From a virus (taxonomy: Duplodnaviria > Caudoviricetes): a stretch of 64,000 nucleotides of DNA. The stretch is from the IMG/VR virus record IMGVR_UViG_3300036851_000157, positions 386 through 64,385 of that record, one strand, 5' to 3'. The notes below the pieces were generated by a model that was not told the origin of the DNA, ran no database searches, and worked only from the letters and a program-made list of their open reading frames with translations. Within the stretch, counting starts at the first letter, position 1. Each line of letters opens with the position of its first letter. Made by a program: the position numbers and the translations under genes. This document shows positions 1-64,000 of the stretch, piece by piece.

Positions 1-464
1 CCCATACTCAGAGAAACTGTTAGCTCTTGAATGGTTCCATTTACTAGTGGAATGTTGAAGCCGAAACCGCTTGTGCTTCCGTCGGAGAAGCCTCCGATTT
101 CATCTGCTGAGTTTCCAACACCGCCAGATGTTGCAATGAACACCTCGCCATGGGCATTCACAGGAGATCCTCCTCCAGTCACAGAAACCCGAATATGAAG
201 CGTGATCGGACTGCCCGTGCTGTAGCTACCCAAGGTCTCTAGACCATAGGTGTATGGGAACTGATCTTCTGCCGATTGAACGTAGCTGGCATCGGAACTA
301 TCGGCTAACACTGGCTGAGAGCCAACAATGGTTGGTTCACCAAAGGGCCCTCCACCAGTATTCGCATAAGCCCCTGTAGGACGAATAATCTGAGATGAAC
401 AAGGTACCTCCTCGAAGCAATTTGCCAGCATCTTCGAGTTATCTAGTACGAGCTCGTACGTCAC
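1..464 (-). CDS. Minor tail / receptor-binding-like protein, runs off the window edge
   Basis: GTG at 464 after a GAGGAGG RBS; open to the edge (TYELVLDNSK...PTIVGSQPVLADSSDASYV...LHIRVSV...GGFSDG); similar to the middle domain of 483-2249. Confidence 0.75.
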   Translation of the reverse strand, partial: MTYELVLDNSKMLANCFEEVPCSSQIIRPTGAYANTGGGPFGEPTIVGSQPVLADSSDASYVQSAEDQFPYTYGLETLGSYSTGSPITLHIRVSVTGGGSPVNAHGEVFIATSGGVGNSADEIGGFSDGSTSGFGFNIPLVNGTIQELTVSLSM

Positions 465-482
465 CTTGCCACCTCCTCATCA

Positions 483-2249
483 TTATCCAACAAATCCGGC
501 ATTGTGTATCACTTGAGCAGTGGGGTCGACCGTTGGTGTCAAGTTTCGATCAATCAGATAGATAGTAGAGCTCGCGTCTCTAGCCCACACCTTGACGTTG
601 GCAGATCCCCACGTCCAGTAGAGTCTCGCTCTGTACCAAACCTCAGGAGTGAGGTTAACCGCAACGTCAGCAGTCACGCTTCCATCGTCGTACCAAGCAG
701 CTCTGGCAACGCCAGCTACTACTTGGGCCTTGAGAGTACCTACGTCACCACCAGCAAACTCGATGATGTTTCGGCTGACTCCATCATACGCATCGTTTTC
801 AGGAATGCTCTTGACCTTGAAGTCAACAAACGTGGTGAATGCTGTTTCTTGATCGATCGACCCTCCGTAGGTAGTTCGAATGTGCTGCTCAGCAACACCA
901 ACACCCGTAGTAGGGTCAGGACGCAAATATCTGTCACTATCAGTGTTGTTGATAATGACGATCTTGGCGTTGTAGACCCGAACTTCTACAGGAAGTTCCA
1001 CTGGATCCGAATTGAAGTTGGAAGCTCCGAGGAAATTGATGAACGCTCCAGCCTCTAGCGCAGCAACAACATCCGCTTCTGTCGAGTTGATCCATGCGTC
1101 CATCCGAAGAGGAATCACATAATCGACCGGCGTACCTACAACGTCACTCAGTTTGAAGGCCATACCTTCTTGAGCGCCGTCAGAGAAGCCACCAACAGTC
1201 AGTTCTCCTTCGACATCTGTGGAAATATGTACCTGAGCCTCAGCAGCGAGATTGTCCGGATCGTCGGGATTGATCGAACCGTCGATGGACATACGAATAT
1301 GCAGCTCGAGTCGACTACCTACTGTATACCCACCAGTCAGCAGAGGAATCGGGAACGTATACCCAAGATCTCCTTCACCAGACGTAACATACGTAGCGTC
1401 ATCGTCATCGCTAAGAATATTTCCCGTGCCTACAATCGTAGGTAGGGCTGCTGAAGCGTTGTCTTCCATAGAGGATCCAAGAATCGGAATCGTGACGATA
1501 TCCAATCCGTTGTTGACTACTCCTTGAAGAATGATCTCCGTGTTGTTCGTGTCTTCCGTGATGTCCTCATTTAGAACCTGTCCAGGATTGTAGCCCTGGA
1601 AGTCTGCTGTGAAGTTGATGCAATCGCTCTCTTCGTCTGGTGGCGGAGGCGGGCCGACCGAAAGAAGATTACATGGAGGAAGAGTTCCACCAAGAATCGT
1701 CGCAAGGAGCGCGTCGACGTCTGCCTCCCGCGAGTCGAAACTGTAATAGGACCAGATCCCACAAGCAGGAGTAGTCTTGATAGAAATTGACCGCGACTCC
1801 GGGGTGGAAATATCCGTCCTGGTCTGGTATGAGCGACCGGCTGGCTGCGCTTGAGCGTTGTACACGATGTGAAGACGGTATCCAAGTTCTTCCGTCTCAT
1901 CGTTTCCGATTCGAGTGACCCAAGCCAAATTGAACTTGATACGAGGGTTCATGTGCGTGTACATTCCCGGGTAGTCAGTGCTCTCATACACACCTTCACA
2001 CTGCAGAAACGCCTTTGGCGTGTTCACACACTGGATGTCGGCACCGAACTCCTCGGCCTCGATCTTCTCGTAGTACGGAACACCATCGTAGTACCACTTC
2101 TCAGATTCGTTCTGAGTCGTGGGGTTAATGTTGACGGCCTGGAAACCGTTCCAAACGTAAGCCCCACCGGTGTGCGGGAATAGAACGGCCTTGGAGGAAC
2201 CGTACTCGTAGAAACGTTCGCCTGGTGCGTCATGCACGAGCTCTGTCAT
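483..2249 (-). CDS. Major-tail-like protein with a long beta-rich C-terminal extension
   Basis: N-terminal ~195 aa parallels 2823-3704 (WNG, EEFG..I, PKAFLQCEG, T.IG.D, GY.LH..Y); acidic beta-rich C-terminus. Confidence 0.75.
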   Translation of the reverse strand: MTELVHDAPGERFYEYGSSKAVLFPHTGGAYVWNGFQAVNINPTTQNESEKWYYDGVPYYEKIEAEEFGADIQCVNTPKAFLQCEGVYESTDYPGMYTHMNPRIKFNLAWVTRIGNDETEELGYRLHIVYNAQAQPAGRSYQTRTDISTPESRSISIKTTPACGIWSYYSFDSREADVDALLATILGGTLPPCNLLSVGPPPPPDEESDCINFTADFQGYNPGQVLNEDITEDTNNTEIILQGVVNNGLDIVTIPILGSSMEDNASAALPTIVGTGNILSDDDDATYVTSGEGDLGYTFPIPLLTGGYTVGSRLELHIRMSIDGSINPDDPDNLAAEAQVHISTDVEGELTVGGFSDGAQEGMAFKLSDVVGTPVDYVIPLRMDAWINSTEADVVAALEAGAFINFLGASNFNSDPVELPVEVRVYNAKIVIINNTDSDRYLRPDPTTGVGVAEQHIRTTYGGSIDQETAFTTFVDFKVKSIPENDAYDGVSRNIIEFAGGDVGTLKAQVVAGVARAAWYDDGSVTADVAVNLTPEVWYRARLYWTWGSANVKVWARDASSTIYLIDRNLTPTVDPTAQVIHNAGFVG

Positions 2250-2260
2250 GGTGCCTCCTT

Positions 2261-2800
2261 TCAGCCATTGGAACCGGTCTCTTTAAGTCTCTGGGCATTG
2301 ATGCGCATAATCTCCTGTTGACGATTGCGTGCGCTCTGCTGCCTGGGTTTGTTATCGGCCTTGACGCTATGAATCTTGATTAACGTAAGAAGTTTGTTAA
2401 GGTGCCAATACTGGGTTTCCCAGTTAATACCGAACCCGTCCATCCAATAATAGACAAGTTCGGCTGTGATGGCTTCCCCACTTTTCGGTTCGGGCCGATC
2501 CGCAAACCAAGTGGCAGAAGCTTTCTTCTCAAGATACTTGGAAACTTGTTCCTGTTGCTCTTCGGTGAGTTTCCAGAAAACCTCCGGAGCAATATTAGGA
2601 GTCAAACACATGCATTCCAAGTAGCTAACGCTTTGTTCATCCGTTTTGTCTGGCGATGACAGAAGAGGAATCTCCCATTTCTCTTCCCATTTTGACAGAG
2701 AAGCCAGAGAATGCTCTAGCTCGATGTCCACAGTCTCGACGATAAACTTCTTGGTCTTCTCGTCGTAGGTGTCGGACACAACAACACTGAGTTTGAGCAT
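2261..2800 (-). CDS. Tail assembly chaperone-like protein
   Basis: Likely start MLKLSVV at 2800 after AAGGAAG; LEHSLASLSKWE and WHLNKLLTLI motifs; follows the major tail gene. Confidence 0.65.
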   Translation of the reverse strand: MLKLSVVVSDTYDEKTKKFIVETVDIELEHSLASLSKWEEKWEIPLLSSPDKTDEQSVSYLECMCLTPNIAPEVFWKLTEEQQEQVSKYLEKKASATWFADRPEPKSGEAITAELVYYWMDGFGINWETQYWHLNKLLTLIKIHSVKADNKPRQQSARNRQQEIMRINAQRLKETGSNG

Positions 2801-2822
2801 TCTCTGGCTTCCTTTCTGTCTG

Positions 2823-3704
2823 TCAGTACTCGTACGACCAGTCGGTATCGCCCGAAAGGGTGTAACCAGCTGCCGCATGGGCAGTGACCTCGGCAACTTC
2901 GCCGACAGCCAGAGCCGGCTGAGCACCAGTGGAAACGTCCTCGCCGTTGATCTTCCAGGTAACACCCGTGACCACCGGAATCGTGATCACGTGAGTGCCC
3001 GAGTTGTAGCTCGGCTGGTTGGCAAGAGTCAGCATGTTCACCACAGTCAGACCAGTGCCCATGGCGTTGAGGACCTCATCGGGAGTAGGCATGCGCGGGT
3101 CGACTCCAACCGCGCCCTCCACGATGACGAGCAGAGCCGCCAACAGGGTAGGATCCGCTGCGGGATCCGTACTGTCGATCGTCAGAAGTGACGTCGGACG
3201 AAGATCGTCGAAGTCCACATCAAGGAAAGCGACTGGCGTCGATTCGAACTCCCAGCTCAGGCTGGTCATCTCCGGGCTGTCGTTCACGGTGCCGTACGCC
3301 TTCTCCGAAGGAGAGGTCGTAAGACCGTAGCCGAAGTGATGCTTGAAACCTGCATCGGGGTCGAGGTCAGAACCGACCTTCGTCCTGTAGTACAGATCGA
3401 AAGGCTTGCGGGCCTGCTGGCCGACGGCAACGCCGTTGACGATCACAAAGCCGTCGCACTCGAGGAACTCCCTGGGGCACATATATGCCTCGACAGTTCC
3501 ACCAAAGGTTTCGGCCGCGCGAATCGCACCGTACACGATGTTGTCCGCGTACGTCTTGGTGTTGTCAGCACCAGCAGGGGTTTCGGTGACAGTGGTGAGA
3601 CCGTTCCAGGCCACACCATCGCCACCACTCGGGAACAGGATCCCGTGGTCAACGCCAGTCTCAAACTTGCGCTGACCCGGTCCGTCCCAGGTGAGCTTAG
3701 CCAT
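2823..3704 (-). CDS. Major tail protein with C-terminal Ig-like domain
   Basis: MAKLTWD..G.R.FETGVDHG.L, AWNGLT, YADN..Y motifs; position in tail module. Confidence 0.85.
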   Translation of the reverse strand: MAKLTWDGPGQRKFETGVDHGILFPSGGDGVAWNGLTTVTETPAGADNTKTYADNIVYGAIRAAETFGGTVEAYMCPREFLECDGFVIVNGVAVGQQARKPFDLYYRTKVGSDLDPDAGFKHHFGYGLTTSPSEKAYGTVNDSPEMTSLSWEFESTPVAFLDVDFDDLRPTSLLTIDSTDPAADPTLLAALLVIVEGAVGVDPRMPTPDEVLNAMGTGLTVVNMLTLANQPSYNSGTHVITIPVVTGVTWKINGEDVSTGAQPALAVGEVAEVTAHAAAGYTLSGDTDWSYEY

Positions 3705-3712
3705 TCTTCCTC

Positions 3713-4030
3713 CTAGAAGAACAATGTGAAAACATCGTGGTTGAGGTTGTCTGCCGGGAACGACCTGTTATGTCGTGCTCTGGGCAGTGATGCCAACAGG
3801 TCATACCAAGGACCCTCTGGATCCTCATCAATAGCTGTTAGCGTGTACCGCTTTTGATGGCGGAATGGGGCGTTGTCAGCGAACGCCGTATCCCCAACAT
3901 CGCGAGTAATCGCAATACAAGGATATGACATCTTCATGCCTTCCGGGGGCTGAATATACAACGCCGCTTCCAGTTCTTTTTCCTCAAGAATGTTCTTAAG
4001 GTACAACCGGAGCTGGTCCATTGTATACAC
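3713..4030 (-). CDS. Tail terminator / head-tail completion protein
   Basis: YIQPP...M.YPCI and DNLNHDVF motifs; directly upstream of major tail gene. Confidence 0.65.
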   Translation of the reverse strand: MYTMDQLRLYLKNILEEKELEAALYIQPPEGMKMSYPCIAITRDVGDTAFADNAPFRHQKRYTLTAIDEDPEGPWYDLLASLPRARHNRSFPADNLNHDVFTLFF

Positions 4031-4328
4031 CTCCTAGCCTCATGATTAGACGGGGATGCTGGACTTCCACTGAAGGAACTTTCCACTTAGTCCCCGCCCA
4101 ATCAACGTAGCGGATGGCAATGAAGTGTTCGTTGGCAAATGCATCTGCGACGATCTCGATAAGGTTCTCGACACCAATCTCGTCGTTAACCTTGTCTTCG
4201 GTACGAACCTGGCGTGCGACTCTTTTGACATCACCGAAATATGATCTCTCAGTGATAATATCCTTCCACACGCCAGGTCGTACCTCAGTAGAGACGCCGA
4301 ATCCAACCTTGCCGGCGAATCTTGCCAT
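3996..4328 (-). CDS. Head-to-tail stopper/connector
   Basis: MARFAGKVGF...PGVW...RLIMRLGGVYNG; directly after capsid gene. Confidence 0.65.
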   Translation of the reverse strand: MARFAGKVGFGVSTEVRPGVWKDIITERSYFGDVKRVARQVRTEDKVNDEIGVENLIEIVADAFANEHFIAIRYVDWAGTKWKVPSVEVQHPRLIMRLGGVYNGPAPVVP

Positions 4329-4340
4329 CAGCTACTCCGC

Positions 4341-6536
4341 TCAGTCGCGGGTGAAGCTCCACGTAGCGTCGAAGTTGTGCGGGAAGTAGTACCCGGTGTC
4401 CGGGTAAGCTCGCACATACACCGTCGCGCCCGAAGCGATCGCGGTCTGAGCACCAGCAGTCAGAGTCGCGTTCGTCTCGTCGTTCTTGTAGATCACGCCA
4501 GTGACCGAAGGAACCGTCAGAACACCCGTAGAGGTGACGAAGGTCGGAATGGTCGGAGTGACCTCAGTGCCGTTCGCACGCAGAAGAGCAAGCGCAGCCT
4601 TGTACTTGGTCAGAGCACCGGAGATCCGGGTCTCGATCAGGTACTTGTACTGGTTGTAGTCGATGTCGAAGTCATCAAACAGGCCGATGGCCGCACCCTT
4701 GTCCGCACCGACGGTGTAGTCGATCAGGTTGACGATGATTCCGAGGAGCTCACCGTCGTCCGTCTGCACACCCTCCATGACCTCGACGGTCACGATGTTC
4801 TTCACGCGAAGCGCAACCGCGACGTCGTTCTCGGTCGGGTAGAGGCGACGCCCCATCCGGTCCTTCTCGAGAAGGAAGTTCGCGAGCTCGTCGTCGGTGG
4901 TGTAGAACGTCGGGTTGCCCGAGCCCTTGTAGTACTTCCTGGCACGCAGGATGAGCTCCACCTTGTCGTCGACCGTGGCGTTGGCCGGCGCAATCACCTT
5001 GTGGGTGTAGACGTCGTCATCGAACGCGATGGGACGGATGCCTGCGCCGTCACCAGCAGTCGGCGGCTCCTTGATCTTGTCGTCATCGTCGACCTCACGA
5101 CCGTCACCCACGAGGATCGCACGAGCGATCTCCTCGTCGAGCATGACACGCATCTCAGCCTTCATCCAGGCCACCACGTCGATCTCAGTGATGTCGAGAA
5201 TGTCGTCGCGGTCCAGCTTCTGCTTCTTGTAGATGGTGGCCGGCGTGGTGACACGCTTCGACAGCGTGAACCACTCGTCCTTCTTCAGGTTGCCCTTGGC
5301 GTAGCCCTTGGCACGCGCCTCGTCGGCGGTAATGTCGGCCAGCATCGTCTTGACGCGACTGAAGGGAGAGTGACGAACGCCGTTGAGGACCCCGTCAACC
5401 CACTCGGTCCGACGCTTGATGAACTCCGGAGAGTCCTGAACCATGCGGGCGTCGGGGAACAGGTAGTCGATGTTCTCGATGCCGTAGGTAACGGCGTGAC
5501 CGAGATGGTCCGACGCTGCCTGGGCGAGGTGGGCACGAAGGCTGGAGACGCCGCTGCCTTCACGACGGGTATCACCCATCGCGGCGTGCAGAAGCTCCTG
5601 CATCTCATCGGGCCCCCAGCGCTTGTCGAGCTCGAGCCCGCTGTGCTGGAGAGAAACCGTCTGCCCCGGGTTGCGGGTGAAACCGGCCTGCTCGAAGACG
5701 TTTCGAGTCATTTCTTGTGATCCTTCCTGGGTGTGGGTGAGGTCGCCCTCGTGGGTCTCTTCGGACTGGGCCAGCGAGTCTTCTCCTTGAAGACCCAGCC
5801 CAACTGCAATCACTTCACGGACGAGGGCCTCCTGGTCCTCATTCAGGCTGTCCCAGATCTCCTGCTTGGTAGCATGCTCGATCTCTTCGGTCTCGCCTTC
5901 TCCTTCGTCTGACTCCTCCGAATGCTCGATCTCTTCGGACTCGTCCTCGACAGACTCCTCCGCTTCCTCCGACACAGCGGACTCTTCGTTCTCATCCTCC
6001 TCGACAAAGTGCTCGAGGTTGCCGCCCAACACGATGAACGCGTCGTGCTGCAAAGTTTCCACCTGATCCGGGTCCTCCGGGTCATCTGGATTGTCGCTGT
6101 GAGCGACCTGAACGTTGTCTATCTTTGCGCCGGAGTTAGCGCCAGAAAGAGCCAGCGACACCTCCTTGATGCCGCCATGCATGACGCGCTTGACGCCATT
6201 GACGATCTTCTCCTTGAGCTCGTTTGCCCAGATGGACATCGAGTCGAGGTCGCCGTGTTCAACGGTCTCCTTGGCGTGTTGCCCCTTGGGGGTGCCGTTG
6301 ATGTAGACATACCCGTAGGTACCGGCTCCATCGGGGTGGGACGTGTCTCGCTCTTCCAGAAGCACGTGGCCCAGGACATTCTCAACGTCCTTGTGACCGT
6401 GCTGCCAGACAAACGGCACCTTGGTGCCATTCTGATGTGCGAAAGCACCAGGCTCGATGACGCGGCCGTCGGTGCACACGATCCCCGCCTTGGTCACGTA
6501 GCCACTGAAGTTGGGCTTACGCTTTTCATTTCCCAT
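4341..6536 (-). CDS. Fused prohead protease, acidic scaffold linker and major capsid protein (HK97-type)
   Basis: N-terminal VPFVWQH, SMSIWA, IKEVSL protease motifs; acidic linker; MCP-like core (MLDEEIARAILVGDGR, FDDFDIDYNQYKYLIETR); strong codon bias. Confidence 0.9.
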   Translation of the reverse strand: MGNEKRKPNFSGYVTKAGIVCTDGRVIEPGAFAHQNGTKVPFVWQHGHKDVENVLGHVLLEERDTSHPDGAGTYGYVYINGTPKGQHAKETVEHGDLDSMSIWANELKEKIVNGVKRVMHGGIKEVSLALSGANSGAKIDNVQVAHSDNPDDPEDPDQVETLQHDAFIVLGGNLEHFVEEDENEESAVSEEAEESVEDESEEIEHSEESDEGEGETEEIEHATKQEIWDSLNEDQEALVREVIAVGLGLQGEDSLAQSEETHEGDLTHTQEGSQEMTRNVFEQAGFTRNPGQTVSLQHSGLELDKRWGPDEMQELLHAAMGDTRREGSGVSSLRAHLAQAASDHLGHAVTYGIENIDYLFPDARMVQDSPEFIKRRTEWVDGVLNGVRHSPFSRVKTMLADITADEARAKGYAKGNLKKDEWFTLSKRVTTPATIYKKQKLDRDDILDITEIDVVAWMKAEMRVMLDEEIARAILVGDGREVDDDDKIKEPPTAGDGAGIRPIAFDDDVYTHKVIAPANATVDDKVELILRARKYYKGSGNPTFYTTDDELANFLLEKDRMGRRLYPTENDVAVALRVKNIVTVEVMEGVQTDDGELLGIIVNLIDYTVGADKGAAIGLFDDFDIDYNQYKYLIETRISGALTKYKAALALLRANGTEVTPTIPTFVTSTGVLTVPSVTGVIYKNDETNATLTAGAQTAIASGATVYVRAYPDTGYYFPHNFDATWSFTRD

Positions 6537-6562
6537 TTTGACGGTTCTCCTTCCACTTCATC

Positions 6563-7150
6563 TCAACGGCCGTTCGATGCCGTTTGGGGTCGAGCTCGAT
6601 CTAGTACAGCTCTCAGTTTTGCCTCCACATCCTTGATCACTGACCGAAGATGCGCGATTTGCTCTTCTTTCGAAGGTGCTTCCTTCTTGTTCGGCTCTTT
6701 CTTAGCTTCCCTAGCCCTTTCTTCACGGGCTTTCTTAAGAGCCTTTTCGGCAGCGGCCTTCTGCTTGGCGGTTTTTGGCTTCTCAGGTCCATCGGATTTC
6801 TCCGAACCGCCGCCCTTCTTAGAAGAGCTGCTGGATGAGGTACTACTCGAACCCGACTTTGCTTCGGCGAGTAGCTTTTCAAGGGCCGCCCTCAGAGTGG
6901 TAAGGCGGCTTCGTAGGGCTGCAGCCTGCCGGGATGCAGATGCAGCTTGATTCGCTTGCGTATGCAAGGTAGGACCTCTTGACCGGATAACGCTTCCATT
7001 CGGACTACTTCCATTACTGGACTGCCCACCTGGTAGCTGCTGTCCTGGCTTACGGCCTTTGAGTTCCCTGTCTCGGAGATAACGCTCTCGACGAGCGGCT
7101 GGATCGTAGACGCCGGCGTGAACCAGGATGTCGTCTACACTAGAGGGCAT
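6563..7150 (-). CDS. Basic Lys/Arg-rich protein, possibly internal head protein
   Basis: Start MPSSVDDILVHAG; YDP...RERYLRDRELKGR motif; lies between portal and capsid genes. Confidence 0.65.
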   Translation of the reverse strand: MPSSVDDILVHAGVYDPAARRERYLRDRELKGRKPGQQLPGGQSSNGSSPNGSVIRSRGPTLHTQANQAASASRQAAALRSRLTTLRAALEKLLAEAKSGSSSTSSSSSSKKGGGSEKSDGPEKPKTAKQKAAAEKALKKAREERAREAKKEPNKKEAPSKEEQIAHLRSVIKDVEAKLRAVLDRARPQTASNGR

Positions 7151-8492
7151 TCTCATCCACCCCCAAGTCCTTGAATGCGTCGTCAAGAACTTTGTTCATC
7201 TCTTCGAAGAGATCTCCTTCAGAACCTCCTACTGCAGACGCTGCTGGAGCGGCTACAGGATGCCCATTTGCGTCCAGATCCGCAGCAGTGTTTCCAGGCA
7301 TGTTCGGGTTGCCCAACTTGTCAGCATTCGGATCTGTAGAAGGCTTGTAACCGAGCTTCGGACGGATCTCATTGGCCGTGAGAACCTCGTTTCGGATCAA
7401 CTTGTCCGCGATTTCAGCAATAGCCGAAAGCGGAAGGAAGGCGAACGGATCCCAGAAGGTCATGACTGACTGACCTTGAGTACGAGCAGTTTTAGTCAGG
7501 AATGAACGAATCATGCCTTGCCTGACAGCTGTGTACAAAGGCTTGATTGTTCGATTCATGTAGTTCAGCATAGCTGCTTCATCTGCGGAACCATTCATGA
7601 TCTCTGGAGTGAGTCCGAGCTGGGTATAAAGCAGATTGACCAAATACTCGATCTGAGTCATGAGACTGTTTTCTGCCGGTCGGTTAAGCTGGATCACCTT
7701 GTCTGTAGCATCGATATAGCCGATACCAAGCGGACTGTTCTTCAGCTGTTCCTGCAGATCCTTAGTTCGATCCTCAGCCTGCTTCTTCCTCGTTGCTCCT
7801 CGAACCGTGTACGGAAGCTGAACAAGAACATCCAACTTTCCGTTTGCCGATGCTTCGTCAACGACATCGAGAATGCTGAGCTTCCGAGTAAGTCTCTGAA
7901 GAACCGAAGATCCATCGTTCATCACCGAGAAGAACGGGTTGTAAACGACAGCAACGAACTTCTTCTCGAGAATCAAATCTCGACGATCGCCGATCTTCTC
8001 ATCCCAGACTGAAACACAAACATGCTGAGGATAGAACTGTCTGATCATCCCTACACGCATGTTAGTGACGTCCCAGCCACCAGATAGTTCGGGATCGAGC
8101 GTTGTATCGACTGGCACAATGGCGATGTAGCCCTCATCGAAGAGGGACATGTAGACATCGAGAAAGAAGGCGGCAGATGCCTGATCGACGTTTGCCTCGA
8201 CAGAGAGACATTCATTCAAACCAGACTTGATCGTCTCCTTGTATTGCTCGTTCTCGTCCAGTCGAACGTGACGAAACTCCACACCGGCGGCATCGACAGC
8301 CATTCGGACATAGATCGCAGTCAGGAGCGTCTTGTCATTGACGTGTCGCATCCGATTGGTATCGGGCCGTCCCGTAGAAGGTCCGTACCAAGGGGAAACT
8401 TGTGAAGAGTTGCGAAGAGATGTGGCTTGTCGGTCTGCTACGAAAGCATTCCAAGCATGCCGAAGCTGCTTTCCGATTCGTTCTCGTGCCAT
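7140..8492 (-). CDS. Portal protein
   Basis: 450 aa directly after terminase; LRHAWNAF, EANVDQ, QLNRP.EN, LTANEIR motifs. Confidence 0.85.
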   Translation of the reverse strand: MARERIGKQLRHAWNAFVADRQATSLRNSSQVSPWYGPSTGRPDTNRMRHVNDKTLLTAIYVRMAVDAAGVEFRHVRLDENEQYKETIKSGLNECLSVEANVDQASAAFFLDVYMSLFDEGYIAIVPVDTTLDPELSGGWDVTNMRVGMIRQFYPQHVCVSVWDEKIGDRRDLILEKKFVAVVYNPFFSVMNDGSSVLQRLTRKLSILDVVDEASANGKLDVLVQLPYTVRGATRKKQAEDRTKDLQEQLKNSPLGIGYIDATDKVIQLNRPAENSLMTQIEYLVNLLYTQLGLTPEIMNGSADEAAMLNYMNRTIKPLYTAVRQGMIRSFLTKTARTQGQSVMTFWDPFAFLPLSAIAEIADKLIRNEVLTANEIRPKLGYKPSTDPNADKLGNPNMPGNTAADLDANGHPVAAPAASAVGGSEGDLFEEMNKVLDDAFKDLGVDENAL

Positions 8493-8511
8493 GAGTCACC
8501 TCCTTCCTGTG

Positions 8512-10266
8512 TCATTCGAACATCTCCTTGTTGAGTTTCCAAGCAACGAAAGCGTCCATAAGAGCAGACACGTTATCGATCTTCTCCTCACGTCGCTTCT
8601 TGTGTAGCTTTCGATTGAAATTGGTGTCTTCCTCAACAACGGCGTGACTCATGCAGAACTGCATGAGAAGCTCATCAAACAAGAGGAGACGTTCTTCAGC
8701 CAGGTTCTTGATCTCTCCAAGAGGCACCGACTCTGTTCTCGAGCCTTGTCGGACTTTCTCCATGCCGAATGGGCCGTTCATGCTCGCCCATCGAGCAGCA
8801 AACGCATCGGCACCGTAGACGTCGTAGCCAAAAGTCACTACCGTGTAGTCACATTCTTGGATGTGTTTATCGAGATCGTCAAATATCTCGCCATCTATGT
8901 CCAAGATGGTTCCCGGCATGACGTGAAGACTGCCCTCTGCGACAAACTCGTCATACTTCTGACGCATAGCGCCGGGAAGACGAGCCATCGTTCTTTCTGT
9001 GATGTAGCTCCGAACCTTTACGCCAAACTTACCATTTCCGAGCGGAAACAGAAAGGTGAATGCACAGAAGTCATCACCCTGTGACAGGTCGGCACCAAGA
9101 GAACACGGTAGTCCCCAGAATTTACGCTTACGATGGGGCAAAGTATCTTCGTATGTGAAGAAGTATGTGTAGCCCGCACGTGGAATTCCGAAACGCTTCG
9201 CGAGGATGTCGTTTCGAGTCGACGGGGCCTTCTCAGCTCGCTCCACCGCTTTGTGGTACGTGGAATATGAGACAGTCTTGCCAAGATTGGGCTGAGCCTT
9301 AAGCCACATGTCAGGATTCTTGACTTCTTCAAGACTGTCAAGCTTGTAATGCCAGATAGAAACATCCGGAGCAACATACTCACCTCTCAAAATATCCTGA
9401 AGGGTCATCTTGATGGTGTCGCCGGCCCCGTTTCGAACCGTTCCTTCTGAACTAACAGCCACGATTAACCAATCGTCAACCTTGGATGCACCCTGCTCGA
9501 TAGCCTCGATAACATCCTCTCGAATGTCGCCAGAAAGCCACTCGTCTACGGTGTTGTACTTGGAGCGAAGTCCTTGAAGCTTGTCGATGCTCATTGGTCG
9601 CACTTCTAAGAGCGAACCCGTGAGGAAGTTCTCAACGCCCTTCTTCGTAGGAACGAGCTTCTGTCGAAGCGCTCGATTTCCCGTAGTGTTCTGAAGAGAG
9701 CCTTCAGTCAAGAACTTGAAGAGTGGCCCGCGTGCGCGCGTGATGGACGTGCGAATCGGACCGATAATCTCTTCTGCCTGCTTCATTGTTGGGGCAGTTG
9801 TGATCTGATGGGTTGTATGAGTGTCGATGTTCAACCCATAGCTCTGAATGCAAGACTCATACAAGGACTTTGCAGCTCCACGAGCCACGATTAGGTACTG
9901 CTTGTTAACTAGCCGGCGCTTCATTCGTTTAGTGATCCAACGAGTTCCCCGCCCATCAGGATTTGGAACGTTGTCGTCGATCTCTTCGAAGTAGTACCAG
10001 CCAAAAATGGACTCCGCCCAAAGCTTGAACGTATCCAAAAGTTCAAGGGGCTCACCGTTCGTAAGCGTGAGCTCCCCTTCGCAGTAACGTACAAACCCTT
10101 CTACTGCTTCGTCGTCGTAGTAGACGCGAGGGCTGGCAATGAGTGCTTCGATTCGATCCATCTCCATGAGAATCTCCCGGCAAACCGGAATATGCCCACT
10201 CAGGACGTTCTCTCGAAACTCGCCATAGTAAATCGGAGTTGCCCGATTAGATAACGTCATCGCCAA
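8512..10266 (-). CDS. terL: Terminase large subunit
   Basis: Walker A-like IVARGAAKS, TVDEW, nuclease GADLSQGDDF and KIDNVSALMDA. Confidence 0.92.
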   Translation of the reverse strand: MAMTLSNRATPIYYGEFRENVLSGHIPVCREILMEMDRIEALIASPRVYYDDEAVEGFVRYCEGELTLTNGEPLELLDTFKLWAESIFGWYYFEEIDDNVPNPDGRGTRWITKRMKRRLVNKQYLIVARGAAKSLYESCIQSYGLNIDTHTTHQITTAPTMKQAEEIIGPIRTSITRARGPLFKFLTEGSLQNTTGNRALRQKLVPTKKGVENFLTGSLLEVRPMSIDKLQGLRSKYNTVDEWLSGDIREDVIEAIEQGASKVDDWLIVAVSSEGTVRNGAGDTIKMTLQDILRGEYVAPDVSIWHYKLDSLEEVKNPDMWLKAQPNLGKTVSYSTYHKAVERAEKAPSTRNDILAKRFGIPRAGYTYFFTYEDTLPHRKRKFWGLPCSLGADLSQGDDFCAFTFLFPLGNGKFGVKVRSYITERTMARLPGAMRQKYDEFVAEGSLHVMPGTILDIDGEIFDDLDKHIQECDYTVVTFGYDVYGADAFAARWASMNGPFGMEKVRQGSRTESVPLGEIKNLAEERLLLFDELLMQFCMSHAVVEEDTNFNRKLHKKRREEKIDNVSALMDAFVAWKLNKEMFE

Positions 10267-10278
10267 CCCTCCTTTCGT

Positions 10279-11658
10279 CTATCCGCCACCCTTCTTCTTG
10301 GGCTTGAGACGAATACCTGTCTCAGTAAGGATGTCAGCAACATCCTTCGCCTTGCCACCCTTCTTTCCAACATGAATACCGGCCTGTTCGAGTGCCTTCT
10401 CGACGGCGATGTCGATCGCCTTATCTGTGACACGAGTGAACTGCCTCTTGCCCTGTGTTGCAAGGAACCTCTGGATGAAGGGCTTAGAACGTTGAGCCTC
10501 CTGAGAAGATCGAGCTCGATTGAACTCTTGCTCCCGCTGAATTCTTGTGGAGAAATCCTGGAGATCCTTGTTCGAAAGGGCCGAGACTCCGCCAGAGTGT
10601 AGTTTCTTGGCGATTCGATCAACATGGATCTGGTCTGCGGAAGAGGTTCGAGCCACGAGACCCGTCTTGGGGTCTACTCGGCGACGAACACCCCACTTCA
10701 TTCCTTTGACACCTGATTGTTCAGCGTCTTCCTCAGTCGGCTCGACGATTGCCTTGACTCCGTGATGCTCGAGGAATTTGTCAATTGCCTCAGACATAGC
10801 AGCAAAGTCGCCTTCGCCTGTCGGGCCGAGAGCAAACTCGATCCGCTCGTCGTTCCACCAGACGGCTAGACGATCGAATCGAATTCGATGAACTCCATCC
10901 ATCAGCAGACGAAGAACCATCTCCTCAGCGAAATCGGGACGACCCAACGTGACATGCGGCGTGAACGAAGGGAATTGAGACGTGTTGTCCAAATATCCCT
11001 TCACAGCAGGATTCATCATGAAGAGATTTCGCACTTGACTCAGGTTGTCGTTTGACAACATCGCCACAAGAGCTGGTGGGTTCTCTTCGCCAAGCCTAGA
11101 AACCTTGTACGTGGTTTCCGAGAATCGAAACAGCATGGCGCACGCCATCTTTACCGACTCAACCAGAATATCCTTGGCATCGTCGGGCAACGTGTTCGTT
11201 TCTCCGAAGAACAGAAGAGTTGCATGCTTGTCTTCGTCTCCAACGAGATGAATGCTCTCCAACGGGGCAGGGATCGCCATGATCGCTGCGACTGTTTTCG
11301 TCCCGGACACTGCATGTTCGAGAAAGTCTCCAGCATCAAGCGAATGCGCCATGCTCTTGAGGGAATCCGGAGGGTCCTTTTCGATCGTTCCGTACAAACG
11401 AATCAATGCCCGAGCGGCTTTTGTCTTCAGTTCCGTCGAAGCCTTCACACCTCCTCGAGCTCCTGCAAGAGCGGCTGCCGCAGCGGCAATCGCATTCTTG
11501 TTGAGAGTTCCATCAGGCTCACGAACAGGGAGGCTTCCCCGTTGTTTTGCAGTGCCTGCTTCAGAACCTCGGTCTATCAGGCAAGCACGAAGCCATTGCG
11601 CATCGTCGTAGTCACTTTCCTTGAAATTCGACCAAGGTTTGGTTGACACTGTGGGCAT
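10279..11658 (-). CDS. Multidomain protein with a 2H-phosphoesterase domain
   Basis: Two HxT motifs (KHATLL, PHVTLG); N-terminal LPVREPDG domain; C-terminal GVKGMKWGVRR domain. Confidence 0.7.
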   Translation of the reverse strand: MPTVSTKPWSNFKESDYDDAQWLRACLIDRGSEAGTAKQRGSLPVREPDGTLNKNAIAAAAAALAGARGGVKASTELKTKAARALIRLYGTIEKDPPDSLKSMAHSLDAGDFLEHAVSGTKTVAAIMAIPAPLESIHLVGDEDKHATLLFFGETNTLPDDAKDILVESVKMACAMLFRFSETTYKVSRLGEENPPALVAMLSNDNLSQVRNLFMMNPAVKGYLDNTSQFPSFTPHVTLGRPDFAEEMVLRLLMDGVHRIRFDRLAVWWNDERIEFALGPTGEGDFAAMSEAIDKFLEHHGVKAIVEPTEEDAEQSGVKGMKWGVRRRVDPKTGLVARTSSADQIHVDRIAKKLHSGGVSALSNKDLQDFSTRIQREQEFNRARSSQEAQRSKPFIQRFLATQGKRQFTRVTDKAIDIAVEKALEQAGIHVGKKGGKAKDVADILTETGIRLKPKKKGGG

Positions 11659-11673
11659 GAGTTACCTCCTTTC

Positions 11674-12603
11674 TTAGATGACGTACCGAACAATTACAAC
11701 ACCAGAACCACCGTTACCACCAGCAGAACTGCCTGCGCCTCCGCCTCCGCCACCTCCGGTATTCGCCATACCGGCAGTTGCATTGAGGTTGTTATCGCCG
11801 TCTCCTCCGCCTCCCATACCGCCTAGTCTAGCGGCGCCAGCTCCGTTATTGTCTCCCCCTGCGCCTCCAGCACCAAACCAGCCACTTTCTCCGACGGAAG
11901 TTCCAACAAATGCTGAATGATCGACTCCATCACCCCCAGTCCCGAGATCGGTAGTTCCGGTAGCAGCATTAGCACCGGCTTCGCCCATACCTCCGCCTCC
12001 GCCACCTCGACGACCGGGACTAGTAGTTGTACCAGCACCGGAACCACCGTTAAAACCAACAGATCCGGTTCCTCCCGCAGGAAACACGCTACTGCTTGTA
12101 CTACCAGATCCTCCGCCACCACAAGCGCCATTGTGACCGACACGACCACTTCCTGAACCGCCGCCTCCACCGCCAACTGCAGTATAGGTAGTGGTAGAAC
12201 CAACGAAAGATGAAGAACTTCCGTCTCCACCATCAGAGCCTACTGCTGCTCCAGTACCGCCTCCACCTACAGTCACAGTACAGGTTCCACCAGAAGTTAC
12301 GTCAACAGAGAGTTGTTTCTTAACTTCTCCACCACCACCACCGCCTCCAGCGTTGCTGCCCGAGAAAGTTGTACCTCCGCCTCCACCCCCGCCGACGACT
12401 AGAATATCGACAGAAGTGACGCCAACAGGAACATTGAATGTTCCACTCGCAGTGAAGACATCTTGGTGTTGGGTTGCTCCTCCACTGAGAACCTCAGAAG
12501 CAGCAATAACGCCAGCACTCATGTTGTAGACAGTTGGTCGACGAAGAAAACGGCGATGCTTAGGATGAACCCGACGTCTAGCCGGCCTTGTCGTCGTTAT
12601 CAT
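11674..12603 (-). CDS. Glycine-rich virion protein
   Basis: VFTASGTF.VP, ILVVGGGGGGG, GGSGVVIVRY glycine-rich domain; probable start 12603. Confidence 0.75.
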   Translation of the reverse strand: MITTTRPARRRVHPKHRRFLRRPTVYNMSAGVIAASEVLSGGATQHQDVFTASGTFNVPVGVTSVDILVVGGGGGGGTTFSGSNAGGGGGGGEVKKQLSVDVTSGGTCTVTVGGGGTGAAVGSDGGDGSSSSFVGSTTTYTAVGGGGGGSGSGRVGHNGACGGGGSGSTSSSVFPAGGTGSVGFNGGSGAGTTTSPGRRGGGGGGMGEAGANAATGTTDLGTGGDGVDHSAFVGTSVGESGWFGAGGAGGDNNGAGAARLGGMGGGGDGDNNLNATAGMANTGGGGGGGAGSSAGGNGGSGVVIVRYVI

Positions 12604-14081
12604 GCCGCCAGTCTTCCGTACAGAACCCACTCGTCGGTGGCGATCTTCATCAGACCGTAAACACCGTACTGAGCAGCGATCTTGAGACCTGGCACGTTGC
12701 GAATCGTCACACCAGAGCCTTGTGCAAAGGTGACCTGACCCGCACCGAGCTGAGCACCCTCGATCTGAGTGCCTACAGGGAACGCAACCGAAGAGTTCGG
12801 CGGAACAGTAACGGTGACTGCGCTTGCGTTGTTGAACGACACCCACTTGTTCTGATCTGTCAGAACAAAGATGTAGGTTGTACCTGTTTGCGCATTGATC
12901 GTCACAGCCTTAGTCTGCAACTTGAGCGGAGTAACTGCTCTTGCGTTATCGGTACCTGTATCTGTTTCGCTTTGCGTAGCTAACTCAATGATGCCTTGCG
13001 CCGACTCGGAAGTGGCAGACAACAGCGCCATCAATGCTGCTTGGTTTGCCAGCTCCAAGAATGCGCGCCCATACGAGGTTGTAGAGAGCGCCGCAAGAGC
13101 AGTCAAATCAGAATCTAAAGGCTGCGCGAAAGCAGCTAAACGAGTCTGGAGTTTGAGCGGAGTGACAATTCTTGCATCGTCGGTGCCTGTATCAGTTTCT
13201 GCTTGAGTTGCGAGCTCGGCAATACCTTGAACGGTCTCTGAAGCCGAGGCAACGCCGCTAGGATCGATCCATTCGGTATCGTAGTCAGTTCCGCTGTTCT
13301 TGGCTAGAATCTGACCAATCGTGCCTCCGATCGGAACTCCTTGCCCGGCGGTACCCGCAGGACCTACAAGTGACGTACCCGATCCCCAAGCGCCCGCAGT
13401 CTTTGGGCCATAGATCTCATCAGCCGCCGTGTCGATGTAGAAATCTCCATCCACACCAAGTGCTCCTGAAGGGGCGCCAGTTCCATTCCGGACTGTCTTA
13501 CCATCAGCTCCTGCTGAGCCCGTTGCGCCCGCATCTCCCGTTGCACCTGCTGCACCCGTCTCTCCCGTCGGACCCACAAGCGAAGTGCCTGAACCCCAGG
13601 CACCGGCAGCTTTAGGACCAAAGATCGCATCAGCGTCCGTGTCGATATAGAAATCACCGTCTACTCCCAACCCCGATGAAGGGACTCCTGTGCCGTTTCG
13701 TACGGTCTTACCATCAGCTCCAGCAGTTCCATCAGCGCCCGCCGGTCCAGTAGCACCAGCAGTGCCGGCGTCTCCAGGATCTCCTTGGGGTCCTTGAGGG
13801 CCAGCTGGTCCGGCAGGTCCCTGCGGACCTGTAGCTCCATCAGAACCAGGAGCACCATCCGTTCCATCCGATCCAGCCGGGCCAGCCGGTCCCTGACTTC
13901 CTGCGGCACCGGTAGCACCGGCAGGTCCCTGGGGACCGGTCGCTCCTGGTTCACCTTGTACTCCCTGAGGACCCGCAGCGCCCTGTGCACCGCGACCTTG
14001 ATCGACGTTCAAATGAATAGGCGAAGGGATAGTGAGCTCTAGCGTGGACCCATCTCGAACCTCGAGAATCATTTGACTCAT
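12600..14081 (-). CDS. Collagen-like fibre protein
   Basis: Long G-X-Y runs; two GVDGDFYIDT repeats; two ELATQ.ETDTGTD.AR.VTPLKLQT repeats. Confidence 0.85.
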   Translation of the reverse strand: MSQMILEVRDGSTLELTIPSPIHLNVDQGRGAQGAAGPQGVQGEPGATGPQGPAGATGAAGSQGPAGPAGSDGTDGAPGSDGATGPQGPAGPAGPQGPQGDPGDAGTAGATGPAGADGTAGADGKTVRNGTGVPSSGLGVDGDFYIDTDADAIFGPKAAGAWGSGTSLVGPTGETGAAGATGDAGATGSAGADGKTVRNGTGAPSGALGVDGDFYIDTAADEIYGPKTAGAWGSGTSLVGPAGTAGQGVPIGGTIGQILAKNSGTDYDTEWIDPSGVASASETVQGIAELATQAETDTGTDDARIVTPLKLQTRLAAFAQPLDSDLTALAALSTTSYGRAFLELANQAALMALLSATSESAQGIIELATQSETDTGTDNARAVTPLKLQTKAVTINAQTGTTYIFVLTDQNKWVSFNNASAVTVTVPPNSSVAFPVGTQIEGAQLGAGQVTFAQGSGVTIRNVPGLKIAAQYGVYGLMKIATDEWVLYGRLAA

Positions 14082-14488
14082 CGTGTCACCTGCCCACTCG
14101 GCTTAGCCGGCCCATACAGTAGCGTCTGAGGATCTCCGGCTGGATCTGTGAGCTGAAAATCCCATCGACCAGAAGCAAGACCATCGAGCTTCGTCGATTC
14201 CGCAGGACTCAGATAAGCCGCGATTTCTCCAGTTCCGTCAAGAACGTTGAACGCGAATGAAGCAATAATCGGGTCCGTCTTTTTCCTGCTCTTTCGAATT
14301 TGAGCAGCAACGCTCCACCCAGTAAGATCCCGAGGAATCATGTCGGGCGTGTTGGGGGGATCGGCGAGTGGGTCAGGGTCAACCCAAGCCGGATCGGGAT
14401 CCAAGATCGTCAACCAGAACCGAAGCGCATCGCCGACGATGAAAATCAGCGTTGTTTCCTCTTCGGGAAGTTGCTTAATTTCCGCCAT
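14078..14488 (-). CDS. Structural/adaptor protein associated with the fibre gene
   Basis: DLTGW...AQIR and WDFQLTD motifs typical of fibre-adjacent adaptors; coupled to next gene. Confidence 0.55.
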   Translation of the reverse strand: MAEIKQLPEEETTLIFIVGDALRFWLTILDPDPAWVDPDPLADPPNTPDMIPRDLTGWSVAAQIRKSRKKTDPIIASFAFNVLDGTGEIAAYLSPAESTKLDGLASGRWDFQLTDPAGDPQTLLYGPAKPSGQVTR

Positions 14489-14859
14489 CAGCCGGCCTCC
14501 TCTGCGTTGATATCGTCTTGGGCAAGTTTCAATCGGTAGAGTTGCTCCTCCAGCTGCTTCTCCATCATGCCGATGGCGAATGAACTGGCGGGTGGGTCGA
14601 AGAACAGCCGCACCCGAAGCCCGATGAAAGTCTTGATTTGGTTGAGCCGAGGCTCTTCCTCTACGAAATCATCCCAAAGGTCGTTCTCGTCGAGGATTTG
14701 AAAACCCTGCTGTGGACCGATGCCGATTTGGTGAAGATCGGACAGCGCACTGTTGATGTACAGGATGAAATCGTCGTCAAAAGCCGTGTAGTCGGCCGGG
14801 ACGTTGTTCAGCTTCTTGATGCTCAGCAGAATGCTGTCCGTTACCGTAGACATGGTCAC
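14488..14859 (-). CDS. Head-to-tail adaptor
   Basis: SIL.SIKKL, FD.D....INSA...L.QIG.GP, VRL.FDPP motifs. Confidence 0.7.
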   Translation of the reverse strand: MTMSTVTDSILLSIKKLNNVPADYTAFDDDFILYINSALSDLHQIGIGPQQGFQILDENDLWDDFVEEEPRLNQIKTFIGLRVRLFFDPPASSFAIGMMEKQLEEQLYRLKLAQDDINAEEAG

Positions 14860-14865
14860 ACCTCC

Positions 14866-15060
14866 TTAGGACTTCTTGGTCGTGGTCTTCTTCGCGGCGG
14901 TTTTCTTCGTGGTTGAAGCCTTGTTCGCAGCAGTCTTCTTGACACCGACGTTGTGCTGCTTCGTCGGCACACCCTCAGCCCGAAGCTGAACTGCGCGAGC
15001 CTTGTAGCCCTTCCTCACGGCATCCTCAAGATGCGCAGTCTTGTCGATTGAGTACGACAT
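14866..15060 (-). CDS. Small Lys-rich hypothetical protein
   Basis: GGAGGTG RBS; KKT repeats. Confidence 0.7.
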   Translation of the reverse strand: MSYSIDKTAHLEDAVRKGYKARAVQLRAEGVPTKQHNVGVKKTAANKASTTKKTAAKKTTTKKS

Positions 15061-15101
15061 GGTTCACCTCCCTCAAATCGTTTCTCATTTTGACAGTTCT
15101 G

Positions 15102-15851
15102 CTACGGCATCTGATCGTCATCTGGGTTGTCGACACCAGTAACGCTCTGATTCTCCTTAAGCCAGGTCAAGATCCGTTCTTTGGCCCGACGAAGCTCGAG
15201 CTTCGTAGCATCATCAGCCGTGCTGTTGATCAATGTGGTGATGAGATCCACCATCTGACCTTGCTGAGTAACCATCTCGGTAAAGCGACGCTTGTCGCGA
15301 TCCGCCTCGGCCTGATCTCTCTGAACTTCTCCTTCTCGGAACGCGTCAAGCACTCGACCGATCCGGAACAGCTCTTGGCGCTCTTCTGCATCCATGTCTT
15401 CCTCCAGAAACACATAATCGTGGATTGGGTTGGGGCGATAGGGCTGCCAGTCGCCTTCAGTTCCAGAAACGCCGTCGCCGCCAGCCTTGTAGCTAACTAC
15501 CTGTTGAATAGCCATTGGGTCCATAATGCCGGGAACGTCATCGCCGATCGTGCAATCATGAAAGTGAGGGTCGAAGCCTTGCCCAGTTGTTCGTTCATGA
15601 CAAGTGCCCATCAAGTCTCGACCAACGATAGTCACGCGATGCGCTTGCTCATTGTTTAGATTCCAACGACGGTAGTCCGCAACTCCCAAAAGGAAGTGTG
15701 TACTAGCAGAATCCGGTGCGCCAGAGCGACCGCCCTGCACAACCACTAGCCTGCCTCCGATTATCGGATCGGCATTCATTCGATCGATTCTCTGCCAATG
15801 TTGTCTGGTCAGCACGAACCCATCGCGCCAAACTTCATCATGTTTGTTCAT
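15102..15851 (-). CDS. Putative endolysin (M15-like Zn peptidase)
   Basis: VVQG...SASTH....AD and PHFH Zn-ligand pattern; follows HNH gene; start MNKHDE. Confidence 0.55.
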   Translation of the reverse strand: MNKHDEVWRDGFVLTRQHWQRIDRMNADPIIGGRLVVVQGGRSGAPDSASTHFLLGVADYRRWNLNNEQAHRVTIVGRDLMGTCHERTTGQGFDPHFHDCTIGDDVPGIMDPMAIQQVVSYKAGGDGVSGTEGDWQPYRPNPIHDYVFLEEDMDAEERQELFRIGRVLDAFREGEVQRDQAEADRDKRRFTEMVTQQGQMVDLITTLINSTADDATKLELRRAKERILTWLKENQSVTGVDNPDDDQMP

Positions 15852-15873
15852 GACTGTCTTTTTAGCCCCTCCC

Positions 15874-16281
15874 TTACCACAAAGTGGTATCGCCAGGCCT
15901 ACGCTCAATGAGTCCCCGGGGAAGTTGGGACTCATCACCGTAGTGAATGGCGTTATGTGTCTTCAAAGAGCAGGAGATCAAGTACTCCATGTTGAGGTTG
16001 TCAGGATCATCCTGCGAAAAGTCTGCAGCCATTATTGGGTTCATGTGATGAACTATGATGTTTTCATGAAGGTCGTATCCCGCAACCCCCAAGTCACATC
16101 CTTCGTCCCTAACAATCACATCACGCCGAATCTGTTTCCATTCGTAGCTTGTGTAGAACCTCTGGTTGGCCCAGCGCTCCCAACCGAACGTCCTTTCGCC
16201 CACAACACCCCGAAGAGCGAGGTAATGGTATCGCTCTTCGAGGGTTGTGAGACGACTTAGCTCTGTGTATGTCCTAATCAT
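15874..16281 (-). CDS. HNH endonuclease (packaging-associated)
   Basis: W...R..VI.RD.GCD, IVHHMNP, LI.CS..THNAIH. Confidence 0.85.
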   Translation of the reverse strand: MIRTYTELSRLTTLEERYHYLALRGVVGERTFGWERWANQRFYTSYEWKQIRRDVIVRDEGCDLGVAGYDLHENIIVHHMNPIMAADFSQDDPDNLNMEYLISCSLKTHNAIHYGDESQLPRGLIERRPGDTTLW

Positions 16282-16609
16282 CCGGATCATCCGACAGAGG
16301 AGGAGCATAGGAGCGGAAAGCTTCAAGGGCAGCCTCAATTGAGGCTTCCATTCGACTGGCCGCCTCCATCTGCTCGATTCGAGCAAGCAGAAGTCTGTTG
16401 TCATTGCGCAGACGTTCCATCTCCAGCTGTTCTCGCTCACTACCACCCTTCAGAAAATGCGTGAGCACTTGAGAAGAAGCCTTGTGTTCGGTGATCAGCC
16501 GTTCAGCTTCGTCATACGCCAGATTCTGCAGTTGCTTTTCGCGTTCCTCGGGAGAGTGCGCTGGCCGGCCCCGCTTCTTCGGGGGATCCGAGGGATTGCG
16601 TACCGCCAT
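16274..16609 (-). CDS. Putative terminase small subunit
   Basis: PA.SPEERE.QL..LAYD.AE, ASSQVLTHFLK; adjacent to HNH. Confidence 0.6.
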   Translation of the reverse strand: MAVRNPSDPPKKRGRPAHSPEEREKQLQNLAYDEAERLITEHKASSQVLTHFLKGGSEREQLEMERLRNDNRLLLARIEQMEAASRMEASIEAALEAFRSYAPPLSDDPDD

Positions 16610-16632
16610 GGCACCTCCTTAAATGAACTTGG

Positions 16633-16950
16633 TCATGCGTCCTTCCCGAAGCTCGAGTTACGAGCTTCTTGAAGAGCACGAATGAGTCTGTTTGTGGCAT
16701 TTCGATCAAGCGTCATGAAAACGCCTTCTGCGGGTTGATCTCTGGATGGATCAAACGAAGCGACGCCGATCTCGACGTACTGCTTGTTCTTCATCCATCC
16801 AACCTGCACACCGCGGCGGGTCCACTTTGCTTCGTCGAAGCCTTCTGCTGGATAGTTAGCTTGTCCCAAACTTTCTGGGACCTCACTTCCATCCGGGTAC
16901 TTCAGGAAGATCGGACTGTCGTCCGAATATGTAATCTTCTTGGGCATCAT
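16633..16950 (-). CDS. Hypothetical protein
   Basis: GAGGAGG RBS; VQVGW...LDR...NRLIRAL..AR...FG.D. Confidence 0.7.
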   Translation of the reverse strand: MMPKKITYSDDSPIFLKYPDGSEVPESLGQANYPAEGFDEAKWTRRGVQVGWMKNKQYVEIGVASFDPSRDQPAEGVFMTLDRNATNRLIRALQEARNSSFGKDA

Positions 16951-17033
16951 GCCCTCCTCATCTGAGGTTAACCCCATCATGGGGTATCAACCACCTGGTT
17001 GTGGTTGAAGTTCAAAGTAGTTGTCGTACTAGA

Positions 17034-17282
17034 TCAGACAGTGTCGATGAGACCAGAGGCCTCAAGCTTCCCGATGATGGCGACAATAGCCGTCCTCAGA
17101 GCGACGACCTCGGCCTCGACATACGTTGCGCCAGGGACACCAGGGTCAGCAATCGTTCCACCGACCTTCTCGACGAAATCGGACGATCCGGTGACTTCGT
17201 AGTCTTCCATGCGCTGGTCAACTACCGCCTCGACATCTTCCTGATGAAGAATGGTCTGATCCTCGGGTGGGGTGTAGGTCAT
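17034..17282 (-). CDS. Hypothetical protein (possible small virion protein)
   Basis: AAAGGA RBS before MTYTPPE. Confidence 0.6.
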   Translation of the reverse strand: MTYTPPEDQTILHQEDVEAVVDQRMEDYEVTGSSDFVEKVGGTIADPGVPGATYVEAEVVALRTAIVAIIGKLEASGLIDTV

Positions 17283-17414
17283 AACGAATCCTTTCTCAGT
17301 ATGAAGCGACCGATTACCGAAGTGTAATCGGAGATTTGTATGGTGAATGGAATACACCAAACCCTCGACGTTCCACGCCTCATCGGTATGTACTAGTATT
17401 GGGCTTGGATACTA

Positions 17415-17690
17415 CTAGATGAAATCGTAGTAGTAACCGGCCTTCGGCATTCCCTGAGTGTTGATCTTGTGGTTGACAGATGTCATGTTGCGCTCGATCT
17501 GTCGACCATAAGAATCGCCCTTACTCGCATCAGGGCTCACGTAGACAACGTTGACGAGCGGAGGAATCCAATCATCTCCTCGCTCGTAACCCGATCCGTG
17601 AACCGCCGTGACGAGTCCAAAAGTTTCGACGTAGTCGGCCGTAACGATTCGAACGGCATCGCCAATCTTCGGAATTCTCTGGTCGGTCAT
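17415..17690 (-). CDS. Hypothetical protein
   Basis: AAGGAGGTG RBS; P.IGD.V motif. Confidence 0.65.
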   Translation of the reverse strand: MTDQRIPKIGDAVRIVTADYVETFGLVTAVHGSGYERGDDWIPPLVNVVYVSPDASKGDSYGRQIERNMTSVNHKINTQGMPKAGYYYDFI

Positions 17691-17705
17691 TCCATTCACC
17701 TCCTT

Positions 17706-18062
17706 TCAGTCGATCTTGTTCCAGACCCCGTGCTCTATGTAACCATGCCACTGTTCGGGACGACCTCGGTTGTACATGATTGAATTACTCGACCCATCTC
17801 CTGGCCGAACTGAGATCGTACCATCCTTTTCTTCACGAACAGTATGGATCATTAAAGTTCCAATTCCACCATCGCTAGGAGAACAATAACCCCAAACAGT
17901 TCTATTAAGATTACCAACAAGTTGCTTTTCTGGAAGATTGATGTATGGTTCGGTTGGGGAACCATCATCATTCAAATACTTCCAATAATCGCCAGGCTTC
18001 AACACATCTAGCTCGAGCGGCAAATCTCCGAATCGAGTGTCTGGAAGTCGACGACCCTTCAC
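17706..18062 (-). CDS. Hypothetical protein
   Basis: Coupled ORF; HTVRE..DGTISV...SI...WHGYI..G.W. Confidence 0.7.
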   Translation of the reverse strand: MKGRRLPDTRFGDLPLELDVLKPGDYWKYLNDDGSPTEPYINLPEKQLVGNLNRTVWGYCSPSDGGIGTLMIHTVREEKDGTISVRPGDGSSNSIMYNRGRPEQWHGYIEHGVWNKID

Positions 18063-18799
18063 TTAGCTTTCCGAAGAGTAATGAACGTCCAGATGTGGTC
18101 CATGCCCTTGTTGATCACGGAAGGATCGATGACTCTGAAGCCTCGAAGCTTGACGCCAAGGCCCTTGAACATCTGCCAGTCGATCTTGTGGTTCCTCCAT
18201 TGCATATCGAGTCGCTCTGCCAGCTTGTTAGGATGAACCCATCGAGTGCCGACTCCGAGCTGAAGATCTCCACCGTTCAGCACGATGTCCGGATTGAATT
18301 CCTTCTCCAACTTTCGTTGGATCTCTTGAACTCTCTCCACAGAACGGCGATACTGAGGAAGAACCAGGTTGATGAACCTGAGAGGACCGGGCTGTGGGTG
18401 CCAAGCAACAAGGAGGACCGTTTGATCCTCAACTTTACTGACAATGGCCTTACCCCAACGCTCAGGCATGTACTTGAGAATCTTCGGAATCTCTCGCCCA
18501 ACGAAGAACTCTTCCTTGTGAAGGATCTCGTGACCCTTCTTGATGGAGATGATCACATCATGATTCACAACTCGACCACGAGCATCCTTGCGCTTCGGTG
18601 GACCGATGAAGTGTTCATACTCCTTGGCTGTTTCAACCAAGTCTCCGATGTTGAAGTTCATCTCAGACCAGTCAATCAAATCCGGCTCCAAGTTCGTAGC
18701 CAGTTTGATGACGTTTGGTCCGATGGACCTGGAGTGTCCAGGTGCATGCAGCCACTTTAAGTCCACTTTTCCCTCCTCGGACAAAACTTCAGATACCAT
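18059..18799 (-). CDS. Possible endonuclease/exonuclease/phosphatase-fold protein
   Basis: GGDLQ, IDW and MDH motifs in EEP-like order; start uncertain. Confidence 0.4.
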   Translation of the reverse strand: MVSEVLSEEGKVDLKWLHAPGHSRSIGPNVIKLATNLEPDLIDWSEMNFNIGDLVETAKEYEHFIGPPKRKDARGRVVNHDVIISIKKGHEILHKEEFFVGREIPKILKYMPERWGKAIVSKVEDQTVLLVAWHPQPGPLRFINLVLPQYRRSVERVQEIQRKLEKEFNPDIVLNGGDLQLGVGTRWVHPNKLAERLDMQWRNHKIDWQMFKGLGVKLRGFRVIDPSVINKGMDHIWTFITLRKAK

Positions 18800-18874
18800 G
18801 TATAGAACGACCCAATACGTAATACCCACTAGGGATCCCCATCCCAATACGTAACTAGGTCGGACCGTTTTCCC

Positions 18875-18950
18875 GTGTTCCCCCCGGGGAATTTTTTAGG
18901 AGGGGCGCGATGAAGAGGGGGGGTACATCTCGCGTACCCCTCCCCCCCAT
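18875..18950. other. Candidate cos / genome-end region
   Basis: Intergenic G and C runs, GGGGTAC/GTACCCC hairpin, CGCGCCCCT on minus strand at 18901-18909; lies between RNAP operon and packaging genes. Confidence 0.55.
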
Positions 18951-18958
18951 AGCATGTG

Positions 18959-19192
18959 TCAAGGTCTCGTCACGATGATGTGTTTCCCTGTGACGTTCTC
19001 CTCAACAATTTCTCTCATTGCTTGCTCCCGATCAGCCTCTTGGTCTGCATCACTCAATGAATCAGAAGTAATGATGATCCTATCGAGGAGACCGGGTGTG
19101 TTGTATCCATGAACCATGTCCCAGATGAACCACTCATCCCAGTTATCGAACGGATCGAAAGGATTATCTGATGTACTAAGCATTATAGCCAT
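18959..19192 (-). CDS. Conserved acidic hypothetical protein
   Basis: MLST.DNPFDPF..WDEW...D...GYNT; coupled to the RNAP-like gene. Confidence 0.8.
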   Translation of the reverse strand: MAIMLSTSDNPFDPFDNWDEWFIWDMVHGYNTPGLLDRIIITSDSLSDADQEADREQAMREIVEENVTGKHIIVTRP

Positions 19193-22008
19193 CAGCTTTC
19201 TCCTCTCAAGCTGTTCTTCAGTGTAGTGAGTGATACACCCAGAGCTTGTGCTACCTCAGCCTGTGTGTGACCAGAGGCCAGCATGGCCTTGGCTCTAGGA
19301 AGTTGTGAACCACCCATCAAAGTAGTCTGACGTGGGGTGGCTAGCTTCTTCACAGTCTCAAGGTCTGCATTGTCCAAGATAGACTTCAGCTTGCTAGGAC
19401 TGATGGCTCTTGCTTGGATGGCGGTCCATTCTTGAGGGGTGATTTGGATCTGGTCCTTGCCAGCACCAACTCTAGACCTCGCCTGCTGTAGTGCTTGGAA
19501 CTTCACCCTCTTGATCTGGGCAGCATCCATGTCTGGAAGATCTACCCTCTTCTGAGCCAATGTAGTATTGGCATAGATCTGAGCTTGACGTTCCAAAGGT
19601 CTGTTCTGGATGGCCTGATTAAGCTTGGCCGTCAGAGACTTGACCTCTTGGTCATAAGCACGAGTAGCAGAAGGCACAGCTTTGTCAAGCTTGGTGTTGA
19701 CAAGTTCTTTCCTTGCCAGGTTTGCCAATGCCTTCATCCTGTTGCTGTGTTCAGCATACGCCGCTTCGATGCTAGTGCCAGGTTTTTCCTTAGATCCACC
19801 TGATGTCAAAGCAAACGCGTCCTCTGCAATCTCTAGCTTCTTGCGTGGCGCAGTTGGGAAGCGAGTCTTCCCCGTGACAGGATCAACCCATTCCTCACCT
19901 TTTGGTACCAAGATCCTTCGACCTGTGATTGGATCAATGCCGCGCTGCTTGACAGCACGAGCTTGCCTATCTACAGAGCCGGCCCTAGAGATCAAGGTTG
20001 ACGCACCGCCAGCCGCTTGTCCTCCAGGTCGAGGTTGATACTTCTGTTGAAGGGCCTTGATGCCGTTGTCAATCTCTGATGCCTTGTAATCCAAGGAATG
20101 CTTCTCAGCATCAATAACAACCATAGAGTGTTTGACAGCACGAGCAAGTTCATCGTTGCTGGCTCCACGAATCGTCATGTCAGTGATGAGATTTGACACC
20201 TTACCCATGTGTTGCTGCTTGCCTGAGGGAGAAGTCTTTCCTGGCGTGCCATCGGGCTTTACCCCATAATCGATCTTGCTGGCTTTAGCATCCCAACGTC
20301 CACCATCAATAGTCTTCATTCCATCGTAAGGAGGATACTCCCTTTGTGGATCAAAGTGCTTCAATTCTTCCAATGAAGGAGAGCTCTTAATGGTTGTTCC
20401 TGGTCGCTGCGGAATGACAATGACAGAATCTCCATCAAAGTCAGCTCCCGACAACTTTGCTGCTACCTTGGGGTTGATGCCGATTGCGTCAGGCGGATGC
20501 TCACCAAACGCCTCTCTTGCAAGCTTGTGCCTGTTGTTGACAGTCAGCTCTGGAATCTCGAAGGTTCCGCCATGGGGGTAGCGGATAAGAACTACGCGAT
20601 CGCCGTTTTTGTACGTCGGTGCGTAGACCTCCGTCTCTTTCATCGTTGGAATGGGGAGGATGACACGAGACGCCTGGCCCGGAAGAGCTGCTGCTTTTAG
20701 ATGGACAGCCGACGAATCCGCGCCATCCGCAAAGGACTCGAGAAGCTTCGCTCGAACTGCCGGATTGGTGAGTTGCATGATCTCGTCAAGCTTTTCGCGT
20801 TCTGCATCGTAAGTTGCCTGCAGTTGGCGCCTTGCGAGAGTCGGGCTCTGCTTCGACAGAAATTGAGACGACAAGTTATCGGACCAAGTATCCCAATTAC
20901 CTTCTTCGTTGATCTTGTTCATCACAGAAGTGACTTTACCGGTTTTCTCGTCAATGACCTGTCCACCATTCGGCCTGATCTGTGCACCAAAGGGGTTATC
21001 ACTGTCGATCGTTCCGTCGTCCTTCTTCTTGAGCTCCTTCATGACATCGATCTTGCTGCCACCAGGGTTCTTGTTGGTGTTAAACTGAAGATCTACACCC
21101 TTCGGCATATCTGGCTTGTAGACGGCCATCCCTTTGAGATAGTGCGTGCCGTCGACCATGATTCGAACCTGGGCATAATGTGCTGATCCAAGTGAGACAT
21201 CTTTGACACCAGGCCTGACATAAATGACACCGTCTGCCTCCTTGCCTCCTTGATCTGCGTAAATGATGCCAACGCGTCGAGAAGAGATTGATAGAGGCGG
21301 TTTAATGCCAAGGATAGTCTTTCCGTTATCCTTCGAGAATTTTCCAAGAGCGTCGAGCTGTTGGATTTCTCCTTTTCGAGCATTGAGCTCCTTGTATGTC
21401 GTGCCGGGCGGTGTGAGAACACGGATCGTGGTCTTGTTACCTGGTGCAGTGCCGAGTTGGTCGACCTGTACTTTGTGGACCATGTATCCCTTTTCTTTTA
21501 GCACCGCTACTGCCGCCTTGAGGCGAGACTCAGCGATACCAAGGTGTTGTTCCACGCCAGTTCCGATGTCGATGAAACGCTTAGATGCAACACCCTCTTC
21601 CAACATCCGAGAAACGTTGTGAAGAGCATCGATCTTCGCGCGAGCGTCATCAGCAAGCAGCGAACGAATCGTTGATTCCTTCGACTTGGTACCGAACATC
21701 TTCTCCGCAATAGCCGTGTGTGACCATCCTTGATCGCGAAGCTTCTGAGCTTGATGGATCTGCTGCTGCTTTTGTTGAGCCTTGGCAATTGTCCTAGCGG
21801 CACGGTATTCGGTAGTGCTGATACCGACCATCTTACAAGCCTCGGTAATGGACATATTGCCCTCGGACTTAATCTTGTCGAAGTACGCCAAGAACTCGCG
21901 ATTTCTCACATTCTCGGTGCTACCTGAACCCCAAGGATAGCGGCCCGACCTACGAAGGATGCCGTAGTGAGCCAGATAGTCATCTTTTTCAATGAGCTCG
22001 CTCACCAT
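19192..22008 (-). CDS. Putative single-chain two-barrel (DPBB) RNA polymerase with HTH segments
   Basis: LSGADFDGDSV at ~20428-20448, upstream LIRYPH and YLKGMA; HTH-like segments at both ends. Confidence 0.75.
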   Translation of the reverse strand: MVSELIEKDDYLAHYGILRRSGRYPWGSGSTENVRNREFLAYFDKIKSEGNMSITEACKMVGISTTEYRAARTIAKAQQKQQQIHQAQKLRDQGWSHTAIAEKMFGTKSKESTIRSLLADDARAKIDALHNVSRMLEEGVASKRFIDIGTGVEQHLGIAESRLKAAVAVLKEKGYMVHKVQVDQLGTAPGNKTTIRVLTPPGTTYKELNARKGEIQQLDALGKFSKDNGKTILGIKPPLSISSRRVGIIYADQGGKEADGVIYVRPGVKDVSLGSAHYAQVRIMVDGTHYLKGMAVYKPDMPKGVDLQFNTNKNPGGSKIDVMKELKKKDDGTIDSDNPFGAQIRPNGGQVIDEKTGKVTSVMNKINEEGNWDTWSDNLSSQFLSKQSPTLARRQLQATYDAEREKLDEIMQLTNPAVRAKLLESFADGADSSAVHLKAAALPGQASRVILPIPTMKETEVYAPTYKNGDRVVLIRYPHGGTFEIPELTVNNRHKLAREAFGEHPPDAIGINPKVAAKLSGADFDGDSVIVIPQRPGTTIKSSPSLEELKHFDPQREYPPYDGMKTIDGGRWDAKASKIDYGVKPDGTPGKTSPSGKQQHMGKVSNLITDMTIRGASNDELARAVKHSMVVIDAEKHSLDYKASEIDNGIKALQQKYQPRPGGQAAGGASTLISRAGSVDRQARAVKQRGIDPITGRRILVPKGEEWVDPVTGKTRFPTAPRKKLEIAEDAFALTSGGSKEKPGTSIEAAYAEHSNRMKALANLARKELVNTKLDKAVPSATRAYDQEVKSLTAKLNQAIQNRPLERQAQIYANTTLAQKRVDLPDMDAAQIKRVKFQALQQARSRVGAGKDQIQITPQEWTAIQARAISPSKLKSILDNADLETVKKLATPRQTTLMGGSQLPRAKAMLASGHTQAEVAQALGVSLTTLKNSLRGES

Positions 22009-22565
22009 TGCTCCTCTTCTTCACGAAGGTCATCTACTCGCTTACTGAGGTATCGGTAACGCTCCATGTGGTGCATAATGTCGTCGCCATCAGGAATATG
22101 GGTACGAAATTCATCATTCTGGTAAATCCGGCATTCCATCTTGATCTTGAATGGATTGATCAGATATTCCAGACAGAACAGCGCGCAATAAAGCTCGAGC
22201 TGCTTCCATGATGTCAACGCCTGTCCATTCTTCAAGTCGTGAACTCGAAGAAAATTCTTCCTGAAGCCGATCGCGTCGGGGGTGCCAAAAGCATTGGCGT
22301 TGTACATCAACATCTGCTCCGGTCGCATCATGTAACCGATTGCGTGGTTGACATACAGCGCTAACGTCGTCTGCCCCTTCAGCGGGATCTTAAGTCGAAT
22401 AGCCTCAGCTGCGAACTGGTGAAGTTCAGTTCCACGCTTGGCTTCCTGTTGCATGCGATAGACACGATCGAACTTATCGTCGTCGTATCCCAACCAGTGG
22501 TGTTTGCTCGCGCTCAAATGTGTCGCGTGCAAGCCGGTAAAGGCGGTATGTCTGTGCCAGATCAT
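22002..22565 (-). CDS. PD-(D/E)xK / Cas4-like exonuclease
   Basis: GTELH, PEQ, GTPDAI, HDLKNG, QLELY. Confidence 0.75.
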   Translation of the reverse strand: MIWHRHTAFTGLHATHLSASKHHWLGYDDDKFDRVYRMQQEAKRGTELHQFAAEAIRLKIPLKGQTTLALYVNHAIGYMMRPEQMLMYNANAFGTPDAIGFRKNFLRVHDLKNGQALTSWKQLELYCALFCLEYLINPFKIKMECRIYQNDEFRTHIPDGDDIMHHMERYRYLSKRVDDLREEEEQW

Positions 22566-22833
22566 GCAGAACCTCTTCTTCGTTCTCTGGGTAGATAAAT
22601 GCCCCGAAGGAGTGGATGGCAGCCCAGTGGACATACCATTCTTGGTTAGGTTCTTGATCCGCGTCGCGTGAAATTTTCACTTCCAGCCATCCCCAGAAGC
22701 CTGGGAGAAAAACTGTGAGATCAGGAATGCCTTGACGATAGCCTGAGTTGTTCTTAAGGATGTCACACTCTCCCTTGGGAAAGCGACCTTTGATCCTAGG
22801 TATCAACTCTCGCTGATAGTCTCTTTCTAGCAT
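22474..22833 (-). CDS. VRR-NUC family nuclease / resolvase
   Basis: LERDYQ, GIPDL, LEVK, PNQ.WY. Confidence 0.8.
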   Translation of the reverse strand: MLERDYQRELIPRIKGRFPKGECDILKNNSGYRQGIPDLTVFLPGFWGWLEVKISRDADQEPNQEWYVHWAAIHSFGAFIYPENEEEVLHDLAQTYRLYRLARDTFEREQTPLVGIRRR

Positions 22834-22881
22834 TCTCACCTCCAAAAACAGACAAAAAGAATAGGGATATGGTCCCCTCTT

Positions 22882-22908
22882 CTATTATAGTCTGCGTTTG
22901 CGACGCGA
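22882..22908 (-). promoter_or_regulatory. Conserved phage promoter-like motif upstream of nuclease-RNAP operon
   Basis: TCGC-N6-AAC-N8-TAATAG with exact spacing. Confidence 0.7.
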
Positions 22909-22916
22909 GCCAATAC

Positions 22917-23423
22917 TTACTGTGTCACACGAGCAAATCGTTGCCACGTGGGGAAACAGGGGCTGCCGTTAACTACTGATTTCATCACATCTTCCTCTAA
23001 AAGACCGTATTTACAAGCAGCGACGCGAGAATCTTCATACTCCTCGCTGGTTTCCACGTCATAGATCTTCGCTCGGAACAGCGGAGTCTTGGACTCCTCG
23101 AACTGGTGAAAGAACTTGACAGCGAACCACCTGGGACGCCACACTAGATTCTTCGCGTGATTATCGTTACGATCTCCATTCAGATTGATTGGTGTGTTGA
23201 ACTGTGCTGACTTCCCTGTAACAAACATGGTTGCGACGAGGCGAGGAAGAGACAGTGTCATCTGCCGACCCTCGTCACGCTTCATCAAACCTACTCTGAC
23301 TACCCCATACTGGTTCGGGGAGAGTTTGAGTAGGTTGTCCGTACGCTCATTCTTCACTGCGCCTTCGTCACTCACCATGTAACCAGGGAAGCCCATCGTG
23401 TCTAGGCTTTCCCAATTCTCCAT
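22917..23423 (-). CDS. NUMOD4/HNH-like protein
   Basis: GY.VSDEG.VKN, RLVA..F, NGDR.DN...NL.W. Confidence 0.7.
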   Translation of the reverse strand: MENWESLDTMGFPGYMVSDEGAVKNERTDNLLKLSPNQYGVVRVGLMKRDEGRQMTLSLPRLVATMFVTGKSAQFNTPINLNGDRNDNHAKNLVWRPRWFAVKFFHQFEESKTPLFRAKIYDVETSEEYEDSRVAACKYGLLEEDVMKSVVNGSPCFPTWQRFARVTQ

Positions 23424-23635
23424 CAGTTCTCCTGCTCCCGCTTCTGCTCATCGAGCCGCTTCTGCACAGACTTTCTCCACAGCTTCCATTCTTCAAAAAG
23501 TTTAAAGATCTGCTTGCCTGGGTGAAAGATTGTGCCCTTGTGCCAGATCATTGCAGCACTAGGCGAATAGAAAGGACCAACTCCAAGACCTCGACGGTAA
23601 AGCCAAACCTTGATTTTCATCCACATTCTCATCAA
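23423..23635 (-). CDS. Hypothetical protein
   Basis: Translationally coupled ORF. Confidence 0.6.
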   Translation of the reverse strand: MMRMWMKIKVWLYRRGLGVGPFYSPSAAMIWHKGTIFHPGKQIFKLFEEWKLWRKSVQKRLDEQKREQEN

Positions 23636-23865
23636 ACAACTCCTCTTAGAAGTTTTGAGCGCCGAACATAAACGGCGTCTACACTACGATCAAGCTTTAA
23701 CGACACTTGCGTAATGTCGAAAGGCTCAGTCATTATGAGTAGATCCTCGTCGGCTCCCCACCGCCTCCTTGAGCCGGGTCCTGACTTAGGTTTTGCCCCG
23801 CGATCAATCATTCGAGCTCTTGAGGCGCGATTGTGGTTTTTACGCTTTGCACCTTTACTCGGCAT
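23632..23865 (-). CDS. Small HTH-like DNA-binding protein
   Basis: W..DED...KLDRS.DAV..RRSKL. Confidence 0.6.
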   Translation of the reverse strand: MPSKGAKRKNHNRASRARMIDRGAKPKSGPGSRRRWGADEDLLIMTEPFDITQVSLKLDRSVDAVYVRRSKLLRGVV

Positions 23866-24092
23866 CAGATTTCCGCCCAGTTTGTAGTTTCCGTGATCTC
23901 AATCACATCTCTACTCACAAGGGTTCCAAACTCAGGCTGACCCACAAACGGAAGTTTCGCATTATGCGCTATTCTAGCTACTTCTTGTTCTGCGTGAAGT
24001 TTTCCGTAGTATCCTCTACCTTTCGACACAATGGTCTGACTATCGCCTAAACGCACGCCATACTCAGTATAAGAGTTCTCAACACGCATCAG
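23865..24092 (-). CDS. Hypothetical protein
   Basis: Coupled ORF; start uncertain. Confidence 0.55.
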   Translation of the reverse strand: MMRVENSYTEYGVRLGDSQTIVSKGRGYYGKLHAEQEVARIAHNAKLPFVGQPEFGTLVSRDVIEITETTNWAEI

Positions 24093-24253
24093 TGCACAAT
24101 CCCCTTCAATCCAAGCCAACGCAGATACTCAGGGACGGAATCGAATCCTGCCTTGAGTGCGTTCTCTGAGATCTTTATCAATTCGTCGATGTCAAGTCGC
24201 ACACTCACCTGCTCTGTTCGGCGACGATTCTCAGTCCCTGATCGATTACCCAT
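24089..24253 (-). CDS. Ribbon-helix-helix-like DNA-binding protein
   Basis: EQVSVRL...E...I...A..AG..SV.EYLR. Confidence 0.55.
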   Translation of the reverse strand: MGNRSGTENRRRTEQVSVRLDIDELIKISENALKAGFDSVPEYLRWLGLKGIVH

Positions 24254-24452
24254 CAGACTCCTTAGGAACAAGGCGCTTGTTTTCTCCGCCATTAGAAACC
24301 ACAACAAACTTCTTTCCACAGGAACATATCCACTCATGCCCTTCTGCGTGGTGACTAACTGCCAACCTTGCAAAGAGGACTCCAATGTGGGGGCAAGTCA
24401 GCTTCGACGGTATTGCCGGTTGTTGCCAACCGGATCTCTTTTGTTCGCTCAT
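24246..24452 (-). CDS. Small Zn-finger-like protein
   Basis: CPH...W.CSCG; GAGGTGG RBS. Confidence 0.6.
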   Translation of the reverse strand: MSEQKRSGWQQPAIPSKLTCPHIGVLFARLAVSHHAEGHEWICSCGKKFVVVSNGGENKRLVPKESDG

Positions 24453-24594
24453 CAGACATCCACCTCTTCGACAGTCAGTCGATGAATCACAGCGTCGTTG
24501 AGTCGTTCTTCCTTGGCCAACGCGTGACTAATCGTTTCAGCCACATCAACAACGGCCTGTCCGGGAACGCTGAGCTCAATTTCTACGCGGATCA

Positions 24595-24948
24595 TCAATT
24601 CCCCCTAAGATTGATCGCATGGCCCGTACGTTGGTGATGCTTGTACCCGAGCTTTGCCAGCTTGTCCATGCTGTGACCAGACTCGAGGAACTGCCCACAC
24701 GTACACTGGATGATGTGCCGCTTGTTCACTCCTGGCTGAAACCAGATGAAGTCTTTCTTGAGGTTGTCCTGCTCTTCAGACGTCAACCCGATCTGAAAGA
24801 CCCCATATTCTTCATCCGTCATGAAGAACCAGATGTCTCGAGTGAAGATCCCGGAGAATTCCTGAATCTCACTTTCGGTGTAATTGTACACAAACGTTCG
24901 TTCGTCATCCGTGGAGTAACAGAACACGCGTAGCTTGTCTTCTATCAC
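24595..24948 (-). CDS. Hypothetical protein with CxC...H...H motif
   Basis: QCTCG...KHHQRTGH. Confidence 0.65.
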   Translation of the reverse strand: MIEDKLRVFCYSTDDERTFVYNYTESEIQEFSGIFTRDIWFFMTDEEYGVFQIGLTSEEQDNLKKDFIWFQPGVNKRHIIQCTCGQFLESGHSMDKLAKLGYKHHQRTGHAINLRGN

Positions 24949-25136
24949 TTTGCATTCCTTCTGTTAGGTCGAGAAGCTAAACCAAGCCTTTTTGCTTGGT
25001 TTGTAACAGCGGTTACTGAGACGTTGTACTTCTTAGCCATTTCTTGTCGAGGAAGGTTCATCGTCCAGTCTCTAATGAACTCTTCATCTCGACCAACAAT
25101 GCCTTGCCTCCTGCCTGGTTGCGCCATGTTCACCAC
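24945..25136 (-). CDS. Small HTH protein
   Basis: EMAKKYNVSVTAV...AKRLGL. Confidence 0.65.
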   Translation of the reverse strand: MVNMAQPGRRQGIVGRDEEFIRDWTMNLPRQEMAKKYNVSVTAVTNQAKRLGLASRPNRRNAK

Positions 25137-25144
25137 CTTAGTTG

Positions 25145-25400
25145 GTCCGATACGTAGTTTTTATGTATTGCCAAGCTTTCTTGAAGAAAACTCTTTAGAA
25201 TTCTCATTTCCAATACTTATTCTTAATTTTAGCGCGTTGAATAAGGATTTACGTACTGGAAACGCCTGATAGAGAAGAGTTTTTTCCAAAAATCTTGGCA
25301 GTATTGGACTGGCACTTGGATACTTAATTTTTGACGATTTCACGCGGTATACGTAAGTTGTATACGTAAAACATGAGTACGTCAAAAACGTGTCAAATCC
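25145..25400. other. AT-rich intergenic region, candidate replication origin
   Basis: AT-rich; imperfect ~30-bp inverted repeat (25165-25195 / 25277-25304); several TACGTA palindromes. Confidence 0.45.
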
Positions 25401-25401
25401 G

Positions 25402-28086
25402 TCAGAAGCCCAATTTTCCTGCTAATGCAGACTCATTGAAGCTCTTCTTCAACCCAAGAGCCTTAGCCACTGCCAAGTCGATCGCAGCCTTCGAAATGAG
25501 CCTGTAATAGTGCAAATCCGAAAATGACGTGTTCATTCTGTCAATTCTGCCGTGTGCTTGGTGCCAATTCTTGTACGAATACGGCATCGAATAGAACACA
25601 ATTGCGTCAGTCTCGGTACACTCCCAGGCTTCCGCCCCGGCCACATATTGAACAAGGTACACCCACGATGTGGTAGTGGGAACGTCCTCGTGTTTGTGTC
25701 CATTCCACTCCGCGACCTGAAATTGCGGCGTAGATCCAGAACCGTTGCCAGTCGAGCATGGGTCCGACAATGGTTTCGATGGCCTCAATAACGCTTCGGT
25801 ACTCGTCTTCGAGAGTCTGCCCGTGGGTGAGTCGGTATCGATCCCTGTTTTTGATGTACCGATCGCTAGCCTTGAGCCGTCCGAGGTCTTCGTATGCGCC
25901 GGTAGGTAACGGGTCTTCTGGTGTTTCTGACATTCGTCAGTCCTTTCTGCAATTACAGATGAGTTCTCCAGCATCGAGATGTCTCTTGAGATGGTTAGCC
26001 CTCTTCCATCGGTAGTAGAGAGTCTCTCGGACTGCTGCGTGTTCTTCTGATCCTTCTCGGAGAGATCTGAGGAATTTGATCTTGTCTTCGACTCGAGATC
26101 CCCAGACCCACTCTCCGAGCTTAGGGAATCCGTAGAACCCGATTGGCGGCACGTACAGGCCGTCGAAGAACATTCCTCCGGGTTGTTCTGACATTCCTCA
26201 GTCCCTTCTGACTGCTTCGACGTGGTAGTTCGGAACAGCGATCCACTCTCCGTTGAAGAAGACTCGGAAGTGGTCGATTCGGTCCCAATCGATGATGGGG
26301 TGTGTGGTACTGTCGGAAATGCTTTGGAACCACGCTCTGATGGCTCGTTGCTCGTCGTCAGTGAAATTTGTGTTGAGCACGAGCGGAGCCCATCGCAGGA
26401 ACATGTCGGTGTGGCTTTCTCCTGAGACATCAACCCATCGTGAACCGTCCCAGTAATGTCCGTCTGGAGCGGGTCTAGGTGCTGGGGTTGTCGTGAGGTC
26501 TCGTCCATCCTCTCCCGGGATGAGTCCAAGAGCCTCGAGCTCCATCCGGATGAGTTGTTGAATTCCTCGTCGGGTCCACTTCCGTTCACTGTCAACATAA
26601 TCGTACTCGGGTTTGTCGAGCTTGAGAGCAAGTCCAGGTCGTTCTGCTCCACAATTTGCGCAGGACTTGAGTGCCCAGAGCTCGATGGGGTTTTCCTTGT
26701 TGAGGAGTCGAGGACAGTAGTGTGTCCATCTTTCCCCATCAATAAGATCTCGTTCGTTTGTTGCCATTGGCCATCCTCCTGTGTTTTCGATGAATTCTTC
26801 CACACCAACAGGGAGTTCGCTCTCAGTCCCTCCGGACTCAGTAGGTACTCCCATGGGTCGCTTAGGGTTTGCTCCTCGCCACAGCTCTGTTTGAAGTTGT
26901 TCAGAGAGTCCTTCTCGCAGTCTGTCAGCAAACTCTCCATACTCGAGGTAATCGGGTCGTTCGGACACATCCGCCCGTCGTGCTCGATTCTGCAGAGTTC
27001 GCAGAAGTTCGTCTCCCCGAAGGTGCGCCGCGGTCCCGTAATAGTGGAGCTCTTCCCCTTCAGACATTCTCTACACTCCTTCTTCCCAATTGACGAGTCC
27101 TGCGACATCTTCGGAGATGATGCTGAATCGTGCTCCGTGATTTCGGACCAACTCGTATTGCGCGTCTGTGAGGGTGAACTCTCGTTCCACGTAGTCTCCG
27201 ACGTTGTCGCTCCAGACCTTTCCTCTAATAATGTGGGGTCGGCGAGGGTCCTCAGAATCTCCAACTCGTAGTCGAAGTTGTAGAAGACAATCAACTTCGG
27301 ATGCTTCTTCAGCAATGAACGAATTGCCGTCAATCGAGAAGCGTCGGTGTACACAACCTTGCGTAGGACACGGAACAGTTCCCCGGCGTCCTGAATAGGT
27401 CTGTTTTCTAATACATTCCATCTCTTGCTCACCAGCTCCTTTACTAGGTCTTTGTCAAAGTCAACTAGGATGTCGTGGTTGTGTCGGGTGGTGTGTCGCT
27501 CGTACGGCATGTCCACAAGGAGCTGGTTTCTCCAGCGGACGAGCTTCCCAACATTCCGGTAACGAAGGAGCTGGTTGTATCGACCAGTCCACCGATACAC
27601 GCAGTGATCATCCTTGAATTGCGTAAGATTCTTGACGAATCCATTTGCACGGAACACGGGCACGTAATCGAGCCAAGTGTCTCCCGGAGTTGCCGAAAGC
27701 ATGATCCAGTGATTGTTCTTGGCAATCTCATAGAATGCCTTAACCCAGGCACCAGTTCCGACAAGTCTCTGCTCGTCGAAGATGAAGAAAGCATCTTTGC
27801 GCTCCTTGTACTTGTCGATGTTGTTCCAGGAGTCAACCTCTACGACTGCTCCCATGGTAGTGTCTGGGTGTCGCGTCATCCCAATCTGCACGAAGATGTT
27901 CTGCCAATCGAACTTATCGCGCTTCTTGGCCGTAGTGATGACAATGATGTCCCGTGGTGCCTCGTTCTGAAGGTAGTAGCCAACCGCGGTATGGCTTTTG
28001 CCGACGCCCACACCCCCACAGAGGATGCAACCGTTGTGCATTTTGGCTACAGCCTTCTCTTGGTGTGGCTTCAGCTCGAAGGTCAA
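25402..28086 (-). CDS. SF2 (SNF2-like) helicase with a ~500-aa in-frame low-complexity insertion
   Basis: GVGVGKS, FDEQR, LSATPG at N-terminus; QY.AGAE, QAHGRIDR at C-terminus; Ser/Thr-rich middle. Confidence 0.85.
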   Translation of the reverse strand: MTFELKPHQEKAVAKMHNGCILCGGVGVGKSHTAVGYYLQNEAPRDIIVITTAKKRDKFDWQNIFVQIGMTRHPDTTMGAVVEVDSWNNIDKYKERKDAFFIFDEQRLVGTGAWVKAFYEIAKNNHWIMLSATPGDTWLDYVPVFRANGFVKNLTQFKDDHCVYRWTGRYNQLLRYRNVGKLVRWRNQLLVDMPYERHTTRHNHDILVDFDKDLVKELVSKRWNVLENRPIQDAGELFRVLRKVVYTDASRLTAIRSLLKKHPKLIVFYNFDYELEILRTLADPTLLEERSGATTSETTWNESSPSQTRNTSWSEITEHDSASSPKMSQDSSIGKKECRECLKGKSSTITGPRRTFGETNFCELCRIEHDGRMCPNDPITSSMESLLTDCEKDSLNNFKQSCGEEQTLSDPWEYLLSPEGLRANSLLVWKNSSKTQEDGQWQQTNEILLMGKDGHTTVLDSSTRKTPSSSGHSSPAQIVEQNDLDLLSSSTNPSTIMLTVNGSGPDEEFNNSSGWSSRLLDSSRERMDETSRQPQHLDPLQTDITGTVHDGLMSQEKATPTCSCDGLRSCSTQISLTTSNEPSERGSKAFPTVPHTPSSIGTESTTSESSSTESGSLFRTTTSKQSEGTEECQNNPEECSSTACTCRQSGSTDSLSSESGSGDLESKTRSNSSDLSEKDQKNTQQSERLSTTDGRGLTISRDISMLENSSVIAERTDECQKHQKTRYLPAHTKTSDGSRLAIGTSKTGIDTDSPTGRLSKTSTEALLRPSKPLSDPCSTGNGSGSTPQFQVAEWNGHKHEDVPTTTSWVYLVQYVAGAEAWECTETDAIVFYSMPYSYKNWHQAHGRIDRMNTSFSDLHYYRLISKAAIDLAVAKALGLKKSFNESALAGKLGF
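25607..25933 (-). CDS. Nested gene in helicase (-1 frame)
   Basis: GAAAGGA RBS; MSE start; C-terminus overlaps the helicase C-terminal domain. Confidence 0.55.
   Translation of the reverse strand: MSETPEDPLPTGAYEDLGRLKASDRYIKNRDRYRLTHGQTLEDEYRSVIEAIETIVGPMLDWQRFWIYAAISGRGVEWTQTRGRSHYHIVGVPCSICGRGGSLGVYRD
25937..26194 (-). CDS. Nested gene in helicase (-1 frame)
   Basis: AAGGGA/GAGG RBS; MSE start; normal protein composition. Confidence 0.65.
   Translation of the reverse strand: MSEQPGGMFFDGLYVPPIGFYGFPKLGEWVWGSRVEDKIKFLRSLREGSEEHAAVRETLYYRWKRANHLKRHLDAGELICNCRKD
26198..27067 (-). CDS. Nested gene in helicase (-1 frame), 289 aa
   Basis: GAAGGAG RBS; normal composition; HYC..CANC and APDGHYWDGSRW motifs. 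Confidence 0.7.
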   Translation of the reverse strand: MSEGEELHYYGTAAHLRGDELLRTLQNRARRADVSERPDYLEYGEFADRLREGLSEQLQTELWRGANPKRPMGVPTESGGTESELPVGVEEFIENTGGWPMATNERDLIDGERWTHYCPRLLNKENPIELWALKSCANCGAERPGLALKLDKPEYDYVDSERKWTRRGIQQLIRMELEALGLIPGEDGRDLTTTPAPRPAPDGHYWDGSRWVDVSGESHTDMFLRWAPLVLNTNFTDDEQRAIRAWFQSISDSTTHPIIDWDRIDHFRVFFNGEWIAVPNYHVEAVRRD

Positions 28087-28283
28087 GTGTTACTCTCTTC
28101 CATCCCAAGAGTTATGGGTAATCAACCACCCATAACTACCGTCTTCACGTTCTACAGGTTCGACAATGGGCAAACAGCCACAATCAATTGGTTCGTGGGC
28201 TATACAATCTTTAATCGGAACAACGTGTACTTCGTTGTCTACCATTCTTGTAACCCACATCATTTAACTCCTCAATGGGCTCC

Positions 28284-28475
28284 CTAGTGGTTACCTATCA
28301 GATACCGTCTGCGCATGTAATGTCTGCGCCACATGGCCGGGTCTCCGCGACTGTTTCTCCATGGAGAGTCGTTTCCATTCTTGTCGACCGGATCGCCATG
28401 CCACTTGTTAACGCAGATGAATTCCCTACCGCTTACTAGTTCTATGTAGTTGCAATTTCCCTCGACCACAGACAA
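28284..28475 (-). CDS. Hypothetical protein
   Basis: GGAGGAGG RBS. Confidence 0.55.
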   Translation of the reverse strand: MSVVEGNCNYIELVSGREFICVNKWHGDPVDKNGNDSPWRNSRGDPAMWRRHYMRRRYLIGNH

Positions 28476-28478
28476 TTG

Positions 28479-28706
28479 TCACCTCCTCCAACCAATCTTC
28501 ACGTCCGTAGCGTTTAGCAGCTTCTGCCAGGATTCTAAGGACCCCCGCACTCGCCCGTTGACCATCTCACTGATTGTGGATCGACTCAGTCCAGTAGAGA
28601 TTGACAGCTGTTGATAGCTCATTGGGCTACTGCGAACAGCTTCAGACAACACTCTTTGAAGTTGAGTCATGCGAACGGGTCGATCTCTAAAGTAATCTCC
28701 TGCCAT
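28479..28706 (-). CDS. XRE-type HTH DNA-binding protein
   Basis: MSYQQLS..TGLSRSTISEM.NG. Confidence 0.8.
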   Translation of the reverse strand: MAGDYFRDRPVRMTQLQRVLSEAVRSSPMSYQQLSISTGLSRSTISEMVNGRVRGSLESWQKLLNATDVKIGWRR

Positions 28707-29413
28707 TACCTAACATCTCTCCATTCACCGTCAATAAATCGGACAAGGACGCCAATCTCTGACGCCCGGGCAGTCCACGCAGACATTCCCCGCATCACAT
28801 CTGCTTCGGAGAACCACGTTGGATCAAGAATCAACTCACCACCCGGTCGTCGAATACCATAGGGAGTCTGATCACTCATTGTTCGAACACGATAGCGGTC
28901 GTCGTGGCCTGGGTGATTGTCTTTGAATTCTAACAGGACAAATGAGTGCCAGGCAACACACGTCATGTGATGTGAACCGGTGTGGTTGTAACAAGTGCTT
29001 CCTTGGGGAACTGATCCAACCGGAACTGCCAGTTTGTACATCATGTCTTTGTGGCGAATTACTAATGGATCTCCTACGTCGATTTGTCGCTGGACTTCTC
29101 TAGAGTCAAGAGCCAAAACGATTGGTTTTTCTCCAGCTCGTGCCTCCACCAAGAATCCGCAAGCCTCCGGCTCATTCTCACAGACGTCGTAGTCATAGCC
29201 CGCCCAGAAGGCCGTAGAATGTCTCTGAATGGCGCTGTAAGACTTGCTCCACTCGTAGCCGACCCTCCACTGGTGTGCGTCGTACTTAGTGGCTCCACGG
29301 CCAAAATGCGTTGCCAGCTCAGTCAGCGGTCCAACAGGAATCAGATCGAATCGCTCGATCTTCACGCCCTTCTGGCCTCCGGTAGAGGACGTTGTCCTTT
29401 CTTCAAGACTCAA
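28706..29413 (-). CDS. dATP/dGTP diphosphohydrolase-domain protein (DUF5664-like) with insertion
   Basis: TGGQKG.K..RFDLIP, G..KY....W..G..WS, RH...W.G.D.D, TG.HH...VAWH. Confidence 0.75.
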   Translation of the reverse strand: MSLEERTTSSTGGQKGVKIERFDLIPVGPLTELATHFGRGATKYDAHQWRVGYEWSKSYSAIQRHSTAFWAGYDYDVCENEPEACGFLVEARAGEKPIVLALDSREVQRQIDVGDPLVIRHKDMMYKLAVPVGSVPQGSTCYNHTGSHHMTCVAWHSFVLLEFKDNHPGHDDRYRVRTMSDQTPYGIRRPGGELILDPTWFSEADVMRGMSAWTARASEIGVLVRFIDGEWRDVR

Positions 29414-29427
29414 TTTTTACTCCCTAG

Positions 29428-29661
29428 CTATACAGTTCGATATGGGTTCTGCGTCTGCTCTCTGGGCTCAACATCCGAGTATCCCTCAGAAAACCCAATA
29501 TCATTAGCTTCTTGCCATACGTCGGCAATGATTGGGATCAATGAACTCGCTGATTGGATGTAGTGCTTATTCTCAGGAGACTTCCGATCCCATATTTCAC
29601 GCGATCCGCCAAATAGCGTGAAGGCAAGCTTATCGATCAATTCATTAATCGTGTCGTTCAT
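29428..29661 (-). CDS. Hypothetical protein
   Basis: Coupled ORF ending NPY. Confidence 0.6.
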   Translation of the reverse strand: MNDTINELIDKLAFTLFGGSREIWDRKSPENKHYIQSASSLIPIIADVWQEANDIGFSEGYSDVEPREQTQNPYRTV

Positions 29662-30290
29662 TCACTCACCCTCACCCAGTCGCACAGAACGTAGTAGTCC
29701 TTCAGACGTACCATATCCAGCCTCGGTCTCTCCCATGTATCTGACAGTAGAGAAATGATAATGTTCTTGGGGCGCTTGGAACCGAACCCGTCATCAGCAC
29801 GCTTACTCTTACCGACCTCAACGCCGTTGATTTTCCACGTGTAGCCACCTCGCCGACAGTCGACCTCGTAGACGTTCCACTTCGACGGTGTAAGATTTGC
29901 AGAATCCTTGTAGGGCTGCTTGGGAGGCCACGGACCCGTCCAGATCGAATGATGCACTGTCTTGTCGTCTCCAAAGTGCTCAGCGACGTCAATCTCATGA
30001 TCGTCCACAGTCTCGTATGGCGTCACAGACTGAAGCCACGCAGCGCCGTGAGCCCCAGGAGGAGCGTGGAACTTCATGCAGAACTCAATGCGGCCTTCAG
30101 TGAAAGAGAACTTTGGATCCCAGACATGGCCGATCACCAACTGGTTGTTGAGCCGAAGCAACCGCAGCTCAAGCTTCCCGTTGACAATTTGCACAGCGTT
30201 TGGAGAAGTTGGGAGATCCTGCACGACCGGAGCACGAGTCACAAACGAACCCATGCCGTCCTTGAAGTGGTGCTCGTAGATATAGGTCAT
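29658..30290 (-). CDS. GH16-like glycoside hydrolase
   Basis: EIDVAE catalytic motif; G.IE...K, AAWL, WNVY.V, W.ING, DWVRV. Confidence 0.75.
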   Translation of the reverse strand: MTYIYEHHFKDGMGSFVTRAPVVQDLPTSPNAVQIVNGKLELRLLRLNNQLVIGHVWDPKFSFTEGRIEFCMKFHAPPGAHGAAWLQSVTPYETVDDHEIDVAEHFGDDKTVHHSIWTGPWPPKQPYKDSANLTPSKWNVYEVDCRRGGYTWKINGVEVGKSKRADDGFGSKRPKNIIISLLSDTWERPRLDMVRLKDYYVLCDWVRVSE

Positions 30291-30649
30291 GAGATCTTGT
30301 GTCCTGTCTTCTCAGCATGCTTGATAGCAGCCTTCTGAAGCACCTTGAATCGGTAGTGAGGCTTTCTCCACCCACAAGTGCAGATAGCCGCAGGAACGTC
30401 TCCAGTGCCCTCTGCAGGCTCGTAGTACACGAATGGCTCCTTGTACCGGTCTTCCTTTACAGGCTCTGCATTGGTCCTTAGAAGCTCGTTAACGCGTTCA
30501 TTAGCTAAACGCGCCATACCCTCACTGATCTTTTTATGCTCGAGTATCTCAGGCTCTGCGGTTCGCATCTCCTCGAGAGTCTGCATGTATGCCTTGTTTG
30601 CGTCTTCCATGTCTACTCCTTCTTTATTTAGGAAATTGAGCCATGTCAC
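30287..30649 (-). CDS. Hypothetical protein with CxC...H...H motif
   Basis: ICTCGW...KHAEKTGH, as in 24595-24948. Confidence 0.65.
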   Translation of the reverse strand: MTWLNFLNKEGVDMEDANKAYMQTLEEMRTAEPEILEHKKISEGMARLANERVNELLRTNAEPVKEDRYKEPFVYYEPAEGTGDVPAAICTCGWRKPHYRFKVLQKAAIKHAEKTGHKIS

Positions 30650-30900
30650 TTCTTGCGCTGCTCTTCGTGCCTATTCAGACACGGTCCGCACAGCTTCCGC
30701 TCTCCTGTGACCGATTTTTCACAGTCGAGACACTTCCCTGTCGGACTTGCAGTGCTAACGAAATTCGGCTCAAGAGATTCTGCTAGGATTCGGTCGGCCT
30801 CAGATAGGTCGTAGTGGACCTTTTTGTGTCGTGGGGCAGATTTGAGAAACTTGTTGTAAAGCCACCCAACGATCCGAGTTCTATGCTTCCTGCGAGACAT
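30646..30900 (-). CDS. Small Zn-finger-like protein
   Basis: CLDC...CGPC. Confidence 0.65.
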   Translation of the reverse strand: MSRRKHRTRIVGWLYNKFLKSAPRHKKVHYDLSEADRILAESLEPNFVSTASPTGKCLDCEKSVTGERKLCGPCLNRHEEQRKK

Positions 30901-30915
30901 CTGATCTTCCCTTCC

Positions 30916-31149
30916 TCAACATCCACAATTCGGTGTGTGTCGGTCTCCATGCTTCCCGTCCAGACCGACTGGCCGCATCCGATCGCACTCATCAATGATC
31001 CGTTGAAGTCGATCGACATGTTCTCGCATTCTTGGACCGCCAACAGCGAGAATTCCTTGTTGAGCAATACAGAGAGTTTCCTTCAACATCTTTGGGGTGT
31101 CTGGTAGAGCGTAAACAAACAAGTCTGCGAGATCGTAGTTCTTTGCCAT
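30916..31149 (-). CDS. Hypothetical protein
   Basis: AGGAG RBS; RP.G.DGKHGDRHT..CGC. Confidence 0.65.
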   Translation of the reverse strand: MAKNYDLADLFVYALPDTPKMLKETLCIAQQGILAVGGPRMREHVDRLQRIIDECDRMRPVGLDGKHGDRHTPNCGC

Positions 31150-31158
31150 TACCAACTC

Positions 31159-31404
31159 CTACTCATCCCAAGCGGATTTGTTGTTGCTGGTAAGATCTTC
31201 CTCTTTAGCAGTCATCCACCCAAGGGTGAAGCCGATGAAACGCCCTGCTGCGGCTTCTTTTGCAACGAGCTCAGCTAATTCGTTGTCTTCAAATTTGAGT
31301 GTGATTTTTCCGTTCTCGACATCGAATCCACAGTGCAGTATCTTTGGGCCTGGAGTATCGATTCGCGTAAGCCCGCTGATCTGTTTTATGTAAGTGTGGT
31401 TCAT
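31159..31404 (-). CDS. Hypothetical protein
   Basis: ORF in coupled chain. Confidence 0.6.
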   Translation of the reverse strand: MNHTYIKQISGLTRIDTPGPKILHCGFDVENGKITLKFEDNELAELVAKEAAAGRFIGFTLGWMTAKEEDLTSNNKSAWDE

Positions 31405-31668
31405 CTAATCCCCCTGTTCGTTTCGGTCAAAATTGTTGATGATTTGTCTCTCTACAATGAGAGTGGCAAATCGCAAGAGCCCAAGACTAGTAGCAGGCTT
31501 CTGATCCTCGGCATGGACAGTAGCCCATCTACGACCTCCATCGCTGTCGATATAGTCGATAGTTCCGGAGAAACCTTGAGGGAAACCTCCTCCAAGCTCT
31601 CCCAATGCCGTCTCGATGGCTCGATTCAAATGTCGAGCGAATACCTCTGCTGCTCCTTCGTCGCTCAC
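31405..31668 (-). CDS. Hypothetical protein
   Basis: ORF in coupled chain. Confidence 0.6.
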   Translation of the reverse strand: MSDEGAAEVFARHLNRAIETALGELGGGFPQGFSGTIDYIDSDGGRRWATVHAEDQKPATSLGLLRFATLIVERQIINNFDRNEQGD

Positions 31669-31868
31669 CGACCTGCCCTCTTAGTGTCTCGGTAGATAGC
31701 CAGAGCCAACAGAAGATTGGAACGGGCCAGAATCAGTGGCGTCAAGAGGAACGTCCCGTCGAGTGCTTGGAGTTCTTGGACCTCGACTCCTTGTCGCTTT
31801 GCCTCAGCAATGAGCGCTGCTCGTTGGGCGTCAACACGGTTGAGCTCAGAGCGGATCTGTGGTTCCAT
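31665..31868 (-). CDS. Hypothetical protein
   Basis: AGGAG RBS before MEPQ. Confidence 0.6.
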   Translation of the reverse strand: MEPQIRSELNRVDAQRAALIAEAKRQGVEVQELQALDGTFLLTPLILARSNLLLALAIYRDTKRAGR

Positions 31869-31876
31869 TTTTTCTC

Positions 31877-32168
31877 CTAATGCTCTGCGCAATGCCCGAA
31901 CATGCGGTGGTTGATTTCGTGGCCGGTCATTGTAATCAAGCCGGCGAGCTGAGTAACAGATGTAGGCGGTAGACTGAGATAGTCCGTTCTGTACATCTGA
32001 TTACCGCTCTCGTCGAACTGCGAAGACTCAAATGCGATGACACAACCAGTCATGATGCTGGGCTCGTCACTATCGTCAGTGACATGAATCCACTCCTGCA
32101 CACGCACACGGAGCTCTTCGATGAGCTCGTTCATACGCTTGCGTCGCTCTTCTTGATCCATCTCCATG
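31877..32168 (-). CDS. Hypothetical protein
   Basis: Probable start MEMDQEE after GGAG. Confidence 0.6.
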
Positions 32169-32318
32169 ACTACTCCACTTCCTTTTTGAACCAAGCAGCG
32201 CCGTTCTCGAATCCGACAAGCTCCCAGCCCTCTTCGCCTAGACGAGTGAATTGGATCTCGTCTGCGCGTGGGTGATACGGATTCATACCTATAGATATAT
32301 AGATGAACTTCTTCATGA

Positions 32319-32555
32319 CTACTCCTTGTTGGTTTGTGGTACGAGTCCGAAGCGTTGTAATTGCTCAGCCATCTCATGCTCGGTTTCGCCTGCGAAGATG
32401 ACCACGTCTTGCACATCATTCAGATCTGAAGTTGCTAATAGTGCCTGGACATCGATCGGAATGGGCATGTCTTTATGCAATCGCGTCGTGTTCTCTCGAG
32501 AGAGGCCAAGAAGCAAGGTTCGGCGATTGTTGATAACTGCTACGACTTTGATCAT
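32319..32555 (-). CDS. Hypothetical protein
   Basis: AAGGAG RBS; LLGLSREN..RL...PI. Confidence 0.7.
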   Translation of the reverse strand: MIKVVAVINNRRTLLLGLSRENTTRLHKDMPIPIDVQALLATSDLNDVQDVVIFAGETEHEMAEQLQRFGLVPQTNKE

Positions 32556-32612
32556 GGTTTCTCCTTCTAGCTTAAAAGGAGAGCCTATGTGGGTATAGGC
32601 CCTCCTGGAAGA

Positions 32613-32867
32613 CTATTGGTTGAACAATCGAGTGGGAAGTACGTGGAAGGTTCCACGCTTCGTCATGTACGTGATTCCGTCACGTCCTCCGTCAACGAGG
32701 GATTGCTGAACGTCATGCGGCAGATCGAGCAGGTCTCGCTTCCACGTCGATCCGACGTAGAAGGAGATAGCTCCAGCCGTGACTCCAGCAATCCACACGT
32801 AGGGGAGTGGGTGTTCGGTGATCTCGAGTTTGACTCTGGCGTATGCCTTCTTGAGCTTCTCGTTCAT
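32613..32867 (-). CDS. Cassette small membrane protein
   Basis: Promoter motif at 32890-32916, AAAGGAG RBS, one TM segment. Confidence 0.75.
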   Translation of the reverse strand: MNEKLKKAYARVKLEITEHPLPYVWIAGVTAGAISFYVGSTWKRDLLDLPHDVQQSLVDGGRDGITYMTKRGTFHVLPTRLFNQ

Positions 32868-32906
32868 GGTTCTCCTTTGGTTGGGATCTTCATTATAGGC
32901 TACGTA

Positions 32907-33209
32907 TTAACTGCGAAGAGGACGAATCATCTCGCCTTTAGCTGTATGTTCGAATCCGAATTTTGCGTAGAACGCCTCGAGTTGTTGCTGATCTAAGCTC
33001 GCGTCGTGACCATATGGACGAGCTCGCAGAACCAGCCGCATCTGTAGCTCATCGCCAAACTCACATACAAGACCCATCAACCCTGTGCCATGTCCCCGCC
33101 CACGATTGTTAGCGACAACATCAATCACCCGAATCGTTTTCTTCTCGTTAGAGATGAGCAAGAAGCAATGCGCTGATTTATAGCTGACGTATTTACTGTA
33201 CTCCGGCAT
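32907..33209 (-). CDS. GNAT acetyltransferase
   Basis: RGRGHGTGLM motif A; FYAKFGF. Confidence 0.8.
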   Translation of the reverse strand: MPEYSKYVSYKSAHCFLLISNEKKTIRVIDVVANNRGRGHGTGLMGLVCEFGDELQMRLVLRARPYGHDASLDQQQLEAFYAKFGFEHTAKGEMIRPLRS

Positions 33210-33256
33210 GAGAACCTTTCATACAGAAAGCGAGAGGCCTTGCGGCCTCTGCTTAG

Positions 33257-33460
33257 TTATGCCTCTCTGAATACGAGTCCGGGTAGAATAACGCGCTTTC
33301 GGCGTTCTAGTGTGACAATCCAGAATCCGTCGGGCAGGTCCTCCGGAATGCCCACGTGTGTGATGTTCCACTTGATGTAGAGGTTTCGCAACGTGAGCCT
33401 TCCGTAGACCTGCGAGATGTCGGGTCCGTCTTTGTCGACGTAATAGCCTCGTTTTTGCAT
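33257..33460 (-). CDS. Cassette hypothetical protein
   Basis: Promoter 33483; AAGGAG RBS; hairpin 33232-33250. Confidence 0.7.
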   Translation of the reverse strand: MQKRGYYVDKDGPDISQVYGRLTLRNLYIKWNITHVGIPEDLPDGFWIVTLERRKRVILPGLVFREA

Positions 33461-33536
33461 TTTGGTCTCCTTCGTTGGGGTTCTATTAAAGCCCATGTAA
33501 ACAAAGCGAGAGGGCTTGTTAGGGCCTCTGCTAGTG

Positions 33537-33701
33537 CTACCGTGTGTGGTCTTGATGCTTCAAGCAGAAAATGCTCGGGTAGTTGACGCCGAGGTACTCG
33601 TTGCACACCTCGCCAGCTGCGTCTTTTGCTTCGCAGTATTGAGTGGTTACGTAGTACCCGTCGCCAACATACTCGAAATGGGTGTCTGATGTTTCAAGCA
33701 T
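33537..33701 (-). CDS. Cassette hypothetical protein (Cys-rich)
   Basis: Promoter 33721; AAGGAGG RBS; hairpin ~33509-33529. Confidence 0.7.
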   Translation of the reverse strand: MLETSDTHFEYVGDGYYVTTQYCEAKDAAGEVCNEYLGVNYPSIFCLKHQDHTR

Positions 33702-33782
33702 AATGCCTCCTTGGTAGGTTCTATTAAACACCATGTATTGGCTGCGAAAAACGCAGAGCCCGTGTAGGGCCCTGCGAGTGGT

Positions 33783-34028
33783 TCAAGACGTGTGGTGATC
33801 GATGGCGATTACCTCGCCACCCATCTTCTCTTTCACGAGCGCAACTGCCTCGTCCATCGAGGCGATGGTCTCCTTGTCGAAGTCGCGGGAGGACTGCATG
33901 GCCTTTGCCTTCGCCTTGCGGCGCTTGGCGCGGGTCCTGCCGTCCTGCCACTCTTCAAACGAAGCGTGAGCCATCACTCCGATCACGAAGAACAGAATGG
34001 CTGTGATGAAGAAAGCATAGGTGGTCAT
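33783..34028 (-). CDS. Cassette membrane protein
   Basis: Promoter 34057; RBS; N-terminal TM; hairpin 33752-33775. Confidence 0.75.
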   Translation of the reverse strand: MTTYAFFITAILFFVIGVMAHASFEEWQDGRTRAKRRKAKAKAMQSSRDFDKETIASMDEAVALVKEKMGGEVIAIDHHTS

Positions 34029-34228
34029 GGTTCTCCTTCTTACAGTTGGGGTCTTTTCATTAGAGGCCATGAATTTGTTGCGAGCAGTTTAACGATCATG
34101 CTCAGGACGGCGTGAGTACAAGGCGCAACGGCCAAATTAAAACTCGCATATGGTTAGAAATGCCAAGAGGCTAGGAGTCTCTTGCGAGTCTTCAACTAGC
34201 CTCTTGGCGTGTTGCCCCCCGGCAACAT

Positions 34229-34333
34229 TCAGCGGTTCTTGATGTACAGCACGATGCGGGAAGCGTTGTTGCACTGAGCGACGTACTGGTTGTAGTCGAC
34301 TCGGGCAGCAAGCATTCGCTTGGTGAGGTTCAT
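34229..34333 (-). CDS. 34-aa cassette peptide
   Basis: Promoter 34364; AAGGAG RBS; MNLTKRMLAARVDYNQY; hairpin 34161-34208. Confidence 0.6.
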   Translation of the reverse strand: MNLTKRMLAARVDYNQYVAQCNNASRIVLYIKNR

Positions 34334-34486
34334 TTCTTCTCCTTGTTGGGTGTCTATGGGGGTCTATTATGGGCGTTGTAATTCTTGCGAGGGGGTAGAG
34401 ATTTGGACGCCAGTCACGGCCCTCTACCCCCTCTATTAAGAGGGATTCTTCACAAAAGGTTTTCTCATCTCAGTGCCTTTTGTGAA

Positions 34487-34564
34487 CTATCTCTTGGGCA
34501 CCACCAACAGGATTGCGATGGTCGAAGCAACCAGCGAGATGACACTCATCGTGTAGGCGGACAT
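34487..34564 (-). CDS. 25-aa hydrophobic peptide
   Basis: GAGGAGGTG RBS; MSAYTMSVISLVASTIAILLVVPKR. Confidence 0.55.
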   Translation of the reverse strand: MSAYTMSVISLVASTIAILLVVPKR

Positions 34565-34589
34565 CGTACTCACCTCCTCTTTCTCTAAC

Positions 34590-35590
34590 TGTAGACAAAT
34601 AAAGGGGCGCAAGGCAGTTCCAGTCTCGGATGATAACTGCGGCTGTCATTTAAGACCGAGCGAATGCGCTTCCCCACGCCGCTGATCCCCACAAAGTATA
34701 GGTGTTCCTGGGCTGACTCAACGACTAAAATGCCGAGGCTACCAGCCAGTAGCTTTAAGGTTAACATAGCAGGAACGTGCGTTTATATGCAGCAAGACCT
34801 CGCCAGGCCTTATGGGATTCGGCAATTCGTGTCCTCACCCATGGATAGTTCGCTACGCGTTCTACCCGCGTCTGTGTGAGCAGTTTAGTAGCCAGACATG
34901 CTCAGGTCTGATGGGATTCGGGCCAACTCCCTCACCCATGGACACCGCTCGGCGGAACGGAGAAACGCCGTCACGGCACCCGCGTCTTCAGAGTACGCCG
35001 CCTATCCTCAAGAATTTTACTCCCCGTCGTGTTTTTATTCACAAGAGAGAGCAAAGAAGAGGAAGCCTAGGACTTGTCAACGACGTACCCCGTCTAAAGA
35101 ACAGCAAGTGGGGACGAGTCAACCCCTAAAGACTTATCTGAAGTCACCTTGTTGTTCGGCTTGAGTGCGGCTTTTAGCGTCACGGCTTCTCACCCGTGTA
35201 CCAGTCATCCGCCAGGACTGTGCCCCGGTGTAGTTTTATTTAACAACCCGATCAAACCAGTTTACTCGTTTAAGAGGACTTAAAGATCACCGATTTGTCG
35301 TAGCGGAATATCAGGTCAACCTCTCCTTGCTCTGGCCATGCTTAATCAGGAGGTTCGTTACTGCATGGTAAAACCTGATGCTCAAGTAGGTGCCTGAATT
35401 GTTATCCCGGTACAGGCTCCCGGGGTGGGTGCCTCCAACGCCGACGTAAATGCCGGCCGCTGAAGAGGACTGCCATCCGACTGCTTCGCCGTCCTTGGCA
35501 GAGGACGCTTATCGCAAATGAGTCACCTATAACACGCTGCCTCATGGCCTTATTAGTACCCACTTCTTCAATCCTCGTAAGGATTGAAGA
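34590..35590 (-). ncRNA. Candidate large structured non-coding RNA region
   Basis: ~1 kb without a credible ORF; duplicated structural module, pseudoknot, many hairpins; strand inferred. Confidence 0.5.
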
Positions 35591-35593
35591 AAT

Positions 35594-35798
35594 CTACTTC
35601 GGGCAACCGTAGTTGCTGTTGTGCGCCAAAACCTTCACATTGGATCGTGGGTCGGCGTAGATCTTGCAGCCGTACCGGCAGTCGCTCAGAGCGAACTCGT
35701 ACATTCGAGCCACAACTGTCGGGTCCGGGTGAAGTGCCTCACTGGAACCCACCTCGTAGGTCACTTCGATCTTCTCGTCAATGTCAATCCAGTCCATG
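35594..35798 (-). CDS. Hypothetical protein
   Basis: GGGAG RBS; CRYGCK...H..NYGC. Confidence 0.6.
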
Positions 35799-35805
35799 TG
35801 TCTCC

Positions 35806-36069
35806 CTAACTCCAGGATCGCAAGTTCTCCTCGCCCCATCCATGACCTCGCATCTGAGTCCAGGGGATCTTACGCCTACGATTCTTCTTGCTTTTCATGC
35901 GCTTAGCCCATCGAGCCTGCTTGGGACCAACGCCCACCTCTGCGTAGCTCCATCTGAAGTCTCGCGGCACAGAGAACGTGCTACGGCCCTTGTAGGCGTA
36001 CTCGAACTCCTCGGCTCCGACCTCACGCAGTCGAACCCAAGAAGGTTTGGTTTTGTCGGTTTTCGACAT
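35806..36069 (-). CDS. Basic hypothetical protein
   Basis: AAGGAGG RBS; MSKTDKTKP.WV. Confidence 0.7.
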   Translation of the reverse strand: MSKTDKTKPSWVRLREVGAEEFEYAYKGRSTFSVPRDFRWSYAEVGVGPKQARWAKRMKSKKNRRRKIPWTQMRGHGWGEENLRSWS

Positions 36070-36194
36070 GTCATCTACCTCCTTCAGGTAAATAACATGT
36101 GACCACCTCCTTCTAGTTATGAGACAAACACTTCAAAGCCCTACCCAGGGCGTGAGCGGGGGATTCACACAACCCTGGGTAGGACGTTCAGGTG

Positions 36195-36635
36195 TCAACT
36201 ACGGTCGTAACCGATCACATGACGGCGTGTGATGCGTGCCTTGGTTCCGTACTTAGCGGCTCCATATGTCATGTTCGTACGGACAGGCTCGTGGTCGTCC
36301 TCAGTCGTCTCGAGGAATGCCTTGAGTTCCTTGTCGACGGCGAGCTCGCACTCCACCCAATACACACCCTCTGGCTTGCGACCGGGCTTCTGGTTGATGA
36401 TGTTGTACTTCTTTGTAAACTCCTTGTTGCTGATCCAGAGGTTGTGGACCGTCACAAGCGGAGAGAAGTTGTCTCCATCGAAGGAATTTCGGTCGTACGA
36501 ACCTGGTACGTTGATGACGAGCCAGTATCCATTCACGTTGGCGAACGGGTAGGCCGCGAACCCGGCCGGTAAACAGGCAACAGCGATCGGGTAGGTTTCC
36601 TCGTTGATAAGGATGGCCTGCGTCTTGATTCGCAT
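36195..36635 (-). CDS. Hypothetical protein
   Basis: AAGGAGGAG RBS before MRIKTQ; downstream hairpin ~36139-36184. Confidence 0.7.
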   Translation of the reverse strand: MRIKTQAILINEETYPIAVACLPAGFAAYPFANVNGYWLVINVPGSYDRNSFDGDNFSPLVTVHNLWISNKEFTKKYNIINQKPGRKPEGVYWVECELAVDKELKAFLETTEDDHEPVRTNMTYGAAKYGTKARITRRHVIGYDRS

Positions 36636-37054
36636 GTCTCCTCCTTCTTTGTAGAGATACCACTGTGATACCTCAAAGCCTGGCACAGATCCCACGCCAC
36701 ATGTTAAGGAGATGGTCTCCTACACAGCGGGGTCCCGGAACAAGTCTAGAAACGGGACGGCTTTCGGTGACGAGAGCTCCAAAGATCTGTGCCAGACGTT
36801 CAGATATCCGTTCTTGTTGTTGATCAACCTTGGACAATGTCATACAGACAAACGGAGAATGCGCCCAAGACTGCAAGAGTTAGCAGAAACATCTTCGCCT
36901 GGTCACTCTTCCTCATTGGGATGATCCCGACGTACATGGTTGTTGATGAGAGCAATCGCGACATCAGGATTCATATCGCTTCTCGTTTCAGAACACGTAG
37001 AGTAAGGACACCTGACAATTTTGCCCTCAGAAATGCTGTCGATGACGTCACCCA

Positions 37055-37597
37055 TCACTTCCCCCAGGCGTCGTACTCGGCCTTGGTGATCGTTTCACCA
37101 GCGGCGTTGAAGTATACGGTCTCATCGTCGTGGACCTCCCAGTAGGGTTGGCCGTGCTTGGGCTCATCGAGACTCTCAGGCTTCTTGACGGGAACCGGAT
37201 GATCTGGCTCCTCGACATGTGAGATGGTCTCCACGACAGTGGTGTCCGGGTTGGCCTCTGCTTCCTTGTGTGAGACGAACATACCTGTGCCGGCACTGCG
37301 AGCTATCGTCTTGTGACCGGCTGAGCCAACAACAGGCTCAAAGGACTTTTTGAAGGCCTTCTCGGTGAATGCCTTGAACGACGTTCCTGTCTCCGACATC
37401 TTGAGAACGTAGTCGTCCACGAAGGCCTTCGCCTGTCGTGTGCTGATAGCGTTCTTATCGACGATCTTGACGAAGCGCTCCTTACCCTCACCACCGATCT
37501 CGCCGTTGCACCAGGCAGCGACCTCTTCGATGTTCTCTTCTGACACAATGACGTAGGTCACGTCAAAGCTCTTGCGCCTTGCATTCTTGATATCCAT
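37055..37597 (-). CDS. Hypothetical protein
   Basis: Good codon bias; RSAGTG.FVS..EAEANPDTTVVET module. Confidence 0.75.
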   Translation of the reverse strand: MDIKNARRKSFDVTYVIVSEENIEEVAAWCNGEIGGEGKERFVKIVDKNAISTRQAKAFVDDYVLKMSETGTSFKAFTEKAFKKSFEPVVGSAGHKTIARSAGTGMFVSHKEAEANPDTTVVETISHVEEPDHPVPVKKPESLDEPKHGQPYWEVHDDETVYFNAAGETITKAEYDAWGK

Positions 37598-37642
37598 CGT
37601 CTTCTTTCTTTTCTCAGTTCTTGATGGGGTGGGTGGACGGGA

Positions 37643-38026
37643 TCAGTCCGTATGAGTCTTCGACGTATGGATCGTCTCCACACCCTTCTCCTGATCTGCC
37701 AGGAGGGTGTAGGTCTTTCCCCCGTCCTTGGAGAAGGCTGTACTGTCGCGCTTGTTCTGCCAGATGCCTCCCTCTTCTCCCCAGACATCTGCGCCATGGA
37801 AGAACCACTCGTCCGGATCATCTGTGAGATCGCTGAGCGGCTGGAAACTGAGCAAACGGGTTATGACGGGAATCGCCACCGAAGCTGAACCCCCAGAATG
37901 TCCGAATGAGACAAACGCACGAACAACATTCAAGTACATCGCAACAATCTCCGGCTCTTCGCCGATGATCTCAAGTTCGCGCTGAGCATGCTTGACGAGA
38001 TTGGTGTCGGTTTCTGTCTCGGTCAT
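37643..38026 (-). CDS. Conserved phage hypothetical protein
   Basis: HA.REL, GHSGGSA, PLS.LT..PDEW, WQNKR.S..FS.DGG. Confidence 0.75.
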   Translation of the reverse strand: MTETETDTNLVKHAQRELEIIGEEPEIVAMYLNVVRAFVSFGHSGGSASVAIPVITRLLSFQPLSDLTDDPDEWFFHGADVWGEEGGIWQNKRDSTAFSKDGGKTYTLLADQEKGVETIHTSKTHTD

Positions 38027-38851
38027 GATTCCTTCCCTTCAAGCTTCGGCGGAGGCTTTGGCTTAGGTTTCTCCTCGACCAGCTCTTCCTTCTCGGCGTG
38101 GTTCACATGCTCCCAGACAGTCGTGAGAAACTCTCGCAGCTCATCGACAGTCATCCCCCACATGTATGCGCGCTCTCGCTCGTTGTAACCCTGATCTTTG
38201 AGCTTGTTGTTCACGCGGAGGACTGCAGCGTTCGTCTTAGATTCCAAATTGTTCTCACTCATGGGCATCCTTCTCGTTCGGATTGTCCTCAGTAATCTCT
38301 ACCACGATTACCTTGGTTTGCAGGTTCCATGACTGGTCATGGAAAAACCACTCCTTAAGAACTTCTTCTTCGATTCCTGAGAGTTTTGCGATTACAGGAA
38401 TCGTCTCCTCGTCAAGAAGAAAGGCGGTCGCCTTCTTTTCCATTACGTTTGCTCGTCCGGATTGTTCTTAGCGACTTCACCGAGCAGGAGAAACTCCTCC
38501 CAGCCCTCCAGCTCGATGATCTCGATGTGGTTCAAGTCGCCTTCGGTCTGAGCCTTCTGGAGATGCGTCTTGAGAGCAGTCCAGTCAGGGTACGACCCAT
38601 GACAAGCCGGACAGTAACGAGACTCTCCGATTTCAGCCATTGGCGATCCTCCTCTCGATTCCTTTTCGAACAGATGGTAGAACGTCGTTCATCTCCAAGA
38701 GTTGAACAACCTGCTCGAGAGAGACGTAGTACTTCCCGTCAATCTTCTTGGCATTCCAAGCAGGAGCCTTCTCCGGCTTCTTCTCTTCTTTCTTGCTGAA
38801 GGAAGTATTGAACAAATCGCCGAAACCGGTACCCCATCCGCCTTCACCCAT
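38023..38851 (-). CDS. Four coupled small ORFs (38023-38262, 38255-38443, 38443-38640 with C2H2-like motif, 38633-38851)
   Basis: Overlapping start/stop chain. Confidence 0.6.
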
Positions 38852-39177
38852 TATTCCACCGGCTTTCCGTGACTTTCGTAAGAAAGGTAGTCAATCGACA
38901 ATTCATTTGCCATGCGCTCTACCTGATCCTTGATTCGGTCGAAATTGTCCGGAGTGGTAGCAAGACCGATCTTGAATAGATACTCCTCATCGGCCAGCAC
39001 CGGCTGAGGATCACCTACAGGCGGGAAACACCTGAAGATGAATGTGTTGTAGTCAATGTCGTATGCGTCTCGATAGACCTCGTGAACTGAACGAACCATG
39101 CCGAAATGATCCTGACGAGTAAACAACTCGGCGTTCTCATCGTCCAATGCCTCTATGACTACAATGTACTTAGCCAT
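38851..39177 (-). CDS. Hypothetical protein
   Basis: AAGGAG RBS; coupled. Confidence 0.65.
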   Translation of the reverse strand: MAKYIVVIEALDDENAELFTRQDHFGMVRSVHEVYRDAYDIDYNTFIFRCFPPVGDPQPVLADEEYLFKIGLATTPDNFDRIKDQVERMANELSIDYLSYESHGKPVE

Positions 39178-39550
39178 TCGGAATTACTCCTTCCGGAATC
39201 TTCGGGTACGCAGCACTCATGATGATCACTACGGCCCTGAGAGTAGCCTTGTGGATGATCTTCAGGTCCTCGAAGCGCTCATCAGTGACATTAGTGCCGT
39301 ACATCGAGACATCGACGTCATGATTCTTCAAGAGAATCTCAATGCTTTCGCCATCTTCTGGCTTGTTGAACACTAACTCAGTAGTGATTGCTCCATCGTC
39401 TTCTCGACGAATATCTGTTGCCTTGCCAATAGGAAGACGCTGCCAGTCGTAGCCCCATGTGAGAGGAACTTCATCCGGAAACTCAATTGCATCCTTGATG
39501 ATGAACCATTCGTACTGAATGGCATCCTCAAAGCAGATCTCGACGCGCAT
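39170..39550 (-). CDS. Degenerate prohead-protease paralog
   Basis: VPLTWGYD...IGKA, VSMYG, HKATLRAVVII.SAA align with the capsid N-terminal protease domain. Confidence 0.55.
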   Translation of the reverse strand: MRVEICFEDAIQYEWFIIKDAIEFPDEVPLTWGYDWQRLPIGKATDIRREDDGAITTELVFNKPEDGESIEILLKNHDVDVSMYGTNVTDERFEDLKIIHKATLRAVVIIMSAAYPKIPEGVIPNG

Positions 39551-39638
39551 CAGTTCTCCTTCTTTGCAGGCCACTTAGCCCCACAGCTGGAACAACCTTG
39601 ATATGGCTTTCGCTCTGCGCCGCATATTCCACACGTCA

Positions 39639-39962
39639 TCAGACACTCATTCCTGCCTTGCGCTCCACCCGAGTAAAGCGAGCGTCCGCTGCGGAAATCC
39701 AACCACCAAGAGTCATTCCGTTGGGAAGCTTCGTGCCGAGAACGTCAGCCGCAGGTCCAGGAGGGCCAGCTGGACCCGTAGCGCCAGTAGCTCCTATAGG
39801 ACCAACAGGACCAGGAACGTTCATTGGGGGGCACTCGTTCATATCCCACTTCTTCTCTTCAGCCTTCTCCTCGAGCTTCATGTGGTATCCGCCGTAGATT
39901 CCGACGATCAGAACGACAAATGACCACAGAGATACCACCACTGCTGTCCAAAAGAAATTCAT
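39639..39962 (-). CDS. Membrane protein with short collagen repeat
   Basis: N-terminal TM; GPVGPIGATGATGPAGPPGPA. Confidence 0.7.
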   Translation of the reverse strand: MNFFWTAVVVSLWSFVVLIVGIYGGYHMKLEEKAEEKKWDMNECPPMNVPGPVGPIGATGATGPAGPPGPAADVLGTKLPNGMTLGGWISAADARFTRVERKAGMSV

Positions 39963-40372
39963 AGACGAAGCCTCCCTTCTGAATCCTCATGTTCTGGGTT
40001 GATGTGAGCCCACTGCTTGATGCAAGTGGTTCCCTTACCGAGTTCGTGATCGAAGTGCACCGGCTCGTTGCAGAACCGGCCGAACACAACACCCTTATGA
40101 ATCACTTGCACAACTTCGTCATGTTCCATGTTCAAGAAGACGTCCTCGTCTGAAGCGGCGGGGTACATCTCTTCTTCCTGAGCAGCAGGAGCGAAGTTCT
40201 TGAGATGCTTATCGATCTCGTCCTGGACCCGGTTCTCGAGAGCATCCGAAATATCCTGAAGCTTCTCCATCTGCTCCTTCGTCGGATCCTTGATTCCGAA
40301 TTCGTTTGCCAACGCCAGGAGCGACCGAAGAGTCGCGTCCCGGACGTTGAACTTGTCAAGCTTGAGGTCCAT
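39959..40372 (-). CDS. Hypothetical protein
   Basis: Coupled ORF with GGAGG RBS. Confidence 0.7.
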   Translation of the reverse strand: MDLKLDKFNVRDATLRSLLALANEFGIKDPTKEQMEKLQDISDALENRVQDEIDKHLKNFAPAAQEEEMYPAASDEDVFLNMEHDEVVQVIHKGVVFGRFCNEPVHFDHELGKGTTCIKQWAHINPEHEDSEGRLRL

Positions 40373-40541
40373 TAGTCCTTACCTCCTTCAAGAATCCAAC
40401 CGAACATGAAGAGTCCTGTTGCAATCAGGATAAGACCAATAATCAGTAACCAAATCATCAGTCATCCCAAACTAACGCTAAGATGGCCAGAACAACACCG
40501 GTTGCGATCATGAAGCTCCCGAGAACCAATACCGCCCACAT
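40372..40541 (-). CDS. Two tandem hydrophobic peptides (40458-40541, 40372-40458)
   Basis: TGATG/TAATG coupling; both contain IATG. Confidence 0.55.
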
Positions 40542-40885
40542 CAGACAGCCCTCCCCGCGACGAGATTACTGACCGTCAGAGAGATGGCCTTCGGTTCGCC
40601 ATCTCTCTCCCAGGAGCTTCGAAGCATAGAATACTCGTCCGTTCGCATTTCTATCGAGCTTCCTTCGTCGAGCGTTCGCTGGAAGAAGATGTACTCCTCC
40701 GATGGCTGATCCGGAGAGAGCTCGAGGATCACACTGCGTATGAGCAGGTCGTCTGCCTCCGACGGCTGGATGATCGTCTGGTTGATCACGTGAGACTTTC
40801 TAAACTGGGGCCACCCCATGAGGATGACCACTACAGCGGCGGACTTGATGAGCGTCCGGACAACACTCGCAGTTCCTTCGTTCAC
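40541..40885 (-). CDS. Hypothetical membrane-anchored protein
   Basis: Coupled ORF; hydrophobic N-terminus; start uncertain. Confidence 0.55.
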   Translation of the reverse strand: MNEGTASVVRTLIKSAAVVVILMGWPQFRKSHVINQTIIQPSEADDLLIRSVILELSPDQPSEEYIFFQRTLDEGSSIEMRTDEYSMLRSSWERDGEPKAISLTVSNLVAGRAV

Positions 40886-41199
40886 TTCACCACTCCTTCT
40901 TGCTTGGGGTTGCTCCAACCCTTGACTTGGAACATATCGTCGAGATTCACTCCGGAGAACCATTCCTCGACTGCTTCCTTGACCTCGAATCGCCCTTCGG
41001 TGAGGCCCTCCTCGACGAGAGAACTAACCACACTTGTGAGATCGCCGTTGACGACGTAGTCCTCAATCAGCTTGGCAACGATAATGAGTGTCTCTCCCGA
41101 CTCGAAAGCATTGTTGAGATACTCCAACGCCTTTTCGATCGAGTAGGCTCGAACTTGCTGATTAAAATTCGCTCGCCCAAAATCCGCGAAATCGATCAC
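40882..41199 (-). CDS. Hypothetical protein
   Basis: Coupled ORF; similar to 41762-41920. Confidence 0.7.
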   Translation of the reverse strand: MIDFADFGRANFNQQVRAYSIEKALEYLNNAFESGETLIIVAKLIEDYVVNGDLTSVVSSLVEEGLTEGRFEVKEAVEEWFSGVNLDDMFQVKGWSNPKQEGVVK

Positions 41200-41759
41200 G
41201 CTTCACCCCTTGCGTCCTTTTGGAGCTCGTCCCACTTCATGTCGAGCTCATCCTCGATGACCACGACATACATGGTCTTGAGGTAAGCAGCAACGCCGTC
41301 AGTCTCCTGCGGCGTGCCCTCGAACATCGTGTAGAAGTACGGAACGAACGATAGGTCCACCGTAGCGATATCCGCATCGTCGAGAAGGCCGATGTTTTCT
41401 TGCGTCAGAAGCGTCTCATTGCGAGACTTGTCGCCGATCATCTTGACCCGAGGCGGGTTGACCTTGTAGCCGACTTTGCACTTCAGAACGCAGCGTTCGA
41501 TCTGATCCTCGTCGTCCTCGCGAGGCAGCTTGCACTTGACATTCCAGCCCTCCGCGCCGAGATCGTCTGCCTCCTTCTTGGTGAGATGGATGTTGAAGTT
41601 CCGGTCGCCTTCTGAGTTATACGGGGTCTTACTTCCGCTGAAGTTGGGCCACAGAATGCGCTCACGAAGCGTGTCGTCATCCTGCACTACGACAACATCC
41701 CCTCGCGCGATCTTGATTCCCAAGTGCTCAAGAGGGTACTTACCCTTTGACAGTGCCAT
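41196..41759 (-). CDS. Putative single-stranded DNA-binding protein
   Basis: NFSG....YN.EGDRNF, GWNVK, AYLKTMYV.V.EDELD; near polymerase. Confidence 0.65.
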   Translation of the reverse strand: MALSKGKYPLEHLGIKIARGDVVVVQDDDTLRERILWPNFSGSKTPYNSEGDRNFNIHLTKKEADDLGAEGWNVKCKLPREDDEDQIERCVLKCKVGYKVNPPRVKMIGDKSRNETLLTQENIGLLDDADIATVDLSFVPYFYTMFEGTPQETDGVAAYLKTMYVVVIEDELDMKWDELQKDARGEA

Positions 41760-41761
41760 GC

Positions 41762-41920
41762 TCAGTTCTCCTTGCCGTTGAGGATGTACTCCTCGATCTT
41801 GGCTGCTATGTCGATAAGGCCTCGGCCCATGTCAGACACCGAGCTACGAGCGATGTTGGCCTGAGCCACCGATTCCAACCGAATGCGCTGTTCTACTGTG
41901 AGCTTATCTTCGATCATCAC
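41762..41920 (-). CDS. Small hypothetical protein
   Basis: AAGGAG RBS before VMIEDK. Confidence 0.55.
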   Translation of the reverse strand: MMIEDKLTVEQRIRLESVAQANIARSSVSDMGRGLIDIAAKIEEYILNGKEN

Positions 41921-42172
41921 TTCTCCTTGTGGTCCGACTTGAAGGAACCGACGAACTTCTGTCGTCGGTTCCGCTTGCTCCCCGCTGCCTTGCGACGCGA
42001 GATGGATCGGTTTGTCAGTGCTCGCAAACGGAACGGCTTGTGCGGCCTCTCGGTCATGATTTCTCCTTCTTGAAGATCTCCTTGAGGAGCTCTCGATTCT
42101 TGTCCTGACGATCCTTGGCGGATCCTTGGCGACGAAGTTTCGCTTCTCGTCCATTCCGCTTGTGCGGCTTCA

Positions 42173-42436
42173 TCAGTTCTTCTTTCCGTTGATCTTCTTC
42201 CGAGCCTGCTTCGGAAGGGGCTTGTGAGTCGGCTTCTTAGCAACTCCGTTTTTCTGGGCGAGTTCCTTGGACTTCACGATCTTCTTCTTCTTGAGTTCCT
42301 CCTGAGCTCGCTTAGCCTCCTCTTCGCGCTGGTTGCGTACCTTGTTCAAAACATCGAGATTGCCTTCCTTCACCGTCGTCATGAACATCTCCCTCTTTTC
42401 GAGAGCGCGCTGGTGCTTGATCTTGCGGGCAGTCAT
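42173..42436 (-). CDS. Basic hypothetical protein
   Basis: AAGGAG RBS before MTARK. Confidence 0.65.
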   Translation of the reverse strand: MTARKIKHQRALEKREMFMTTVKEGNLDVLNKVRNQREEEAKRAQEELKKKKIVKSKELAQKNGVAKKPTHKPLPKQARKKINGKKN

Positions 42437-42447
42437 CTCAGTTCTCC

Positions 42448-42879
42448 TTAGTTTTCTCTTGAAATGGATCCATCGGGCCAAACAATCATCAGAGTTGTGT
42501 TTGTCTTTCTCGCATAACGAATCGTCGCCCAGGTTCCAGAACCTCGAAACTGTTCTGTTGTTTCGCCTGGAGTGGCGATCATGAGATCGACAGAATCCAC
42601 AATGATCTTGTTTCGAACTAGAGGCGGCAACTCCTCGTAATCAACGTCGCACTCACTGTAAGCTCGCTGATTCGAGAGGTTACAGGGGTGTGAGTGAATG
42701 TACACTCCAGGAAAAGTTGAAACCACGTCGCGAGCCTCCGCGTCAGCTCCAATACAATCCCCGTCATGCCACTCTCTCACGCCCAGATCTTTCCGCCAAT
42801 TCTCTTCAAGAATATGCTGAAGAGCATCGTCCTGCTGGTGGGTCATGCCACGTCTTGTACCGGTGAACCCAATTTTCAT
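42448..42879 (-). CDS. SLOG/DprA-like Rossmann protein
   Basis: IGFTGTR, HDGDC.GAD, RN..IVD, SGTWATIRYA. Confidence 0.75.
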   Translation of the reverse strand: MKIGFTGTRRGMTHQQDDALQHILEENWRKDLGVREWHDGDCIGADAEARDVVSTFPGVYIHSHPCNLSNQRAYSECDVDYEELPPLVRNKIIVDSVDLMIATPGETTEQFRGSGTWATIRYARKTNTTLMIVWPDGSISREN

Positions 42880-42893
42880 CCTTCTTGCTCCTT

Positions 42894-45800
42894 CTAGCTA
42901 GTGAATTCCTCGACCGGAACAAACGCCTCGATCGTCTTCTTGGCTGCGTCCATCAGTTTGTCGAAATATCTGTAGTCAATGTACTCGTCCGAGAACTCTC
43001 CAAGAGTCTTAGCGACCTCGGCCTCGATCCACAAATACCCCTTCGTGCCTGTAACGCTGAAGAGCTTGTCCTCCTCGCTACAGCGATAAAGAACCCCGGC
43101 CCCGCGAGTTCCTTCCTTCACCGGATAGAACAGTCCGCTCTTACCGATGTAACGCATTCCTTCCTTGACGGGAGGAGGCTTGTCGTACTCGAGATCCAAG
43201 TACATGACACCCTTCGTAACCTGCTTGGCCTGAGCCAGATCACGGAGATTGGTAATCTCTCCTGAGAAGAGATTCTTGAAGATCCAGGGCTCCTGGAACT
43301 GAGCGCCGGTTGCAGTCCACTGTCCTGCCATAGCAGGGTCATCAGCCTTCCACTTGTATCGGCCCACATAAACGGCGTCGTTCGCTAGAAGCAGCTTGTC
43401 GAACGTGGCTTCATGCTCGAACGTGTAACCGTACTTCTCGCCATATAACATGACCTCACGGATGATAAAGTCATCGGCATTCGGAATCTTCACCGAGTCC
43501 GTCTTGATGTGAGCTACAGTGTAACCCAGGCTCTGGATGTGGTGCTTCAGATCGATCATGAACAGAGCACCGCGCTTCGCTACGATGTTATCTCTGTTAC
43601 GATCGTCCTTGAATTTGTTTGGGAACCGCGCTGCAGTCAGCCCGTACACAATGTTGATAACGATCTTCAGAGCATCAGACAGAGCCTTCAGCTCAGACTT
43701 CTCACCACCAAGAAACGGCTTGAGTCTCCCATCGAGGAGTTTAGCGGCACGATTTAGGTCGCCACCCTTGATGGCAAGTCGGGCATCGACAAGATCGTTG
43801 AACTGCTTGGTGTAAGGACCGAAAAGGTTGAGGACTCGAATCGACGTCGGATGCATAGAAGCAACGTCCAAAAGAGCAGCATCCTCATAGTAGCCGGGCT
43901 CGGCGTATACGTAACCGCCCTCACCCGGGTCTTCGTCTCGATAGACAGACTTACCTTGATCGTAGGCATAACCCTTGAACTCCTTACCCAAGTCCGTGTA
44001 AACGAAACTTGCTTGCGGGTTGCGGTCATCCCCGAAGATGATCTTTGCAGTATGAGCTTGGGTTGTGTGATTGACACTTAGCCCACTCAACTCGGCAAGG
44101 ATCTGTCGAGCTTTGAAGTCACCTTCTCGATCGTCTGCTACCTCATCCGTGGTTTGGACGTCATTCCTGCAGTACTTCAGAATCTCAGGAATCTGCTCTT
44201 CTCGAACATCCTTATCCCAAGGAATGTTGCTCTCCATGTGGCGCAGTCCCAAATCGATCTGGAACTTCTTAAGAGACTTCTTGATGCTGCTATAGTCCCA
44301 AATATCCGCGTAGGAAAGGTTGTACGCCTCTCCAAAGAGCGCGTCGTTTCTGTTACCCACGATGATCTTCTGAGTCAGATCGAACAACTGCTTGTTGGAA
44401 TATCCGAGCATACGTGCGTACAGGATGTGGTTATCGAAGCGTCGGTTGTAGAACCCGATGAGCCGATAGGTGGAAACCAACTCCTCAATTTGCTGAGGAG
44501 TCGGATTGACCATGTCAGTGATCGTGCTTTCGTGTGCGCCACGAAGTTTCCAGCACACCACAAACAGATTCGGATAGACCTCAACGTCGTAAACGGCGAT
44601 CGGCTTCTCCGGCTGATCCTGCATGAGAGCATCCTCATCGACCAGTTCCGACTTCCAGTGGATCTTCATCACAACGTTTAGCGCCGCCGAAGACTGATTC
44701 GACGACTGGTTCGCGAAAGAGATGATTCGAGGCTTGAGGTCTGTAACGTCGTACGACATTCCAGAATCGTAAGCCTCGTCTGTCACCTTCTGGATGAAGT
44801 CCACATTCGACTTAGTGTGCGGATGAACTCGTTTCCTGAGAGCTCCCTCAATGAGGTTCCTCAAGTGACGCTCATCCTGAACGATCTTCTCCGCTAACAC
44901 ACGTTTCTCCTTGAGCGGGAGGGCTCCTTCTCGCAACGTACTGATTGGGATGTTGTTACACCGAGTAAGGCGACGTCGGAGAGAGGAGTTTCCATCAAAG
45001 GATTTGACCTCGATTCCGCGAGAGTGAGTAAGGGACAGTTCCGACACGTCTCCATCGTAGAGATAGTGAAGGTGCACCCCATTTCCACCTTGAGAAAGTT
45101 CACCATATGTCGCAGGCCAATTGGACGCCGCTTCGAGATTTCTCTCAAGCGACTTGTTTCCGGACTCGTCCGTGATGTCGAAGTCGATGACGATGTGGTT
45201 CTTGGGTACCTTGACATAATGAAGTTCGGAAGTATCGAGATCGGCCAGTATTGTGCTGGCGTTTTCCCACTTGTACTTCGGACGCCAAAGTTGCTTTTCG
45301 TCATCGAAGACTGCTTGTTGAGCCGAACAGTCAGCCAAGACTTCGTCGAGAAGACTCTCCTCGAGATCCAAGACCAAACTGTATGCATGCGCCCCCTTGA
45401 TAGGAGCCTTGAAAGGATGAGCGTTGAAGCCAGTGTAAAGACTCCTAACGTCAGCGTTATTGAACCGTCCACGGTCTTTGTACTCCTTGAAGTAACTCTT
45501 CAACTCTTCACGGATCTCATACATGGGGCGCACCTTCTCGATGTTTGCCTCGCTGCAGTATTGCTTATAGAGTTGGTACGCCTGAGAGAGCGTCGTACCA
45601 TCCTGCTGCTTGAAGACATCCCAGTTGTACTCGATGTAGTTGAAGAACACGTTAGTCTGGAGCATCATTTGATTCGGACGATATCCAGAGTAGTACGCCT
45701 TCCCCATCTCGCGATAAACCTTAAGACAATGCGCAGCAATCGCGCCCAACTCAAAGTCTATTTGTGCCATGAGAGCGTGGTAGTGGTTTTCTGGCAGGTT

Positions 45801-46706
45801 TACACCGGTCGGGTTGATGTCGATCATTCGTCGAAGAAGACCCGACTTAGACGACGTGATTTTGACCGGTTCGTTGGTGCCGACAAGCAAGAAAGCGTTT
45901 ACCCTACTTGAGTGAGTGGGCTTGTACTTCTCGTTCATCAGCATCTTTTCGTGTGAGACGATTGAGTTGATCTTAGTATTATCGCTTACGCGACTAAGAT
46001 CTGCATCCTGCTGAATCGCTACGAGAGGGTTCTTTCCGAACGCTTCGGTTGCGAACTGAGCGTTACTGTTCCCCAGAGCCTTGGCATCGAACGAAGTGGT
46101 GTATCCATGGAACAATCTCTCGATGATATCGAGAACCGTCCCCTTACCAGATCCTGGAGGACCGTAGAACACACCAAACTTTTGAATGTACTTGCTGTCA
46201 CCAGCAACAATACATCCAATAATCCACTCAATTTTCGCACGCTCTTCCACAGAATAAAGAGTGCCAAGCAGCTCATCGTAAGCAGGACAATCTCCAGAAA
46301 CAAGAGCGTAAGGAAGACGGTGTGAAACATAATCCTCCTTCTTGACGTCTGTGTTTAGGAATGTGAGGGTGCTGTTCAGTTCATGACTGTTGTCGCTAAG
46401 AAGGCTGATGAAATTCCGGAATGCCCTCCAACTTCCGTTGGCCGAGGAGCGAAGATACTTGACCGAGAACGGTGCTGAGATATCCAGATTGTCCGCGTAC
46501 TTCTTCAACTCAGCATCAACGAGCCGCTGTACATCGTATTCGTCTGTGCTCCACAGACCCTTCTCCTCATCCCAGATAGCATAGAATTGCTTCCCCTTGA
46601 CCATCAGATCCGTGAATCTGTTGACCTGGAAGTCTGGGATGATGTCGTATTCACCCTTTCGCGGTCCGCTCTTTACTTCGCTAAGAACAATCTTGAAGAA
46701 ATCCAT
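42894..46706 (-). CDS. Fused SF3 helicase, primase and family-B-like DNA polymerase
   Basis: GPPGSGKG; VIDFDI...SQGGNGVHLHY; exonuclease YDVEV; DVASMHP, K..IN..YG, KTDS. Confidence 0.9.
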   Translation of the reverse strand: MDFFKIVLSEVKSGPRKGEYDIIPDFQVNRFTDLMVKGKQFYAIWDEEKGLWSTDEYDVQRLVDAELKKYADNLDISAPFSVKYLRSSANGSWRAFRNFISLLSDNSHELNSTLTFLNTDVKKEDYVSHRLPYALVSGDCPAYDELLGTLYSVEERAKIEWIIGCIVAGDSKYIQKFGVFYGPPGSGKGTVLDIIERLFHGYTTSFDAKALGNSNAQFATEAFGKNPLVAIQQDADLSRVSDNTKINSIVSHEKMLMNEKYKPTHSSRVNAFLLVGTNEPVKITSSKSGLLRRMIDINPTGVNLPENHYHALMAQIDFELGAIAAHCLKVYREMGKAYYSGYRPNQMMLQTNVFFNYIEYNWDVFKQQDGTTLSQAYQLYKQYCSEANIEKVRPMYEIREELKSYFKEYKDRGRFNNADVRSLYTGFNAHPFKAPIKGAHAYSLVLDLEESLLDEVLADCSAQQAVFDDEKQLWRPKYKWENASTILADLDTSELHYVKVPKNHIVIDFDITDESGNKSLERNLEAASNWPATYGELSQGGNGVHLHYLYDGDVSELSLTHSRGIEVKSFDGNSSLRRRLTRCNNIPISTLREGALPLKEKRVLAEKIVQDERHLRNLIEGALRKRVHPHTKSNVDFIQKVTDEAYDSGMSYDVTDLKPRIISFANQSSNQSSAALNVVMKIHWKSELVDEDALMQDQPEKPIAVYDVEVYPNLFVVCWKLRGAHESTITDMVNPTPQQIEELVSTYRLIGFYNRRFDNHILYARMLGYSNKQLFDLTQKIIVGNRNDALFGEAYNLSYADIWDYSSIKKSLKKFQIDLGLRHMESNIPWDKDVREEQIPEILKYCRNDVQTTDEVADDREGDFKARQILAELSGLSVNHTTQAHTAKIIFGDDRNPQASFVYTDLGKEFKGYAYDQGKSVYRDEDPGEGGYVYAEPGYYEDAALLDVASMHPTSIRVLNLFGPYTKQFNDLVDARLAIKGGDLNRAAKLLDGRLKPFLGGEKSELKALSDALKIVINIVYGLTAARFPNKFKDDRNRDNIVAKRGALFMIDLKHHIQSLGYTVAHIKTDSVKIPNADDFIIREVMLYGEKYGYTFEHEATFDKLLLANDAVYVGRYKWKADDPAMAGQWTATGAQFQEPWIFKNLFSGEITNLRDLAQAKQVTKGVMYLDLEYDKPPPVKEGMRYIGKSGLFYPVKEGTRGAGVLYRCSEEDKLFSVTGTKGYLWIEAEVAKTLGEFSDEYIDYRYFDKLMDAAKKTIEAFVPVEEFTS

Positions 46707-46718
46707 CTCACCTCCCTT

Positions 46719-47231
46719 CTAGCTCATCTCAAGAATGTAAGACTCCATCTGGAACCAAAGTTCCACGTCTCTCTGATCTTCTCGAGGCTCTTGGAGCGGG
46801 AACAGCCCGCCGTTTCCGTCATAGCTGTACTGTCTCCAGACCAACCTCTCAATGATCTCGTCCACACGGTTACGGTGGTATCGACTATTCGAATATCGGG
46901 CAAGACCCAAGTTGTTGATGAGATGCCAGAACCACTCGCCCACCTCTCCTTCGGCTGTGAAAGAGAGATGGCGAGCAACCCCGACCAACATTTCCAGCAC
47001 TGAGCAACCCAACTCCATCCAATGATGGGTTGGACGCATGCGTCCAGATCGAACAAATTCCTTTCGGAGAGCTAATCCATCCGCACAACGGTTATCGTCA
47101 TTCGGAACAAGCATTACAAACTCTCGCTCAAAGAGATGTTTCAACAGACGATCGTGCTGAATTCCCTGCTCTTGAGGCCCTACCAGGTCTTGTAGCCACT
47201 CCAGGTAGGCGGCATCAAGCTGTTCACTCAT
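46719..47231 (-). CDS. Conserved phage hypothetical protein
   Basis: NDDNR.ADG..LR, CSVLEML, GGLFP, ELW.QM. Confidence 0.8.
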   Translation of the reverse strand: MSEQLDAAYLEWLQDLVGPQEQGIQHDRLLKHLFEREFVMLVPNDDNRCADGLALRKEFVRSGRMRPTHHWMELGCSVLEMLVGVARHLSFTAEGEVGEWFWHLINNLGLARYSNSRYHRNRVDEIIERLVWRQYSYDGNGGLFPLQEPREDQRDVELWFQMESYILEMS

Positions 47232-48036
47232 CGTGCAGACGGAACTTTCTTGATTGCGAATGCTTCAGATGTGGCTGATCTTCGTCAAGACCCATGACCT
47301 CATCCGTGTAACGACCGGTAGACCTTGTGATGTAGAGGTCAAGGGGTGGGTCCAACGTTTCATTGCGGACGAACAGCGAGTGCTCATCGCCTGACCCGTA
47401 ACCGAAACGAAGGAGATTGTCGTCTCCCACCACTCGCTCAGTATCCATGATCGGGTTGTACTCGTCTTGATCGTCGACCAGGACTTGATCGCCATCGTAG
47501 TACGTGAAGCGCTTCTGCTCGTGATCAGGCTCATTTTCGTAGTACTCGCTCTTCGTGATGATGTACGGCTCGGACGGGTCTCGATCAGCCATGAGTGCAT
47601 CCATGACTTCATCACCAGGTGCCTGGTAATCCGCGAAGGTGTTTCGCGTCGTGGGCTCTCGCTTCTCCACGCCTTCGTGATCTTCAGCAGGAGGAACATA
47701 GGTGCCCATCGCCTTCATGGCATTGGTCATGAGCCGATCCTGGACAACCTCTTCCAACTCATCCCAGGTGCCTGCAGGAGCTTCTTCATCTCCCTCTTCG
47801 GGATCCTCTTCAACCTCAGACTCAGGCTGAAGCACCAACGGAGAACGGGAATACATCCGCTGATAGAGAACGCGTGCTTCCGCAATTTCCTTGTCAGCCA
47901 GCTCCCTGTACTTCTTCTCCAGGATCTTGGAGGCCACTACATACCCCACAGCGGCTCCTACGCCGGCGGCAACCGTCAGGCCAGAGGGCACAAGAAGCTT
48001 GAGATTGACCGTCTCCGTTTTCGCTAGCCACTTCAT
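47224..48036 (-). CDS. Membrane-anchored hypothetical protein
   Basis: N-terminal TM; PYII...EY, TYY.GD.VL.D, FVRNE. Confidence 0.8.
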   Translation of the reverse strand: MKWLAKTETVNLKLLVPSGLTVAAGVGAAVGYVVASKILEKKYRELADKEIAEARVLYQRMYSRSPLVLQPESEVEEDPEEGDEEAPAGTWDELEEVVQDRLMTNAMKAMGTYVPPAEDHEGVEKREPTTRNTFADYQAPGDEVMDALMADRDPSEPYIITKSEYYENEPDHEQKRFTYYDGDQVLVDDQDEYNPIMDTERVVGDDNLLRFGYGSGDEHSLFVRNETLDPPLDLYITRSTGRYTDEVMGLDEDQPHLKHSQSRKFRLHDE

Positions 48037-48911
48037 CGGCTCATCTTTGCATCGTCAAGCATGTGGTGGACCATGCCGGCGACATTGAAGTCGAGCAAGA
48101 GCGAGCGCTGCTGATTGTACATCTCCGTCCACTTGATCTCGACGAAATCATCGCTCTTATCTGATGGAATGATCCAACCACAAAGCTGACCGTTCTGGGT
48201 GACCGGAATGTCGAACGCCTCGTACACTGTATTCAGGAACAAATATCCCTGAGCACGAAGCTTGTCCGTGAGGAAGTCCTGCTGCAGCTTGATGTAATGA
48301 ATGTTGTACTCAGGAAGATGCTGGAAAGTGCTACTCCGCTCATCCCAGAGCACAGCGTACGGACCGCCCTCAGTGGGCCGCTGAACCGTGGTCTTTTTGG
48401 TGCCCTTGCCAGTTGTCTCGGTCAGCTCAACGGGAGTCGAAGCATAGTAAACATCCTTCTCCCTTTCCTCCCCGATCTCCTTGCGAACTCGAGCACGATA
48501 TCCATCCAGAAACTGCTGGAGGGAGACGTACGCTCCTGTCAAGGCAGCGTTGCGTTGAGTCAACTGACGGTGTGACTTGGTCAGACAGAAGATCGACACC
48601 GAACCGAGGATGACCGACGGCGCGTACAGCTTGGTAACCTCGATCGCGGTATTGAGCATGATGTGAGCCCTCTGCTGTCGGGCTTCCTCCTGGTCGACCT
48701 GCTTCCGCGACTGAATCACGTCAACGTTGATCAGGTCTTTCTTCATGTGATCCACGACAGGCTGTGCCTTCAGCGTGGCTCGGCAAGCAAGCACGGTCGC
48801 TGTGACCGCACCAGTCACGCCGGCGACGAAGAGAATCGTCGGCGAGTTCTTCTGGGTCTTGAGAACCGTTCGGCCCACTACACGAGTGACGGCCTGCGGC
48901 ACATACTTCAT
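48033..48911 (-). CDS. DUF6353-like membrane protein
   Basis: SPTIL..AG..G, ACRAT, KLYAP, GYLFLN.VY, G...GW, LDFNV. Confidence 0.7.
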   Translation of the reverse strand: MKYVPQAVTRVVGRTVLKTQKNSPTILFVAGVTGAVTATVLACRATLKAQPVVDHMKKDLINVDVIQSRKQVDQEEARQQRAHIMLNTAIEVTKLYAPSVILGSVSIFCLTKSHRQLTQRNAALTGAYVSLQQFLDGYRARVRKEIGEEREKDVYYASTPVELTETTGKGTKKTTVQRPTEGGPYAVLWDERSSTFQHLPEYNIHYIKLQQDFLTDKLRAQGYLFLNTVYEAFDIPVTQNGQLCGWIIPSDKSDDFVEIKWTEMYNQQRSLLLDFNVAGMVHHMLDDAKMSR

Positions 48912-49144
48912 CGCTTCTCCTTGTGAAGAGTTCGAGGGCTCTTGGAGGGAACCCCGTTATAGATCTTGGTGGCTCGAACGTTGCAGATTCCGGCGTAGTA
49001 CCCCTCGTGCGAGTCCATACGTAAATGGAAACAGGGAATTCCCACCGGAGCAGAATGACGCTCGCAATTCGTCTCAGCAAGAACTTCGCGGATCTTTCGG
49101 GTGAAGTCCATCACCTTGCTTGGTACGAACTTAGGTCGAGACAT
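48908..49144 (-). CDS. Small Cys/His protein
   Basis: C..H.A..G.PC; AGGAG RBS. Confidence 0.6.
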   Translation of the reverse strand: MSRPKFVPSKVMDFTRKIREVLAETNCERHSAPVGIPCFHLRMDSHEGYYAGICNVRATKIYNGVPSKSPRTLHKEKR

Positions 49145-49152
49145 GTTCGCTC

Positions 49153-49767
49153 CTATTTGCTGCTGAGACGGATGGGGTCAGGAAGATCGAGGAAGTACAT
49201 CCCCTTGGACGAAACGACATGCGCCTCGCCTAGCTCTTCCCAGCCGAGTCCAAAGTCGACATGGGTAGGAGTGATTCGAACAAGTCGCTTGAAATCGGCC
49301 ATTGAGCACTGGTCGAACTGATCGATCAGGAGATTCATCTGGTTCAGAACTTCCTGTGCTTCAACACGAGAATCGAGCTCGACAACACTCGTGTCACCAT
49401 CGCGAAGTGCATCGTCGCGGTATCGATTGTCCGCCCCGCGCCCGAGGGCCTTGTCGGGATTGTGTTTGCTGATGTTATGGCCTCGGTACAACCCTCCGTA
49501 ACGGCTACGGCTGCGTCCAGCCGTAGAATATCCGCCGAACAGTGCATCAATGCCGTTGTGCACAGCATCTGCGAAGTTGTCTCGCAGATTTGGAAAGAAG
49601 GTGTCCCAGATCATGCTCGTCCACACGCTCCGAGCATCACCTTGAAATATCGTCTCCTTGAGCCTTCGACCTGCTGGCGCGGCGCGAACTCTTCCGGGAT
49701 TCGTTGTCACCGGCTCAACAACTCTCGGCTCACGACTCTTGTGGCTCTGAGATGGGAACTCAGTCAT
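49153..49767 (-). CDS. Conserved phage hypothetical protein
   Basis: FPS.SHK; SR.EA..VL; GW..L; LDLP.P. Confidence 0.75.
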   Translation of the reverse strand: MTEFPSQSHKSREPRVVEPVTTNPGRVRAAPAGRRLKETIFQGDARSVWTSMIWDTFFPNLRDNFADAVHNGIDALFGGYSTAGRSRSRYGGLYRGHNISKHNPDKALGRGADNRYRDDALRDGDTSVVELDSRVEAQEVLNQMNLLIDQFDQCSMADFKRLVRITPTHVDFGLGWEELGEAHVVSSKGMYFLDLPDPIRLSSK

Positions 49768-49823
49768 GCTTTCTCCTTGGACAGAAACTAAGAGCCCAGG
49801 TTGGGCTCTCAGCGGGATGAGTG

Positions 49824-49985
49824 TTACGAAGTCTCTTTCTTCTCTTCGTTCTTCGGTGGGAAGTACTTCTCCTCAATCTCGTCGAGGGCTTGCGCTTCTG
49901 CCTTGATGATCATTCCGATCACTGCAGCAGTGACAGCGCCAATCGACAACTTGATGATCAGCATCTTCGTCTTGTTGCGAAGCAT
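49824..49985 (-). CDS. Cassette membrane peptide
   Basis: Promoter 50004; AAAGGAG RBS; hairpin 49791-49809. Confidence 0.7.
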   Translation of the reverse strand: MLRNKTKMLIIKLSIGAVTAAVIGMIIKAEAQALDEIEEKYFPPKNEEKKETS

Positions 49986-50069
49986 GAAGATCTCCTTTCG
50001 GTCTCATTAAAGACCGGGTATTTCGTGCGAAAAGGATAGAGCCCTATTTCTAGAGCTCTATCGGATGAA

Positions 50070-50282
50070 CTACTTGGTCTTGGCCGTCTTCTTGTCGGAC
50101 TTGACGCGACGGTCGACTTCCTTCTTCCAGGCCTTGGAATTGCGGCTGTTCGCGCGTGCGTTGAGGAGCTTCGCAGCTCCGGAGAGCGCGGTCGCTCCTG
50201 CGAGCAAGCATAGAGCAGTGTTTTCCTCCCAGGCCTTCTTGATGTCAGCCTTGATCTTGTCAGCATTCAAGTTGATGTTCAT
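50070..50282 (-). CDS. Cassette membrane peptide
   Basis: Promoter 50306; hairpin 50036-50061. Confidence 0.75.
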   Translation of the reverse strand: MNINLNADKIKADIKKAWEENTALCLLAGATALSGAAKLLNARANSRNSKAWKKEVDRRVKSDKKTAKTK

Positions 50283-50397
50283 GGCGGTACCTTTCTAAAG
50301 TGGGTTCATTAGAGGCTGTGTTTCATTTGCGAGACGGGAAGTACGGCGAGACCCCAATCCAGCCAGTGAACTCCCCGCCTCGCAAATATCCGACCGA

Positions 50398-51165
50398 TTA
50401 CTCGGTCGTCCCCCCGGGCTCTTCGGCACCCTCGGCCATCTTACGACGCTGACGGATGTTTAGAAGCATTGTCGGGATGTTCTTTCCCTGCCGCGCTTCT
50501 GCGTAAAGCGTTTCGAACTCATTCCGATTCATCTCTAGAAGTTGGTCGGGGGTGTAGTCCGACCAGGTCTTCTTGACTGGATTATCCATGTAGAGAGGAT
50601 CGCCATGATTCTGCTCAGGGCTGTCGATCGACGGAATTCCATCGTCGCCTGGATAGACCGGAGCCTCGTTGGCGACGTTGGTCAGAGGGTTCTCCAGATC
50701 CGGCACAGGACTGAGATCGGCACGCTGGCTCTTCTCGTAGTCCTTCTGAACCACTTCAGGCCAGATCTTGGTCATGAAATAATTCGCACGATCGGTGTTC
50801 TCGAAGAGGTACAGCACGAAGGCATTGAAGGCGCCTGTCGAAACGAATCGACGCCAAATATCCCCGCTTCCGTGCGGATCGTCCTTGTCGAACTGCTCAC
50901 CGTCAGGGCCTTGCGAACGAACTCCGTAGGAGTGCTTGATGAGAACCTTGACGATATCGAGCATCTCACGCTTCTCAGGAGCGGTAAGTTCGCGCACAAG
51001 AGTCTTATCGTCGCCGATAACCTCGTCCTGGAAACGTTCCAAGCGCTCCTTGAGAACCTCCAGCTCCATGTCGTGCGAGACCTCGAACTCGTCAAGGTGG
51101 AAATGAAGCGTTCGAGAAACCGGATTACCGCTTGGACTCTTGAACGAGATGAACTGCTTGATCAT
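50398..51165 (-). CDS. Conserved hypothetical protein
   Basis: MIK..I.F...G....LHFHL; SYG.RS. Confidence 0.7.
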   Translation of the reverse strand: MIKQFISFKSPSGNPVSRTLHFHLDEFEVSHDMELEVLKERLERFQDEVIGDDKTLVRELTAPEKREMLDIVKVLIKHSYGVRSQGPDGEQFDKDDPHGSGDIWRRFVSTGAFNAFVLYLFENTDRANYFMTKIWPEVVQKDYEKSQRADLSPVPDLENPLTNVANEAPVYPGDDGIPSIDSPEQNHGDPLYMDNPVKKTWSDYTPDQLLEMNRNEFETLYAEARQGKNIPTMLLNIRQRRKMAEGAEEPGGTTE

Positions 51166-51175
51166 TGTGTTCCTT

Positions 51176-51358
51176 TCAGAACAGCGCTTCTGCGCCGTGC
51201 GTGAGATTCTTGGTTTGGATGATTTCGCCGCCGACTTCAGAAATCATGCCGGAGTGCCACCGTTCATACACGGCCTCCGCATCCTCAAGAAATGTCGTCT
51301 GTGCAATCTCCGTGAATGAATGGTCGGGCAGCTGCCGAAAGACCCGGTAGCGAAACAT
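51176..51358 (-). CDS. Hypothetical protein
   Basis: AAGGAG RBS. Confidence 0.65.
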   Translation of the reverse strand: MFRYRVFRQLPDHSFTEIAQTTFLEDAEAVYERWHSGMISEVGGEIIQTKNLTHGAEALF

Positions 51359-51429
51359 TCTTCTCCTTTAGAGAAATAGAGAGGCCTAGTAGTGTGGGGA
51401 CTACCAGGCCTCTCGGCTTGGGGAACTGT

Positions 51430-51636
51430 TCAGTTATCGGTGGAGTCGTCGGACTCGACGTGGACGTCCGCGGACACCGAGCCCTTCGCGTTGAGCCGGT
51501 TCTTCAGCCACAGGACACCGGCAGCAACTCCGCCGATGATGGCGGCGCGCTTGGCGTTCTTGCGAGTGAAGACTCGGTCCTTCAGCGAGGTGGTCTCGGG
51601 GGTCTCGGGGACGGTCTGGTCGTTGGTCTCGGTCAT
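51430..51636 (-). CDS. Cassette membrane peptide
   Basis: Promoter 51668; RBS; one TM; hairpin 51379-51414. Confidence 0.75.
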   Translation of the reverse strand: MTETNDQTVPETPETTSLKDRVFTRKNAKRAAIIGGVAAGVLWLKNRLNAKGSVSADVHVESDDSTDN

Positions 51637-51760
51637 GATTCCTTCTTTCTTAGGAACAGGTTTCCGTTCATTATGAGCGATGTAATTCCTGCGATTTAAT
51701 CGCAGTTCCATTCACATGGGGGCTCAAATATCCAGTCGAGCGGATGCCTTGAGCCCCTTA

Positions 51761-52522
51761 TTAGAAACCCGGCTTAGGCTGCTGCCTGAACTTGATTTCC
51801 GTCACAGCCATTCCGTTGTCCAACAACACCGGCGAGAACACGATATCAAGCGCCTCTCCCGCCGCCCATCCGAGGATGTGTCCGACACCTGTTGGATCGA
51901 GCCCAAGCTCGTCGTAAAAGGTGTTCAAGGACGCACCGCGTTGGTTGTTGGCCTCGAAATTCACGAAGTTCATGGCCTTCTTAACCGATTCCTGCGTCGA
52001 AAGGAAGTAACGGCCCGAAGAGTTGTCCTTGAACCAGGACAGGCCCTCATTTGTAACGGCCCCGGGCGGAATGAACTCTCGATCGATCTTGTCGCGGGCA
52101 ATCGAGTTGTCGATTTCATCCATCTTCTTGAATCCCAACTGCTCGGCAGCCTTGTCACGGAACTCATCGAAATCTCCTGAGAGCAGCCCGTAAGCAGCAG
52201 CCAGTGCAGCGTATCGACGCGCCTGGACACGATTTGCAGCCACGATGCAGCCGACGGCCATTACCCCTGTCGCTGCAGCGGGGATGTAAAGCTTCCAGAC
52301 CTTCTCGAAACGAGCCTTGTTGTTGAGTTGGAAAGACTGATCGTCGTTTTCAACCTTTCCCACGATTTCTTCGTGCTGGATCTGCTGTGCGGCCTTCCAG
52401 GTTGCCTTGCCTGTGAGATAGACCGTCACGCCAGCGCCAGCAATCCCCAGGATGGTGAGGATCTGAGGCGATTCCTTGGTGACGAACTTCCCAAGGTCCT
52501 TGGTGATGTGCTTGAGGTTCAC
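51761..52522 (-). CDS. DUF6353-like membrane protein (paralog)
   Basis: SPQILT..G..G, GKAT, KLYIP, SLN.FY, G..LGW. Confidence 0.7.
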   Translation of the reverse strand: MNLKHITKDLGKFVTKESPQILTILGIAGAGVTVYLTGKATWKAAQQIQHEEIVGKVENDDQSFQLNNKARFEKVWKLYIPAAATGVMAVGCIVAANRVQARRYAALAAAYGLLSGDFDEFRDKAAEQLGFKKMDEIDNSIARDKIDREFIPPGAVTNEGLSWFKDNSSGRYFLSTQESVKKAMNFVNFEANNQRGASLNTFYDELGLDPTGVGHILGWAAGEALDIVFSPVLLDNGMAVTEIKFRQQPKPGF

Positions 52523-52631
52523 TCGTAATCCTCGTCTTCATTGTTGAAGTCTTGCACGAACTGCTCTACCGGTGGGTAAAGCACGATGAAGGCGATCCCG
52601 AGAATCGCCAACCATTGAAATATCTCGTTGA

Positions 52632-52820
52632 TCATCCCTTCCCTCGAATCGTTTTCTCCATGTCCTGAGGACATATTTCACCATCATCACCGCTGTACCA
52701 ACCCATTGCTGAGCCAGTCACTACCTGCAGAGGAGAATAATCGTAAGCATCCATAGGATGCTCAGATCCGACTCCACCCAGTGTTCGTTCACGTTGACAC
52801 ATAACACACTTCGGAATCAT
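52632..52820 (-). CDS. Small Cys protein
   Basis: CVMC...ICP; coupled. Confidence 0.55.
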   Translation of the reverse strand: MIPKCVMCQRERTLGGVGSEHPMDAYDYSPLQVVTGSAMGWYSGDDGEICPQDMEKTIRGKG

Positions 52821-53153
52821 CGTCTTACCTCTCTAATGATCCACCAGATGGCCCAGAGACCAGAGGTGGCGAACGTCAGCACCAAGTCGCCGACGAGATT
52901 TGAAAGGCCGTACCCACGAGGTTTCTTTGGGGGTCTCGGCTTGTACTCGATCCAAGCAACCTCCATGATTCTTCCTTTCAGAGGTCGGCAACGGCCTTCT
53001 TGAGAGCGTTGATCTTGCTTTCGGCCGTCTGGGTAGCTTCGGTAACCATTGCCAGAGCCCGCTTAGCTCCGACCAGAATCACCACAAGCGTGGTCGCGGA
53101 GACTGCCAAACTGGCAGACGCGACGATGAGTGACGCAAGTTGCATGACTCCTC

Positions 53154-53489
53154 CTAGAGCGTGTGCCAGATGAACTTGGCATTCTTAAGGACGATCCGTC
53201 CGCCCTCGCTGTCTGAGGTGAACGAGAAATCCATTCTCTCTCCGAAGTTGTTCCAGCCGAGAAGCTGTCCCTCGGGAGTGCGCGGGATTCCGAGATAATC
53301 CAGAACTTCGTTGACAAACAAAGAACCCCGAGCCATACACTTGTCTTGCATGAAACTCATGACGTGTTTCACGAAGAAATGATTGTACTCCTGGTCGTTG
53401 TGCCAGTTGGAATTTGACTGATCAAAAACGACTCGGATCTCTACGTCCGAATCGATCTGGTTGTATTTCTCGAACTGTACCTTCTCCAT
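53154..53489 (-). CDS. Protein resembling the C-terminal domain of the DUF6353-like family
   Basis: RGSLFVNEV.D.LG...T.EGQLLGW. Confidence 0.65.
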   Translation of the reverse strand: MEKVQFEKYNQIDSDVEIRVVFDQSNSNWHNDQEYNHFFVKHVMSFMQDKCMARGSLFVNEVLDYLGIPRTPEGQLLGWNNFGERMDFSFTSDSEGGRIVLKNAKFIWHTL

Positions 53490-53532
53490 GGATGGATCTC
53501 CTTAGCTCTTCTAACATGGACAGAAAATATAA

Positions 53533-53587
53533 GAGAAGCTGTTCGTACCCGTATAGGGTGATCAGGGTAGACTACTACCGTCTTCTC
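53533..53587 (-). ncRNA. Small three-way-junction RNA
   Basis: Follows promoter 53586; GAGAAG/CTTCTC ends pair; two internal hairpins; U-rich tail. Confidence 0.55.
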
Positions 53588-53626
53588 ATTAGAGGGGTTG
53601 TATTTCTTGCGACGAAGAAATAAAGT

Positions 53627-53750
53627 GAGAAGAGGTACAACGTCCAACTAAAACGTTGTCGTTAAGCAGCTGTTTGGTCCGTGCTGCCACGCCAGCCAGG
53701 ATTCGAACCTGGACATTAGTGTCTTGGCAACCCTTTCGGGTCCTCTTCTC
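53627..53750 (-). ncRNA. Structured RNA with tRNA T-arm
   Basis: Follows promoter 53749; GAGAAGAGG/CCTCTTCTC ends pair; CCAGG-TTCGAAT-CCTGG; ACCC-GAAA-GGGT. Confidence 0.65.
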
Positions 53751-53817
53751 ATTACAGCACCTGTTTTTCCTGCGACAGACAAATAGAGAGCCCTTGTTAC
53801 GGGGCTCTCTCGGAAGA

Positions 53818-54048
53818 CTACATGCCTCTGGTGACTTGCTCCCAGAACTTGGCGGTATCGAGCTTCTTGTCCAGGCCGGCGGTGAGTTGGCCCATCTTTT
53901 CTATCCACTCGAGCTGTCGTTCGTGTTGGAGTTTAGCTTCTTCAGCTTTGTCCCAACCCTTGATGATGTCGAGTGTCTTGAGGATGACGAGTCCAGTCCA
54001 CGCAGCGGTGGCTAAACCAGCTAGCAGTGCGATCTGCTTTTTGTTCAT
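53818..54048 (-). CDS. Cassette membrane peptide
   Basis: Promoter, RBS, N-terminal TM, terminator. Confidence 0.75.
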   Translation of the reverse strand: MNKKQIALLAGLATAAWTGLVILKTLDIIKGWDKAEEAKLQHERQLEWIEKMGQLTAGLDKKLDTAKFWEQVTRGM

Positions 54049-54138
54049 GGTTGTGTCTCCTTAATGTGGGGTCTTCATTATAGGAAAGGAATAACCAGCG
54101 ACAAAGAGAAAGCCGATGTACTGGCTTCCTCCCTGAAT

Positions 54139-54282
54139 CTACTTGAAGAGAGCGTGCTTGGTCTTCTTGGTCGTCTTCGTGAACGCTCTCGCGAGCTTGC
54201 TGATGACGAGGTACGGGATGTACAACAGCATCAGCGCGAACGCGATCTGGAACATGAGAAAGACGAACTGGAAAGCATCCAT
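54139..54282 (-). CDS. Cassette membrane peptide (47 aa)
   Basis: AAGGAG RBS; MDAFQFVFLMFQIAFALMLLY. Confidence 0.7.
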   Translation of the reverse strand: MDAFQFVFLMFQIAFALMLLYIPYLVISKLARAFTKTTKKTKHALFK

Positions 54283-54372
54283 GGGGTCTCCTTCGGTGTG
54301 GGTATTCATTATAGGGGTGGAATATCCCGCGATAAGAGAAGTAGAGCCCGGGTAAGGGGCTCTACTGGGTGA

Positions 54373-54567
54373 TCAGTCCTCGGGGTCGGGAACGATCTCA
54401 AGGTCAGGCTTCTTGGTCTTCTTTTCCTTCCAGTCGACGTACGATCCGACTGCGAACACGGCAACCAGCAATCCTGCTTCGATACCGATGATGGTACGAT
54501 TGAGGTTGCGGTTGACCTTGCGCATGTGGATGACGTCAGGGCAGGTGTAGACGTGTCGCTTGAGCAT
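54373..54567 (-). CDS. Cassette membrane peptide
   Basis: AAAGGAG RBS; one TM. Confidence 0.75.
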   Translation of the reverse strand: MLKRHVYTCPDVIHMRKVNRNLNRTIIGIEAGLLVAVFAVGSYVDWKEKKTKKPDLEIVPDPED

Positions 54568-54648
54568 GGGGTCTCCTTTGTTGGGGTCTGTCGTTATAGG
54601 CGATGTAAATATAGCGAAAAGCAGACCCAATGAAGGGTCTGCTAGGCC

Positions 54649-54921
54649 TTACTTGGCGAGGCCTTCCATCCACTTGAGGTTGTTGAGTCTGGCTTCCCAG
54701 TGGGATGCGTTCTCTTCTGCCAGCCGGAGAGCGGTCCGTTCGTACAGGGCGAGATGGGTCTGCATCTGCTCGATGAGGGAGATGACGAGGGGTTCGTCGT
54801 CATACTTCGATCGGAGCCGAGCAGCCTGTTCGCACAGTGCTACGGAATGGTCGTGGGCCAACATCAGGAACTGCATCTCCATTGAGATGATCTCAGTGTT
54901 CTCTTCTTCAAGATTGGACAT
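54649..54921 (-). CDS. Cassette helical protein
   Basis: AAAGGAG RBS before MSNLEE. Confidence 0.75.
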   Translation of the reverse strand: MSNLEEENTEIISMEMQFLMLAHDHSVALCEQAARLRSKYDDEPLVISLIEQMQTHLALYERTALRLAEENASHWEARLNNLKWMEGLAK

Positions 54922-55005
54922 GGTGGTTCTCCTTTGGTTGGGGTCATTATAGGCTATGAATATCCCGCGAAAAGCCATAGTCCATGTAGGACTACAGCTC
55001 TTGAG

Positions 55006-55227
55006 CTACACCTTTTTCAAGGCGAGAATGAACGGGTGCCAGCCTTTGATGTCGAATCTCTCAGCCAGCTCCTTCTCGGTCACGATCTCATTGTGGATGT
55101 CGCTGCCCAACACCGCGTCGAAAACAAGATATGTCGTCTTCTTTTCGATGTCGGGTGTAACGCCTCCGTTCAGGAAAGTGATGAGGGGAAGCTGGGACTT
55201 TTGGATCTTGATGGCGTACATTTCCAT
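55006..55227 (-). CDS. Cassette hypothetical protein
   Basis: AAAGGAG RBS before MEMYAI. Confidence 0.75.
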   Translation of the reverse strand: MEMYAIKIQKSQLPLITFLNGGVTPDIEKKTTYLVFDAVLGSDIHNEIVTEKELAERFDIKGWHPFILALKKV

Positions 55228-55342
55228 GTTGTTCTCCTTTGTTGGGTGGTGCTCGTTAGAGGCTATGTACGTATTGCGACACAAAAATATAGAGCCCCTG
55301 TAGATTTCGCTACAGGGGTCTATATCGTCCGTTTGTGGTGAC

Positions 55343-55627
55343 TCAGCGGAGTTTGCCGACTTGGCTCATTGCTTTCGATCCGATCACGTGGCTGTGTTCG
55401 TACGCGACGATGATGATGATGCCAAGGAGGTTGCCTCCTACAATGAGCAGGGTGTCGGGATTGAACCCTCTCTTGGAGTGTTTCTCCTTGAGCTTGTACA
55501 ATCTCTCCAGCCTGTTCAGGCAGGTTGCATATTCCTCGGAATCACCACTCATCGATCGCATGTCGTCTTCGAGCATCTGGATCGTCTGGTCAAGACTCTG
55601 AGCTTCGTCCGAGCGTTTGCTCAGCAC
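55343..55627 (-). CDS. Cassette membrane protein
   Basis: PDTLL..GGNLLGI..I..YE....I.SKA. Confidence 0.75.
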   Translation of the reverse strand: MLSKRSDEAQSLDQTIQMLEDDMRSMSGDSEEYATCLNRLERLYKLKEKHSKRGFNPDTLLIVGGNLLGIIIIVAYEHSHVIGSKAMSQVGKLR

Positions 55628-55682
55628 TGGGGTCTCCTTTCATTGGGATTCATTATAGACCATGAATCCCTCGCGACCCCGG

Positions 55683-56015
55683 TCAGACGTCGACCTCTTC
55701 GGTTCTGACATTCAGAGTGACGTTCTGACCGTCCTTGAGAGTGCCTGGATGGTCATTCCAGTCAACGCTCTGATAGACCTCTCCATCCTTCACGTCCTTG
55801 TGGAGAACCAAGTCCCCAGCGCCCTCGTAGCTGGCTGCCTGACGGCTCAGAAACAGCCCTAGGAACGCTGCAACTGCCGCGATGGTTCCGGCCACTGCCG
55901 TTGGCTCCGGAAGGCTCCAGAGCTGCGCAAGGCCTACGTAGAGGGCCGCTAGGCCCGGCAGAACGATTTGCACAAGGAACTTGAGCTTATCGTAGGCAGA
56001 ATTACTGAGATTCAC
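55683..56015 (-). CDS. Putative holin
   Basis: LSN.AYD.LK..VQI.LP....Y...W; two TM segments. Confidence 0.75.
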   Translation of the reverse strand: MNLSNSAYDKLKFLVQIVLPGLAALYVGLAQLWSLPEPTAVAGTIAAVAAFLGLFLSRQAASYEGAGDLVLHKDVKDGEVYQSVDWNDHPGTLKDGQNVTLNVRTEEVDV

Positions 56016-56352
56016 GTTGGTTCTCCTCTGGTGGCTTTATGCCAAGTCGTTGTTCTAGATGCGCGACACGAAGCCTCAAAGCCAAGATCTGAGCATCCTT
56101 CTCATCGAGTTTCTCGCTGAGATCTTGAATCTCTTCTTCTTGGTGCGCGATCTTTTGATCCTGTCTAGATATGGTGTCGATGTCGAACTTCCTCGCACGC
56201 TCGTAGGCCTGCTCCAGTCTCTTACCTTCGACTGAAGTGGTTGTGTTTTTGGTTGACGCATTGGCCGATGCTCTCGCGGCGCCATATGCCGAAGCGGCAC
56301 CCACAATCGCAGCGATCACACTCCCGATAACGGTGATCACAACAGAATCCAT
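56002..56352 (-). CDS. Membrane-anchored coiled-coil protein
   Basis: N-terminal TM plus coiled coil; next to holin. Confidence 0.7.
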   Translation of the reverse strand: MDSVVITVIGSVIAAIVGAASAYGAARASANASTKNTTTSVEGKRLEQAYERARKFDIDTISRQDQKIAHQEEEIQDLSEKLDEKDAQILALRLRVAHLEQRLGIKPPEENQRESQ

Positions 56353-56354
56353 GT

Positions 56355-56807
56355 TTACACCGTCTTAGATTCTATTGCTTCAACTCTAGGTGGGTTAACC
56401 AAACCGCTAACTCCCCACCATACGAAAGCAAGTAGCCCCCAAATAAAAGAACCTCGAAGATTTGAAATCGGAGCAAGATCGAACAGAACGCCAACACCAT
56501 AGAAAGTGGCCCAAGTTGCAGAGAGACCGGTCAGAACCACGTAGCCCCACGTTGTGGAAATTGCAGGCCATCGCGACGATATGACAGCCAGCCAACCAGC
56601 AAACATGAAGATGATTCCCCACACGTCCATTCCCCACCAAGACAGAGCAACGTGAAGAGCACGCTCATTCGCGGCCGTGATTTCCGTTGTGTAGAACGAG
56701 ACACCAATGGCTATGTAGACCAAGCCCGCGATGAGAAGAACAAAGCTGTGTCTTTCCCATGGACGAAGTGATTTCCATGGATGTAGATGCGGATACAAAT
56801 GTTGCAT
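56355..56807 (-). CDS. Four-TM membrane protein
   Basis: Hydrophobic segments; AGGAGG RBS. Confidence 0.75.
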   Translation of the reverse strand: MQHLYPHLHPWKSLRPWERHSFVLLIAGLVYIAIGVSFYTTEITAANERALHVALSWWGMDVWGIIFMFAGWLAVISSRWPAISTTWGYVVLTGLSATWATFYGVGVLFDLAPISNLRGSFIWGLLAFVWWGVSGLVNPPRVEAIESKTV

Positions 56808-56819
56808 GCCTCCTCCTTT

Positions 56820-57980
56820 CTAAGAAAGCCTTGACGACAACGTCGGATATCCAACCTCGCCGTTTTCGTCCTGTGTGCGAATGAATTCAGTCACATACTC
56901 GTTCGACGATCCATATCGTCCTTGCACCTTAACGCGATCCCCAAGCCGGTAGTCCACGTTATACTTGAAATTGATGAAAGGAGAGATCTGAGCATCGACA
57001 GTACGAATTCTACTGCCTTCTTTTCGCACAGCCCTTAGACCTTTGTCTTCAAGACCTTCCTCAAAGTCATCAGCATCTTCAGCGGTCTCTTTCGTGCCTC
57101 CGTCTACGAATGTGTCTCGACGGTTCCACCCAGTATTCGTACCAGGAAGTTCGTCTGGATCGGTGTAGTAGTGGTTGCGAGGATCGCCCACAACATACGC
57201 ACCTGTTTTCAAATTTTCACTCGAGAAGAGGTATTTGGGGCTGTCCAAGTGTCCGGCTTTCCAGCTGAAGACAACCGAATCTGTCAAGTCACGACCCTTG
57301 TAGATATCAAATCTACAGTTGGTGATGTTGGTCTCAGGAGTAGTGCTGAACGCACCTCCACTGCCAAAGCTCACTTTGCGACCATTAGTCCCATTCGGTC
57401 GAATGATCCGAATGCCCAATTTTCCTGAAGCCAGGAATGTCATCAACTGATCGTAGATGATGCCGTTCTCTATCTTCCTTGCCTTGACTGCTCCGTCGTC
57501 CGTTCCGGCAGGCATCGATACCGTGCAGATCACGTGAGGAATTGAGTTCCCTGCAGGATACGTTGAGGTTACCCGTAGAACATCATCCCCAGTGTCGTTG
57601 ACCACAGCAGTCCACACCAATGCTGCACAAGCCTGCTTGATGGTGTATTTGGTTTGCATTTTGACGGATTTGCCGTATGGAGCGTTCTTCCAGACTCGGT
57701 TCATCAGGAAGGCATCGATCGTCCTCCCCTTTATCGTCAGTTGAGGGACCCCATCGTCATTCTCTTGGATTTCGTGGGAGTCAACCATCATCACTTCGTT
57801 GCTGTCGAGCAGTGTGCAAAGACTACGTTCGGGCAAAAGCTCCCTGGTGTAGTCAATGTCTTCAGTGTGCAGCTCGAAGTCTCCGTACGGCTGAAAACGC
57901 TCCGTCCATATAAGACTTCGGTAACCCTCGACTAACTCCTTGACTGAAAAGTCGTTCCGGTTCATCGTGAGAAGATCCAT
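56820..57980 (-). CDS. Minor tail protein (Gp37-like)
   Basis: SLIWTERF...GDFEL, DY.LGD.V, VTEFIR.QD..G...YPT. Confidence 0.8.
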   Translation of the reverse strand: MDLLTMNRNDFSVKELVEGYRSLIWTERFQPYGDFELHTEDIDYTRELLPERSLCTLLDSNEVMMVDSHEIQENDDGVPQLTIKGRTIDAFLMNRVWKNAPYGKSVKMQTKYTIKQACAALVWTAVVNDTGDDVLRVTSTYPAGNSIPHVICTVSMPAGTDDGAVKARKIENGIIYDQLMTFLASGKLGIRIIRPNGTNGRKVSFGSGGAFSTTPETNITNCRFDIYKGRDLTDSVVFSWKAGHLDSPKYLFSSENLKTGAYVVGDPRNHYYTDPDELPGTNTGWNRRDTFVDGGTKETAEDADDFEEGLEDKGLRAVRKEGSRIRTVDAQISPFINFKYNVDYRLGDRVKVQGRYGSSNEYVTEFIRTQDENGEVGYPTLSSRLS

Positions 57981-58813
57981 CAGACCCCCCAGTACTGCGC
58001 AGTGAACGTCAAAGGGCCCTTCCACTGCCACTTGGTAGTCCCTGGAGGAACCTTGAAGTGGTTATAGCCTGGGTGGAGGGTAATCCACTCTGAGTCGGCT
58101 CGAAGAATGCCCATCTTGTTCTGAACAGTTCCTTGCTTCTTGTTCCAGTGGATGTATCTCTTGCCTGGGATTGTCGATACGGCCAAAATGTCTCCGACAG
58201 CAAATGCTTTGTCGAACGTCATTCCAATCGAGTCATCTTCCGCCACACGGAGATACCAATGCTGCATAGTATCTGTGAACTTCACAGCAAACTGGAAGCC
58301 AGTATCAGCAGTTCCAGGGTTGTAGACGTTGGGATTCGTTTCGCTGAGAGCTGTTGCTGGATAAGACGTAGCCGCCGGCTCCCGAAACTTGTCATGAAGC
58401 GTTCGAAACGTGAGTTGAACTGCTGGTTCCTTGACGAACAGCGCCGACTCAAACTTCGAACAGTACGCTTCTACCGTGGCGAAGAGTACTCCTCCCGCCA
58501 TGAGATCGATCCAGACCTTAGGGTCGTAACCCGTCCGGAGCATTGTGTAGAGGTTGTTTCGAAGGTTCTTCACGTCACCATGTAGCATAACCAAAGCCAC
58601 GACATCGCGGTCTTCCGATTGGATTCCTTGGAACTTCCCCCCAGAGCCAGTTTTGGCGATCGCCACGGTCTGGTCCGGGGGGTCAATCCCATCGATGTTT
58701 TTCACAACGTACGGATCAGAATCCGTAGAGTAAGGGGTGAAGGGCAAGTTCACCACGTCAAGCCCCCGAAGCCGGATCGAAGTGATCACCGGCGTTCTCA
58801 ACAGTACTGTCAT
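57980..58813 (-). CDS. Distal tail (Dit)-like protein
   Basis: Follows tape measure; V..IDGIDPP, W..L.PG.N. Confidence 0.75.
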   Translation of the reverse strand: MTVLLRTPVITSIRLRGLDVVNLPFTPYSTDSDPYVVKNIDGIDPPDQTVAIAKTGSGGKFQGIQSEDRDVVALVMLHGDVKNLRNNLYTMLRTGYDPKVWIDLMAGGVLFATVEAYCSKFESALFVKEPAVQLTFRTLHDKFREPAATSYPATALSETNPNVYNPGTADTGFQFAVKFTDTMQHWYLRVAEDDSIGMTFDKAFAVGDILAVSTIPGKRYIHWNKKQGTVQNKMGILRADSEWITLHPGYNHFKVPPGTTKWQWKGPLTFTAQYWGV

Positions 58814-61800
58814 TAGCCCTTCACCTCCCTAAATAGCGCGAATTGGGACTTTGTTCCACGGTAGATCTCAACCTTGTTCACCGGTTTCGGTGAGTTGATG
58901 GTTTGGTTGAAGTTGTAGGTCTCGTTGATCGAGGCCACAGCGTCAGCTCTTCGACGCCCTTCGATTCCTGAAATATCCGAAGCCTTGCGTCCGGACAGTC
59001 CAGTGTTGATCGTGTGCCTTCCGGACAGATGCCCACTGATCGCCGTAGCGTCCTTCTCGAGCTGAGTCAGGTCCAGAACTGGTGCAATAGTAGGACGAAT
59101 ATCCCGGAGACTATCGCCCATCTTGCGCGAGTTATTGAATGCGTATCGCATTGCATCCAGACTCCGGTCTGCTAGCTCCTTAGAAGACTTCTCAGCGGCG
59201 CCAACATGCTGATGAATTCCATCAGCAACGCCCTTGGCAACCCATTGACCGACCTCATCTCGCATGACCTTGGATGGGCTATCAATACCGAGAACCTTCC
59301 TCATCCATCCAGGAAGTGCACCGGCAATAGCCGAAGCAGCGCTTCTGAGAAGATCCATGCCGGTAGTCCATAGATACGATGTTATACCCGTAATCAAATC
59401 TACAGCTATACCGCCTCCAGCAGTGGCTAGTTGTCCCCCTATACCCTTCACTGCCGACACGATTTCAACAGCCAAGAATCCGATGAACTGGATCGCCCTG
59501 CGCTTGACCCTTGGATACTCAGCTTCGATCGCATCCATAAATGCAATGACGATGTTGGCCGCCTTGTGAGCAATCCTAGGAATTGCCTCTTCGATGCCTG
59601 TCAGGAACGCGATTATGACACGAATACCGAATCTGATGAATCGTCCAATGTACGACTCAAGAACACTGAACGCAGTCTCGATGAGAGCTCGGAATACCTG
59701 GCGAAGCTTGGGTTGGAACTTGATGAACGCGTCGGCCATGACCGTCAACAACTTGTAAATCGCCTTTGTCAGAGGCACTGCCGCGTCTACAAACCCTTGA
59801 ATGAGCCCCAGAACGAAAGCGCCAACAGCCTTGGCAATCTCAGGTACCAACTTCAGTAGAAGAATGACACCGTCGTAGACTGCCTGGAATCCCGCAGGAC
59901 CCACAATGGCAAGAACACCCAGGGCCGTCGCAAACGCCAGAACACCCAAGCCGGCCAGAGCAATTGCCTGGCCGATGAGCAACGCTGCAGCACCGAAAGC
60001 CATGATGGCTGGGATAGCTGGCAAGAGGCCGTTGGCTGCAATTACGAGTGCCGTCAGCGCAAGACCGATGAACACGAAAGCCTTCGTCAGATCATCTGCC
60101 GGAATCTTTGCCAGAATCTCCAACGCCTTAGCAATGACGATCATTGCAGCAGCGCCAGCAAGTAATCCAACCGCTCCGCCACCACTCAAAGCCATGCCAG
60201 CAAGAGCTACAGCACCAATAGTGACAACCAAAGCAGTCAGAGCGTCACCAAGTCTTTCACTATCGATCTTTGCCACCTTCTCGAGCGACTTAGCCAAGAT
60301 CAAGAGCCCAACGGAGGCGATAAGCAAGCCAATGGACCCGGTGACCGCAAATTTACCGAAGGCACGCATAGCCAGACCAAGACCGAGAATCACAGCAGCA
60401 GCCTTACCGCCACCGTCAATGATCATGTCCCAGCTGAGCTTGGAGTAGATCTTCATGGTTCCAGCGAACGCTACAAGGGCCCCAGAAAGCACGAGAAGGG
60501 CCGCTGCAGTCGCAAATATCGTGGCTCCGCCTCCCGTCTTGGACAAGATCGCGGTAGCCGCCACAACGCCTGCTACAATGGCTCCAATGGCCTTCAAACC
60601 ATTGACCACTTCCTCTGGATCCATCTTGCCGAGGATTCTCACAGCACCTGCCAGAATTACGACTGCCGTAGAGAACGCAACCATGGCCACGCCCATTCCG
60701 GTCATCGCAGCGCTCTTCTTAGCGATGTCCTTCACGCTTAGACTGGTATCGCCACCAATTAGAATCTTCATCGAAGCGACAAGAGCGGTCATCAAACCCG
60801 CAATCGCGCCCATGGAGTATGCCAGCTGCTTTCCATCAAGTTGTGACAGAATATAAGCTGCACCGGCAAGCAACAGAACGGATATGGCAATCTTCTTGAT
60901 AATGTCTGCCTTGACATCTTGCTGCATGACCTTCAAGCTGCTCGAAATCCGATCCAGAACGCCACTTGCACTCTTTGAGATTCCGCTGAATGCTCTTGCG
61001 ACATTCGTCGCTGCAAGTAGAAAGCCTCCTGTCAGGAGCGTGTTAACAATCTCCAAGAAACTTTCGAGATCCATACTCGCCATGGAATTCTTGAATGCCG
61101 ACCCAAGACCCTCGACGAATACCCCAAGGCCAGCAGCCATGAACTCGAATGTTTTCCTGAGAGCCTCAAGTAGGAACGGTCCTGCGTCAATAATTCCCTG
61201 TCCAATACCCAGAACTATGTTGACTCCGATCGGAATCATAGTCTCTGCTGGTGAGTGAATACCCAGAGCGTCCTTGACCCACGTAACGATGTTGTTGGCA
61301 AAATTCACCAGAGCCGCTTGAATGCTTGCACCGTTGATACCATCAATAATGCCGTCAATCAGACCCTTGGCAATATCTCCACCTTCGGACGCCAAACTTG
61401 CGATGCTGTCACCAATTGCCTGGATGACTGGCACGAGAGGCTGCAAAGCCCGGAAGAATGCAGTTGCAATGTTGGAAACACCCTTAAGCATCTTCTCGAG
61501 CTTCTTACCTTCCCGAACCCAATCCACGAAAGATTCGATGGTCTCTACAATGGTGTCCAGGAAACCACCGCCATCACCAGCACCCGAGCCCAGCAAGCCA
61601 AAGAGGCTGCCGAGCATCTTGATAGCGAAGCCAACAATTGTTCCAAGGAACTTGACCGCAGTAAATATCCCGACGAAGACGACGCGAATCGCGTGCATCT
61701 GCTTCACGTTTAGACGGAATAGTTCAAAGAACGAGTGGAATGCCTCGCTCATAGTTACAAGAATCTTGGCGGATCCTGGAGGGAAGACTTCCTTGAACGC

Positions 61801-63036
61801 ATTCTTGATTGGGACGAAGAAACGCACAAGATCCTTGAATGCCTGCTTCAAGCCTTCAATGACTTCTACTCGGCCGCCAAACTTGTTCCAGTAGGCGAGA
61901 GCCTTGTTGATCTTGGCGAAGAAACCTGCAACTCCGTCTGTGATGTACTTGGTAACTCCGGTCCAAAGCTTCTTGGACTGGTTGAAGTTACCAAAGATGT
62001 TCTGGAAAACCTGAGCCCAACCAGAACCGATCGATTCCTTGACAACATCGTAAGCCTGACCGATGGTCTTGACCTTGGTCGCTGACTCAATAGAAGCCTG
62101 CGAAAGCCGATTGAGTTCCTCAGCAGCTTGCTGAGAATATCCCATTCCCTTAAGCTGCTCAACCGAGAACGCCTTGTAACCACCAGTGGTCTTGTCGATT
62201 TGCCCAGCCATCACCTTCATCGTCTTGGTGAAGATGTCGCCGGTCAACCAGCCCGCCTGAAGCGAATCACGGAAACTTCCAGTGCTAGCAATAGCATCCT
62301 TCATGGCCGCGCCAGCATCTTCACCAGACTCAGCAGTTGCTTGAAGCGCCTTCTGAATGTTCGTACCACCCATGTTGGCATTTGCCAACGAGTTCCAGTC
62401 CATTAGGCGAATAACACCTGTGCTGAGCGCCTGCGACATCTGATACATCGCGCTGTTGAGCTGTTCCGAGGTAGCGCCAGACAGAGCAGCAACGTTTGCC
62501 ATACCCTTGATGGCGTCAGTGGCAGGACCCATAGCGACGCCCGCCGCAGTGAATCGACCGATGTTCTGAGCCATCTGACTGAAGTTGTAGATGGTCTTGT
62601 CCGAGTACTCATTCAACTGCCTCAGCGTGTTGTTGACCGCAGGCAGCTTGGCTCCAGTATTCGCAATGATCGTCTGGATAGAGTTGAGATTCGTGCTGTA
62701 TTCACTGAAGCCGGCAGTGAGTGGGTCGATCGTCAAACTCTTACCTATCTTGAGAGCCGAATCGACCACCTTGTTGGTGATGTTAGAGATTGCCGTGACA
62801 GCTACGGTTGTGAGACCGAGCCACATTTTGCTGACGCCCTCAATGGCAGAGGCCATCGGGTGCATGTTGAACCCGGAAACCGAACGGTTGATATCCTCAA
62901 TACCCTTACCGGCTCCCGAGAAAGACATTGCAGCCTTCAGCTTGTCGAGGGTACCAAGGGATTGCGAAACACCGGACTCAAACTGCTTGTTGTCAAAATG
63001 CATTGCCACGATTTGATCTTCAACGGTGTTGCTCAT
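58813..63036 (-). CDS. Tape measure protein
   Basis: 1407 aa, Ala/Gly-rich helical; LN.YSDKTIYNF, AMYQ.SQAL, LGI.SPS. Confidence 0.92.
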   Translation of the reverse strand: MSNTVEDQIVAMHFDNKQFESGVSQSLGTLDKLKAAMSFSGAGKGIEDINRSVSGFNMHPMASAIEGVSKMWLGLTTVAVTAISNITNKVVDSALKIGKSLTIDPLTAGFSEYSTNLNSIQTIIANTGAKLPAVNNTLRQLNEYSDKTIYNFSQMAQNIGRFTAAGVAMGPATDAIKGMANVAALSGATSEQLNSAMYQMSQALSTGVIRLMDWNSLANANMGGTNIQKALQATAESGEDAGAAMKDAIASTGSFRDSLQAGWLTGDIFTKTMKVMAGQIDKTTGGYKAFSVEQLKGMGYSQQAAEELNRLSQASIESATKVKTIGQAYDVVKESIGSGWAQVFQNIFGNFNQSKKLWTGVTKYITDGVAGFFAKINKALAYWNKFGGRVEVIEGLKQAFKDLVRFFVPIKNAFKEVFPPGSAKILVTMSEAFHSFFELFRLNVKQMHAIRVVFVGIFTAVKFLGTIVGFAIKMLGSLFGLLGSGAGDGGGFLDTIVETIESFVDWVREGKKLEKMLKGVSNIATAFFRALQPLVPVIQAIGDSIASLASEGGDIAKGLIDGIIDGINGASIQAALVNFANNIVTWVKDALGIHSPAETMIPIGVNIVLGIGQGIIDAGPFLLEALRKTFEFMAAGLGVFVEGLGSAFKNSMASMDLESFLEIVNTLLTGGFLLAATNVARAFSGISKSASGVLDRISSSLKVMQQDVKADIIKKIAISVLLLAGAAYILSQLDGKQLAYSMGAIAGLMTALVASMKILIGGDTSLSVKDIAKKSAAMTGMGVAMVAFSTAVVILAGAVRILGKMDPEEVVNGLKAIGAIVAGVVAATAILSKTGGGATIFATAAALLVLSGALVAFAGTMKIYSKLSWDMIIDGGGKAAAVILGLGLAMRAFGKFAVTGSIGLLIASVGLLILAKSLEKVAKIDSERLGDALTALVVTIGAVALAGMALSGGGAVGLLAGAAAMIVIAKALEILAKIPADDLTKAFVFIGLALTALVIAANGLLPAIPAIMAFGAAALLIGQAIALAGLGVLAFATALGVLAIVGPAGFQAVYDGVILLLKLVPEIAKAVGAFVLGLIQGFVDAAVPLTKAIYKLLTVMADAFIKFQPKLRQVFRALIETAFSVLESYIGRFIRFGIRVIIAFLTGIEEAIPRIAHKAANIVIAFMDAIEAEYPRVKRRAIQFIGFLAVEIVSAVKGIGGQLATAGGGIAVDLITGITSYLWTTGMDLLRSAASAIAGALPGWMRKVLGIDSPSKVMRDEVGQWVAKGVADGIHQHVGAAEKSSKELADRSLDAMRYAFNNSRKMGDSLRDIRPTIAPVLDLTQLEKDATAISGHLSGRHTINTGLSGRKASDISGIEGRRRADAVASINETYNFNQTINSPKPVNKVEIYRGTKSQFALFREVKG

Positions 63037-63422
63037 ACCTTGGTCACCTCCTCAAAGACAGTCTTCGCAATTTCGTCGAAGAGCGGTTGAACAACCGGAT
63101 TGATGAAATCTCGTCCAATCACATAGCCACCAGTGCGAGTTCCATGACCATACTGGATGAGAATTGCAATGACCTGTCCGTCCTCAACATGGCTATTGTG
63201 GAAGTCCAGGTAGTACTGTCCGTTTTGCTGACCAGTTGTGTAGTACCATCCGGCCGCAGTTTCACCACTCTCAACCGGCGTTGCCGCTTTTAGAGCCTCA
63301 ACTCCGCGGGGGCCATATTGGTTGAGAATAGTCAGAATGCGATTCTGCTTCAGCTTGTTGAGATAGGCAGAGGTTTTCGAGAACTTTCCTGATGCCGAAA
63401 GGCTAATCGTAGGGCCGGCCAC
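63033..63422 (-). CDS. Neck / tail-completion protein
   Basis: ATPV.SG.TA..W, IAILIQYGHGT..GGYV.GRD.INP. Confidence 0.7.
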   Translation of the reverse strand: MAGPTISLSASGKFSKTSAYLNKLKQNRILTILNQYGPRGVEALKAATPVESGETAAGWYYTTGQQNGQYYLDFHNSHVEDGQVIAILIQYGHGTRTGGYVIGRDFINPVVQPLFDEIAKTVFEEVTKV

Positions 63423-63466
63423 TGCCTACCTCCTTTCAAGACTGATTGATGGTTTCTTTTCTCCGT

Positions 63467-64000
63467 TTATGCTGGGTTGTAGTACAGGCGAATGGCAAAA
63501 TATGCCACATCGATTGTGGCAGATCCTTGCCCTGTCCCCGGAATGAAATCCTCTACCCAGATGCGGTTCGCCGGAATTTGAGCACCCGGAGCACCTGTAA
63601 GTCTCGAAAGAACCTCAGGTGCACTACACACAACTTCCCCAAAAGAACCAACCGGAATATCGTTGAAGACAAACTCACTAGGAGCTGCCGAATTACCACT
63701 CCAGTTGGTTACACCGGATGATTCGCAGTACAAGAATGGAACTGTTGTTGGCACAGGGTAAGCGCCATCATACCCGGCTGCTGCCGCTCCGTCGTTGGCA
63801 GATCGCCGAGCAATGACCACGTACTTCGCTTCTGTCAACACATAACCTGCTGGAGTAGCAGGCATAAAGATGTTGACATTAGACGCTGGAACTCCCTGAT
63901 CCGTCTCGGCAAAGTACTCCGGTGCGTAACGATTGAGATTCGGAATTGTCACAAAGCTTGATGTATCCGGAGTTCCCATTTCGTCATAGGCGCCAGCTCC
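63467..64000 (-). CDS. Minor tail-like protein, start beyond the window edge
   Basis: Frame is open to 64000 (GAGAYDEMGTPD...); beta-rich, acidic. Confidence 0.65.
   Translation of the reverse strand, partial: GAGAYDEMGTPDTSSFVTIPNLNRYAPEYFAETDQGVPASNVNIFMPATPAGYVLTEAKYVVIARRSANDGAAAAGYDGAYPVPTTVPFLYCESSGVTNWSGNSAAPSEFVFNDIPVGSFGEVVCSAPEVLSRLTGAPGAQIPANRIWVEDFIPGTGQGSATIDVAYFAIRLYYNPA

What the first reader, a model, noticed from the sequence alone, without database searches (positions are those of the whole stretch)
19192..22008. Cryptic single-chain two-barrel RNA polymerase
Seen: the 938-aa ORF contains LSGADFDGD (~20428-20448), preceded ~45 aa earlier by LIRYP and further upstream by YLKGMA. 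Known: DFDGD binds the catalytic Mg in beta-prime, and R-x-P plus a K-G motif mark double-psi-barrel polymerases such as SPbeta YonO. Inference: the phage has its own minimal RNAP with fused HTH segments that might replace a sigma factor. Such a protein could easily be annotated only as an HTH protein.
Basis: partly seen in the sequence, partly recalled or inferred. Interest (0 to 1): 0.85.

Follow-up and report, generated by a model that had tools for sequence, protein, structure and literature searches.

The report
Phage single-chain two-barrel RNA polymerase
This soil-phage gene encodes a one-protein relative of the catalytic core of cellular RNA polymerases with DNA-binding modules fused to both ends; the family was already predicted in print but never tested at the bench, and it travels with a promoter-like motif that it may read.

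Summary
ORF 19192-22008 (-) encodes 938 aa with YLKGMA, LIRYP and LSGADFDGD. K292/G293, R476/P478 and S520-G-x-D-F-D-G-D527 are invariant in 102 of 102 aligned homologs (42-80% identity).

An AlphaFold model (pLDDT 89; core alone 92) matches only two-barrel RNA polymerases at E<=0.001: QDE-1, Thermus-phage gp62/gp64 and plant RDR2.

The protein is a full-length member of PHROG 4291 ('RNA-dependent RNA polymerase', E=0). This is the Lactococcus 1706 orf75 / actinophage 'HTH DNA-binding protein' family, already described by computation in 2010 and 2021. It is therefore a new member of a known kind. I found no bench test.

Added here:
- 17 copies, all on the coding strand, of a ~30-nt motif (TCGC-N6-TwCA-N5-CTATAAT). 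One copy heads the polymerase operon.
- A matrix built from these copies finds the motif in 4 of 4 polymerase-bearing phages (Streptomyces, Arthrobacter, Gordonia, Lactococcus) and in 0 of 3 control phages.
- An N-terminal DUF7211-like tag, plus an old 'structural protein' label on 1706 orf75, hint at virion packaging.

Promoter reading and packaging are inferences. This scan has reached the same reading on at least 25 other genomes.

The parts
19192..22008 (-). Gene for the 938-aa single-chain two-barrel RNA polymerase (P0001)
   Evidence: ORF; phrog_4291 E=0 over residues 7-936; AlphaFold pLDDT 89.3, pTM 0.83; Foldseek QDE-1 2j7n_A E 2.2e-7 and P74 gp62 8f5m_A E 2.6e-6.
21904..22008 (-). N-terminal peptide (residues 1-35): a short acidic leader, then L-x-H-Y-G-x-x-R-x-S-G-R-Y-P-W-G-S-G. 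Strongly conserved but modelled as disordered. DUF7211-like tag.
   Evidence: G16, S21, G22 and R23 in 102 of 102 rows and H14 in 97 of 102. pLDDT about 40 for residues 1-30. Weak Pfam DUF7211 hit, 15.7 bits, E 0.01, below the cut-off of 27.
21580..21861 (-). N-terminal helical region with two HTH-like units (residues ~50-143)
   Evidence: Helices 54-61/65-92 and 97-105/108-118. phrog_3855 and phrog_125 HTH hits at residues 70-124. The A1 profile hits resolvase, NarL and ECF-sigma HTHs weakly here.
21019..21291 (-). First (beta-like) double-psi barrel, residues ~240-330, with invariant D259-G260, Q280-x-R282, K292-G293 (YLKGMA), P302, G304 and K324
   Evidence: Strands 246-249, 261-264, 278-285, 289-297 and 307-310; invariance. 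Equivalence to QDE-1 D709/R738/K743 is inferred from residue order only.
20404..20691 (-). Second (beta-prime-like) double-psi barrel, residues ~440-535, with R476-Y-P478 (nt 20575-20583) and D523-F-D-G-D527 (nt 20428-20442)
   Evidence: Invariant in 102 of 102 rows. Local Foldseek matches of 113-147 columns at rmsd 2.3-3.5 A to the largest subunit of plant Pol IV and to a phage AR9 RNAP chain. Pfam RdRP PF05183 aligns residues 514-638, E 0.016.
20029..20229 (-). Conserved helical segment after the catalytic loop (residues ~594-660; invariant M601, G602, N606, L607, D610, D633, K636)
19195..19446 (-). C-terminal pair of HTH units (residues ~855-938); the last one is sigma-70 region-4 / resolvase-HTH-like
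   Evidence: Pfam HTH_23 26.5 bits (cut-off 24.6) and HTH_7 23.8 bits at 905-932; Sigma70_r4_2 17.3 bits, below its cut-off of 25.7. Sigma70_r4_2 matches 48 of 50 homologs at E<=0.01, best 1.1e-12.
22879..22908 (-). Promoter-like motif copy heading the operon (123-aa ORF, exonuclease, polymerase, small gene). It can also be read as a sigma-70-type promoter, TTGGCT-18-TATAAT.
   Evidence: Regex hit; matrix score 20.9 bits, the lowest of the 17 copies; sigma-70 scan 10 of 12.
22002..22634 (-). Exonuclease gene; its end overlaps the polymerase start by 7 nt, so the two are probably co-transcribed
   Evidence: phrog_3953 exonuclease, E 6.4e-61; coordinates. The same gene order occurs in PherryCruz, Mudcat, Duffington and 1706.
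18959..19192 (-). Small conserved gene (77 aa) that always follows the polymerase gene
   Evidence: phrog_4303, E 5.9e-31. A small gene follows the polymerase gene.
53583..55676 (-). Eight copies of the promoter-like motif (5' ends at 55676, 55279, 54970, 54617, 54332, 54101, 53775, 53612) before small-gene cassettes
   Evidence: 27-38 bits.
50001..51694 (-). Three copies of the motif (51694, 50332, 50030)
32887..34390 (-). Five copies of the motif (34390, 34083, 33747, 33509, 32916)
18848..18958 (.). Probable physical genome end (cos region), which makes the polymerase the second-to-last gene of the linear genome
   Evidence: The G/C-run-rich gap resembles, by eye, the joined right and left termini of Streptomyces phage PherryCruz. 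In ReqiPoco6 the homolog ends 539 nt before an annotated 3' cos overhang. This is an inference.

Best explanation
The gene encodes a single-chain RNA polymerase of the two-double-psi-barrel kind, the same active-site architecture as cellular beta/beta-prime, fungal QDE-1 and Thermus-phage gp64. It belongs to the Lactococcus 1706 orf75 / PHROG 4291 family.

Shown here:
- The two barrels carry the conserved catalytic set. Barrel 1 has D259, R282 and K292. Barrel 2 has R476-x-P478 and D523-x-D525-x-D527.
- HTH modules flank the core on both sides.
- The phage carries no sigma-70 region-2 protein.

Inferred:
- The enzyme works on the phage's double-stranded DNA, not on RNA.
- It finds its start sites itself through the fused HTH units. 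The last unit is sigma region-4-like.
- The ~30-nt motif TCGC-N6-TwCA-N5-CTATAAT(G/A)(A/G) is its promoter. It occurs 17 times on the coding strand, before small early-type gene cassettes and before the polymerase's own operon.
- The operon copy also fits a host sigma-70 promoter, which could supply the first enzyme. Alternatively the enzyme arrives in the virion, marked by its N-terminal DUF7211-like tag.

My odds: two-barrel nucleotide polymerase about 0.9; DNA-dependent transcriptase about 0.75; reads this motif about 0.55; virion-carried about 0.4.
For: Family: PHROG 4291 E=0 over the full length. There are 250 phage records with a homolog, 249 of them covering at least 80% of the query, and 2044 50%-identity representatives at E<=0.001.

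Catalytic motifs: invariant in 102 of 102 homologs.

Fold:
- Whole model pLDDT 89.3; core model 92.1.
- All Foldseek PDB matches at E<=0.001 are two-barrel RNAPs: 7 of 7 for the whole model, and all 17 rows shown of 23 for the core, with TM on the query 0.36-0.45.
- In the viral library 4 matches reach E<=0.001: one named RNA dependent RNA polymerase, the P23-45 protein A7XX94, and 2 unnamed.

HTH modules: HTH_23 and Sigma70_r4_2 each in 48 of 50 homologs, Sigma70_r4 in 38 of 50.

Other transcription proteins: no Sigma70_r2 match in the 64,385-base record, which CheckV rates 100% complete; the control search rang in 10 of 14 genomes.

Promoter motif:
- 17 copies on the - strand and 0 on the + strand at >=14 bits.
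- It is the only non-coding repeat family among the 20 largest direct-repeat families.
- The window-derived matrix finds forward/reverse hits of 7/0 in Streptomyces phage PherryCruz, 7/0 in Arthrobacter phage Mudcat, 8/0 in Gordonia phage Duffington and 5/0 in Lactococcus phage 1706. Shuffles give a mean of at most 0.2. It finds 0/0 in phiC31, sk1 and L5, which lack the polymerase.
- A copy sits before the nuclease-polymerase operon in the window, PherryCruz, Mudcat and Duffington.
- Sixteen of the 17 copies (all but 51694) have their best -35 fit at a 16- or 18-nt spacer, and 15 of the 17 match TTGACA at only 1-3 of 6 positions.

Packaging hints: the depositors of phage 1706 labelled orf75 'structural protein', and ReqiPoco6 gp106 is labelled so by similarity. 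The tag is shared with P0271 (DUF7211 28.4 bits, cut-off 27) and with 1706 orf7, which is also labelled structural.
Against: No activity has been measured for any member that I could find.

Sequence searches alone do not reach polymerases. Pfam RdRP scores 14.3 bits against a cut-off of 23.8 in this protein. phmmer and a profile search against PDB sequences find only HTH proteins. TM-scores to solved polymerases are modest (0.25-0.45).

The assignment of D259/R282/K292 to the barrel-1 catalytic positions rests on residue order, not on a superposition that I could inspect.

The motif contains a perfect or near-perfect TATAAT. Many actinobacterial sigma-A promoters need little more than that, so the host enzyme may read it. 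The association test covers only 4 + 3 genomes that I chose. The matrix hits in 1706 are weaker (14-23 bits).

If the polymerase reads the promoter of its own operon, a bootstrap is needed.

The 'structural protein' labels are database annotations. The papers behind them were not available to me. The polymerase's DUF7211 hit is below the Pfam cut-off.
Confidence: 0.8

Rival explanations
1. The protein is a two-barrel RNA polymerase, but the 17-copy motif is read by host sigma-A RNA polymerase as an early promoter class that includes the polymerase operon. The phage enzyme then takes over middle or late transcription, for example by long read-through across the joined cos ends into the structural genes, or from signals not yet recognised.
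For: The -10 box matches TATAAT at 5-6 of 6 positions in 16 of 17 copies. The operon copy reads TTGGCT-18-TATAAT, 10 of 12. The motif lies before small cassette genes typical of early genes. This model avoids the bootstrap problem. I saw no promoter copy before the structural genes.
Against: The -35 match is only 1-3 of 6 in 15 of 17 copies. The non-sigma-like blocks TCGC and TwCA keep the same spacing in phages of Actinobacteria and of Lactococcus, and they are absent from 3 control phages of related hosts, including sk1 with its annotated sigma-70 early promoters. No second repeated non-coding motif that could serve the phage enzyme appears among the 20 largest repeat families.
Confidence: 0.3
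2. It acts in replication rather than gene expression. [quoted passage not shown]
For: Its neighbours are a helicase, an HNH nuclease and an exonuclease. In 1706 a 448-nt repeat-rich gap precedes the gene.
Against: The phage already has a fused primase-polymerase (phrog_4210, E=0, with primase-family hits). A 17-copy dispersed promoter-like motif before genes fits transcription better.
Confidence: 0.07
3. It is an RNA-dependent RNA polymerase, as the database name says. It would copy phage or host transcripts into double-stranded RNA, like QDE-1 or RDR2.
For: The best structural matches are QDE-1 and RDR2. Pfam RdRP matches 21 of 50 homologs at E<=0.01. PHROG and RefSeq use this name.
Against: The name comes from homology only. 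QDE-1 itself also uses DNA templates (title and abstract of PMC9508822 in the listing). The closest phage relative with a solved structure, P23-45 gp64, transcribes DNA from promoters (10.1101/2022.12.01.518664, abstract and section 6). Four HTH DNA-binding units fused to the enzyme, in a dsDNA phage, point to a DNA template.
Confidence: 0.05
4. It is only a DNA-binding regulator whose polymerase-like core is catalytically dead.
For: Most isolate records call it an HTH DNA-binding protein: 32 of the 40 rows listed.
Against: All candidate catalytic residues are invariant in 102 of 102 homologs at 42-80% identity. That is not expected of a dead site.
Confidence: 0.02

Closest known systems
Lactococcus phage 1706 orf75 family = PHROG 4291 = the 'HTH domain protein / putative RNA polymerase' signature gene of the actinophage supercluster plus Lactococcus and Faecalibacterium phages (PMC2919709, 2010; bioRxiv 10.1101/842583, 2021)
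   Same: Full-length HMM match, E=0. 37-52% identity over 98-100% of the length to isolates. Same domain order: tag, HTH, two barrels, HTH. Same position after the exonuclease at the right genome end, followed by a small gene. Same promoter-like motif in the genome.
   Different: It comes from an uncultivated soil-metagenome phage of 64.4 kb and 52% G+C. No isolate is closer than 52% identity, and there is no nucleotide-level match in the phage collection.
Neurospora QDE-1 and plant RDR2 (cellular RdRPs, Pfam PF05183)
   Same: They are the best structural matches (E 4e-9 to 1e-4). They share the D-b-D-G-D catalytic loop, R-x-P about 45 residues before it, and one chain carrying both barrels.
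   Different: Identity is 10-14% and TM-scores are 0.25-0.45. Pfam RdRP is below its cut-off in this protein. They have no HTH modules or N-terminal tag. They are eukaryotic silencing enzymes, whereas this is a dsDNA phage gene.
Thermus phage P23-45 gp64 / P74-26 gp62 non-virion RNA polymerase (PDB 8f72, 8f5m)
   Same: Single-chain phage two-barrel RNAP. Best rmsd of the long matches: 6.4-6.6 A over about 445 columns, TM 0.42-0.43 on the query. It reads phage-specific promoters (section 6 of 10.1101/2022.12.01.518664).
   Different: About 14% identity, shorter (about 600 aa), and a different phage lineage and promoter. I made no comparison of its end domains with the HTH modules here.
Bacillus SPbeta YonO
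   Same: By the literature, a single-chain DNA-dependent two-barrel RNAP of a prophage (abstract of PMC5467207 in the listing). The 1706 family is one of five 'YonO-like' families in PMC2919709 (section 8).
   Different: Not compared here by sequence or structure. No YonO structure appeared among the Foldseek hits. The 2010 paper calls the five families only distantly related.
Virion-carried phage RNA polymerases (crAss-like gp66, P23-45 gp96, N4 vRNAP)
   Same: It may share the strategy of delivering a polymerase with the DNA to read early promoters. The hints are the 'structural protein' labels and the shared N-terminal tag.
   Different: Presence in the virion is not shown for this family in anything I could read. 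N4 vRNAP is a T7-like enzyme (my own knowledge), which is a different fold.

Membership tests
Two-double-psi-barrel RNA polymerase superfamily | Beta-prime-type barrel with the metal-binding D-x-D-x-D loop | tested here: met
   D523-F-D525-G-D527 is invariant in 102 of 102 homologs. The segment superposes on the catalytic barrel of Pol IV and AR9 RNAP chains at rmsd 2.3-3.5 A over 113-147 columns.
Two-double-psi-barrel RNA polymerase superfamily | Invariant R-x-P about 40-45 residues before the aspartate loop (Rpb1 R446/P448; QDE-1 R962/P964, per PMC2919709 section 8) | tested here: met
   R476 and P478 are in 102 of 102 rows, with P478 45 residues before D523. The spacing in QDE-1 is 43.
Two-double-psi-barrel RNA polymerase superfamily | Beta-type barrel with one invariant Asp and two invariant basic residues (Rpb2 D837, K979, K987; QDE-1 D709, R738, K743) | tested here: inconclusive
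   D259, R282, K292 and K324 are invariant and lie on predicted strands of a first barrel. I could not inspect a residue-by-residue superposition, so which of them are the equivalents is inferred from order.
Two-double-psi-barrel RNA polymerase superfamily | Overall fold resembles solved members | tested here: met
   Foldseek against PDB. Whole model: 7 of 7 matches at E<=0.001 are QDE-1, P74 gp62 or RDR2. Core model: 23 matches at E<=0.001, and all 17 rows shown are QDE-1, gp62/gp64 or RDR2.
Two-double-psi-barrel RNA polymerase superfamily | Template-dependent RNA synthesis | not testable with these tools
   This needs purified protein.
PHROG 4291 / phage 1706 orf75 family | Full-length profile match | tested here: met
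   E=0, 1179 bits, residues 7-936 on profile positions 7-907 of 909.
PHROG 4291 / phage 1706 orf75 family | HTH modules at both the N- and C-terminus (bioRxiv 10.1101/842583) | tested here: met
PHROG 4291 / phage 1706 orf75 family | Position at the right end of the replication block, after the exonuclease | tested here: met
   Window layout compared with PherryCruz, Mudcat, Duffington, 1706 and ReqiPoco6.
Pfam RdRP (PF05183) | Score at or above the gathering cut-off (23.8 bits) | tested here: not met
   14.3 bits, E 0.016. 21 of 50 homologs reach E<=0.01, best 2.9e-5.
Sigma-70 region 4 (PF08281 / PF04545) as the C-terminal HTH | Score at or above the cut-off (25.7 bits for PF08281) | tested here: not met
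   17.3 bits in this protein. In the family, 48 of 50 (PF08281) and 38 of 50 (PF04545) reach E<=0.01. The resemblance is to a generic three-helix HTH as much as to sigma.
YonO (SPbeta) | Sequence or structure similarity to YonO itself | not tested
   No YonO sequence or structure was in hand. The link rests on PMC2919709.
Virion-packaged RNA polymerases | Protein present in purified virions | not testable with these tools
   There are only annotation labels in EU081845 and GU580942. The source papers are not held.
Pfam DUF7211 (PF23847) tag | Score at or above the cut-off (27 bits) | tested here: not met
   The polymerase N-terminus scores 15.7 bits, E 0.01. The neighbouring-module protein P0271 meets the cut-off with 28.4 bits.

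The most novel reading that the evidence does not exclude
This is a sigma-independent RNA polymerase that reaches the cell inside the virion, addressed there by its N-terminal DUF7211-like tag. It uses its own fused HTH units, one of them sigma region-4-like, to recognise a ~30-nt promoter that has stayed nearly the same in phages of Actinobacteria and Firmicutes. That would make it a compact, portable, host-independent transcription system on the two-barrel scaffold.
Probability: 0.3. Interest if true: 0.7.

Novelty: new member of a known kind. Interest (0 to 1): 0.35.

Why it matters
Single-chain two-barrel RNA polymerases are rare windows on the minimal form of the enzyme that transcribes all cellular genomes. 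Few have been studied: YonO, crAss gp66 and the P23-45 enzymes.

This family is very large. It has 250 isolate records and over 2000 50%-identity clusters. It carries built-in DNA-binding modules and comes with a candidate promoter conserved across host phyla.

Promoter recognition by a two-barrel enzyme without a sigma factor could therefore be tested directly in easy hosts such as Arthrobacter, Gordonia terrae, Streptomyces and Lactococcus lactis. For annotation, hundreds of 'HTH DNA-binding protein' and 'RNA-dependent RNA polymerase' labels are probably both misleading.

The window's own gene adds nothing beyond one more divergent member.

Tried and rejected
- Nucleotide search of the phage collection with the gene: no match.
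- phmmer of the protein and hmmsearch of the 102-sequence profile against PDB sequences: only weak YfiB hits, and HTH or helical-repeat proteins; no polymerase. The link to solved polymerases rests on fold comparison.
- First motif guess TAATGARAAG with one mismatch: 5 hits against 6.6 expected. I dropped it for the spaced pattern.
- First matrix scan missed the operon copy at 22908, which the regex found.
- Strict pattern TCGC-N17-TAAT/C in phage 1706: 0 forward hits. The motif there has TATAGT and a looser first block, and it was found by reading the intergenic regions and by the matrix.
- Search for a second repeated non-coding motif that could be a late promoter: none among the 20 largest of at least 60 direct-repeat families, and none by eye in 19 intergenic gaps. 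This was not an exhaustive motif search.
- Sigma-70 and terminator consensus scan of 18700-23100: counts equal to shuffles (4 vs 3.5 and 4 vs 3.8). Only the single site at 22913-22884 is mentioned, as a possibility.
- T7-like RNAP (PF00940) in the record: no match, but the control rang in no genome, so this says nothing.
- Pfam on the 123-aa ORF 22477-22845, the exonuclease and the helicase: no family at E<=0.001. The VRR-Nuc label used in relatives is therefore not confirmed here.
- Public runs: no RNA holder listed.
- Literature searches for a bench test of the family and for the motif string (0 occurrences of the 12-mer in the 15 papers listed): nothing found. Supplements are closed, and Figure S1 and the tables of 10.1101/842583 and the supplementary alignments of PMC2919709 may hold more.
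- Garneau 2008 (PubMed 18191977) and Summer 2011 (PMC3020559) are not held. That the 1706 'structural protein' labels come from virion mass spectrometry is my recollection only.
- I did not use complex prediction, because tag-portal or tag-protease docking seemed unlikely to be decisive. I also did not use read laying or the protein-atlas search.

What I saw of each paper:
- PMC2919709: passages and section 8.
- 10.1101/842583: passages.
- 10.1101/2022.12.01.518664: outline with abstract, sections 6 and 9.
- PMC11536984, PMC13064643 and PMC10868187: passages.
- PMC5467207 and PMC9508822: search listing with the start of the abstract only.

Full report
**Observation.** The window holds a 938-codon ORF at 19192-22008 on the minus strand (translation P0001).
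- I aligned 102 homologs that are 42-80% identical to the query (A1).
- K292, G293, R476, P478, S520, G521, D523, F524, D525, G526 and D527 are each unchanged in 102 of 102 rows.
- D259, G260, Q280, R282, P302, G304 and K324 are also unchanged.
- The motifs are therefore real and under strong constraint.

**What the protein is.**
- Pfam alone sees only the C-terminal HTH above its cut-offs (HTH_23 26.5 bits, HTH_7 23.8 bits). It gives a sub-threshold RdRP match around the aspartate loop (PF05183, 14.3 bits, E 0.016, residues 514-638).
- PHROGs gives a full-length match to phrog_4291, 'RNA-dependent RNA polymerase', E=0.
- An AlphaFold2 model built on A1 is confident (mean pLDDT 89.3, pTM 0.83). 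Only residues 1-30 and 220-232 are poorly defined.
- Foldseek against the PDB gives 7 matches at E<=0.001, all two-barrel RNA polymerases: QDE-1 (2j7n, E 2.2e-7), P74-26 gp62 (8f5m, 2.6e-6), and maize and Arabidopsis RDR2.
- A second model of the core alone (residues 235-745; pLDDT 92.1, pTM 0.86) gives 23 matches at E<=0.001. All 17 rows shown are QDE-1, gp62/gp64 or RDR2, with TM on the query of 0.36-0.45.
- Those are followed by short, tight matches (113-147 columns, rmsd 2.3-3.5 A) to the catalytic barrel of multisubunit enzymes.
- The viral structure library gives 4 matches at E<=0.001: a phage protein named RNA dependent RNA polymerase, the P23-45 protein A7XX94, and 2 unnamed entries.
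- Sequence-only searches of PDB chains find no polymerase.

**Catalytic residues.** The eight residues that PMC2919709 (section 8) lists as common to all two-barrel polymerases can be placed as follows.
- R476, P478, D523, D525 and D527 are placed with confidence. The P-to-D spacing is 45 here and 43 in QDE-1.
- D259, R282 and K292 (or K324) are placed by order only.

**Domain layout.**
- A disordered but highly conserved N-terminal peptide.
- Two HTH-like units (about residues 50-143).
- A small alpha/beta domain.
- Barrel 1 (about 240-330).
- A helical hairpin.
- Barrel 2 (about 440-535).
- A conserved helical segment (about 594-660).
- A long helical region.
- Two C-terminal HTH units (about 855-938).
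- In a 50-member subset, HTH_23 and Sigma70_r4_2 each match 48, Sigma70_r4 matches 38 and RdRP matches 21 at E<=0.01.

**How common and how known.**
- tblastn finds the protein in 250 phage records, 249 of them over at least 80% of its length and all below 60% identity.
- By host or label these are Arthrobacter 95, Gordonia 55, Streptomyces 54, Lactococcus 13, 'Siphovirus' 12, Curtobacterium 7, Rhodococcus 4, Microbacterium 4, Faecalibacterium 2 and others.
- Of the 40 best rows, 32 are annotated as HTH/DNA-binding proteins, 7 as RNA-dependent RNA polymerase and 1 as hypothetical.
- The 50%-identity library holds 2044 representatives at E<=0.001.
- In print, PMC2919709 (2010) lists the phage 1706 protein as one of five 'YonO-like' families and argues from the invariant residues that they are real nucleotide polymerases.
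- bioRxiv 10.1101/842583 (2021) describes exactly this protein as the signature gene of an actinophage supercluster plus the Lactococcus and Faecalibacterium phages. It reports HHpred to Pfam RdRP, HTH domains at both ends and the DxDGD loop.
- I found no biochemical or genetic test in six searches.
- This scan has also met the family before. A look-up by words returned 26 findings in at least 25 genomes, and follow-up reports reached the same reading.

**Genome context.**
- The record is a 64,385-base virus contig rated 100% complete, found in soil metagenome runs. All genes lie on the minus strand.
- PHROG hits give a siphovirus layout: HNH, a tag-bearing 2H-phosphoesterase-like protein, TerL, portal, scaffold-like protein, protease-capsid fusion, major tail, tape measure, minor tail, small-gene cassettes, primase-polymerase, helicase, HNH, a 123-aa ORF, exonuclease, polymerase, and a small phrog_4303 gene.
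- The same final block ends the linear genomes of PherryCruz, Mudcat, Duffington, 1706 and ReqiPoco6.
- The 111-nt gap at 18848-18958 resembles the joined termini of PherryCruz. The polymerase is therefore probably the second-to-last gene before the right cos end. This is an inference.
- No sigma-70 region-2 protein is encoded.

**A candidate promoter.** Following coordinates in other first-reader notes on this window, I found a ~30-nt motif, TCGC-N6-(T)wCA-N5-C-TATAAT-(G/A)(A/G).
- It has 17 copies on the coding strand and none on the other at >=14 bits.
- The copies fall in three cassette arrays (55.7-53.6, 51.7-50.0 and 34.4-32.9 kb). One copy at 22908-22879 lies just before the nuclease-polymerase operon.
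- It is the only non-coding family among the 20 largest direct repeats.
- A matrix made only from the window's 17 copies finds forward/reverse hits of 7/0 in Streptomyces phage PherryCruz (61% G+C), 7/0 in Arthrobacter phage Mudcat (45%), 8/0 in Gordonia phage Duffington (52%) and 5/0 in Lactococcus phage 1706 (33%). Shuffled genomes give at most 0.2 on average.
- It finds nothing in phiC31, sk1 and L5, which lack the polymerase.
- In the three actinophages a weaker copy, with a deviant first block, again precedes the nuclease-polymerase operon.
- As a sigma-70 promoter the motif has a good -10 box, but its -35 match is only 1-3 of 6 in 15 of 17 copies. The operon copy is an exception: TTGGCT-18-TATAAT.
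- My reading is that the blocks outside the -10 box, kept at fixed spacing across two host phyla and travelling with the polymerase gene, are read by a phage protein. The polymerase, with four HTH units, is the conserved candidate. This is inference from 4 + 3 genomes of my own choosing. Host sigma-A remains a serious rival.

**Hints of virion packaging.**
- The depositors of phage 1706 labelled orf75 'structural protein' (EU081845), whereas RefSeq renamed it RNA-dependent RNA polymerase. ReqiPoco6 gp106 carries the label by similarity.
- The polymerase N-terminus is a short acidic leader followed by L-x-H-Y-G-x-x-R-x-S-G-R-Y-P-W-G-S-G. It gives a weak hit to the 25-residue Pfam family DUF7211.
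- P0271, the protein just upstream of TerL, meets that family's cut-off. Its positional counterpart in 1706, orf7, carries two such tags and is also labelled structural.
- Another first-reader note (e1-6254441) points out that L-x-H also recurs in the spacer of the protease-capsid fusion, which I can see in P0272. I did not test cleavage.
- I could not read the 2008 and 2011 papers, so packaging is a lead and not a result.

**Verdict.** The protein is very probably a DNA-dependent single-chain two-barrel RNA polymerase with built-in DNA-binding modules. It is a new, divergent member of a family already recognised by computation and already named in PHROGs and RefSeq, so the finding is not novel as such. 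What remains open, and testable in cultivable relatives, is whether the enzyme is active, whether it reads the conserved motif without a sigma factor, and whether it rides in the virion.

Noticed in passing
window 55676-53583, 51694-50001, 34390-32887, 22908-22879 (- strand): There are 17 coding-strand copies of a ~30-nt promoter-like motif, TCGC-N6-TwCA-N5-CTATAAT. The same motif at the same spacing occurs in four polymerase-bearing phages of Streptomyces, Arthrobacter, Gordonia and Lactococcus, and not in three control phages.
   Followed up: yes
L004:39428, L006:45497, L009:42262 and window 22908: The motif copy in front of the nuclease-polymerase operon is the weakest copy in the window (20.9 bits) and low-scoring in the three actinophages (18-22 bits). 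Its first block deviates there (GCGC, ACGC, TAGC; doubled TCGC in the window). It may be a separately regulated sub-class.
   Followed up: partly
window 22863-22878 (- strand): A 5-bp hairpin followed by a T-rich run lies directly after the operon promoter copy and before the first ORF. It may be an attenuator, but terminator-like counts in the region equal those in shuffles.
   Followed up: no
window 18848-18958: A G/C-run-rich 111-nt gap resembles the joined right and left termini of Streptomyces phage PherryCruz. It is probably the cos site, so the contig is circularly permuted relative to the virion DNA.
   Followed up: partly
window 10279-11658 (-), P0271: A 459-aa protein upstream of TerL has weak 2H-phosphoesterase/LigT hits, then an L-E-H-H-G ... 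G-V-K-G-M-K-W-G-V-R-R tag (Pfam DUF7211 above cut-off), then a basic tail. The 462-aa orf7 of phage 1706, in the same position, carries two such tags and is labelled structural.
   Followed up: partly
window 6563-7186 (-), P0270: A low-complexity, coiled-coil-like protein between the portal gene and the protease-capsid gene (a scaffold-like position) opens with D-D-I-L-V-H-A-G, like the polymerase's D-D-Y-L-A-H-Y-G. It has no Pfam DUF7211 hit.
   Followed up: partly
window 4341-6536 (-), P0272: The protease-capsid fusion (Peptidase_S78 plus Phage_capsid) has an acidic spacer studded with (L/I)-x-H tripeptides (LEH, IEH twice, LGH and others).
   Followed up: no
proteins P0191 (1789 aa) and P0198 (1809 aa): Two library representatives carry the polymerase homology only from about residue 1050 onward. 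They are much longer fused forms with an unknown N-terminal half.
   Followed up: no
L002:7635-8082 (phage 1706, record 51634-52081): The 448-nt gap before 1706 orf75 holds several direct repeats of a ~35-nt unit (CTATCACGAAAAAACTTCGGG...). These may be an origin or a regulator-binding array.
   Followed up: no
window 11674-14081 (-): Collagen-like and Gly-rich tandem repeats lie in two tail-fibre-like ORFs located before the head genes (repeat families D1, D3, D7, D9).
   Followed up: no

What the first reader, a model, noticed from the sequence alone, without database searches (positions are those of the whole stretch)
25607..27421. Helicase gene carrying a nested same-strand operon in its -1 frame
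Seen: helicase motifs stop at ELEILRTLA (~27241) and resume at QVAEWNGHKHE (~25720). Between them are ~500 stop-free, Ser/Thr-rich codons that look like off-frame translation. The same DNA holds ORFs 27071-27421, 26198-27067, 25937-26194 and 25607-25933, all in one frame. They join by STOP + 3 nt + ATG (TAG-AGA-ATG, TGA-GGA-ATG, TGA-CGA-ATG); the latter three have an RBS and start MSE. Many other gene pairs here couple by frame-shifting ATGA/TGATG overlaps. Inference: selection keeps both frames open, giving 1.5 kb of dual coding. The helicase either tolerates a large disordered loop or the insert is removed by splicing, ribosomal bypass or proteolysis. No intein termini are visible.
Basis: partly seen in the sequence, partly recalled or inferred. 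Interest (0 to 1): 0.9.

Follow-up and report, generated by a model that had tools for sequence, protein, structure and literature searches.

The report
Helicase loop hiding overlapping phage genes
A soil phage's helicase gene carries a 1.5-kb insert that stays readable in the helicase frame as a floppy, serine/threonine-rich loop, while a second reading frame of the same DNA encodes four small conserved proteins, which makes it an unusually long stretch of double-coding DNA.

Summary
The 894-aa helicase ORF (25402-28086, minus strand) is a ~390-aa SF2 helicase. It is interrupted by a 1512-nt in-frame, stop-free insert between LRTLA and VAEWNG. All four nested ORFs lie in its -1 frame.

Codon shuffles reject chance: 0 to 10 of 20000 shuffles keep the helicase frame open. 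The nested frame shows the coding substitution pattern (codon positions 1/2/3 = 30/16/59 mismatches against a relative). The helicase frame of the insert is kept open but its residues are not conserved.

The feature is family-wide. All 32 unique related loci with an insert at this site are in frame and stop-free. In 31 of 32, the -1 frame opens at a start codon 61 codons upstream, inside the helicase codons. 115 of 120 long homologues have an S/T-rich insert at the same site.

No intron, intein or nuclease signature was found. AlphaFold2 folds the helicase core around a disordered loop.

Best reading: the helicase is translated straight through the loop, and overlapping genes are read from internal starts. 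[quoted passage not shown] Translation in either frame remains unproven, and the nested proteins have no known function.

The parts
25402..28086 (-). Whole helicase ORF, 894 aa, read straight through the insert
   Evidence: ORF list and stop map. PHROG 62 'DNA helicase', E 6e-53. It is the only copy of this helicase in the 64,385-nt genome.
27238..28086 (-). Helicase N part (aa 1-283): RecA-like lobe 1 plus the first strand and helix of lobe 2. Includes the GVGKS and FDEQ motifs.
   Evidence: Alignment A1. AlphaFold2 pLDDT mostly 85-97. Foldseek hits to XPB and SWI2/SNF2 ATPase cores.
25726..27237 (-). In-frame insert, 1512 nt / 504 codons. In the helicase frame it is stop-free, 31% Ser+Thr and predicted disordered.
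   Evidence: pLDDT <50 over residues 294-784 with almost no secondary structure.
25402..25725 (-). Helicase C part (aa 788-894): remainder of lobe 2 with the QAHGRIDR motif.
   Evidence: Alignment A1. pLDDT 78-97.
27071..27421 (-). Nested ORF1, 116 aa, -1 frame. Its first ~61 codons are overprinted on helicase codons; the ATG lies in helicase codons R222-W223.
   Evidence: The same start and an open frame occur in 31 of 32 insert-bearing loci, against 3.5% expected from synonymous shuffles. Start codon census.
27428..27441 (-). Purine-rich Shine-Dalgarno-like stretch (AAGGAG ... GGTGAG) ahead of the ORF1 start.
   Evidence: Read. In relatives, a >=5/6 match to the SD consensus occurs in 24 of 32 insert loci and 19 of 28 insert-free loci with the frame open, against 17 of 88 loci with the frame closed.
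26198..27067 (-). Nested ORF2, 289 aa, with one His-Cys3 module (H-x-C ... C-x-x-C-G) and a conserved C-terminus.
   Evidence: Homologues P0001-P0003 and P0124-P0130. Alignments A2/A3. Motif census.
25937..26194 (-). Nested ORF3, 85 aa.
   Evidence: Its C-terminal half is 47% identical (pairwise E 5e-9) to the free-standing gene L003:8033-8299.
25607..25933 (-). Nested ORF4, 108 aa. Its last ~37 codons are overprinted on the helicase C part.
   Evidence: Homologues in L003 (7225-7551) and L004 (6595-6924).
27065..27073 (-). Junction ORF1/ORF2: TAG-AGA-ATG, which keeps ORF2 in the same frame.
26192..26200 (-). Junction ORF2/ORF3: TGA-GGA-ATG.
25931..25939 (-). Junction ORF3/ORF4: TGA-CGA-ATG.

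Best explanation
This is a phage SF2 (XPB/SNF2-like) helicase gene with a long, hypervariable, in-frame insert. The insert sits in a surface loop of the second RecA-like lobe, between the helix ELEILRTLA and the strand VAEWNG.

Shown:
- The insert must stay open in the helicase frame, but its residues in that frame are not conserved.
- The -1 frame of the same DNA evolves as protein-coding sequence.

Inferred:
- Ribosomes translate the helicase straight through, giving a ~100-kDa enzyme whose core folds around a ~500-residue Ser/Thr-rich disordered loop, with no splicing.
- Other ribosomes start in the -1 frame. The first start is an SD-preceded ATG formed by helicase codons R222-W223, 61 codons before the insert (ORF1). 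The later starts are SD+ATG sites placed 3 nt after each stop (ORF2-4), probably by termination-reinitiation coupling.
- The nested products are small accessory proteins, several with His-Cys3 zinc-ribbon-like modules, made together with the replication genes. Their function is unknown. My guess is nucleic-acid binding.
- The region probably grew in place from a short overprinted ORF spanning the loop.
For: (1) Chance is excluded in three diverged versions. Zero helicase-frame stops occur in 10, 77 and 44 of 20000 synonymous permutations for the window, L003 and L004. With genome codon usage the counts are 0, 0 and 1 of 20000. Permuting helicase-frame codons instead gives 16-22 nested-frame stops on average, against 3, 5 and 1 observed; 0 of 5000 trials reached the observed value in any of the three.

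(2) Substitution pattern. In window vs L003 (1242 aligned nt), mismatches at nested codon positions 1/2/3 are 30/16/59. Differing codons split 47 synonymous / 40 non-synonymous in the nested frame, against 20 / 70 in the helicase frame. The same order holds in window-L004, L003-L004, L035-L054, L007-L035 and L007-L054.

(3) Codon choice is bent to avoid helicase-frame stops. NTN codons end in C in 63.6% of cases (genome 39.3%), in A in 1.7% (7.1%) and in G in 18.6% (26.8%). The nested frame fits genome codon usage best in the insert (+0.19, against -0.02 and -0.55 for the other two frames).

(4) Internal control. A free-standing relative of ORF3 (L003:8033-8299) has 7 stops in that relative frame; nested ORF3 has 0.

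(5) Comparative data. Of 148 unique loci, 32 carry an insert of >=45 nt at this site. All 32 are multiples of 3, in frame and stop-free. One further case (402 nt) lies in a Marmoricola MAG.

(6) The -1 frame is open for >=58 codons upstream in 31 of 32 insert loci. Synonymous shuffles predict 3.5%. The observed rate in insert-free loci is 28 of 116 soil-phage loci and 0 of 77 prophage loci. Start and SD signals are enriched where the frame is open.

(7) 115 of 120 listed long homologues (out of 686 hits of >=491 aa) have a 58-642-aa insert at the same site; 114 of the 115 are 22-55% Ser+Thr (P0115: 10%).

(8) AlphaFold2 gives a helicase core with pLDDT ~80-97 and an insert with pLDDT <50. Foldseek matches SF2 cores over ~350-390 columns.

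(9) No intron matched in Rfam. No Hint or any other Pfam domain was found.

(10) Independent soil samples hold the same architecture.
Against: - There is no direct evidence of translation in either frame. No RNA run holds the sequence.
- The AlphaFold2 model of ORF2 is poor (mean pLDDT 47.6, pTM 0.21, 11 sequences).
- No nested ORF matches Pfam, and only one weak hit was found in PHROGs. The ESM Atlas gave nothing for ORF4.
- The ORF2 family has only 9 representatives among 1.84 billion clusters, so homology support comes from the same lineage and probably the same nested context.
- Extra synonymous constraint on the 61 overprinted helicase codons is weak (heterozygosity ratio 0.88, against 1.00 in controls).
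- Two pairs outside the window clade do not show the nested coding pattern (L086-L087 8/11/18 and L145-L149 5/7/5 at helicase codon positions 1/2/3).
- One insert locus, L150, lacks the long upstream open frame.
- Related loci are not independent. Well-supported tree branches force only 2 changes of insert state.
Confidence: 0.7

Rival explanations
1. The insert is a selfish, homing-type mobile element like the ShiLan domain. The nested ORFs would encode an unrecognised site-specific nuclease and helpers that copy the element into empty helicase alleles. The open host frame would simply make the invasion harmless. This rivals the functional and in-situ-origin parts of the main reading, not the dual coding.
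For: [quoted passage not shown]
- The insert state needs 14 changes on the best helicase tree.
- Sister helicases differ by a clean indel: L031 with 66 nt against L053 with none.
- Module-level replacements are seen between samples.
- His-Cys3 modules recur across helicase clades.
- ORF3 has a free-standing relative.
Against: - No HNH, LAGLIDADG, GIY-YIG or any other Pfam family was found in 37 nested ORFs from 24 loci, and nothing meaningful in PHROGs.
- The first ORF starts 61 codons outside the insert, and that start is conserved.
- Insert lengths range widely and irregularly, from 45 to 1602 nt in DNA loci and from 58 to 642 aa in proteins.
- Insert content differs between clades and diverges faster than the helicase. 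Only 227-272 nt align between the window and L004.
- Tree support for many independent gains is weak; starred branches force only 2.
Confidence: 0.2
2. The insert is removed before the helicase functions, by RNA splicing, ribosomal bypass, or protein splicing or proteolysis. Under this reading the open frame would not be needed for read-through.
For: Phage genes often carry group I introns and inteins (general knowledge). An insertion site between conserved helicase motifs is typical of such elements. Proteolytic trimming of a disordered loop cannot be excluded by sequence.
Against: - All 32 inserts are multiples of 3 and stop-free, which RNA splicing or bypass would not select for.
- Rfam gave 0 hits at E<=1 over 25000-28500.
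- No Pfam domain was found in the 894-aa protein.
- The residue after the insert is V or I, not Cys/Ser/Thr, and the insert's own ends vary between loci.
Confidence: 0.06
3. Only the helicase frame is translated. The insert would be a selected low-complexity Ser/Thr linker, and the nested ORFs would be untranslated by-products of its composition.
For: - S/T-rich inserts of all sizes occur at this site.
- The ORF2 model is of low confidence.
- The nested ORFs have no known domains.
Against: - Helicase-frame residues of the insert are not conserved (20 synonymous / 70 non-synonymous differing codons), while the nested frame shows a third-position excess.
- Permuting helicase-frame codons gives 16-22 nested-frame stops on average, against 1-5 observed; 0 of 5000 trials reach the observed value.
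- Conserved blocks and conservative replacements are seen across 23-43% identical homologues.
- Start codons and SD-like sequences are enriched.
Confidence: 0.03
4. The structure is an assembly or sequencing artefact.
For: The window is a metagenome-derived genome.
Against: The same architecture is found in independent contigs from other samples: L003, L004, L086, L087 and runs X2, X3, X7. It also appears in hundreds of predicted proteins.
Confidence: 0.01

Closest known systems
[quoted passage not shown]
   Same: An in-frame insertion with no internal stops in a phage enzyme gene. It has no intein or intron features and is predicted to loop out of the host protein. A real ORF lies hidden in the third (-1) frame of the same strand.
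   Different: - That case has one 195-aa HNH endonuclease lying wholly inside a 202-aa insert, and no RBS was detected.
- Here there are four ORFs over 1.8 kb with no nuclease signature.
- The first ORF starts 61 codons upstream in host codons and the last ends 37 codons downstream.
- SD-like sequences are present.
- Insert length ranges from 45 to >1600 nt at one site across a large family.
- The host gene is the phage's only helicase of this family.
Inteins with out-of-frame or antisense homing endonucleases (bioRxiv 10.1101/2025.01.02.630785; search passages only)
   Same: A translated in-frame insertion in a phage gene that also carries an ORF in frame 3.
   Different: Those insertions have splicing domains and are removed from the protein. 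Here no Hint domain or splice-junction residues are found.
Embedded overlapping genes of tailed phages such as lambda Rz/Rz1
   Same: A same-strand gene lying in another frame inside a larger gene, started from an internal RBS.
   Different: Those overlaps are about 60 codons and involve a single gene whose host-frame sequence is itself functional. Here there are ~600 codons and four ORFs, in a segment whose host-frame residues are unconstrained.
Long overlapping genes in bacteria, e.g. the 957- and 1536-nt antisense ORFs of Pseudomonas aeruginosa (PMC8850804; search listing and abstract only)
   Same: A kilobase-scale second coding frame under purifying selection inside an annotated gene.
   Different: Those are antisense, single ORFs in a cellular genome. 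This is same-strand, multi-gene, in a phage, and housed in an expandable loop.
Large insertions in SNF2-family ATPase domains such as INO80/SWR1 (recalled; these proteins are among the fold hits)
   Same: An SF2 two-lobe motor that works with a very long insertion in its ATPase region.
   Different: Those insertions are structured docking sites and carry no second reading frame. The position in the fold was not compared in detail.

Membership tests
SF2 helicase (phage 'DNA helicase', PHROG 62; XPB/SNF2-like fold) | Significant profile match to the family | tested here: met
   PHROG 62, E 6.4e-53. Pfam DEAD, ResIII and Helicase_C reach only sub-threshold scores on the uninterrupted homologue. 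No PDB match by sequence.
SF2 helicase (phage 'DNA helicase', PHROG 62; XPB/SNF2-like fold) | Walker A and DExx-type motifs and an arginine-finger motif | tested here: met
   GVGKS, FDEQ and QAHGRIDR are invariant or nearly so in alignments A1 and A4. The motif names are from my own knowledge.
SF2 helicase (phage 'DNA helicase', PHROG 62; XPB/SNF2-like fold) | Two RecA-like lobes | tested here: met
   The AlphaFold2 core is confident. Foldseek hits XPB, Sso SWI2/SNF2, CHD1, CSB and INO80 with E 3e-8 to 1e-5 over ~350-390 columns.
Intein | Hint splicing domain in the host frame | tested here: not met
   No Pfam family at E<=0.1 in the 894-aa protein. The insert is predicted unstructured.
Intein | Nucleophile (Cys/Ser/Thr) at the first residue after the insert, and conserved insert termini | tested here: not met
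   The next residue is V or I in all loci inspected. The insert ends vary between loci.
Group I / group II intron | Match to an intron covariance model | tested here: not met
   0 Rfam matches at E<=1 over window 25000-28500.
Group I / group II intron | No requirement for frame or absence of stops across the element | tested here: not met
   All 32 inserts are multiples of 3 and stop-free, which is not expected of introns.
ShiLan-type out-of-frame endonuclease insertion | In-frame, stop-free insertion without splicing features | tested here: met
ShiLan-type out-of-frame endonuclease insertion | Hidden ORF in the third frame of the same strand | tested here: met
ShiLan-type out-of-frame endonuclease insertion | The hidden ORF is an HNH (or other homing) endonuclease | tested here: not met
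   0 Pfam families in 37 nested ORFs. Only one weak, unrelated PHROG hit. A divergent nuclease cannot be excluded, because the ORF2 model was too poor for a fold search.
ShiLan-type out-of-frame endonuclease insertion | Disjunct distribution indicating horizontal spread | tested here: inconclusive
   14 changes on the best tree, but starred branches force only 2. Inserts diverge faster than the helicase.
Overlapping (overprinted) protein-coding genes | The second frame is open beyond chance | tested here: met
Overlapping (overprinted) protein-coding genes | Purifying selection on the second frame | tested here: met
   Position pattern 30/16/59 and the synonymous/non-synonymous counts. Conserved blocks in homologues. 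Not clear for two other clades.
Overlapping (overprinted) protein-coding genes | Both products are made | not testable with these tools
   No RNA holder is listed. No proteomic data were available.

The most novel reading that the evidence does not exclude
The helicase loop acts as a gene nursery. A short ORF overprinted on the helicase across a permissive loop expanded in place, partly by duplication of zinc-ribbon modules across the insert-helicase junction, into a multi-gene -1-frame operon. The host frame only had to stay open. The same process runs in hundreds of soil phage helicases, with inserts up to 642 codons. This would be the longest same-strand dual-coding region described in a tailed phage, and a general route by which an essential gene can host new genes without splicing.
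Probability: 0.35. Interest if true: 0.9.

Novelty: new variant of a known kind. Interest (0 to 1): 0.8.

Why it matters
If both frames are translated, several things follow.

- It would be a kilobase-scale, multi-gene, same-strand overlap in a double-stranded DNA phage, a group usually thought to have only short overlaps.
- It shows that an essential motor protein can carry a ~500-residue (up to ~640-residue) unconstrained loop whose only requirement is the absence of stops.
- It extends the very recent 'out-of-frame gene hidden in an in-frame insertion' idea from a single homing endonuclease to a family-wide, expandable coding niche.
- Standard gene callers report only the long ORF. The nested proteins, a whole set of unannotated phage genes, are therefore invisible in many databases.
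- The many natural size variants form a ready-made series for studying how overlapping genes are born and how codon choice is shaped by two frames.

Tried and rejected
Searches and tests that led nowhere:
- Megablast of the locus against 50,697 GenBank phages gave only six ~60-nt matches inside helicase genes.
- tblastn of ORF2 against the same collection found no match at E<=1.
- Pfam on the helicase and the four nested ORFs found nothing at E<=0.1. Pfam on 37 nested ORFs from 24 loci found nothing at E<=0.01. PHROGs on the same set gave one weak hit (head maturation protease, E 0.005, 1 of 37), taken as noise.
- The ESM Atlas gave no usable hit for ORF4.
- A PDB sequence search with the uninterrupted homologue found no match.
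- The AlphaFold2 model of ORF2 was of low confidence, so no fold search was run on it.
- Sequencing runs: 7 soil-metagenome DNA holders were listed and no RNA holder. This says nothing about expression. Laid contigs show presence and variants only.
- Earlier notes of this scan held nothing on this locus.
- The extra-synonymous-constraint test on the 61 overprinted helicase codons gave only a weak effect (0.88 against 1.00). I do not lean on it.
- The independent-pairs test for insert against open frame had too few supported pairs (3) to be informative.
- GenBank isolates: 60 rows sampled evenly from 370 records all show a single-piece match of about 1150-1250 nt, so no large insert was seen in the sample. 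The other 310 rows were not inspected.

Ideas considered and rejected:
- A programmed -1 frameshift joining the helicase N part to ORF1. No slippery heptamer is visible at the insert start (read), and an SD-preceded start exists.
- A second intact helicase copy that would free this one to decay. None is present in the genome.

Literature. Two full-text searches found no description of this helicase insert. Supplementary files of papers were closed and may hold lists of further out-of-frame insertions.

Rows dropped:
- L085 (N part only) was left out of the locus census.
- 164 loci were collapsed to 148 unique helicase-region sequences.
- 3 loci with a stop or X in the helicase parts were left out of the alignment and tree.

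Full report
WHAT IS THERE. The window is nearly the whole of a 64,385-nt phage genome on a single contig. On the minus strand, one ORF runs from 28086 to 25402 (894 aa) with no internal stop. Its ends match PHROG 62 'DNA helicase' (E 6e-53). They also match the ~395-aa helicases of Streptomyces, Arthrobacter and Gordonia phages; tblastn found 252 records, each matched in two pieces spanning about 1160 nt.

Alignment with the ClubPenguin and Kardashian helicases shows 504 extra codons (aa 284-787, window 25726-27237). They lie between the helix ELEILRTLA and the strand VAEWNG. In the helicase frame this insert is 31.2% Ser+Thr, against 9.5% in the rest of the protein.

All are in the -1 frame of the helicase. 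They are joined by stop + 3 nt + ATG. The third forward frame has 18 stops in the insert, so the region is not simply poor in stops.

IS IT MORE THAN CHANCE. I kept the nested proteins fixed and permuted their synonymous codons. The helicase frame then stays open in 10 of 20000 trials (mean 5.6 stops). When codons are drawn from the genome's own usage, it stays open in 0 of 20000 (mean 12.3 stops). Fifty other genes of the genome average 3.77 stops per 100 codons in that relative frame, and their longest open run is 201 codons.

The reverse test permutes helicase-frame codons. It gives 21 nested-frame stops on average, against 3 observed, and 0 of 5000 trials reach the observed value.

Codon choice shows how the stops are avoided. 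NTN codons of the nested frame end in C in 63.6% of cases, against 39.3% in the genome. A- and G-ending NTN codons, which can create TAR or TGA in the helicase frame, are depleted.

A neat internal control exists. The C-terminal half of nested ORF3 is related to a free-standing gene in a sister phage (47% identity, pairwise E 5e-9). That free-standing gene has 7 stops in the corresponding frame, while nested ORF3 has none.

WHICH FRAME IS CODING. A sister phage contig (L003) aligns with the window over 1242 nt of the insert. Mismatches fall 16/59/30 on helicase codon positions 1/2/3. That corresponds to 30/16/59 on nested positions 1/2/3, the classic coding pattern for the nested frame. Differing codons split 47 synonymous / 40 non-synonymous in the nested frame, but 20 / 70 in the helicase frame.

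The same order holds for window-L004 and L003-L004, and in a separate clade for L035-L054, L007-L035 and L007-L054. It is not seen in L086-L087 or L145-L149, where little DNA aligns.

ORF2 has homologues of 23-43% identity with conserved blocks and conservative replacements. The family is tiny, however: 9 representatives among 1.84 billion clusters. The nested frame therefore evolves as protein, while the helicase frame of the insert is constrained only to stay open.

A FAMILY-WIDE FEATURE. Searching 5.8 billion proteins for long relatives of the helicase returned 686 proteins of 491 aa or more. Of the 120 listed, 115 have 58-642 extra residues at the same site, and 114 of those 115 inserts are 22-55% Ser+Thr (P0115: 10%). 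The other 5 have only an N-terminal extension. Such lists contain only open frames by construction, so I turned to DNA.

Scans of viral and metagenome contigs were seeded mainly by N-terminal helicase peptides. They gave 164 loci with both helicase parts, 148 of them unique. Thirty-two carry an insert of 45-1602 nt at this site, and 25 of these are 100 nt or longer. All 32 are multiples of 3, in frame and free of helicase-frame stops. The other forward frame (+1 relative to the helicase) has stops in most of the 25 inserts of 100 nt or longer, but none in L013 and L035. A further case (402 nt) lies in a Marmoricola MAG.

The window's own clade (window, L003, L004, L086, L087; support 100) has inserts of 849-1602 nt. 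The nested frame in this clade is cut into 2 to 6 ORFs, always in the same frame. Contigs from other soil samples show the same architecture with module-level replacements, and none lacks the insert. This rules out an assembly artefact.

THE FIRST NESTED ORF STARTS INSIDE THE HELICASE. In 31 of 32 insert-bearing loci the -1 frame is open for at least 58 codons upstream of the insert. At the helicase R-W codons 61 codons upstream, the -1 frame reads ATG in 23 of the 32 loci, GTG in 7, TTG in 1 and CTG in 1. Synonymous shuffles of each helicase give this openness only 3.5% of the time.

Among insert-free loci the frame is open in 28 of 116 soil-phage helicases and in 0 of 77 mostly Firmicutes prophage helicases. 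A 5-of-6 or better match to the Shine-Dalgarno consensus lies upstream in 24 of 32 insert loci and in 19 of 28 insert-free loci with the frame open. It lies upstream in only 17 of 88 loci with the frame closed.

In small-insert loci this ORF runs through the insert and ends 10-17 codons into the helicase C part, often right after a C-x-x-C-G motif. The same H-x-C...C-x-x-C-G module occurs one to three times in nested proteins of three helicase clades.

This pattern suggests a history, but does not prove it. A short ORF overprinted across the loop would have come first, and the loop would later have expanded. The window's ORF1 (27071-27421) and ORF4, which ends 37 codons into the C part, are the two ends of that arrangement.

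HOW IT MOST LIKELY WORKS. The AlphaFold2 model of the 894-aa protein (67-sequence alignment) has a confident N part and C part (pLDDT about 80-97). Residues 294-784 score below 50 and have almost no secondary structure. Foldseek matches the model to XPB, archaeal SWI2/SNF2, CHD1, CSB and INO80 motor cores over about 350-390 columns. The two halves therefore make a complete SF2 core.

Several further observations point away from splicing:
- No Rfam intron matches.
- No Hint or any other Pfam domain is present.
- The residue after the insert is V or I, and the insert's ends vary.
- There is no second copy of this helicase in the genome.

Together with the frame-preservation rule (32 of 32), the best reading is that the helicase is translated straight through and works with a long disordered loop. 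Internal initiation in the -1 frame would produce ORF1. Termination-reinitiation at the stop + 3 nt + ATG junctions, each preceded by a purine-rich stretch, would produce ORF2-4. The junction type itself is telling. Elsewhere in the genome, ATGA and TGATG overlaps dominate (41 of 81 crude junctions), and these change frame. The frame-keeping type is rare outside the insert (2 cases). These translation steps are inferred, not shown.

WHAT IS KNOWN. The closest precedent is the 'ShiLan domain' (PMC11855218; abstract, sections 1 and 4 and search passages read). [quoted passage not shown] A preprint from the same group reports inteins with out-of-frame endonucleases (passages only).

The present case shares the architecture but differs in several ways:
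- No nuclease signature is detectable.
- There are four ORFs over 1.8 kb.
- The first and last ORFs extend into host codons.
- SD-like signals are present.
- Insert length ranges widely and irregularly over a large family.

Whether the insert is mobile is open. The best tree needs 14 changes of insert state, but well-supported branches force only 2. Sister helicases can differ by a clean 66-nt indel. Inserts diverge faster than the helicase rather than being shared nearly identical between diverged hosts. Two full-text searches found no description of this helicase insert. Sixty GenBank phage records, sampled evenly from 370 matches, show no large insert.

VERDICT. Dual coding is strongly supported by statistics and comparative data. 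The translation of both frames and the function of the nested proteins remain inferences. The ORF2 structure prediction was poor and no RNA data exist. I rate it a new variant of a recently recognised kind, with high interest.

Noticed in passing
window 26456-27271 (+ strand): A 271-aa ORF lies antisense to the insert, so a third long open frame runs over part of the same DNA. It may be a side effect of the two same-strand constraints.
   Followed up: no
L003:8033-8299: A free-standing 88-aa gene lies downstream of the helicase in the sister phage. Its C-terminus resembles nested ORF3 (47% identity over 38 aa). The window genome has no such copy outside the helicase.
   Followed up: partly
L007, L035, L054, L068, L114, L131 (nested frame of their inserts): A different small nested protein, roughly C-x-H...C-x-S-C followed by an R-L/H-Y-E/K...W..VP tail, recurs in inserts of several helicase clades. 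This suggests either an old cargo or exchange between inserts.
   Followed up: partly
Nested ORF1 N-terminus in insert-bearing loci (window 27240-27421): The overprinted first ~60 residues keep Cys at about four positions (M-A/E-C..., C-D-E-E-G-C, D-C-V/L-L-Q-L-R-L-R-A-G-D) in most insert loci, but not in helicases where the frame is closed. It could be a metal site encoded entirely by helicase wobble choices.
   Followed up: no
window genome, other genes: Among the 50 other long ORFs, one has a 201-codon open run in its +1 frame, the next longest after the helicase. It was not located or examined.
   Followed up: no
L165-L244 (genome contigs): The same helicase family is common in prophage-like regions of gut Clostridia and in other MAGs, with no insert or only 6-51 extra nt at the site and no -1-frame ORF.
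   Followed up: partly
L021 and L094: These two loci show 1 and 2 stops inside the helicase range but outside the insert. They may be decaying copies or artefacts of alignment ends.
   Followed up: no
P0028, P0079, P0081, P0092, P0098, also P0086 and P0090: Some relatives of the helicase carry a 122-184-aa N-terminal extension annotated PF10686, a fusion unrelated to the loop insert.
   Followed up: no

Follow-up and report, generated by a model that had tools for sequence, protein, structure and literature searches.

The window, by which is meant the whole 64-kb stretch of DNA that was analysed, is the complete genome of a siphovirus from soil that is related to actinophages, and nearly all of its genes are carried on the minus strand. 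The largest gap on this strand in which no open reading frame (ORF) reaches 65 aa lies at 34071-35593 and spans 1523 nt, with the runner-up measuring 540 nt, which agrees with the original prediction that this is the longest stretch without a minus-strand gene. The only credible genes within the gap encode products of 34 aa and 25 aa, therefore the part that is free of genes is 34565-35593 (1029 nt). Six ORFs lie within or overlap the stretch, none of which belongs to a PHROG family (46 proteins of the window were scanned) and, apart from the 25-aa peptide gene, none of the ORFs preceded by a ribosome binding site (RBS) is conserved, thus the predicted ~1 kb of non-coding DNA is borne out. One ORF of 53 aa that begins with GTG has a stop after 8 codons in the divergent relative L009. 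Indels that are not a multiple of 3 fall inside the conserved blocks described below, in L009 and in one contig of metagenome run X4, and translated similarity to L009 falls in several frames over these same blocks, in pieces of 9-33 aa (50 six-frame segments). The indels and the multi-frame similarity together rule out a coding explanation of the blocks, and 34565-35593 is non-coding. No host gene is split at the borders of the stretch.

Table 1. Features of the unit, in the order in which they lie on the gene strand (positions of the window).
Feature	Position	Strand	Description
T0	35564-35591	-	Perfect hairpin (12 bp, 4-nt loop) that bounds the unit upstream
Module D	35392-35563	-	S1 hairpin, 20-mer core and two more hairpins
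Variable C-D insert	35307-35391	-	Absent in L009; 108 other letters in X7
Module C	35240-35306	-	Conserved block with no convincing conserved helix
Module E	35164-35239	-	Kept in metagenome relatives, not found in L009
Module B	35098-35162	unsettled	65-nt three-way junction
Spacer G	34987-35097	-	Tract 35043-35065, purine-rich on the + strand (pyrimidine-rich on the gene strand)
Module A, copy 2	34888-34986	-	Three abutting hairpins (P2, P3, P4), closed by 2 bp
Module A, copy 1	34789-34872	-	Diverged tandem duplicate without the P2 tip
Module F	34598-34788	-	Partly conserved in L009 (34603-34669); holds the GTTCCTG/CAGGAAC and GCTAC/GTAGC stems
Leader and 25-aa peptide gene	34487-34597	-	GGAGG at 34573-34577, 8 nt from the ATG
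T1	34441-34494	-	Strong hairpin after the peptide gene; downstream boundary
T2	34389-34433	-	Strong hairpin after the peptide gene; downstream boundary

The unit is bounded by hairpins (Table 1). T0 directly follows the stop of an 81-aa gene (35594-35839, minus) and its arms, 35564-35575 and 35580-35591, are 12 nt long and 100% complementary, just as had been predicted for a perfect hairpin at about 35564-35591. Across the T0 stretch 4 of 15 predicted pairs are changed on both sides in L009 and still pair, all of them in an 11-pair hairpin, and X7 has another hairpin sequence at this position (loose end 35565). T0 looks like a terminator or stabiliser, one without a U-tract. At the other end the hairpins predicted at 34390-34486 were also found, with T2 having 12-nt arms (34389-34400 and 34422-34433, 100% complementary) and T1 having 19-nt arms (34441-34459 and 34476-34494, 84% complementary), and both appear terminator-like. 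At the T1/T2 position of L009 other hairpins can be seen by eye. A promoter scan of 33800-36200 on both strands, for sigma-70-type promoters only, found none against 1.4 expected, and a terminator scan found one weak terminator-like site, which is below the 1.9 expected.

Immediately before T1 lies the gene for the hydrophobic peptide MSAYTMSVISLVASTIAILLVVPKR, running from 34564 to 34487 and ending in a C-terminal PKR. Its region is 90% identical to that of L009 over 100 nt, with the L009 peptide having three conservative residue differences and its gene three silent codon changes. The product, for which neither PHROG nor Pfam gave a family, is a putative membrane peptide. The gene and its GGAGG show that the minus strand is the one read, at the 3' end of the unit at least.

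Pattern scans of IMG/VR with blocks A, C, D, E and the peptide gene recovered two true relatives only, L010 and the divergent L009. L011-L013 were rejected as relatives, the match being a chance 19-22-mer within a coding gene, and the IMG/VR loci L005-L008 and L032, which were found via the flanking proteins, have neither the blocks nor a comparable gap. Twelve DNA sequencing runs, and no RNA run, were listed as containing parts of the stretch, and the blocks recur in contigs of all four metagenome runs that were followed up (X4, X6, X7 and X10), which come from different studies of soil, wetland and sediment. A metagenome pattern scan gave a further 13 loci that were set aside, the number being about that estimated for chance, and none of them resembles the window or, duplicate contigs aside, the others. 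GenBank phages gave no blastn match to 1401 nt at E<=1e-5, species-representative genomes gave 0 matches to the cores of A and D, and no description of such an island was found in the literature, for which mainly search listings were consulted. The window and L004 diverge patchily throughout, at 0-24 differences per 50 nt, and the near-identity to L010 therefore has no value as evidence. Mosaicism of phage genomes would by itself also produce similarity in patches.

What L009 and the metagenome contigs keep are discrete blocks of 65-110 nt at 83-90% identity. Identity to L009 is 89% for A (copy 2, over 109 nt by blastn), 85% for B, 86% for C (86.4% over 66 nt) and 83% for D (82.6% over 69 nt by blastn), compared to 76% over 312 nt for the nearest alignable coding DNA, with protein identity at 60-65%; judged by these alignments, conservation of the blocks exceeds that of neighbouring coding DNA. 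Local alignment scores of the blocks against L009 are 60-155, with module F at 60, and the null maximum is 31. The spacers between blocks are unalignable in relatives, replaced, or in L009 occupied by three small genes that bear an RBS, two of them placed between A and the peptide gene and one between B and A. X7 has 719, 155 and 108 foreign letters in three inter-block stretches and a further 150 at a fourth joint, one X4 contig omits 34598-34777, and joints at 34778/34779, 34985 and 35162-35164 are shared by different runs. The order D-C-B-A-F-peptide is constant in every relative that spans several blocks, and neither the linkage of the modules to the peptide gene nor their order differs between the window, L010, L009 and one 7.8-kb X7 contig. 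The blocks are modular and separable. Spacer G is the most variable part against L010, with 13 differences in 35007-35106 among which the tract remains purine-rich, and the X7 sequence over it (34988-35097) shows 14 changes and 20 gaps.

Four helices or units show compensatory changes, namely A, B, the S1 hairpin of D, and T0. In copy 2 of module A, P2 has a 9-bp lower stem with four G.U pairs and a variable tip, P3 is formed of AUGGG/CCCAU, an internal loop (UGA/GAAU) and an inner stem, and P4 has 5 bp. The four G.U pairs make the lower P2 stem possible on the minus strand alone, and both L010 substitutions within it keep the minus-strand pairing (G.U to A-U and C-G to U.G). The consensus fold of A reaches -29.3 kcal/mol on the minus strand versus -16.2 kcal/mol on the plus strand. 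It is paired in 97.3% of 111 cells, compared to 36-44% when the partners are slid. One P2 pair is broken in L009 (U-C), and two further pairs are unpaired in copy 1. Changes on both sides are seen in 4 of 29 pairs (6 of 500 shuffles reach that) and the covariation score is 0.207 versus 0.100 in shuffles (0 of 500 reach 0.207), counts that are weak because each module has only 3-4 distinct sequences and related sequences may beat shuffles without any structure. The tandem repeat has a score of 47 where the null maximum is 26, both copies fold alike on the minus strand, and model R2 gives 116.3 bits on copy 2 and 65.8 bits (E 3.6e-12) on copy 1. The extra 99 nt (34812-34910) are absent from relatives, with the joint 34811 to 34911 found in three of the four runs (X4, X7 and X10). 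The string CGAAUCCC in P3 resembles half a T-arm, by eye only.

Module B has a 10-bp outer stem and two hairpins, one of 5 bp with a 5-nt loop and the other of 4 bp with a 9-nt loop, the loops being conserved. Two of its 19 pairs are changed on both sides, from GC to AU in L010 and from AU to CG in L009. Of the wobbles one favours each strand, and the + strand fits slightly better (-21.0 vs -18.7 kcal/mol), with a z of -2.56 for the + strand fold and 3 of 200 shuffles folding equally well. With model R1 a single copy is recovered from each of the window, L004 and L009, with no other match at E<0.01.

After T0, module D has a conserved segment of 16 nt (gene strand GUGGGUACUAAUAAGG), and its invariant 20-mer core (35466-35485) has exact matches in both L009 and L010. 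S1 (35490-35494/35503-35507) was obtained in separate predictions for the window and L009, and by eye its stem changes from CGUCC/GGACG to CACCC/GGGUG by two compensatory pairs. A 6-bp helix, CUGCCA/UGGCAG, is invariant, and with CUGCCA forming the S1 loop its pairing to the conserved UGGCAG could possibly make an H-type pseudoknot. Further hairpins lie at 35440-35457 and 35406-35424, and X7 spans 35392-35565 of this module. Substitutions relative to L010 concentrate in the insert that follows.

No helix is supported in C, E or F. A 19-mer of C is exact in L009 and L010, with three other IMG/VR matches being chance ones in a coding gene. Module E is covered by X4, X6, X7 and X10 contigs with 3-14 changes and joints at 35162-35166, its 20-mer is found in IMG/VR in L010 only, and its candidacy by eye as a third A-type unit was dropped, as R2 did not recover it with filters off at E<=10. 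Module F is dispensable, with one X4 contig joining 34597 to 34778 and X7 having 719 other letters for 34577-34779; other X4 contigs retain 34658-34781. The internal stems that had been noticed in it do exist as sequence, GTTCCTG (34704-34710) pairing with CAGGAAC (34770-34776) and GCTAC (34738-34742) with GTAGC (34749-34753), but they are not kept in the distant relative L009.

The interior of the stretch is no richer in hairpins and no more stable than shuffled sequence, so the description of it as hairpin-dense does not hold. For 120-nt windows starting at 34600-35440, minimum free energy z values against dinucleotide shuffles are -2.2 to +1.2 over both strands, and only windows covering the boundary hairpins reach -3.4 to -4.3; the T1/T2 windows have z values of -2.1 to -3.4. 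Twelve block folds (6 stretches on 2 strands, 200 shuffles each) leave only B on the + strand standing out, and 34600-35560 contains none of the window's 25 longest local inverted repeats. The energy of the whole region is -362.7 on the minus versus -321.3 on the plus strand, which is not evidence of strand as several flanking coding windows (e.g. starts 35680-35840) also have the lower energy on the minus strand, with the cause probably being base composition. No conserved long-range pairing was found between blocks or unit ends, partly by eye, and a pairing of 34844-34857 with 35299-35312 sits in the duplicate that is absent from relatives.

The stretch (1041-nt scan) has no match in Rfam by cmscan, either at gathering score or at E<=10, and the whole window has 0 matches at gathering score. 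The only match in a 2001-nt scan at E<=10, HOTTIP_2 at 34078-34220, was rejected as due to chance and is outside the stretch. Four related loci gave two chance matches at E<=1, below gathering score, and six metagenome loci gave nothing usable at gathering score. According to ARAGORN neither the 64-kb window nor any of 7 related loci has a tRNA or tmRNA gene, and there is no match to the tRNA model RF00005 at E<=10. The Rfam models for self-cleaving ribozymes, group I/II introns and OLE also have no match.

The reading that we favour, to which we give a probability of roughly one half, is that these comparisons point to an island of separate small structured RNA modules on the gene strand and not to one large RNA. 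Most likely each module is an RNA element that folds and is read from the minus strand; their transcription, strand, processing and action in trans we infer. The unit would start after the preceding gene at T0, a hairpin that is conserved in structure, pass through D, C, E, B, A (duplicated) and F, and end with an RBS, the gene for the 25-aa membrane peptide and two terminator-like hairpins. The modules may be co-transcribed with early or middle genes and could then function as independent stable small RNAs or as protein-binding RNA elements, which related phages would gain, lose, duplicate and swap as cassettes, in the way of phage tRNA islands. Of the functional RNA that had been predicted, one part stands, as the stretch is non-coding, its blocks are conserved above the flanking genes and their stems show compensatory changes; the large RNA finds no support. 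Against the modular reading there are the ordinary folding energies of the interior and of most blocks, the broken or unpaired positions in A, the slightly better fit of B to the + strand, the small number of sequences per module, the lack of a helix in C, E and F, the lack of a promoter-like site, and the patchiness that mosaicism alone would give.

The constant order of modules and peptide gene in four genomes or contigs, and the hairpins that bracket the unit on both sides, would also suit a unit that acts in cis only, although we think this unlikely. The conserved elements would then comprise hairpins that terminate or stabilise the mRNA, sites at which RNase processes it and an extended structured leader governing how the 25-aa peptide is translated, perhaps by analogy with the type I toxin mRNAs that are held inactive, and there would be no function in trans. 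The peptide itself, small and hydrophobic with a basic C-terminus, is like the type I toxins, and by eye the gene-strand pyrimidine tract (complement of 35053-35062) could pair with the purine-rich RBS. This pairing means little, however, as any CU-rich tract would pair with an RBS. Two genes part A from the peptide gene in L009 and one parts B from A, which means that blocks A-D are bound neither to the peptide nor to a particular downstream gene. Module F, which adjoins the peptide gene, is itself dispensable in X4 and X7. In addition, the sigma-70-type scan of 33800-36200 identified neither an antisense RNA nor a promoter.

It is improbable that the conservation is that of DNA, with the stretch serving as a replication origin whose single-stranded initiation hairpins are used by the primase-polymerase, or as binding sites for phage proteins. 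The stretch does lie between replication genes (primase/polymerase at 42894-46706 and helicase at 25402-28086), it contains a purine-rich tract, and single-stranded DNA hairpins would likewise show compensatory changes and tolerate G.T. However, the stretch is not AT-rich (its GC content of 0.48-0.56 is genome-like), it has no iterons and no repeat in common with the rest of the genome, and the cumulative GC skew is monotone without a turning point. The presence or absence of cassettes and the tandem duplication of A would also be unusual for an origin.

A single structured RNA of about 1 kb, a new class with conserved domains and a variable periphery as the original prediction proposed, is highly unlikely. 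The constant block order and the bracketing hairpins are what such an RNA would have, and GOLLD likewise consists of a conserved part and a variable part and may carry tRNAs in its linker, as is described in passages of PMC12286853. The models of GOLLD (RF01998) and ROOL (RF03087), however, have no match at gathering score or at E<=10, as is the case for all of Rfam within the stretch, there is no conserved long-range helix and no excess folding energy, RBS-bearing genes lie between the L009 blocks, single blocks are replaced or missing in relatives, and a self-contained 99-nt unit is duplicated in tandem. With no Rfam match, no nearby tRNA and blocks that are separable, the likening to GOLLD and ROOL is not upheld, and the wording "RNA cluster", also used in the prediction, fits the evidence better than one large ncRNA. 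That the stretch has no function and consists of leftovers of recent mosaic recombination and decayed small genes would fit with the mosaic nature of phage genomes, the patchy window-L004 divergence and the ordinary folding energies, but is very improbable given that the blocks are far below gene size, are better conserved in L009 than adjacent coding DNA, have compensatory stem substitutions and occur in all four runs, and that tblastn with 8 L009 ORFs finds no remnants of the inserted L009 genes in the window spacers (matches at E<1e-9 are confined to 23644-23865, 36909-37055 and 37166-37597).

Phage ncRNAs other than tRNAs are poorly catalogued, above all those of soil and actinophage-like viruses. 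Under the modular reading at least two well-defined candidate motifs, the 99-nt three-hairpin unit and the 65-nt three-way junction, occur together with two or three further conserved blocks, under a sequence constraint stronger than that of the surrounding genes, and behave as mobile cassettes. If expressed, they would provide new RNA families for Rfam, a testable island of non-tRNA RNAs and a way into an early phage function; should they prove to be terminators and leaders only, the region is ordinary. It is a doubtful but conceivable extension that several new families of small structured non-tRNA RNAs are exchanged as cassettes by soil phages and act in trans, for instance as decoys or sponges for host RNA-binding proteins or RNA-targeting defence proteins. 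A bolder variant would have the whole unit join with the 25-aa membrane peptide in one ribonucleoprotein, as OLE does with OapA.

Known systems resemble this locus in different respects. Prophage type I toxin-antitoxin loci such as bsrG/SR4 and txpA/ratA, in which the toxin mRNAs are held inactive, share with it a tiny hydrophobic peptide with a basic tail, a strong RBS, a structured UTR and strong 3' hairpins. They differ in that here the sigma-70-type scan of 33800-36200 identified neither a promoter nor a gene for an antisense RNA, no family is matched, and the non-coding DNA lying upstream is modular and of much greater length. OLE RNA has a membrane partner gene, oapA, and here too the gene for a small membrane protein is directly preceded by, and syntenic with, a long stretch of conserved non-coding DNA, but this peptide has 25 aa and no family, and genes of L009 separate most modules from it. 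GOLLD and ROOL are also phage-encoded, non-coding and several hundred nt overall, and are located near a tRNA island in phage or prophage, according to passages of PMC12286853. Here there is no adjacent tRNA island and no large conserved core with several pseudoknots, and the blocks are separable with genes between them in L009. Phage tRNA islands can themselves yield other small stable RNAs, with species 1 and 2 RNAs of phage T4 being co-transcribed with such islands, and the related cultured phage ReqiPoco6 encodes a tRNA in the corresponding genome region, its distance upstream from the homologue of the 81-aa gene being 3.7 kb. The window differs from them in having a three-way junction and three abutting hairpins in place of a cloverleaf or tRNA, but it shares with them arrays of modules of ~65-110 nt in gene orientation, nucleotide conservation above that of neighbouring genes, variable presence, tandem duplication, and small ORFs interspersed in relatives.

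The minus strand carries nearly all genes of the window, and its longest run without an open reading frame (ORF) of at least 65 aa spans 1523 nt (34071-35593), the runner-up being 540 nt. Two genes that look real lie within this run, of 34 aa (34229-34333) and 25 aa, and setting these aside leaves a gene-free remainder of 1029 nt, 34565-35593, here called the stretch. The gap noted in the original prediction is real, being the longest of its kind in the window, the hairpins said to bound it are present as described, and the internal stems it named are present as sequence (34704-34710/34770-34776 and 34738-34742/34749-34753); its description as hairpin-dense does not hold, the folding of the interior being ordinary against dinucleotide shuffles. 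Minimum free energy (MFE) z-scores of 120-nt windows starting at 34600-35440 ranged from -2.2 to +1.2 whichever strand was folded, with -3.4 to -4.3 reached only over the boundary hairpins, and among 12 folds of block stretches (six stretches on both strands, 200 shuffles each) the only outlier was block B on the plus strand (z -2.56). Of the 25 longest local inverted repeats in the window, not one is located within 34600-35560. The genome's strongest perfect hairpins are concentrated between 34160 and 36200, and downstream of the stretch (34071-34487) there is a mini-cassette layout, in which the 34-aa gene has a good ribosome-binding site and a perfect 13-bp hairpin after it.

A large non-coding RNA or an RNA cluster had been suggested, with GOLLD and ROOL as known examples of large phage RNAs; no Rfam family matches the stretch even at E<=10 (1041-nt scan), and the whole window had no match to Rfam 15 at the gathering score. 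The one match in a 2-kb scan at E<=10, to HOTTIP_2 (34078-34220), lies outside the stretch and is due to chance. ARAGORN scans of the window and of seven related loci were negative for tRNA and tmRNA genes, and blastn found no similar sequence among GenBank phages. As the Rfam, ARAGORN and blastn searches were without match, the stretch is not assigned to GOLLD, ROOL, tRNAs, known ribozymes or introns. Among 46 proteins scanned, the six whose ORFs lie in or overlap the stretch matched no PHROG family.

The source record is an IMG/VR virus of 64,385 bases, of which the window is bases 386-64385, rated "complete" by CheckV and with a G+C of ~52%. PHROG matches give a siphovirus gene set (terminase, portal, protease-capsid fusion, major tail, tape measure) together with a 1270-aa DNA primase/polymerase, a helicase, an exonuclease and a 938-aa probable single-subunit RNA polymerase. 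The primase/polymerase shares no more than 54.8% identity with its counterparts in Gordonia (Deejayvirinae) and Arthrobacter phages (279 records), and the phage is therefore an uncultured distant actinophage relative. The 938-aa protein (19192-22008, minus) matches phrog_4291, labelled "RNA-dependent RNA polymerase", over its full length with 1179 bits, and residues 905-936 at its C-terminus form a helix-turn-helix (Pfam HTH_23 and HTH_7). Probably, therefore, this is a phage RNA polymerase of the single-subunit type that carries a DNA-binding domain of its own. Two proteins match the major-tail family phrog_2645 (483-2249 and 2823-3704, minus), the 293-aa one spanning the full profile and the 588-aa one sharing its first 162 residues only, with a long extension. 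The replication region contains two paralogues of phrog_2152, of unknown function, at a distance of 3 kb from each other (48033-48911 and 51761-52522, minus; E 2.7e-64 and 1e-60). A 459-aa protein that adjoins the terminase (10279-11658, minus) shows weak similarity to an RNA ligase PHROG (phrog_2659) and, below the Pfam cut-off, to a LigT-like phosphoesterase; it may be an enzyme of the RNA-repair type, in a phage also bearing a candidate RNA island.

Homologues of the 81-aa gene upstream of the stretch (35594-35839) occur in Gordonia and Rhodococcus phages (24 records), where small genes follow them, densely arranged and with no gap; in ReqiPoco6 a tRNA sits 3.7 kb upstream of the homologue. 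Pattern and protein-guided scans found only two true IMG/VR relatives of the stretch, a close one (L004/L010/L030; 93.7% identity over 3.3 kb) and a distant one (L009/L031), with a neighbouring 180-aa protein 60-65% identical and a best coding-DNA match of 76% over 312 nt. Two scans of species-representative genomes gave no match, and the 13 loci from one of metagenomes were all chance matches. Parts of the stretch were found in 12 public DNA runs, and contigs of four of these, from different studies, were aligned to it at >=80% likeness and compared through difference tables, the differences being those listed there.

Features of the stretch and its surroundings
Feature	Position	Strand	Remarks
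Block A	34882-34988		89% to L009
Block B	35097-35161		85% to L009
Block C	35240-35305		86% to L009
Block D	35449-35514		83% to L009
Block F	34603-34669		weaker conservation, kept in L009
P2 (module A)			9-bp lower stem; tip present, shortened or absent, depending on copy
P3 (module A)			AUGGG/CCCAU, conserved internal loop UGA/GAAU, covarying inner stem
P4 (module A)			third hairpin
25-aa hydrophobic peptide gene	34487-34564	minus	strong GGAGG site; two strong hairpins after
T0, boundary hairpin	35564-35591
T1, T2, hairpins after peptide gene	34441-34494, 34389-34433
Perfect 13-bp hairpin after 34-aa gene	34162-34174/34196-34208
Further long hairpin	36128-36195

The blocks kept in L009 have local alignment scores of 60-155 against a null maximum of 31, the sequence between them is unalignable, and the peptide gene is 90% identical. 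Three small genes with good ribosome-binding sites separate the blocks in L009, one (118 aa) between B and A and the other two between A and F (62 and 51 aa). A homologue of the 118-aa gene (L009 3420-3776) lies at a different position in the window (23644-23865, 53% over 74 aa), and this is a small gene that changes position among related phages. A 7.8-kb contig of run X7 carries the peptide gene, then A, the spacer G, E and D in the order of the window, with 719, 155 and 108 other letters replacing 34577-34779, 35097-35164 and 35251-35392 and 150 additional letters after A, and in a contig of run X4 34597 is joined directly to 34778. The joints fall at the same places in different runs; that from 34811 to 34911 occurs in three of the four (X4, X7, X10), therefore the window and L010 bear a 99-nt tandem duplication of A absent from other relatives. 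Substitutions in L010 cluster at 35007-35156, 35307-35406 and 35507-35556, the spacers replaced in distant relatives, although this is given little weight because divergence between the window and L010 is patchy everywhere. In the gene direction the units run gene, T0, D, variable insert, C, E, B, pyrimidine-tract spacer, A2, A1, F, GGAGG, 25-aa peptide gene, T1, T2. Because the modules separate cleanly and A was duplicated as a self-contained unit, the stretch may be read, with a probability of about one half, as an island made up of short, structured RNA modules that are independent of one another and lie on the gene strand.

At the level of sequence the stretch is not covered by translated micro-ORFs. 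The conserved blocks have 1- and 2-base indels in L009 and 1-, 2-, 4- and 6-base indels in an X4 contig. Among 50 six-frame segments, the matches to L009 are pieces of 9-33 aa that overlie the same blocks in more than one frame. Ribosome-binding-site-like motifs precede ORFs of 10 aa (plus) and 53, 28 and 25 aa (minus), only the last of which is conserved, the 53-aa ORF meeting a stop after 8 codons in L009. The 25-aa peptide, MSAYTMSVISLVASTIAILLVVPKR, has three conservative residue differences in L009 and three codons silently changed, and by this pattern its gene is a real one. It has no PHROG or Pfam family, and the gene, too short for routine gene callers, is followed by hairpins in L009 too, their sequence unrelated to those of the window. 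The peptide resembles type I toxins or small phage membrane peptides. An unlikely alternative is that the modules are mRNA structures acting solely in cis, among them a leader for the peptide. That no module is tied to a particular downstream gene argues for independent modules.

Module A is predicted to form, on the gene strand, three abutting hairpins (P2, P3 and P4) with two closing pairs. Across four distinct copies pairing is found in 97.3% of 111 cells, against 36-44% with the partners slid, and the covariation score is 0.207 against 0.100 in shuffles (0 of 500 reach it); 4 of 29 pairs have changed on both sides, as many as in 6 of 500 shuffles, although such counts come from 3-4 sequences per element and none is statistically strong. 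In P2, L009 has lost one pair and copy 1 leaves two others unpaired. The minus-strand consensus fold has -29.3 kcal/mol, that of the plus strand -16.2, and the two paralogues share an MFE architecture on the minus strand, not on the plus. The P2 lower stem has four G.U pairs and therefore forms on the minus strand only, where both L010 substitutions in this stem keep pairing. With R2, a model of the module, the window and the close relative each give two copies and L009 a single one; five further records or loci give nothing below E ~1. Module B, which is single-copy, is a predicted 65-nt three-way junction with 2 of 19 pairs changed on both sides and one wobble in favour of each strand. We consider a DNA-level origin or binding region an improbable reading of the stretch.

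At T0, the upstream boundary hairpin, 15 pairs are predicted, of which 4 are kept in L009 through changes on both sides; its position in X7 has yet another sequence. A 5-bp hairpin in D is predicted independently in the window and L009, with two swapped pairs (by eye), and its loop is able to pair with an invariant downstream hexamer, from which we infer that an H-type pseudoknot would form. No helix is supported in C, E or F. The shared order of units in the window and X7 could be that of one large new RNA, an improbable reading. Inter-module helices are not conserved, which again argues for independent modules. Functionless mosaic leftovers are the least probable reading.

As independent modules on the gene strand, the elements would be transcribed together with the genes around them and might then act as separate stable RNAs or as protein-binding elements. 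Phage tRNA islands are accompanied by small stable RNAs, as with the stable RNAs of T4, and such an island with its accompanying RNAs is the closest analogue by behaviour, not by fold.
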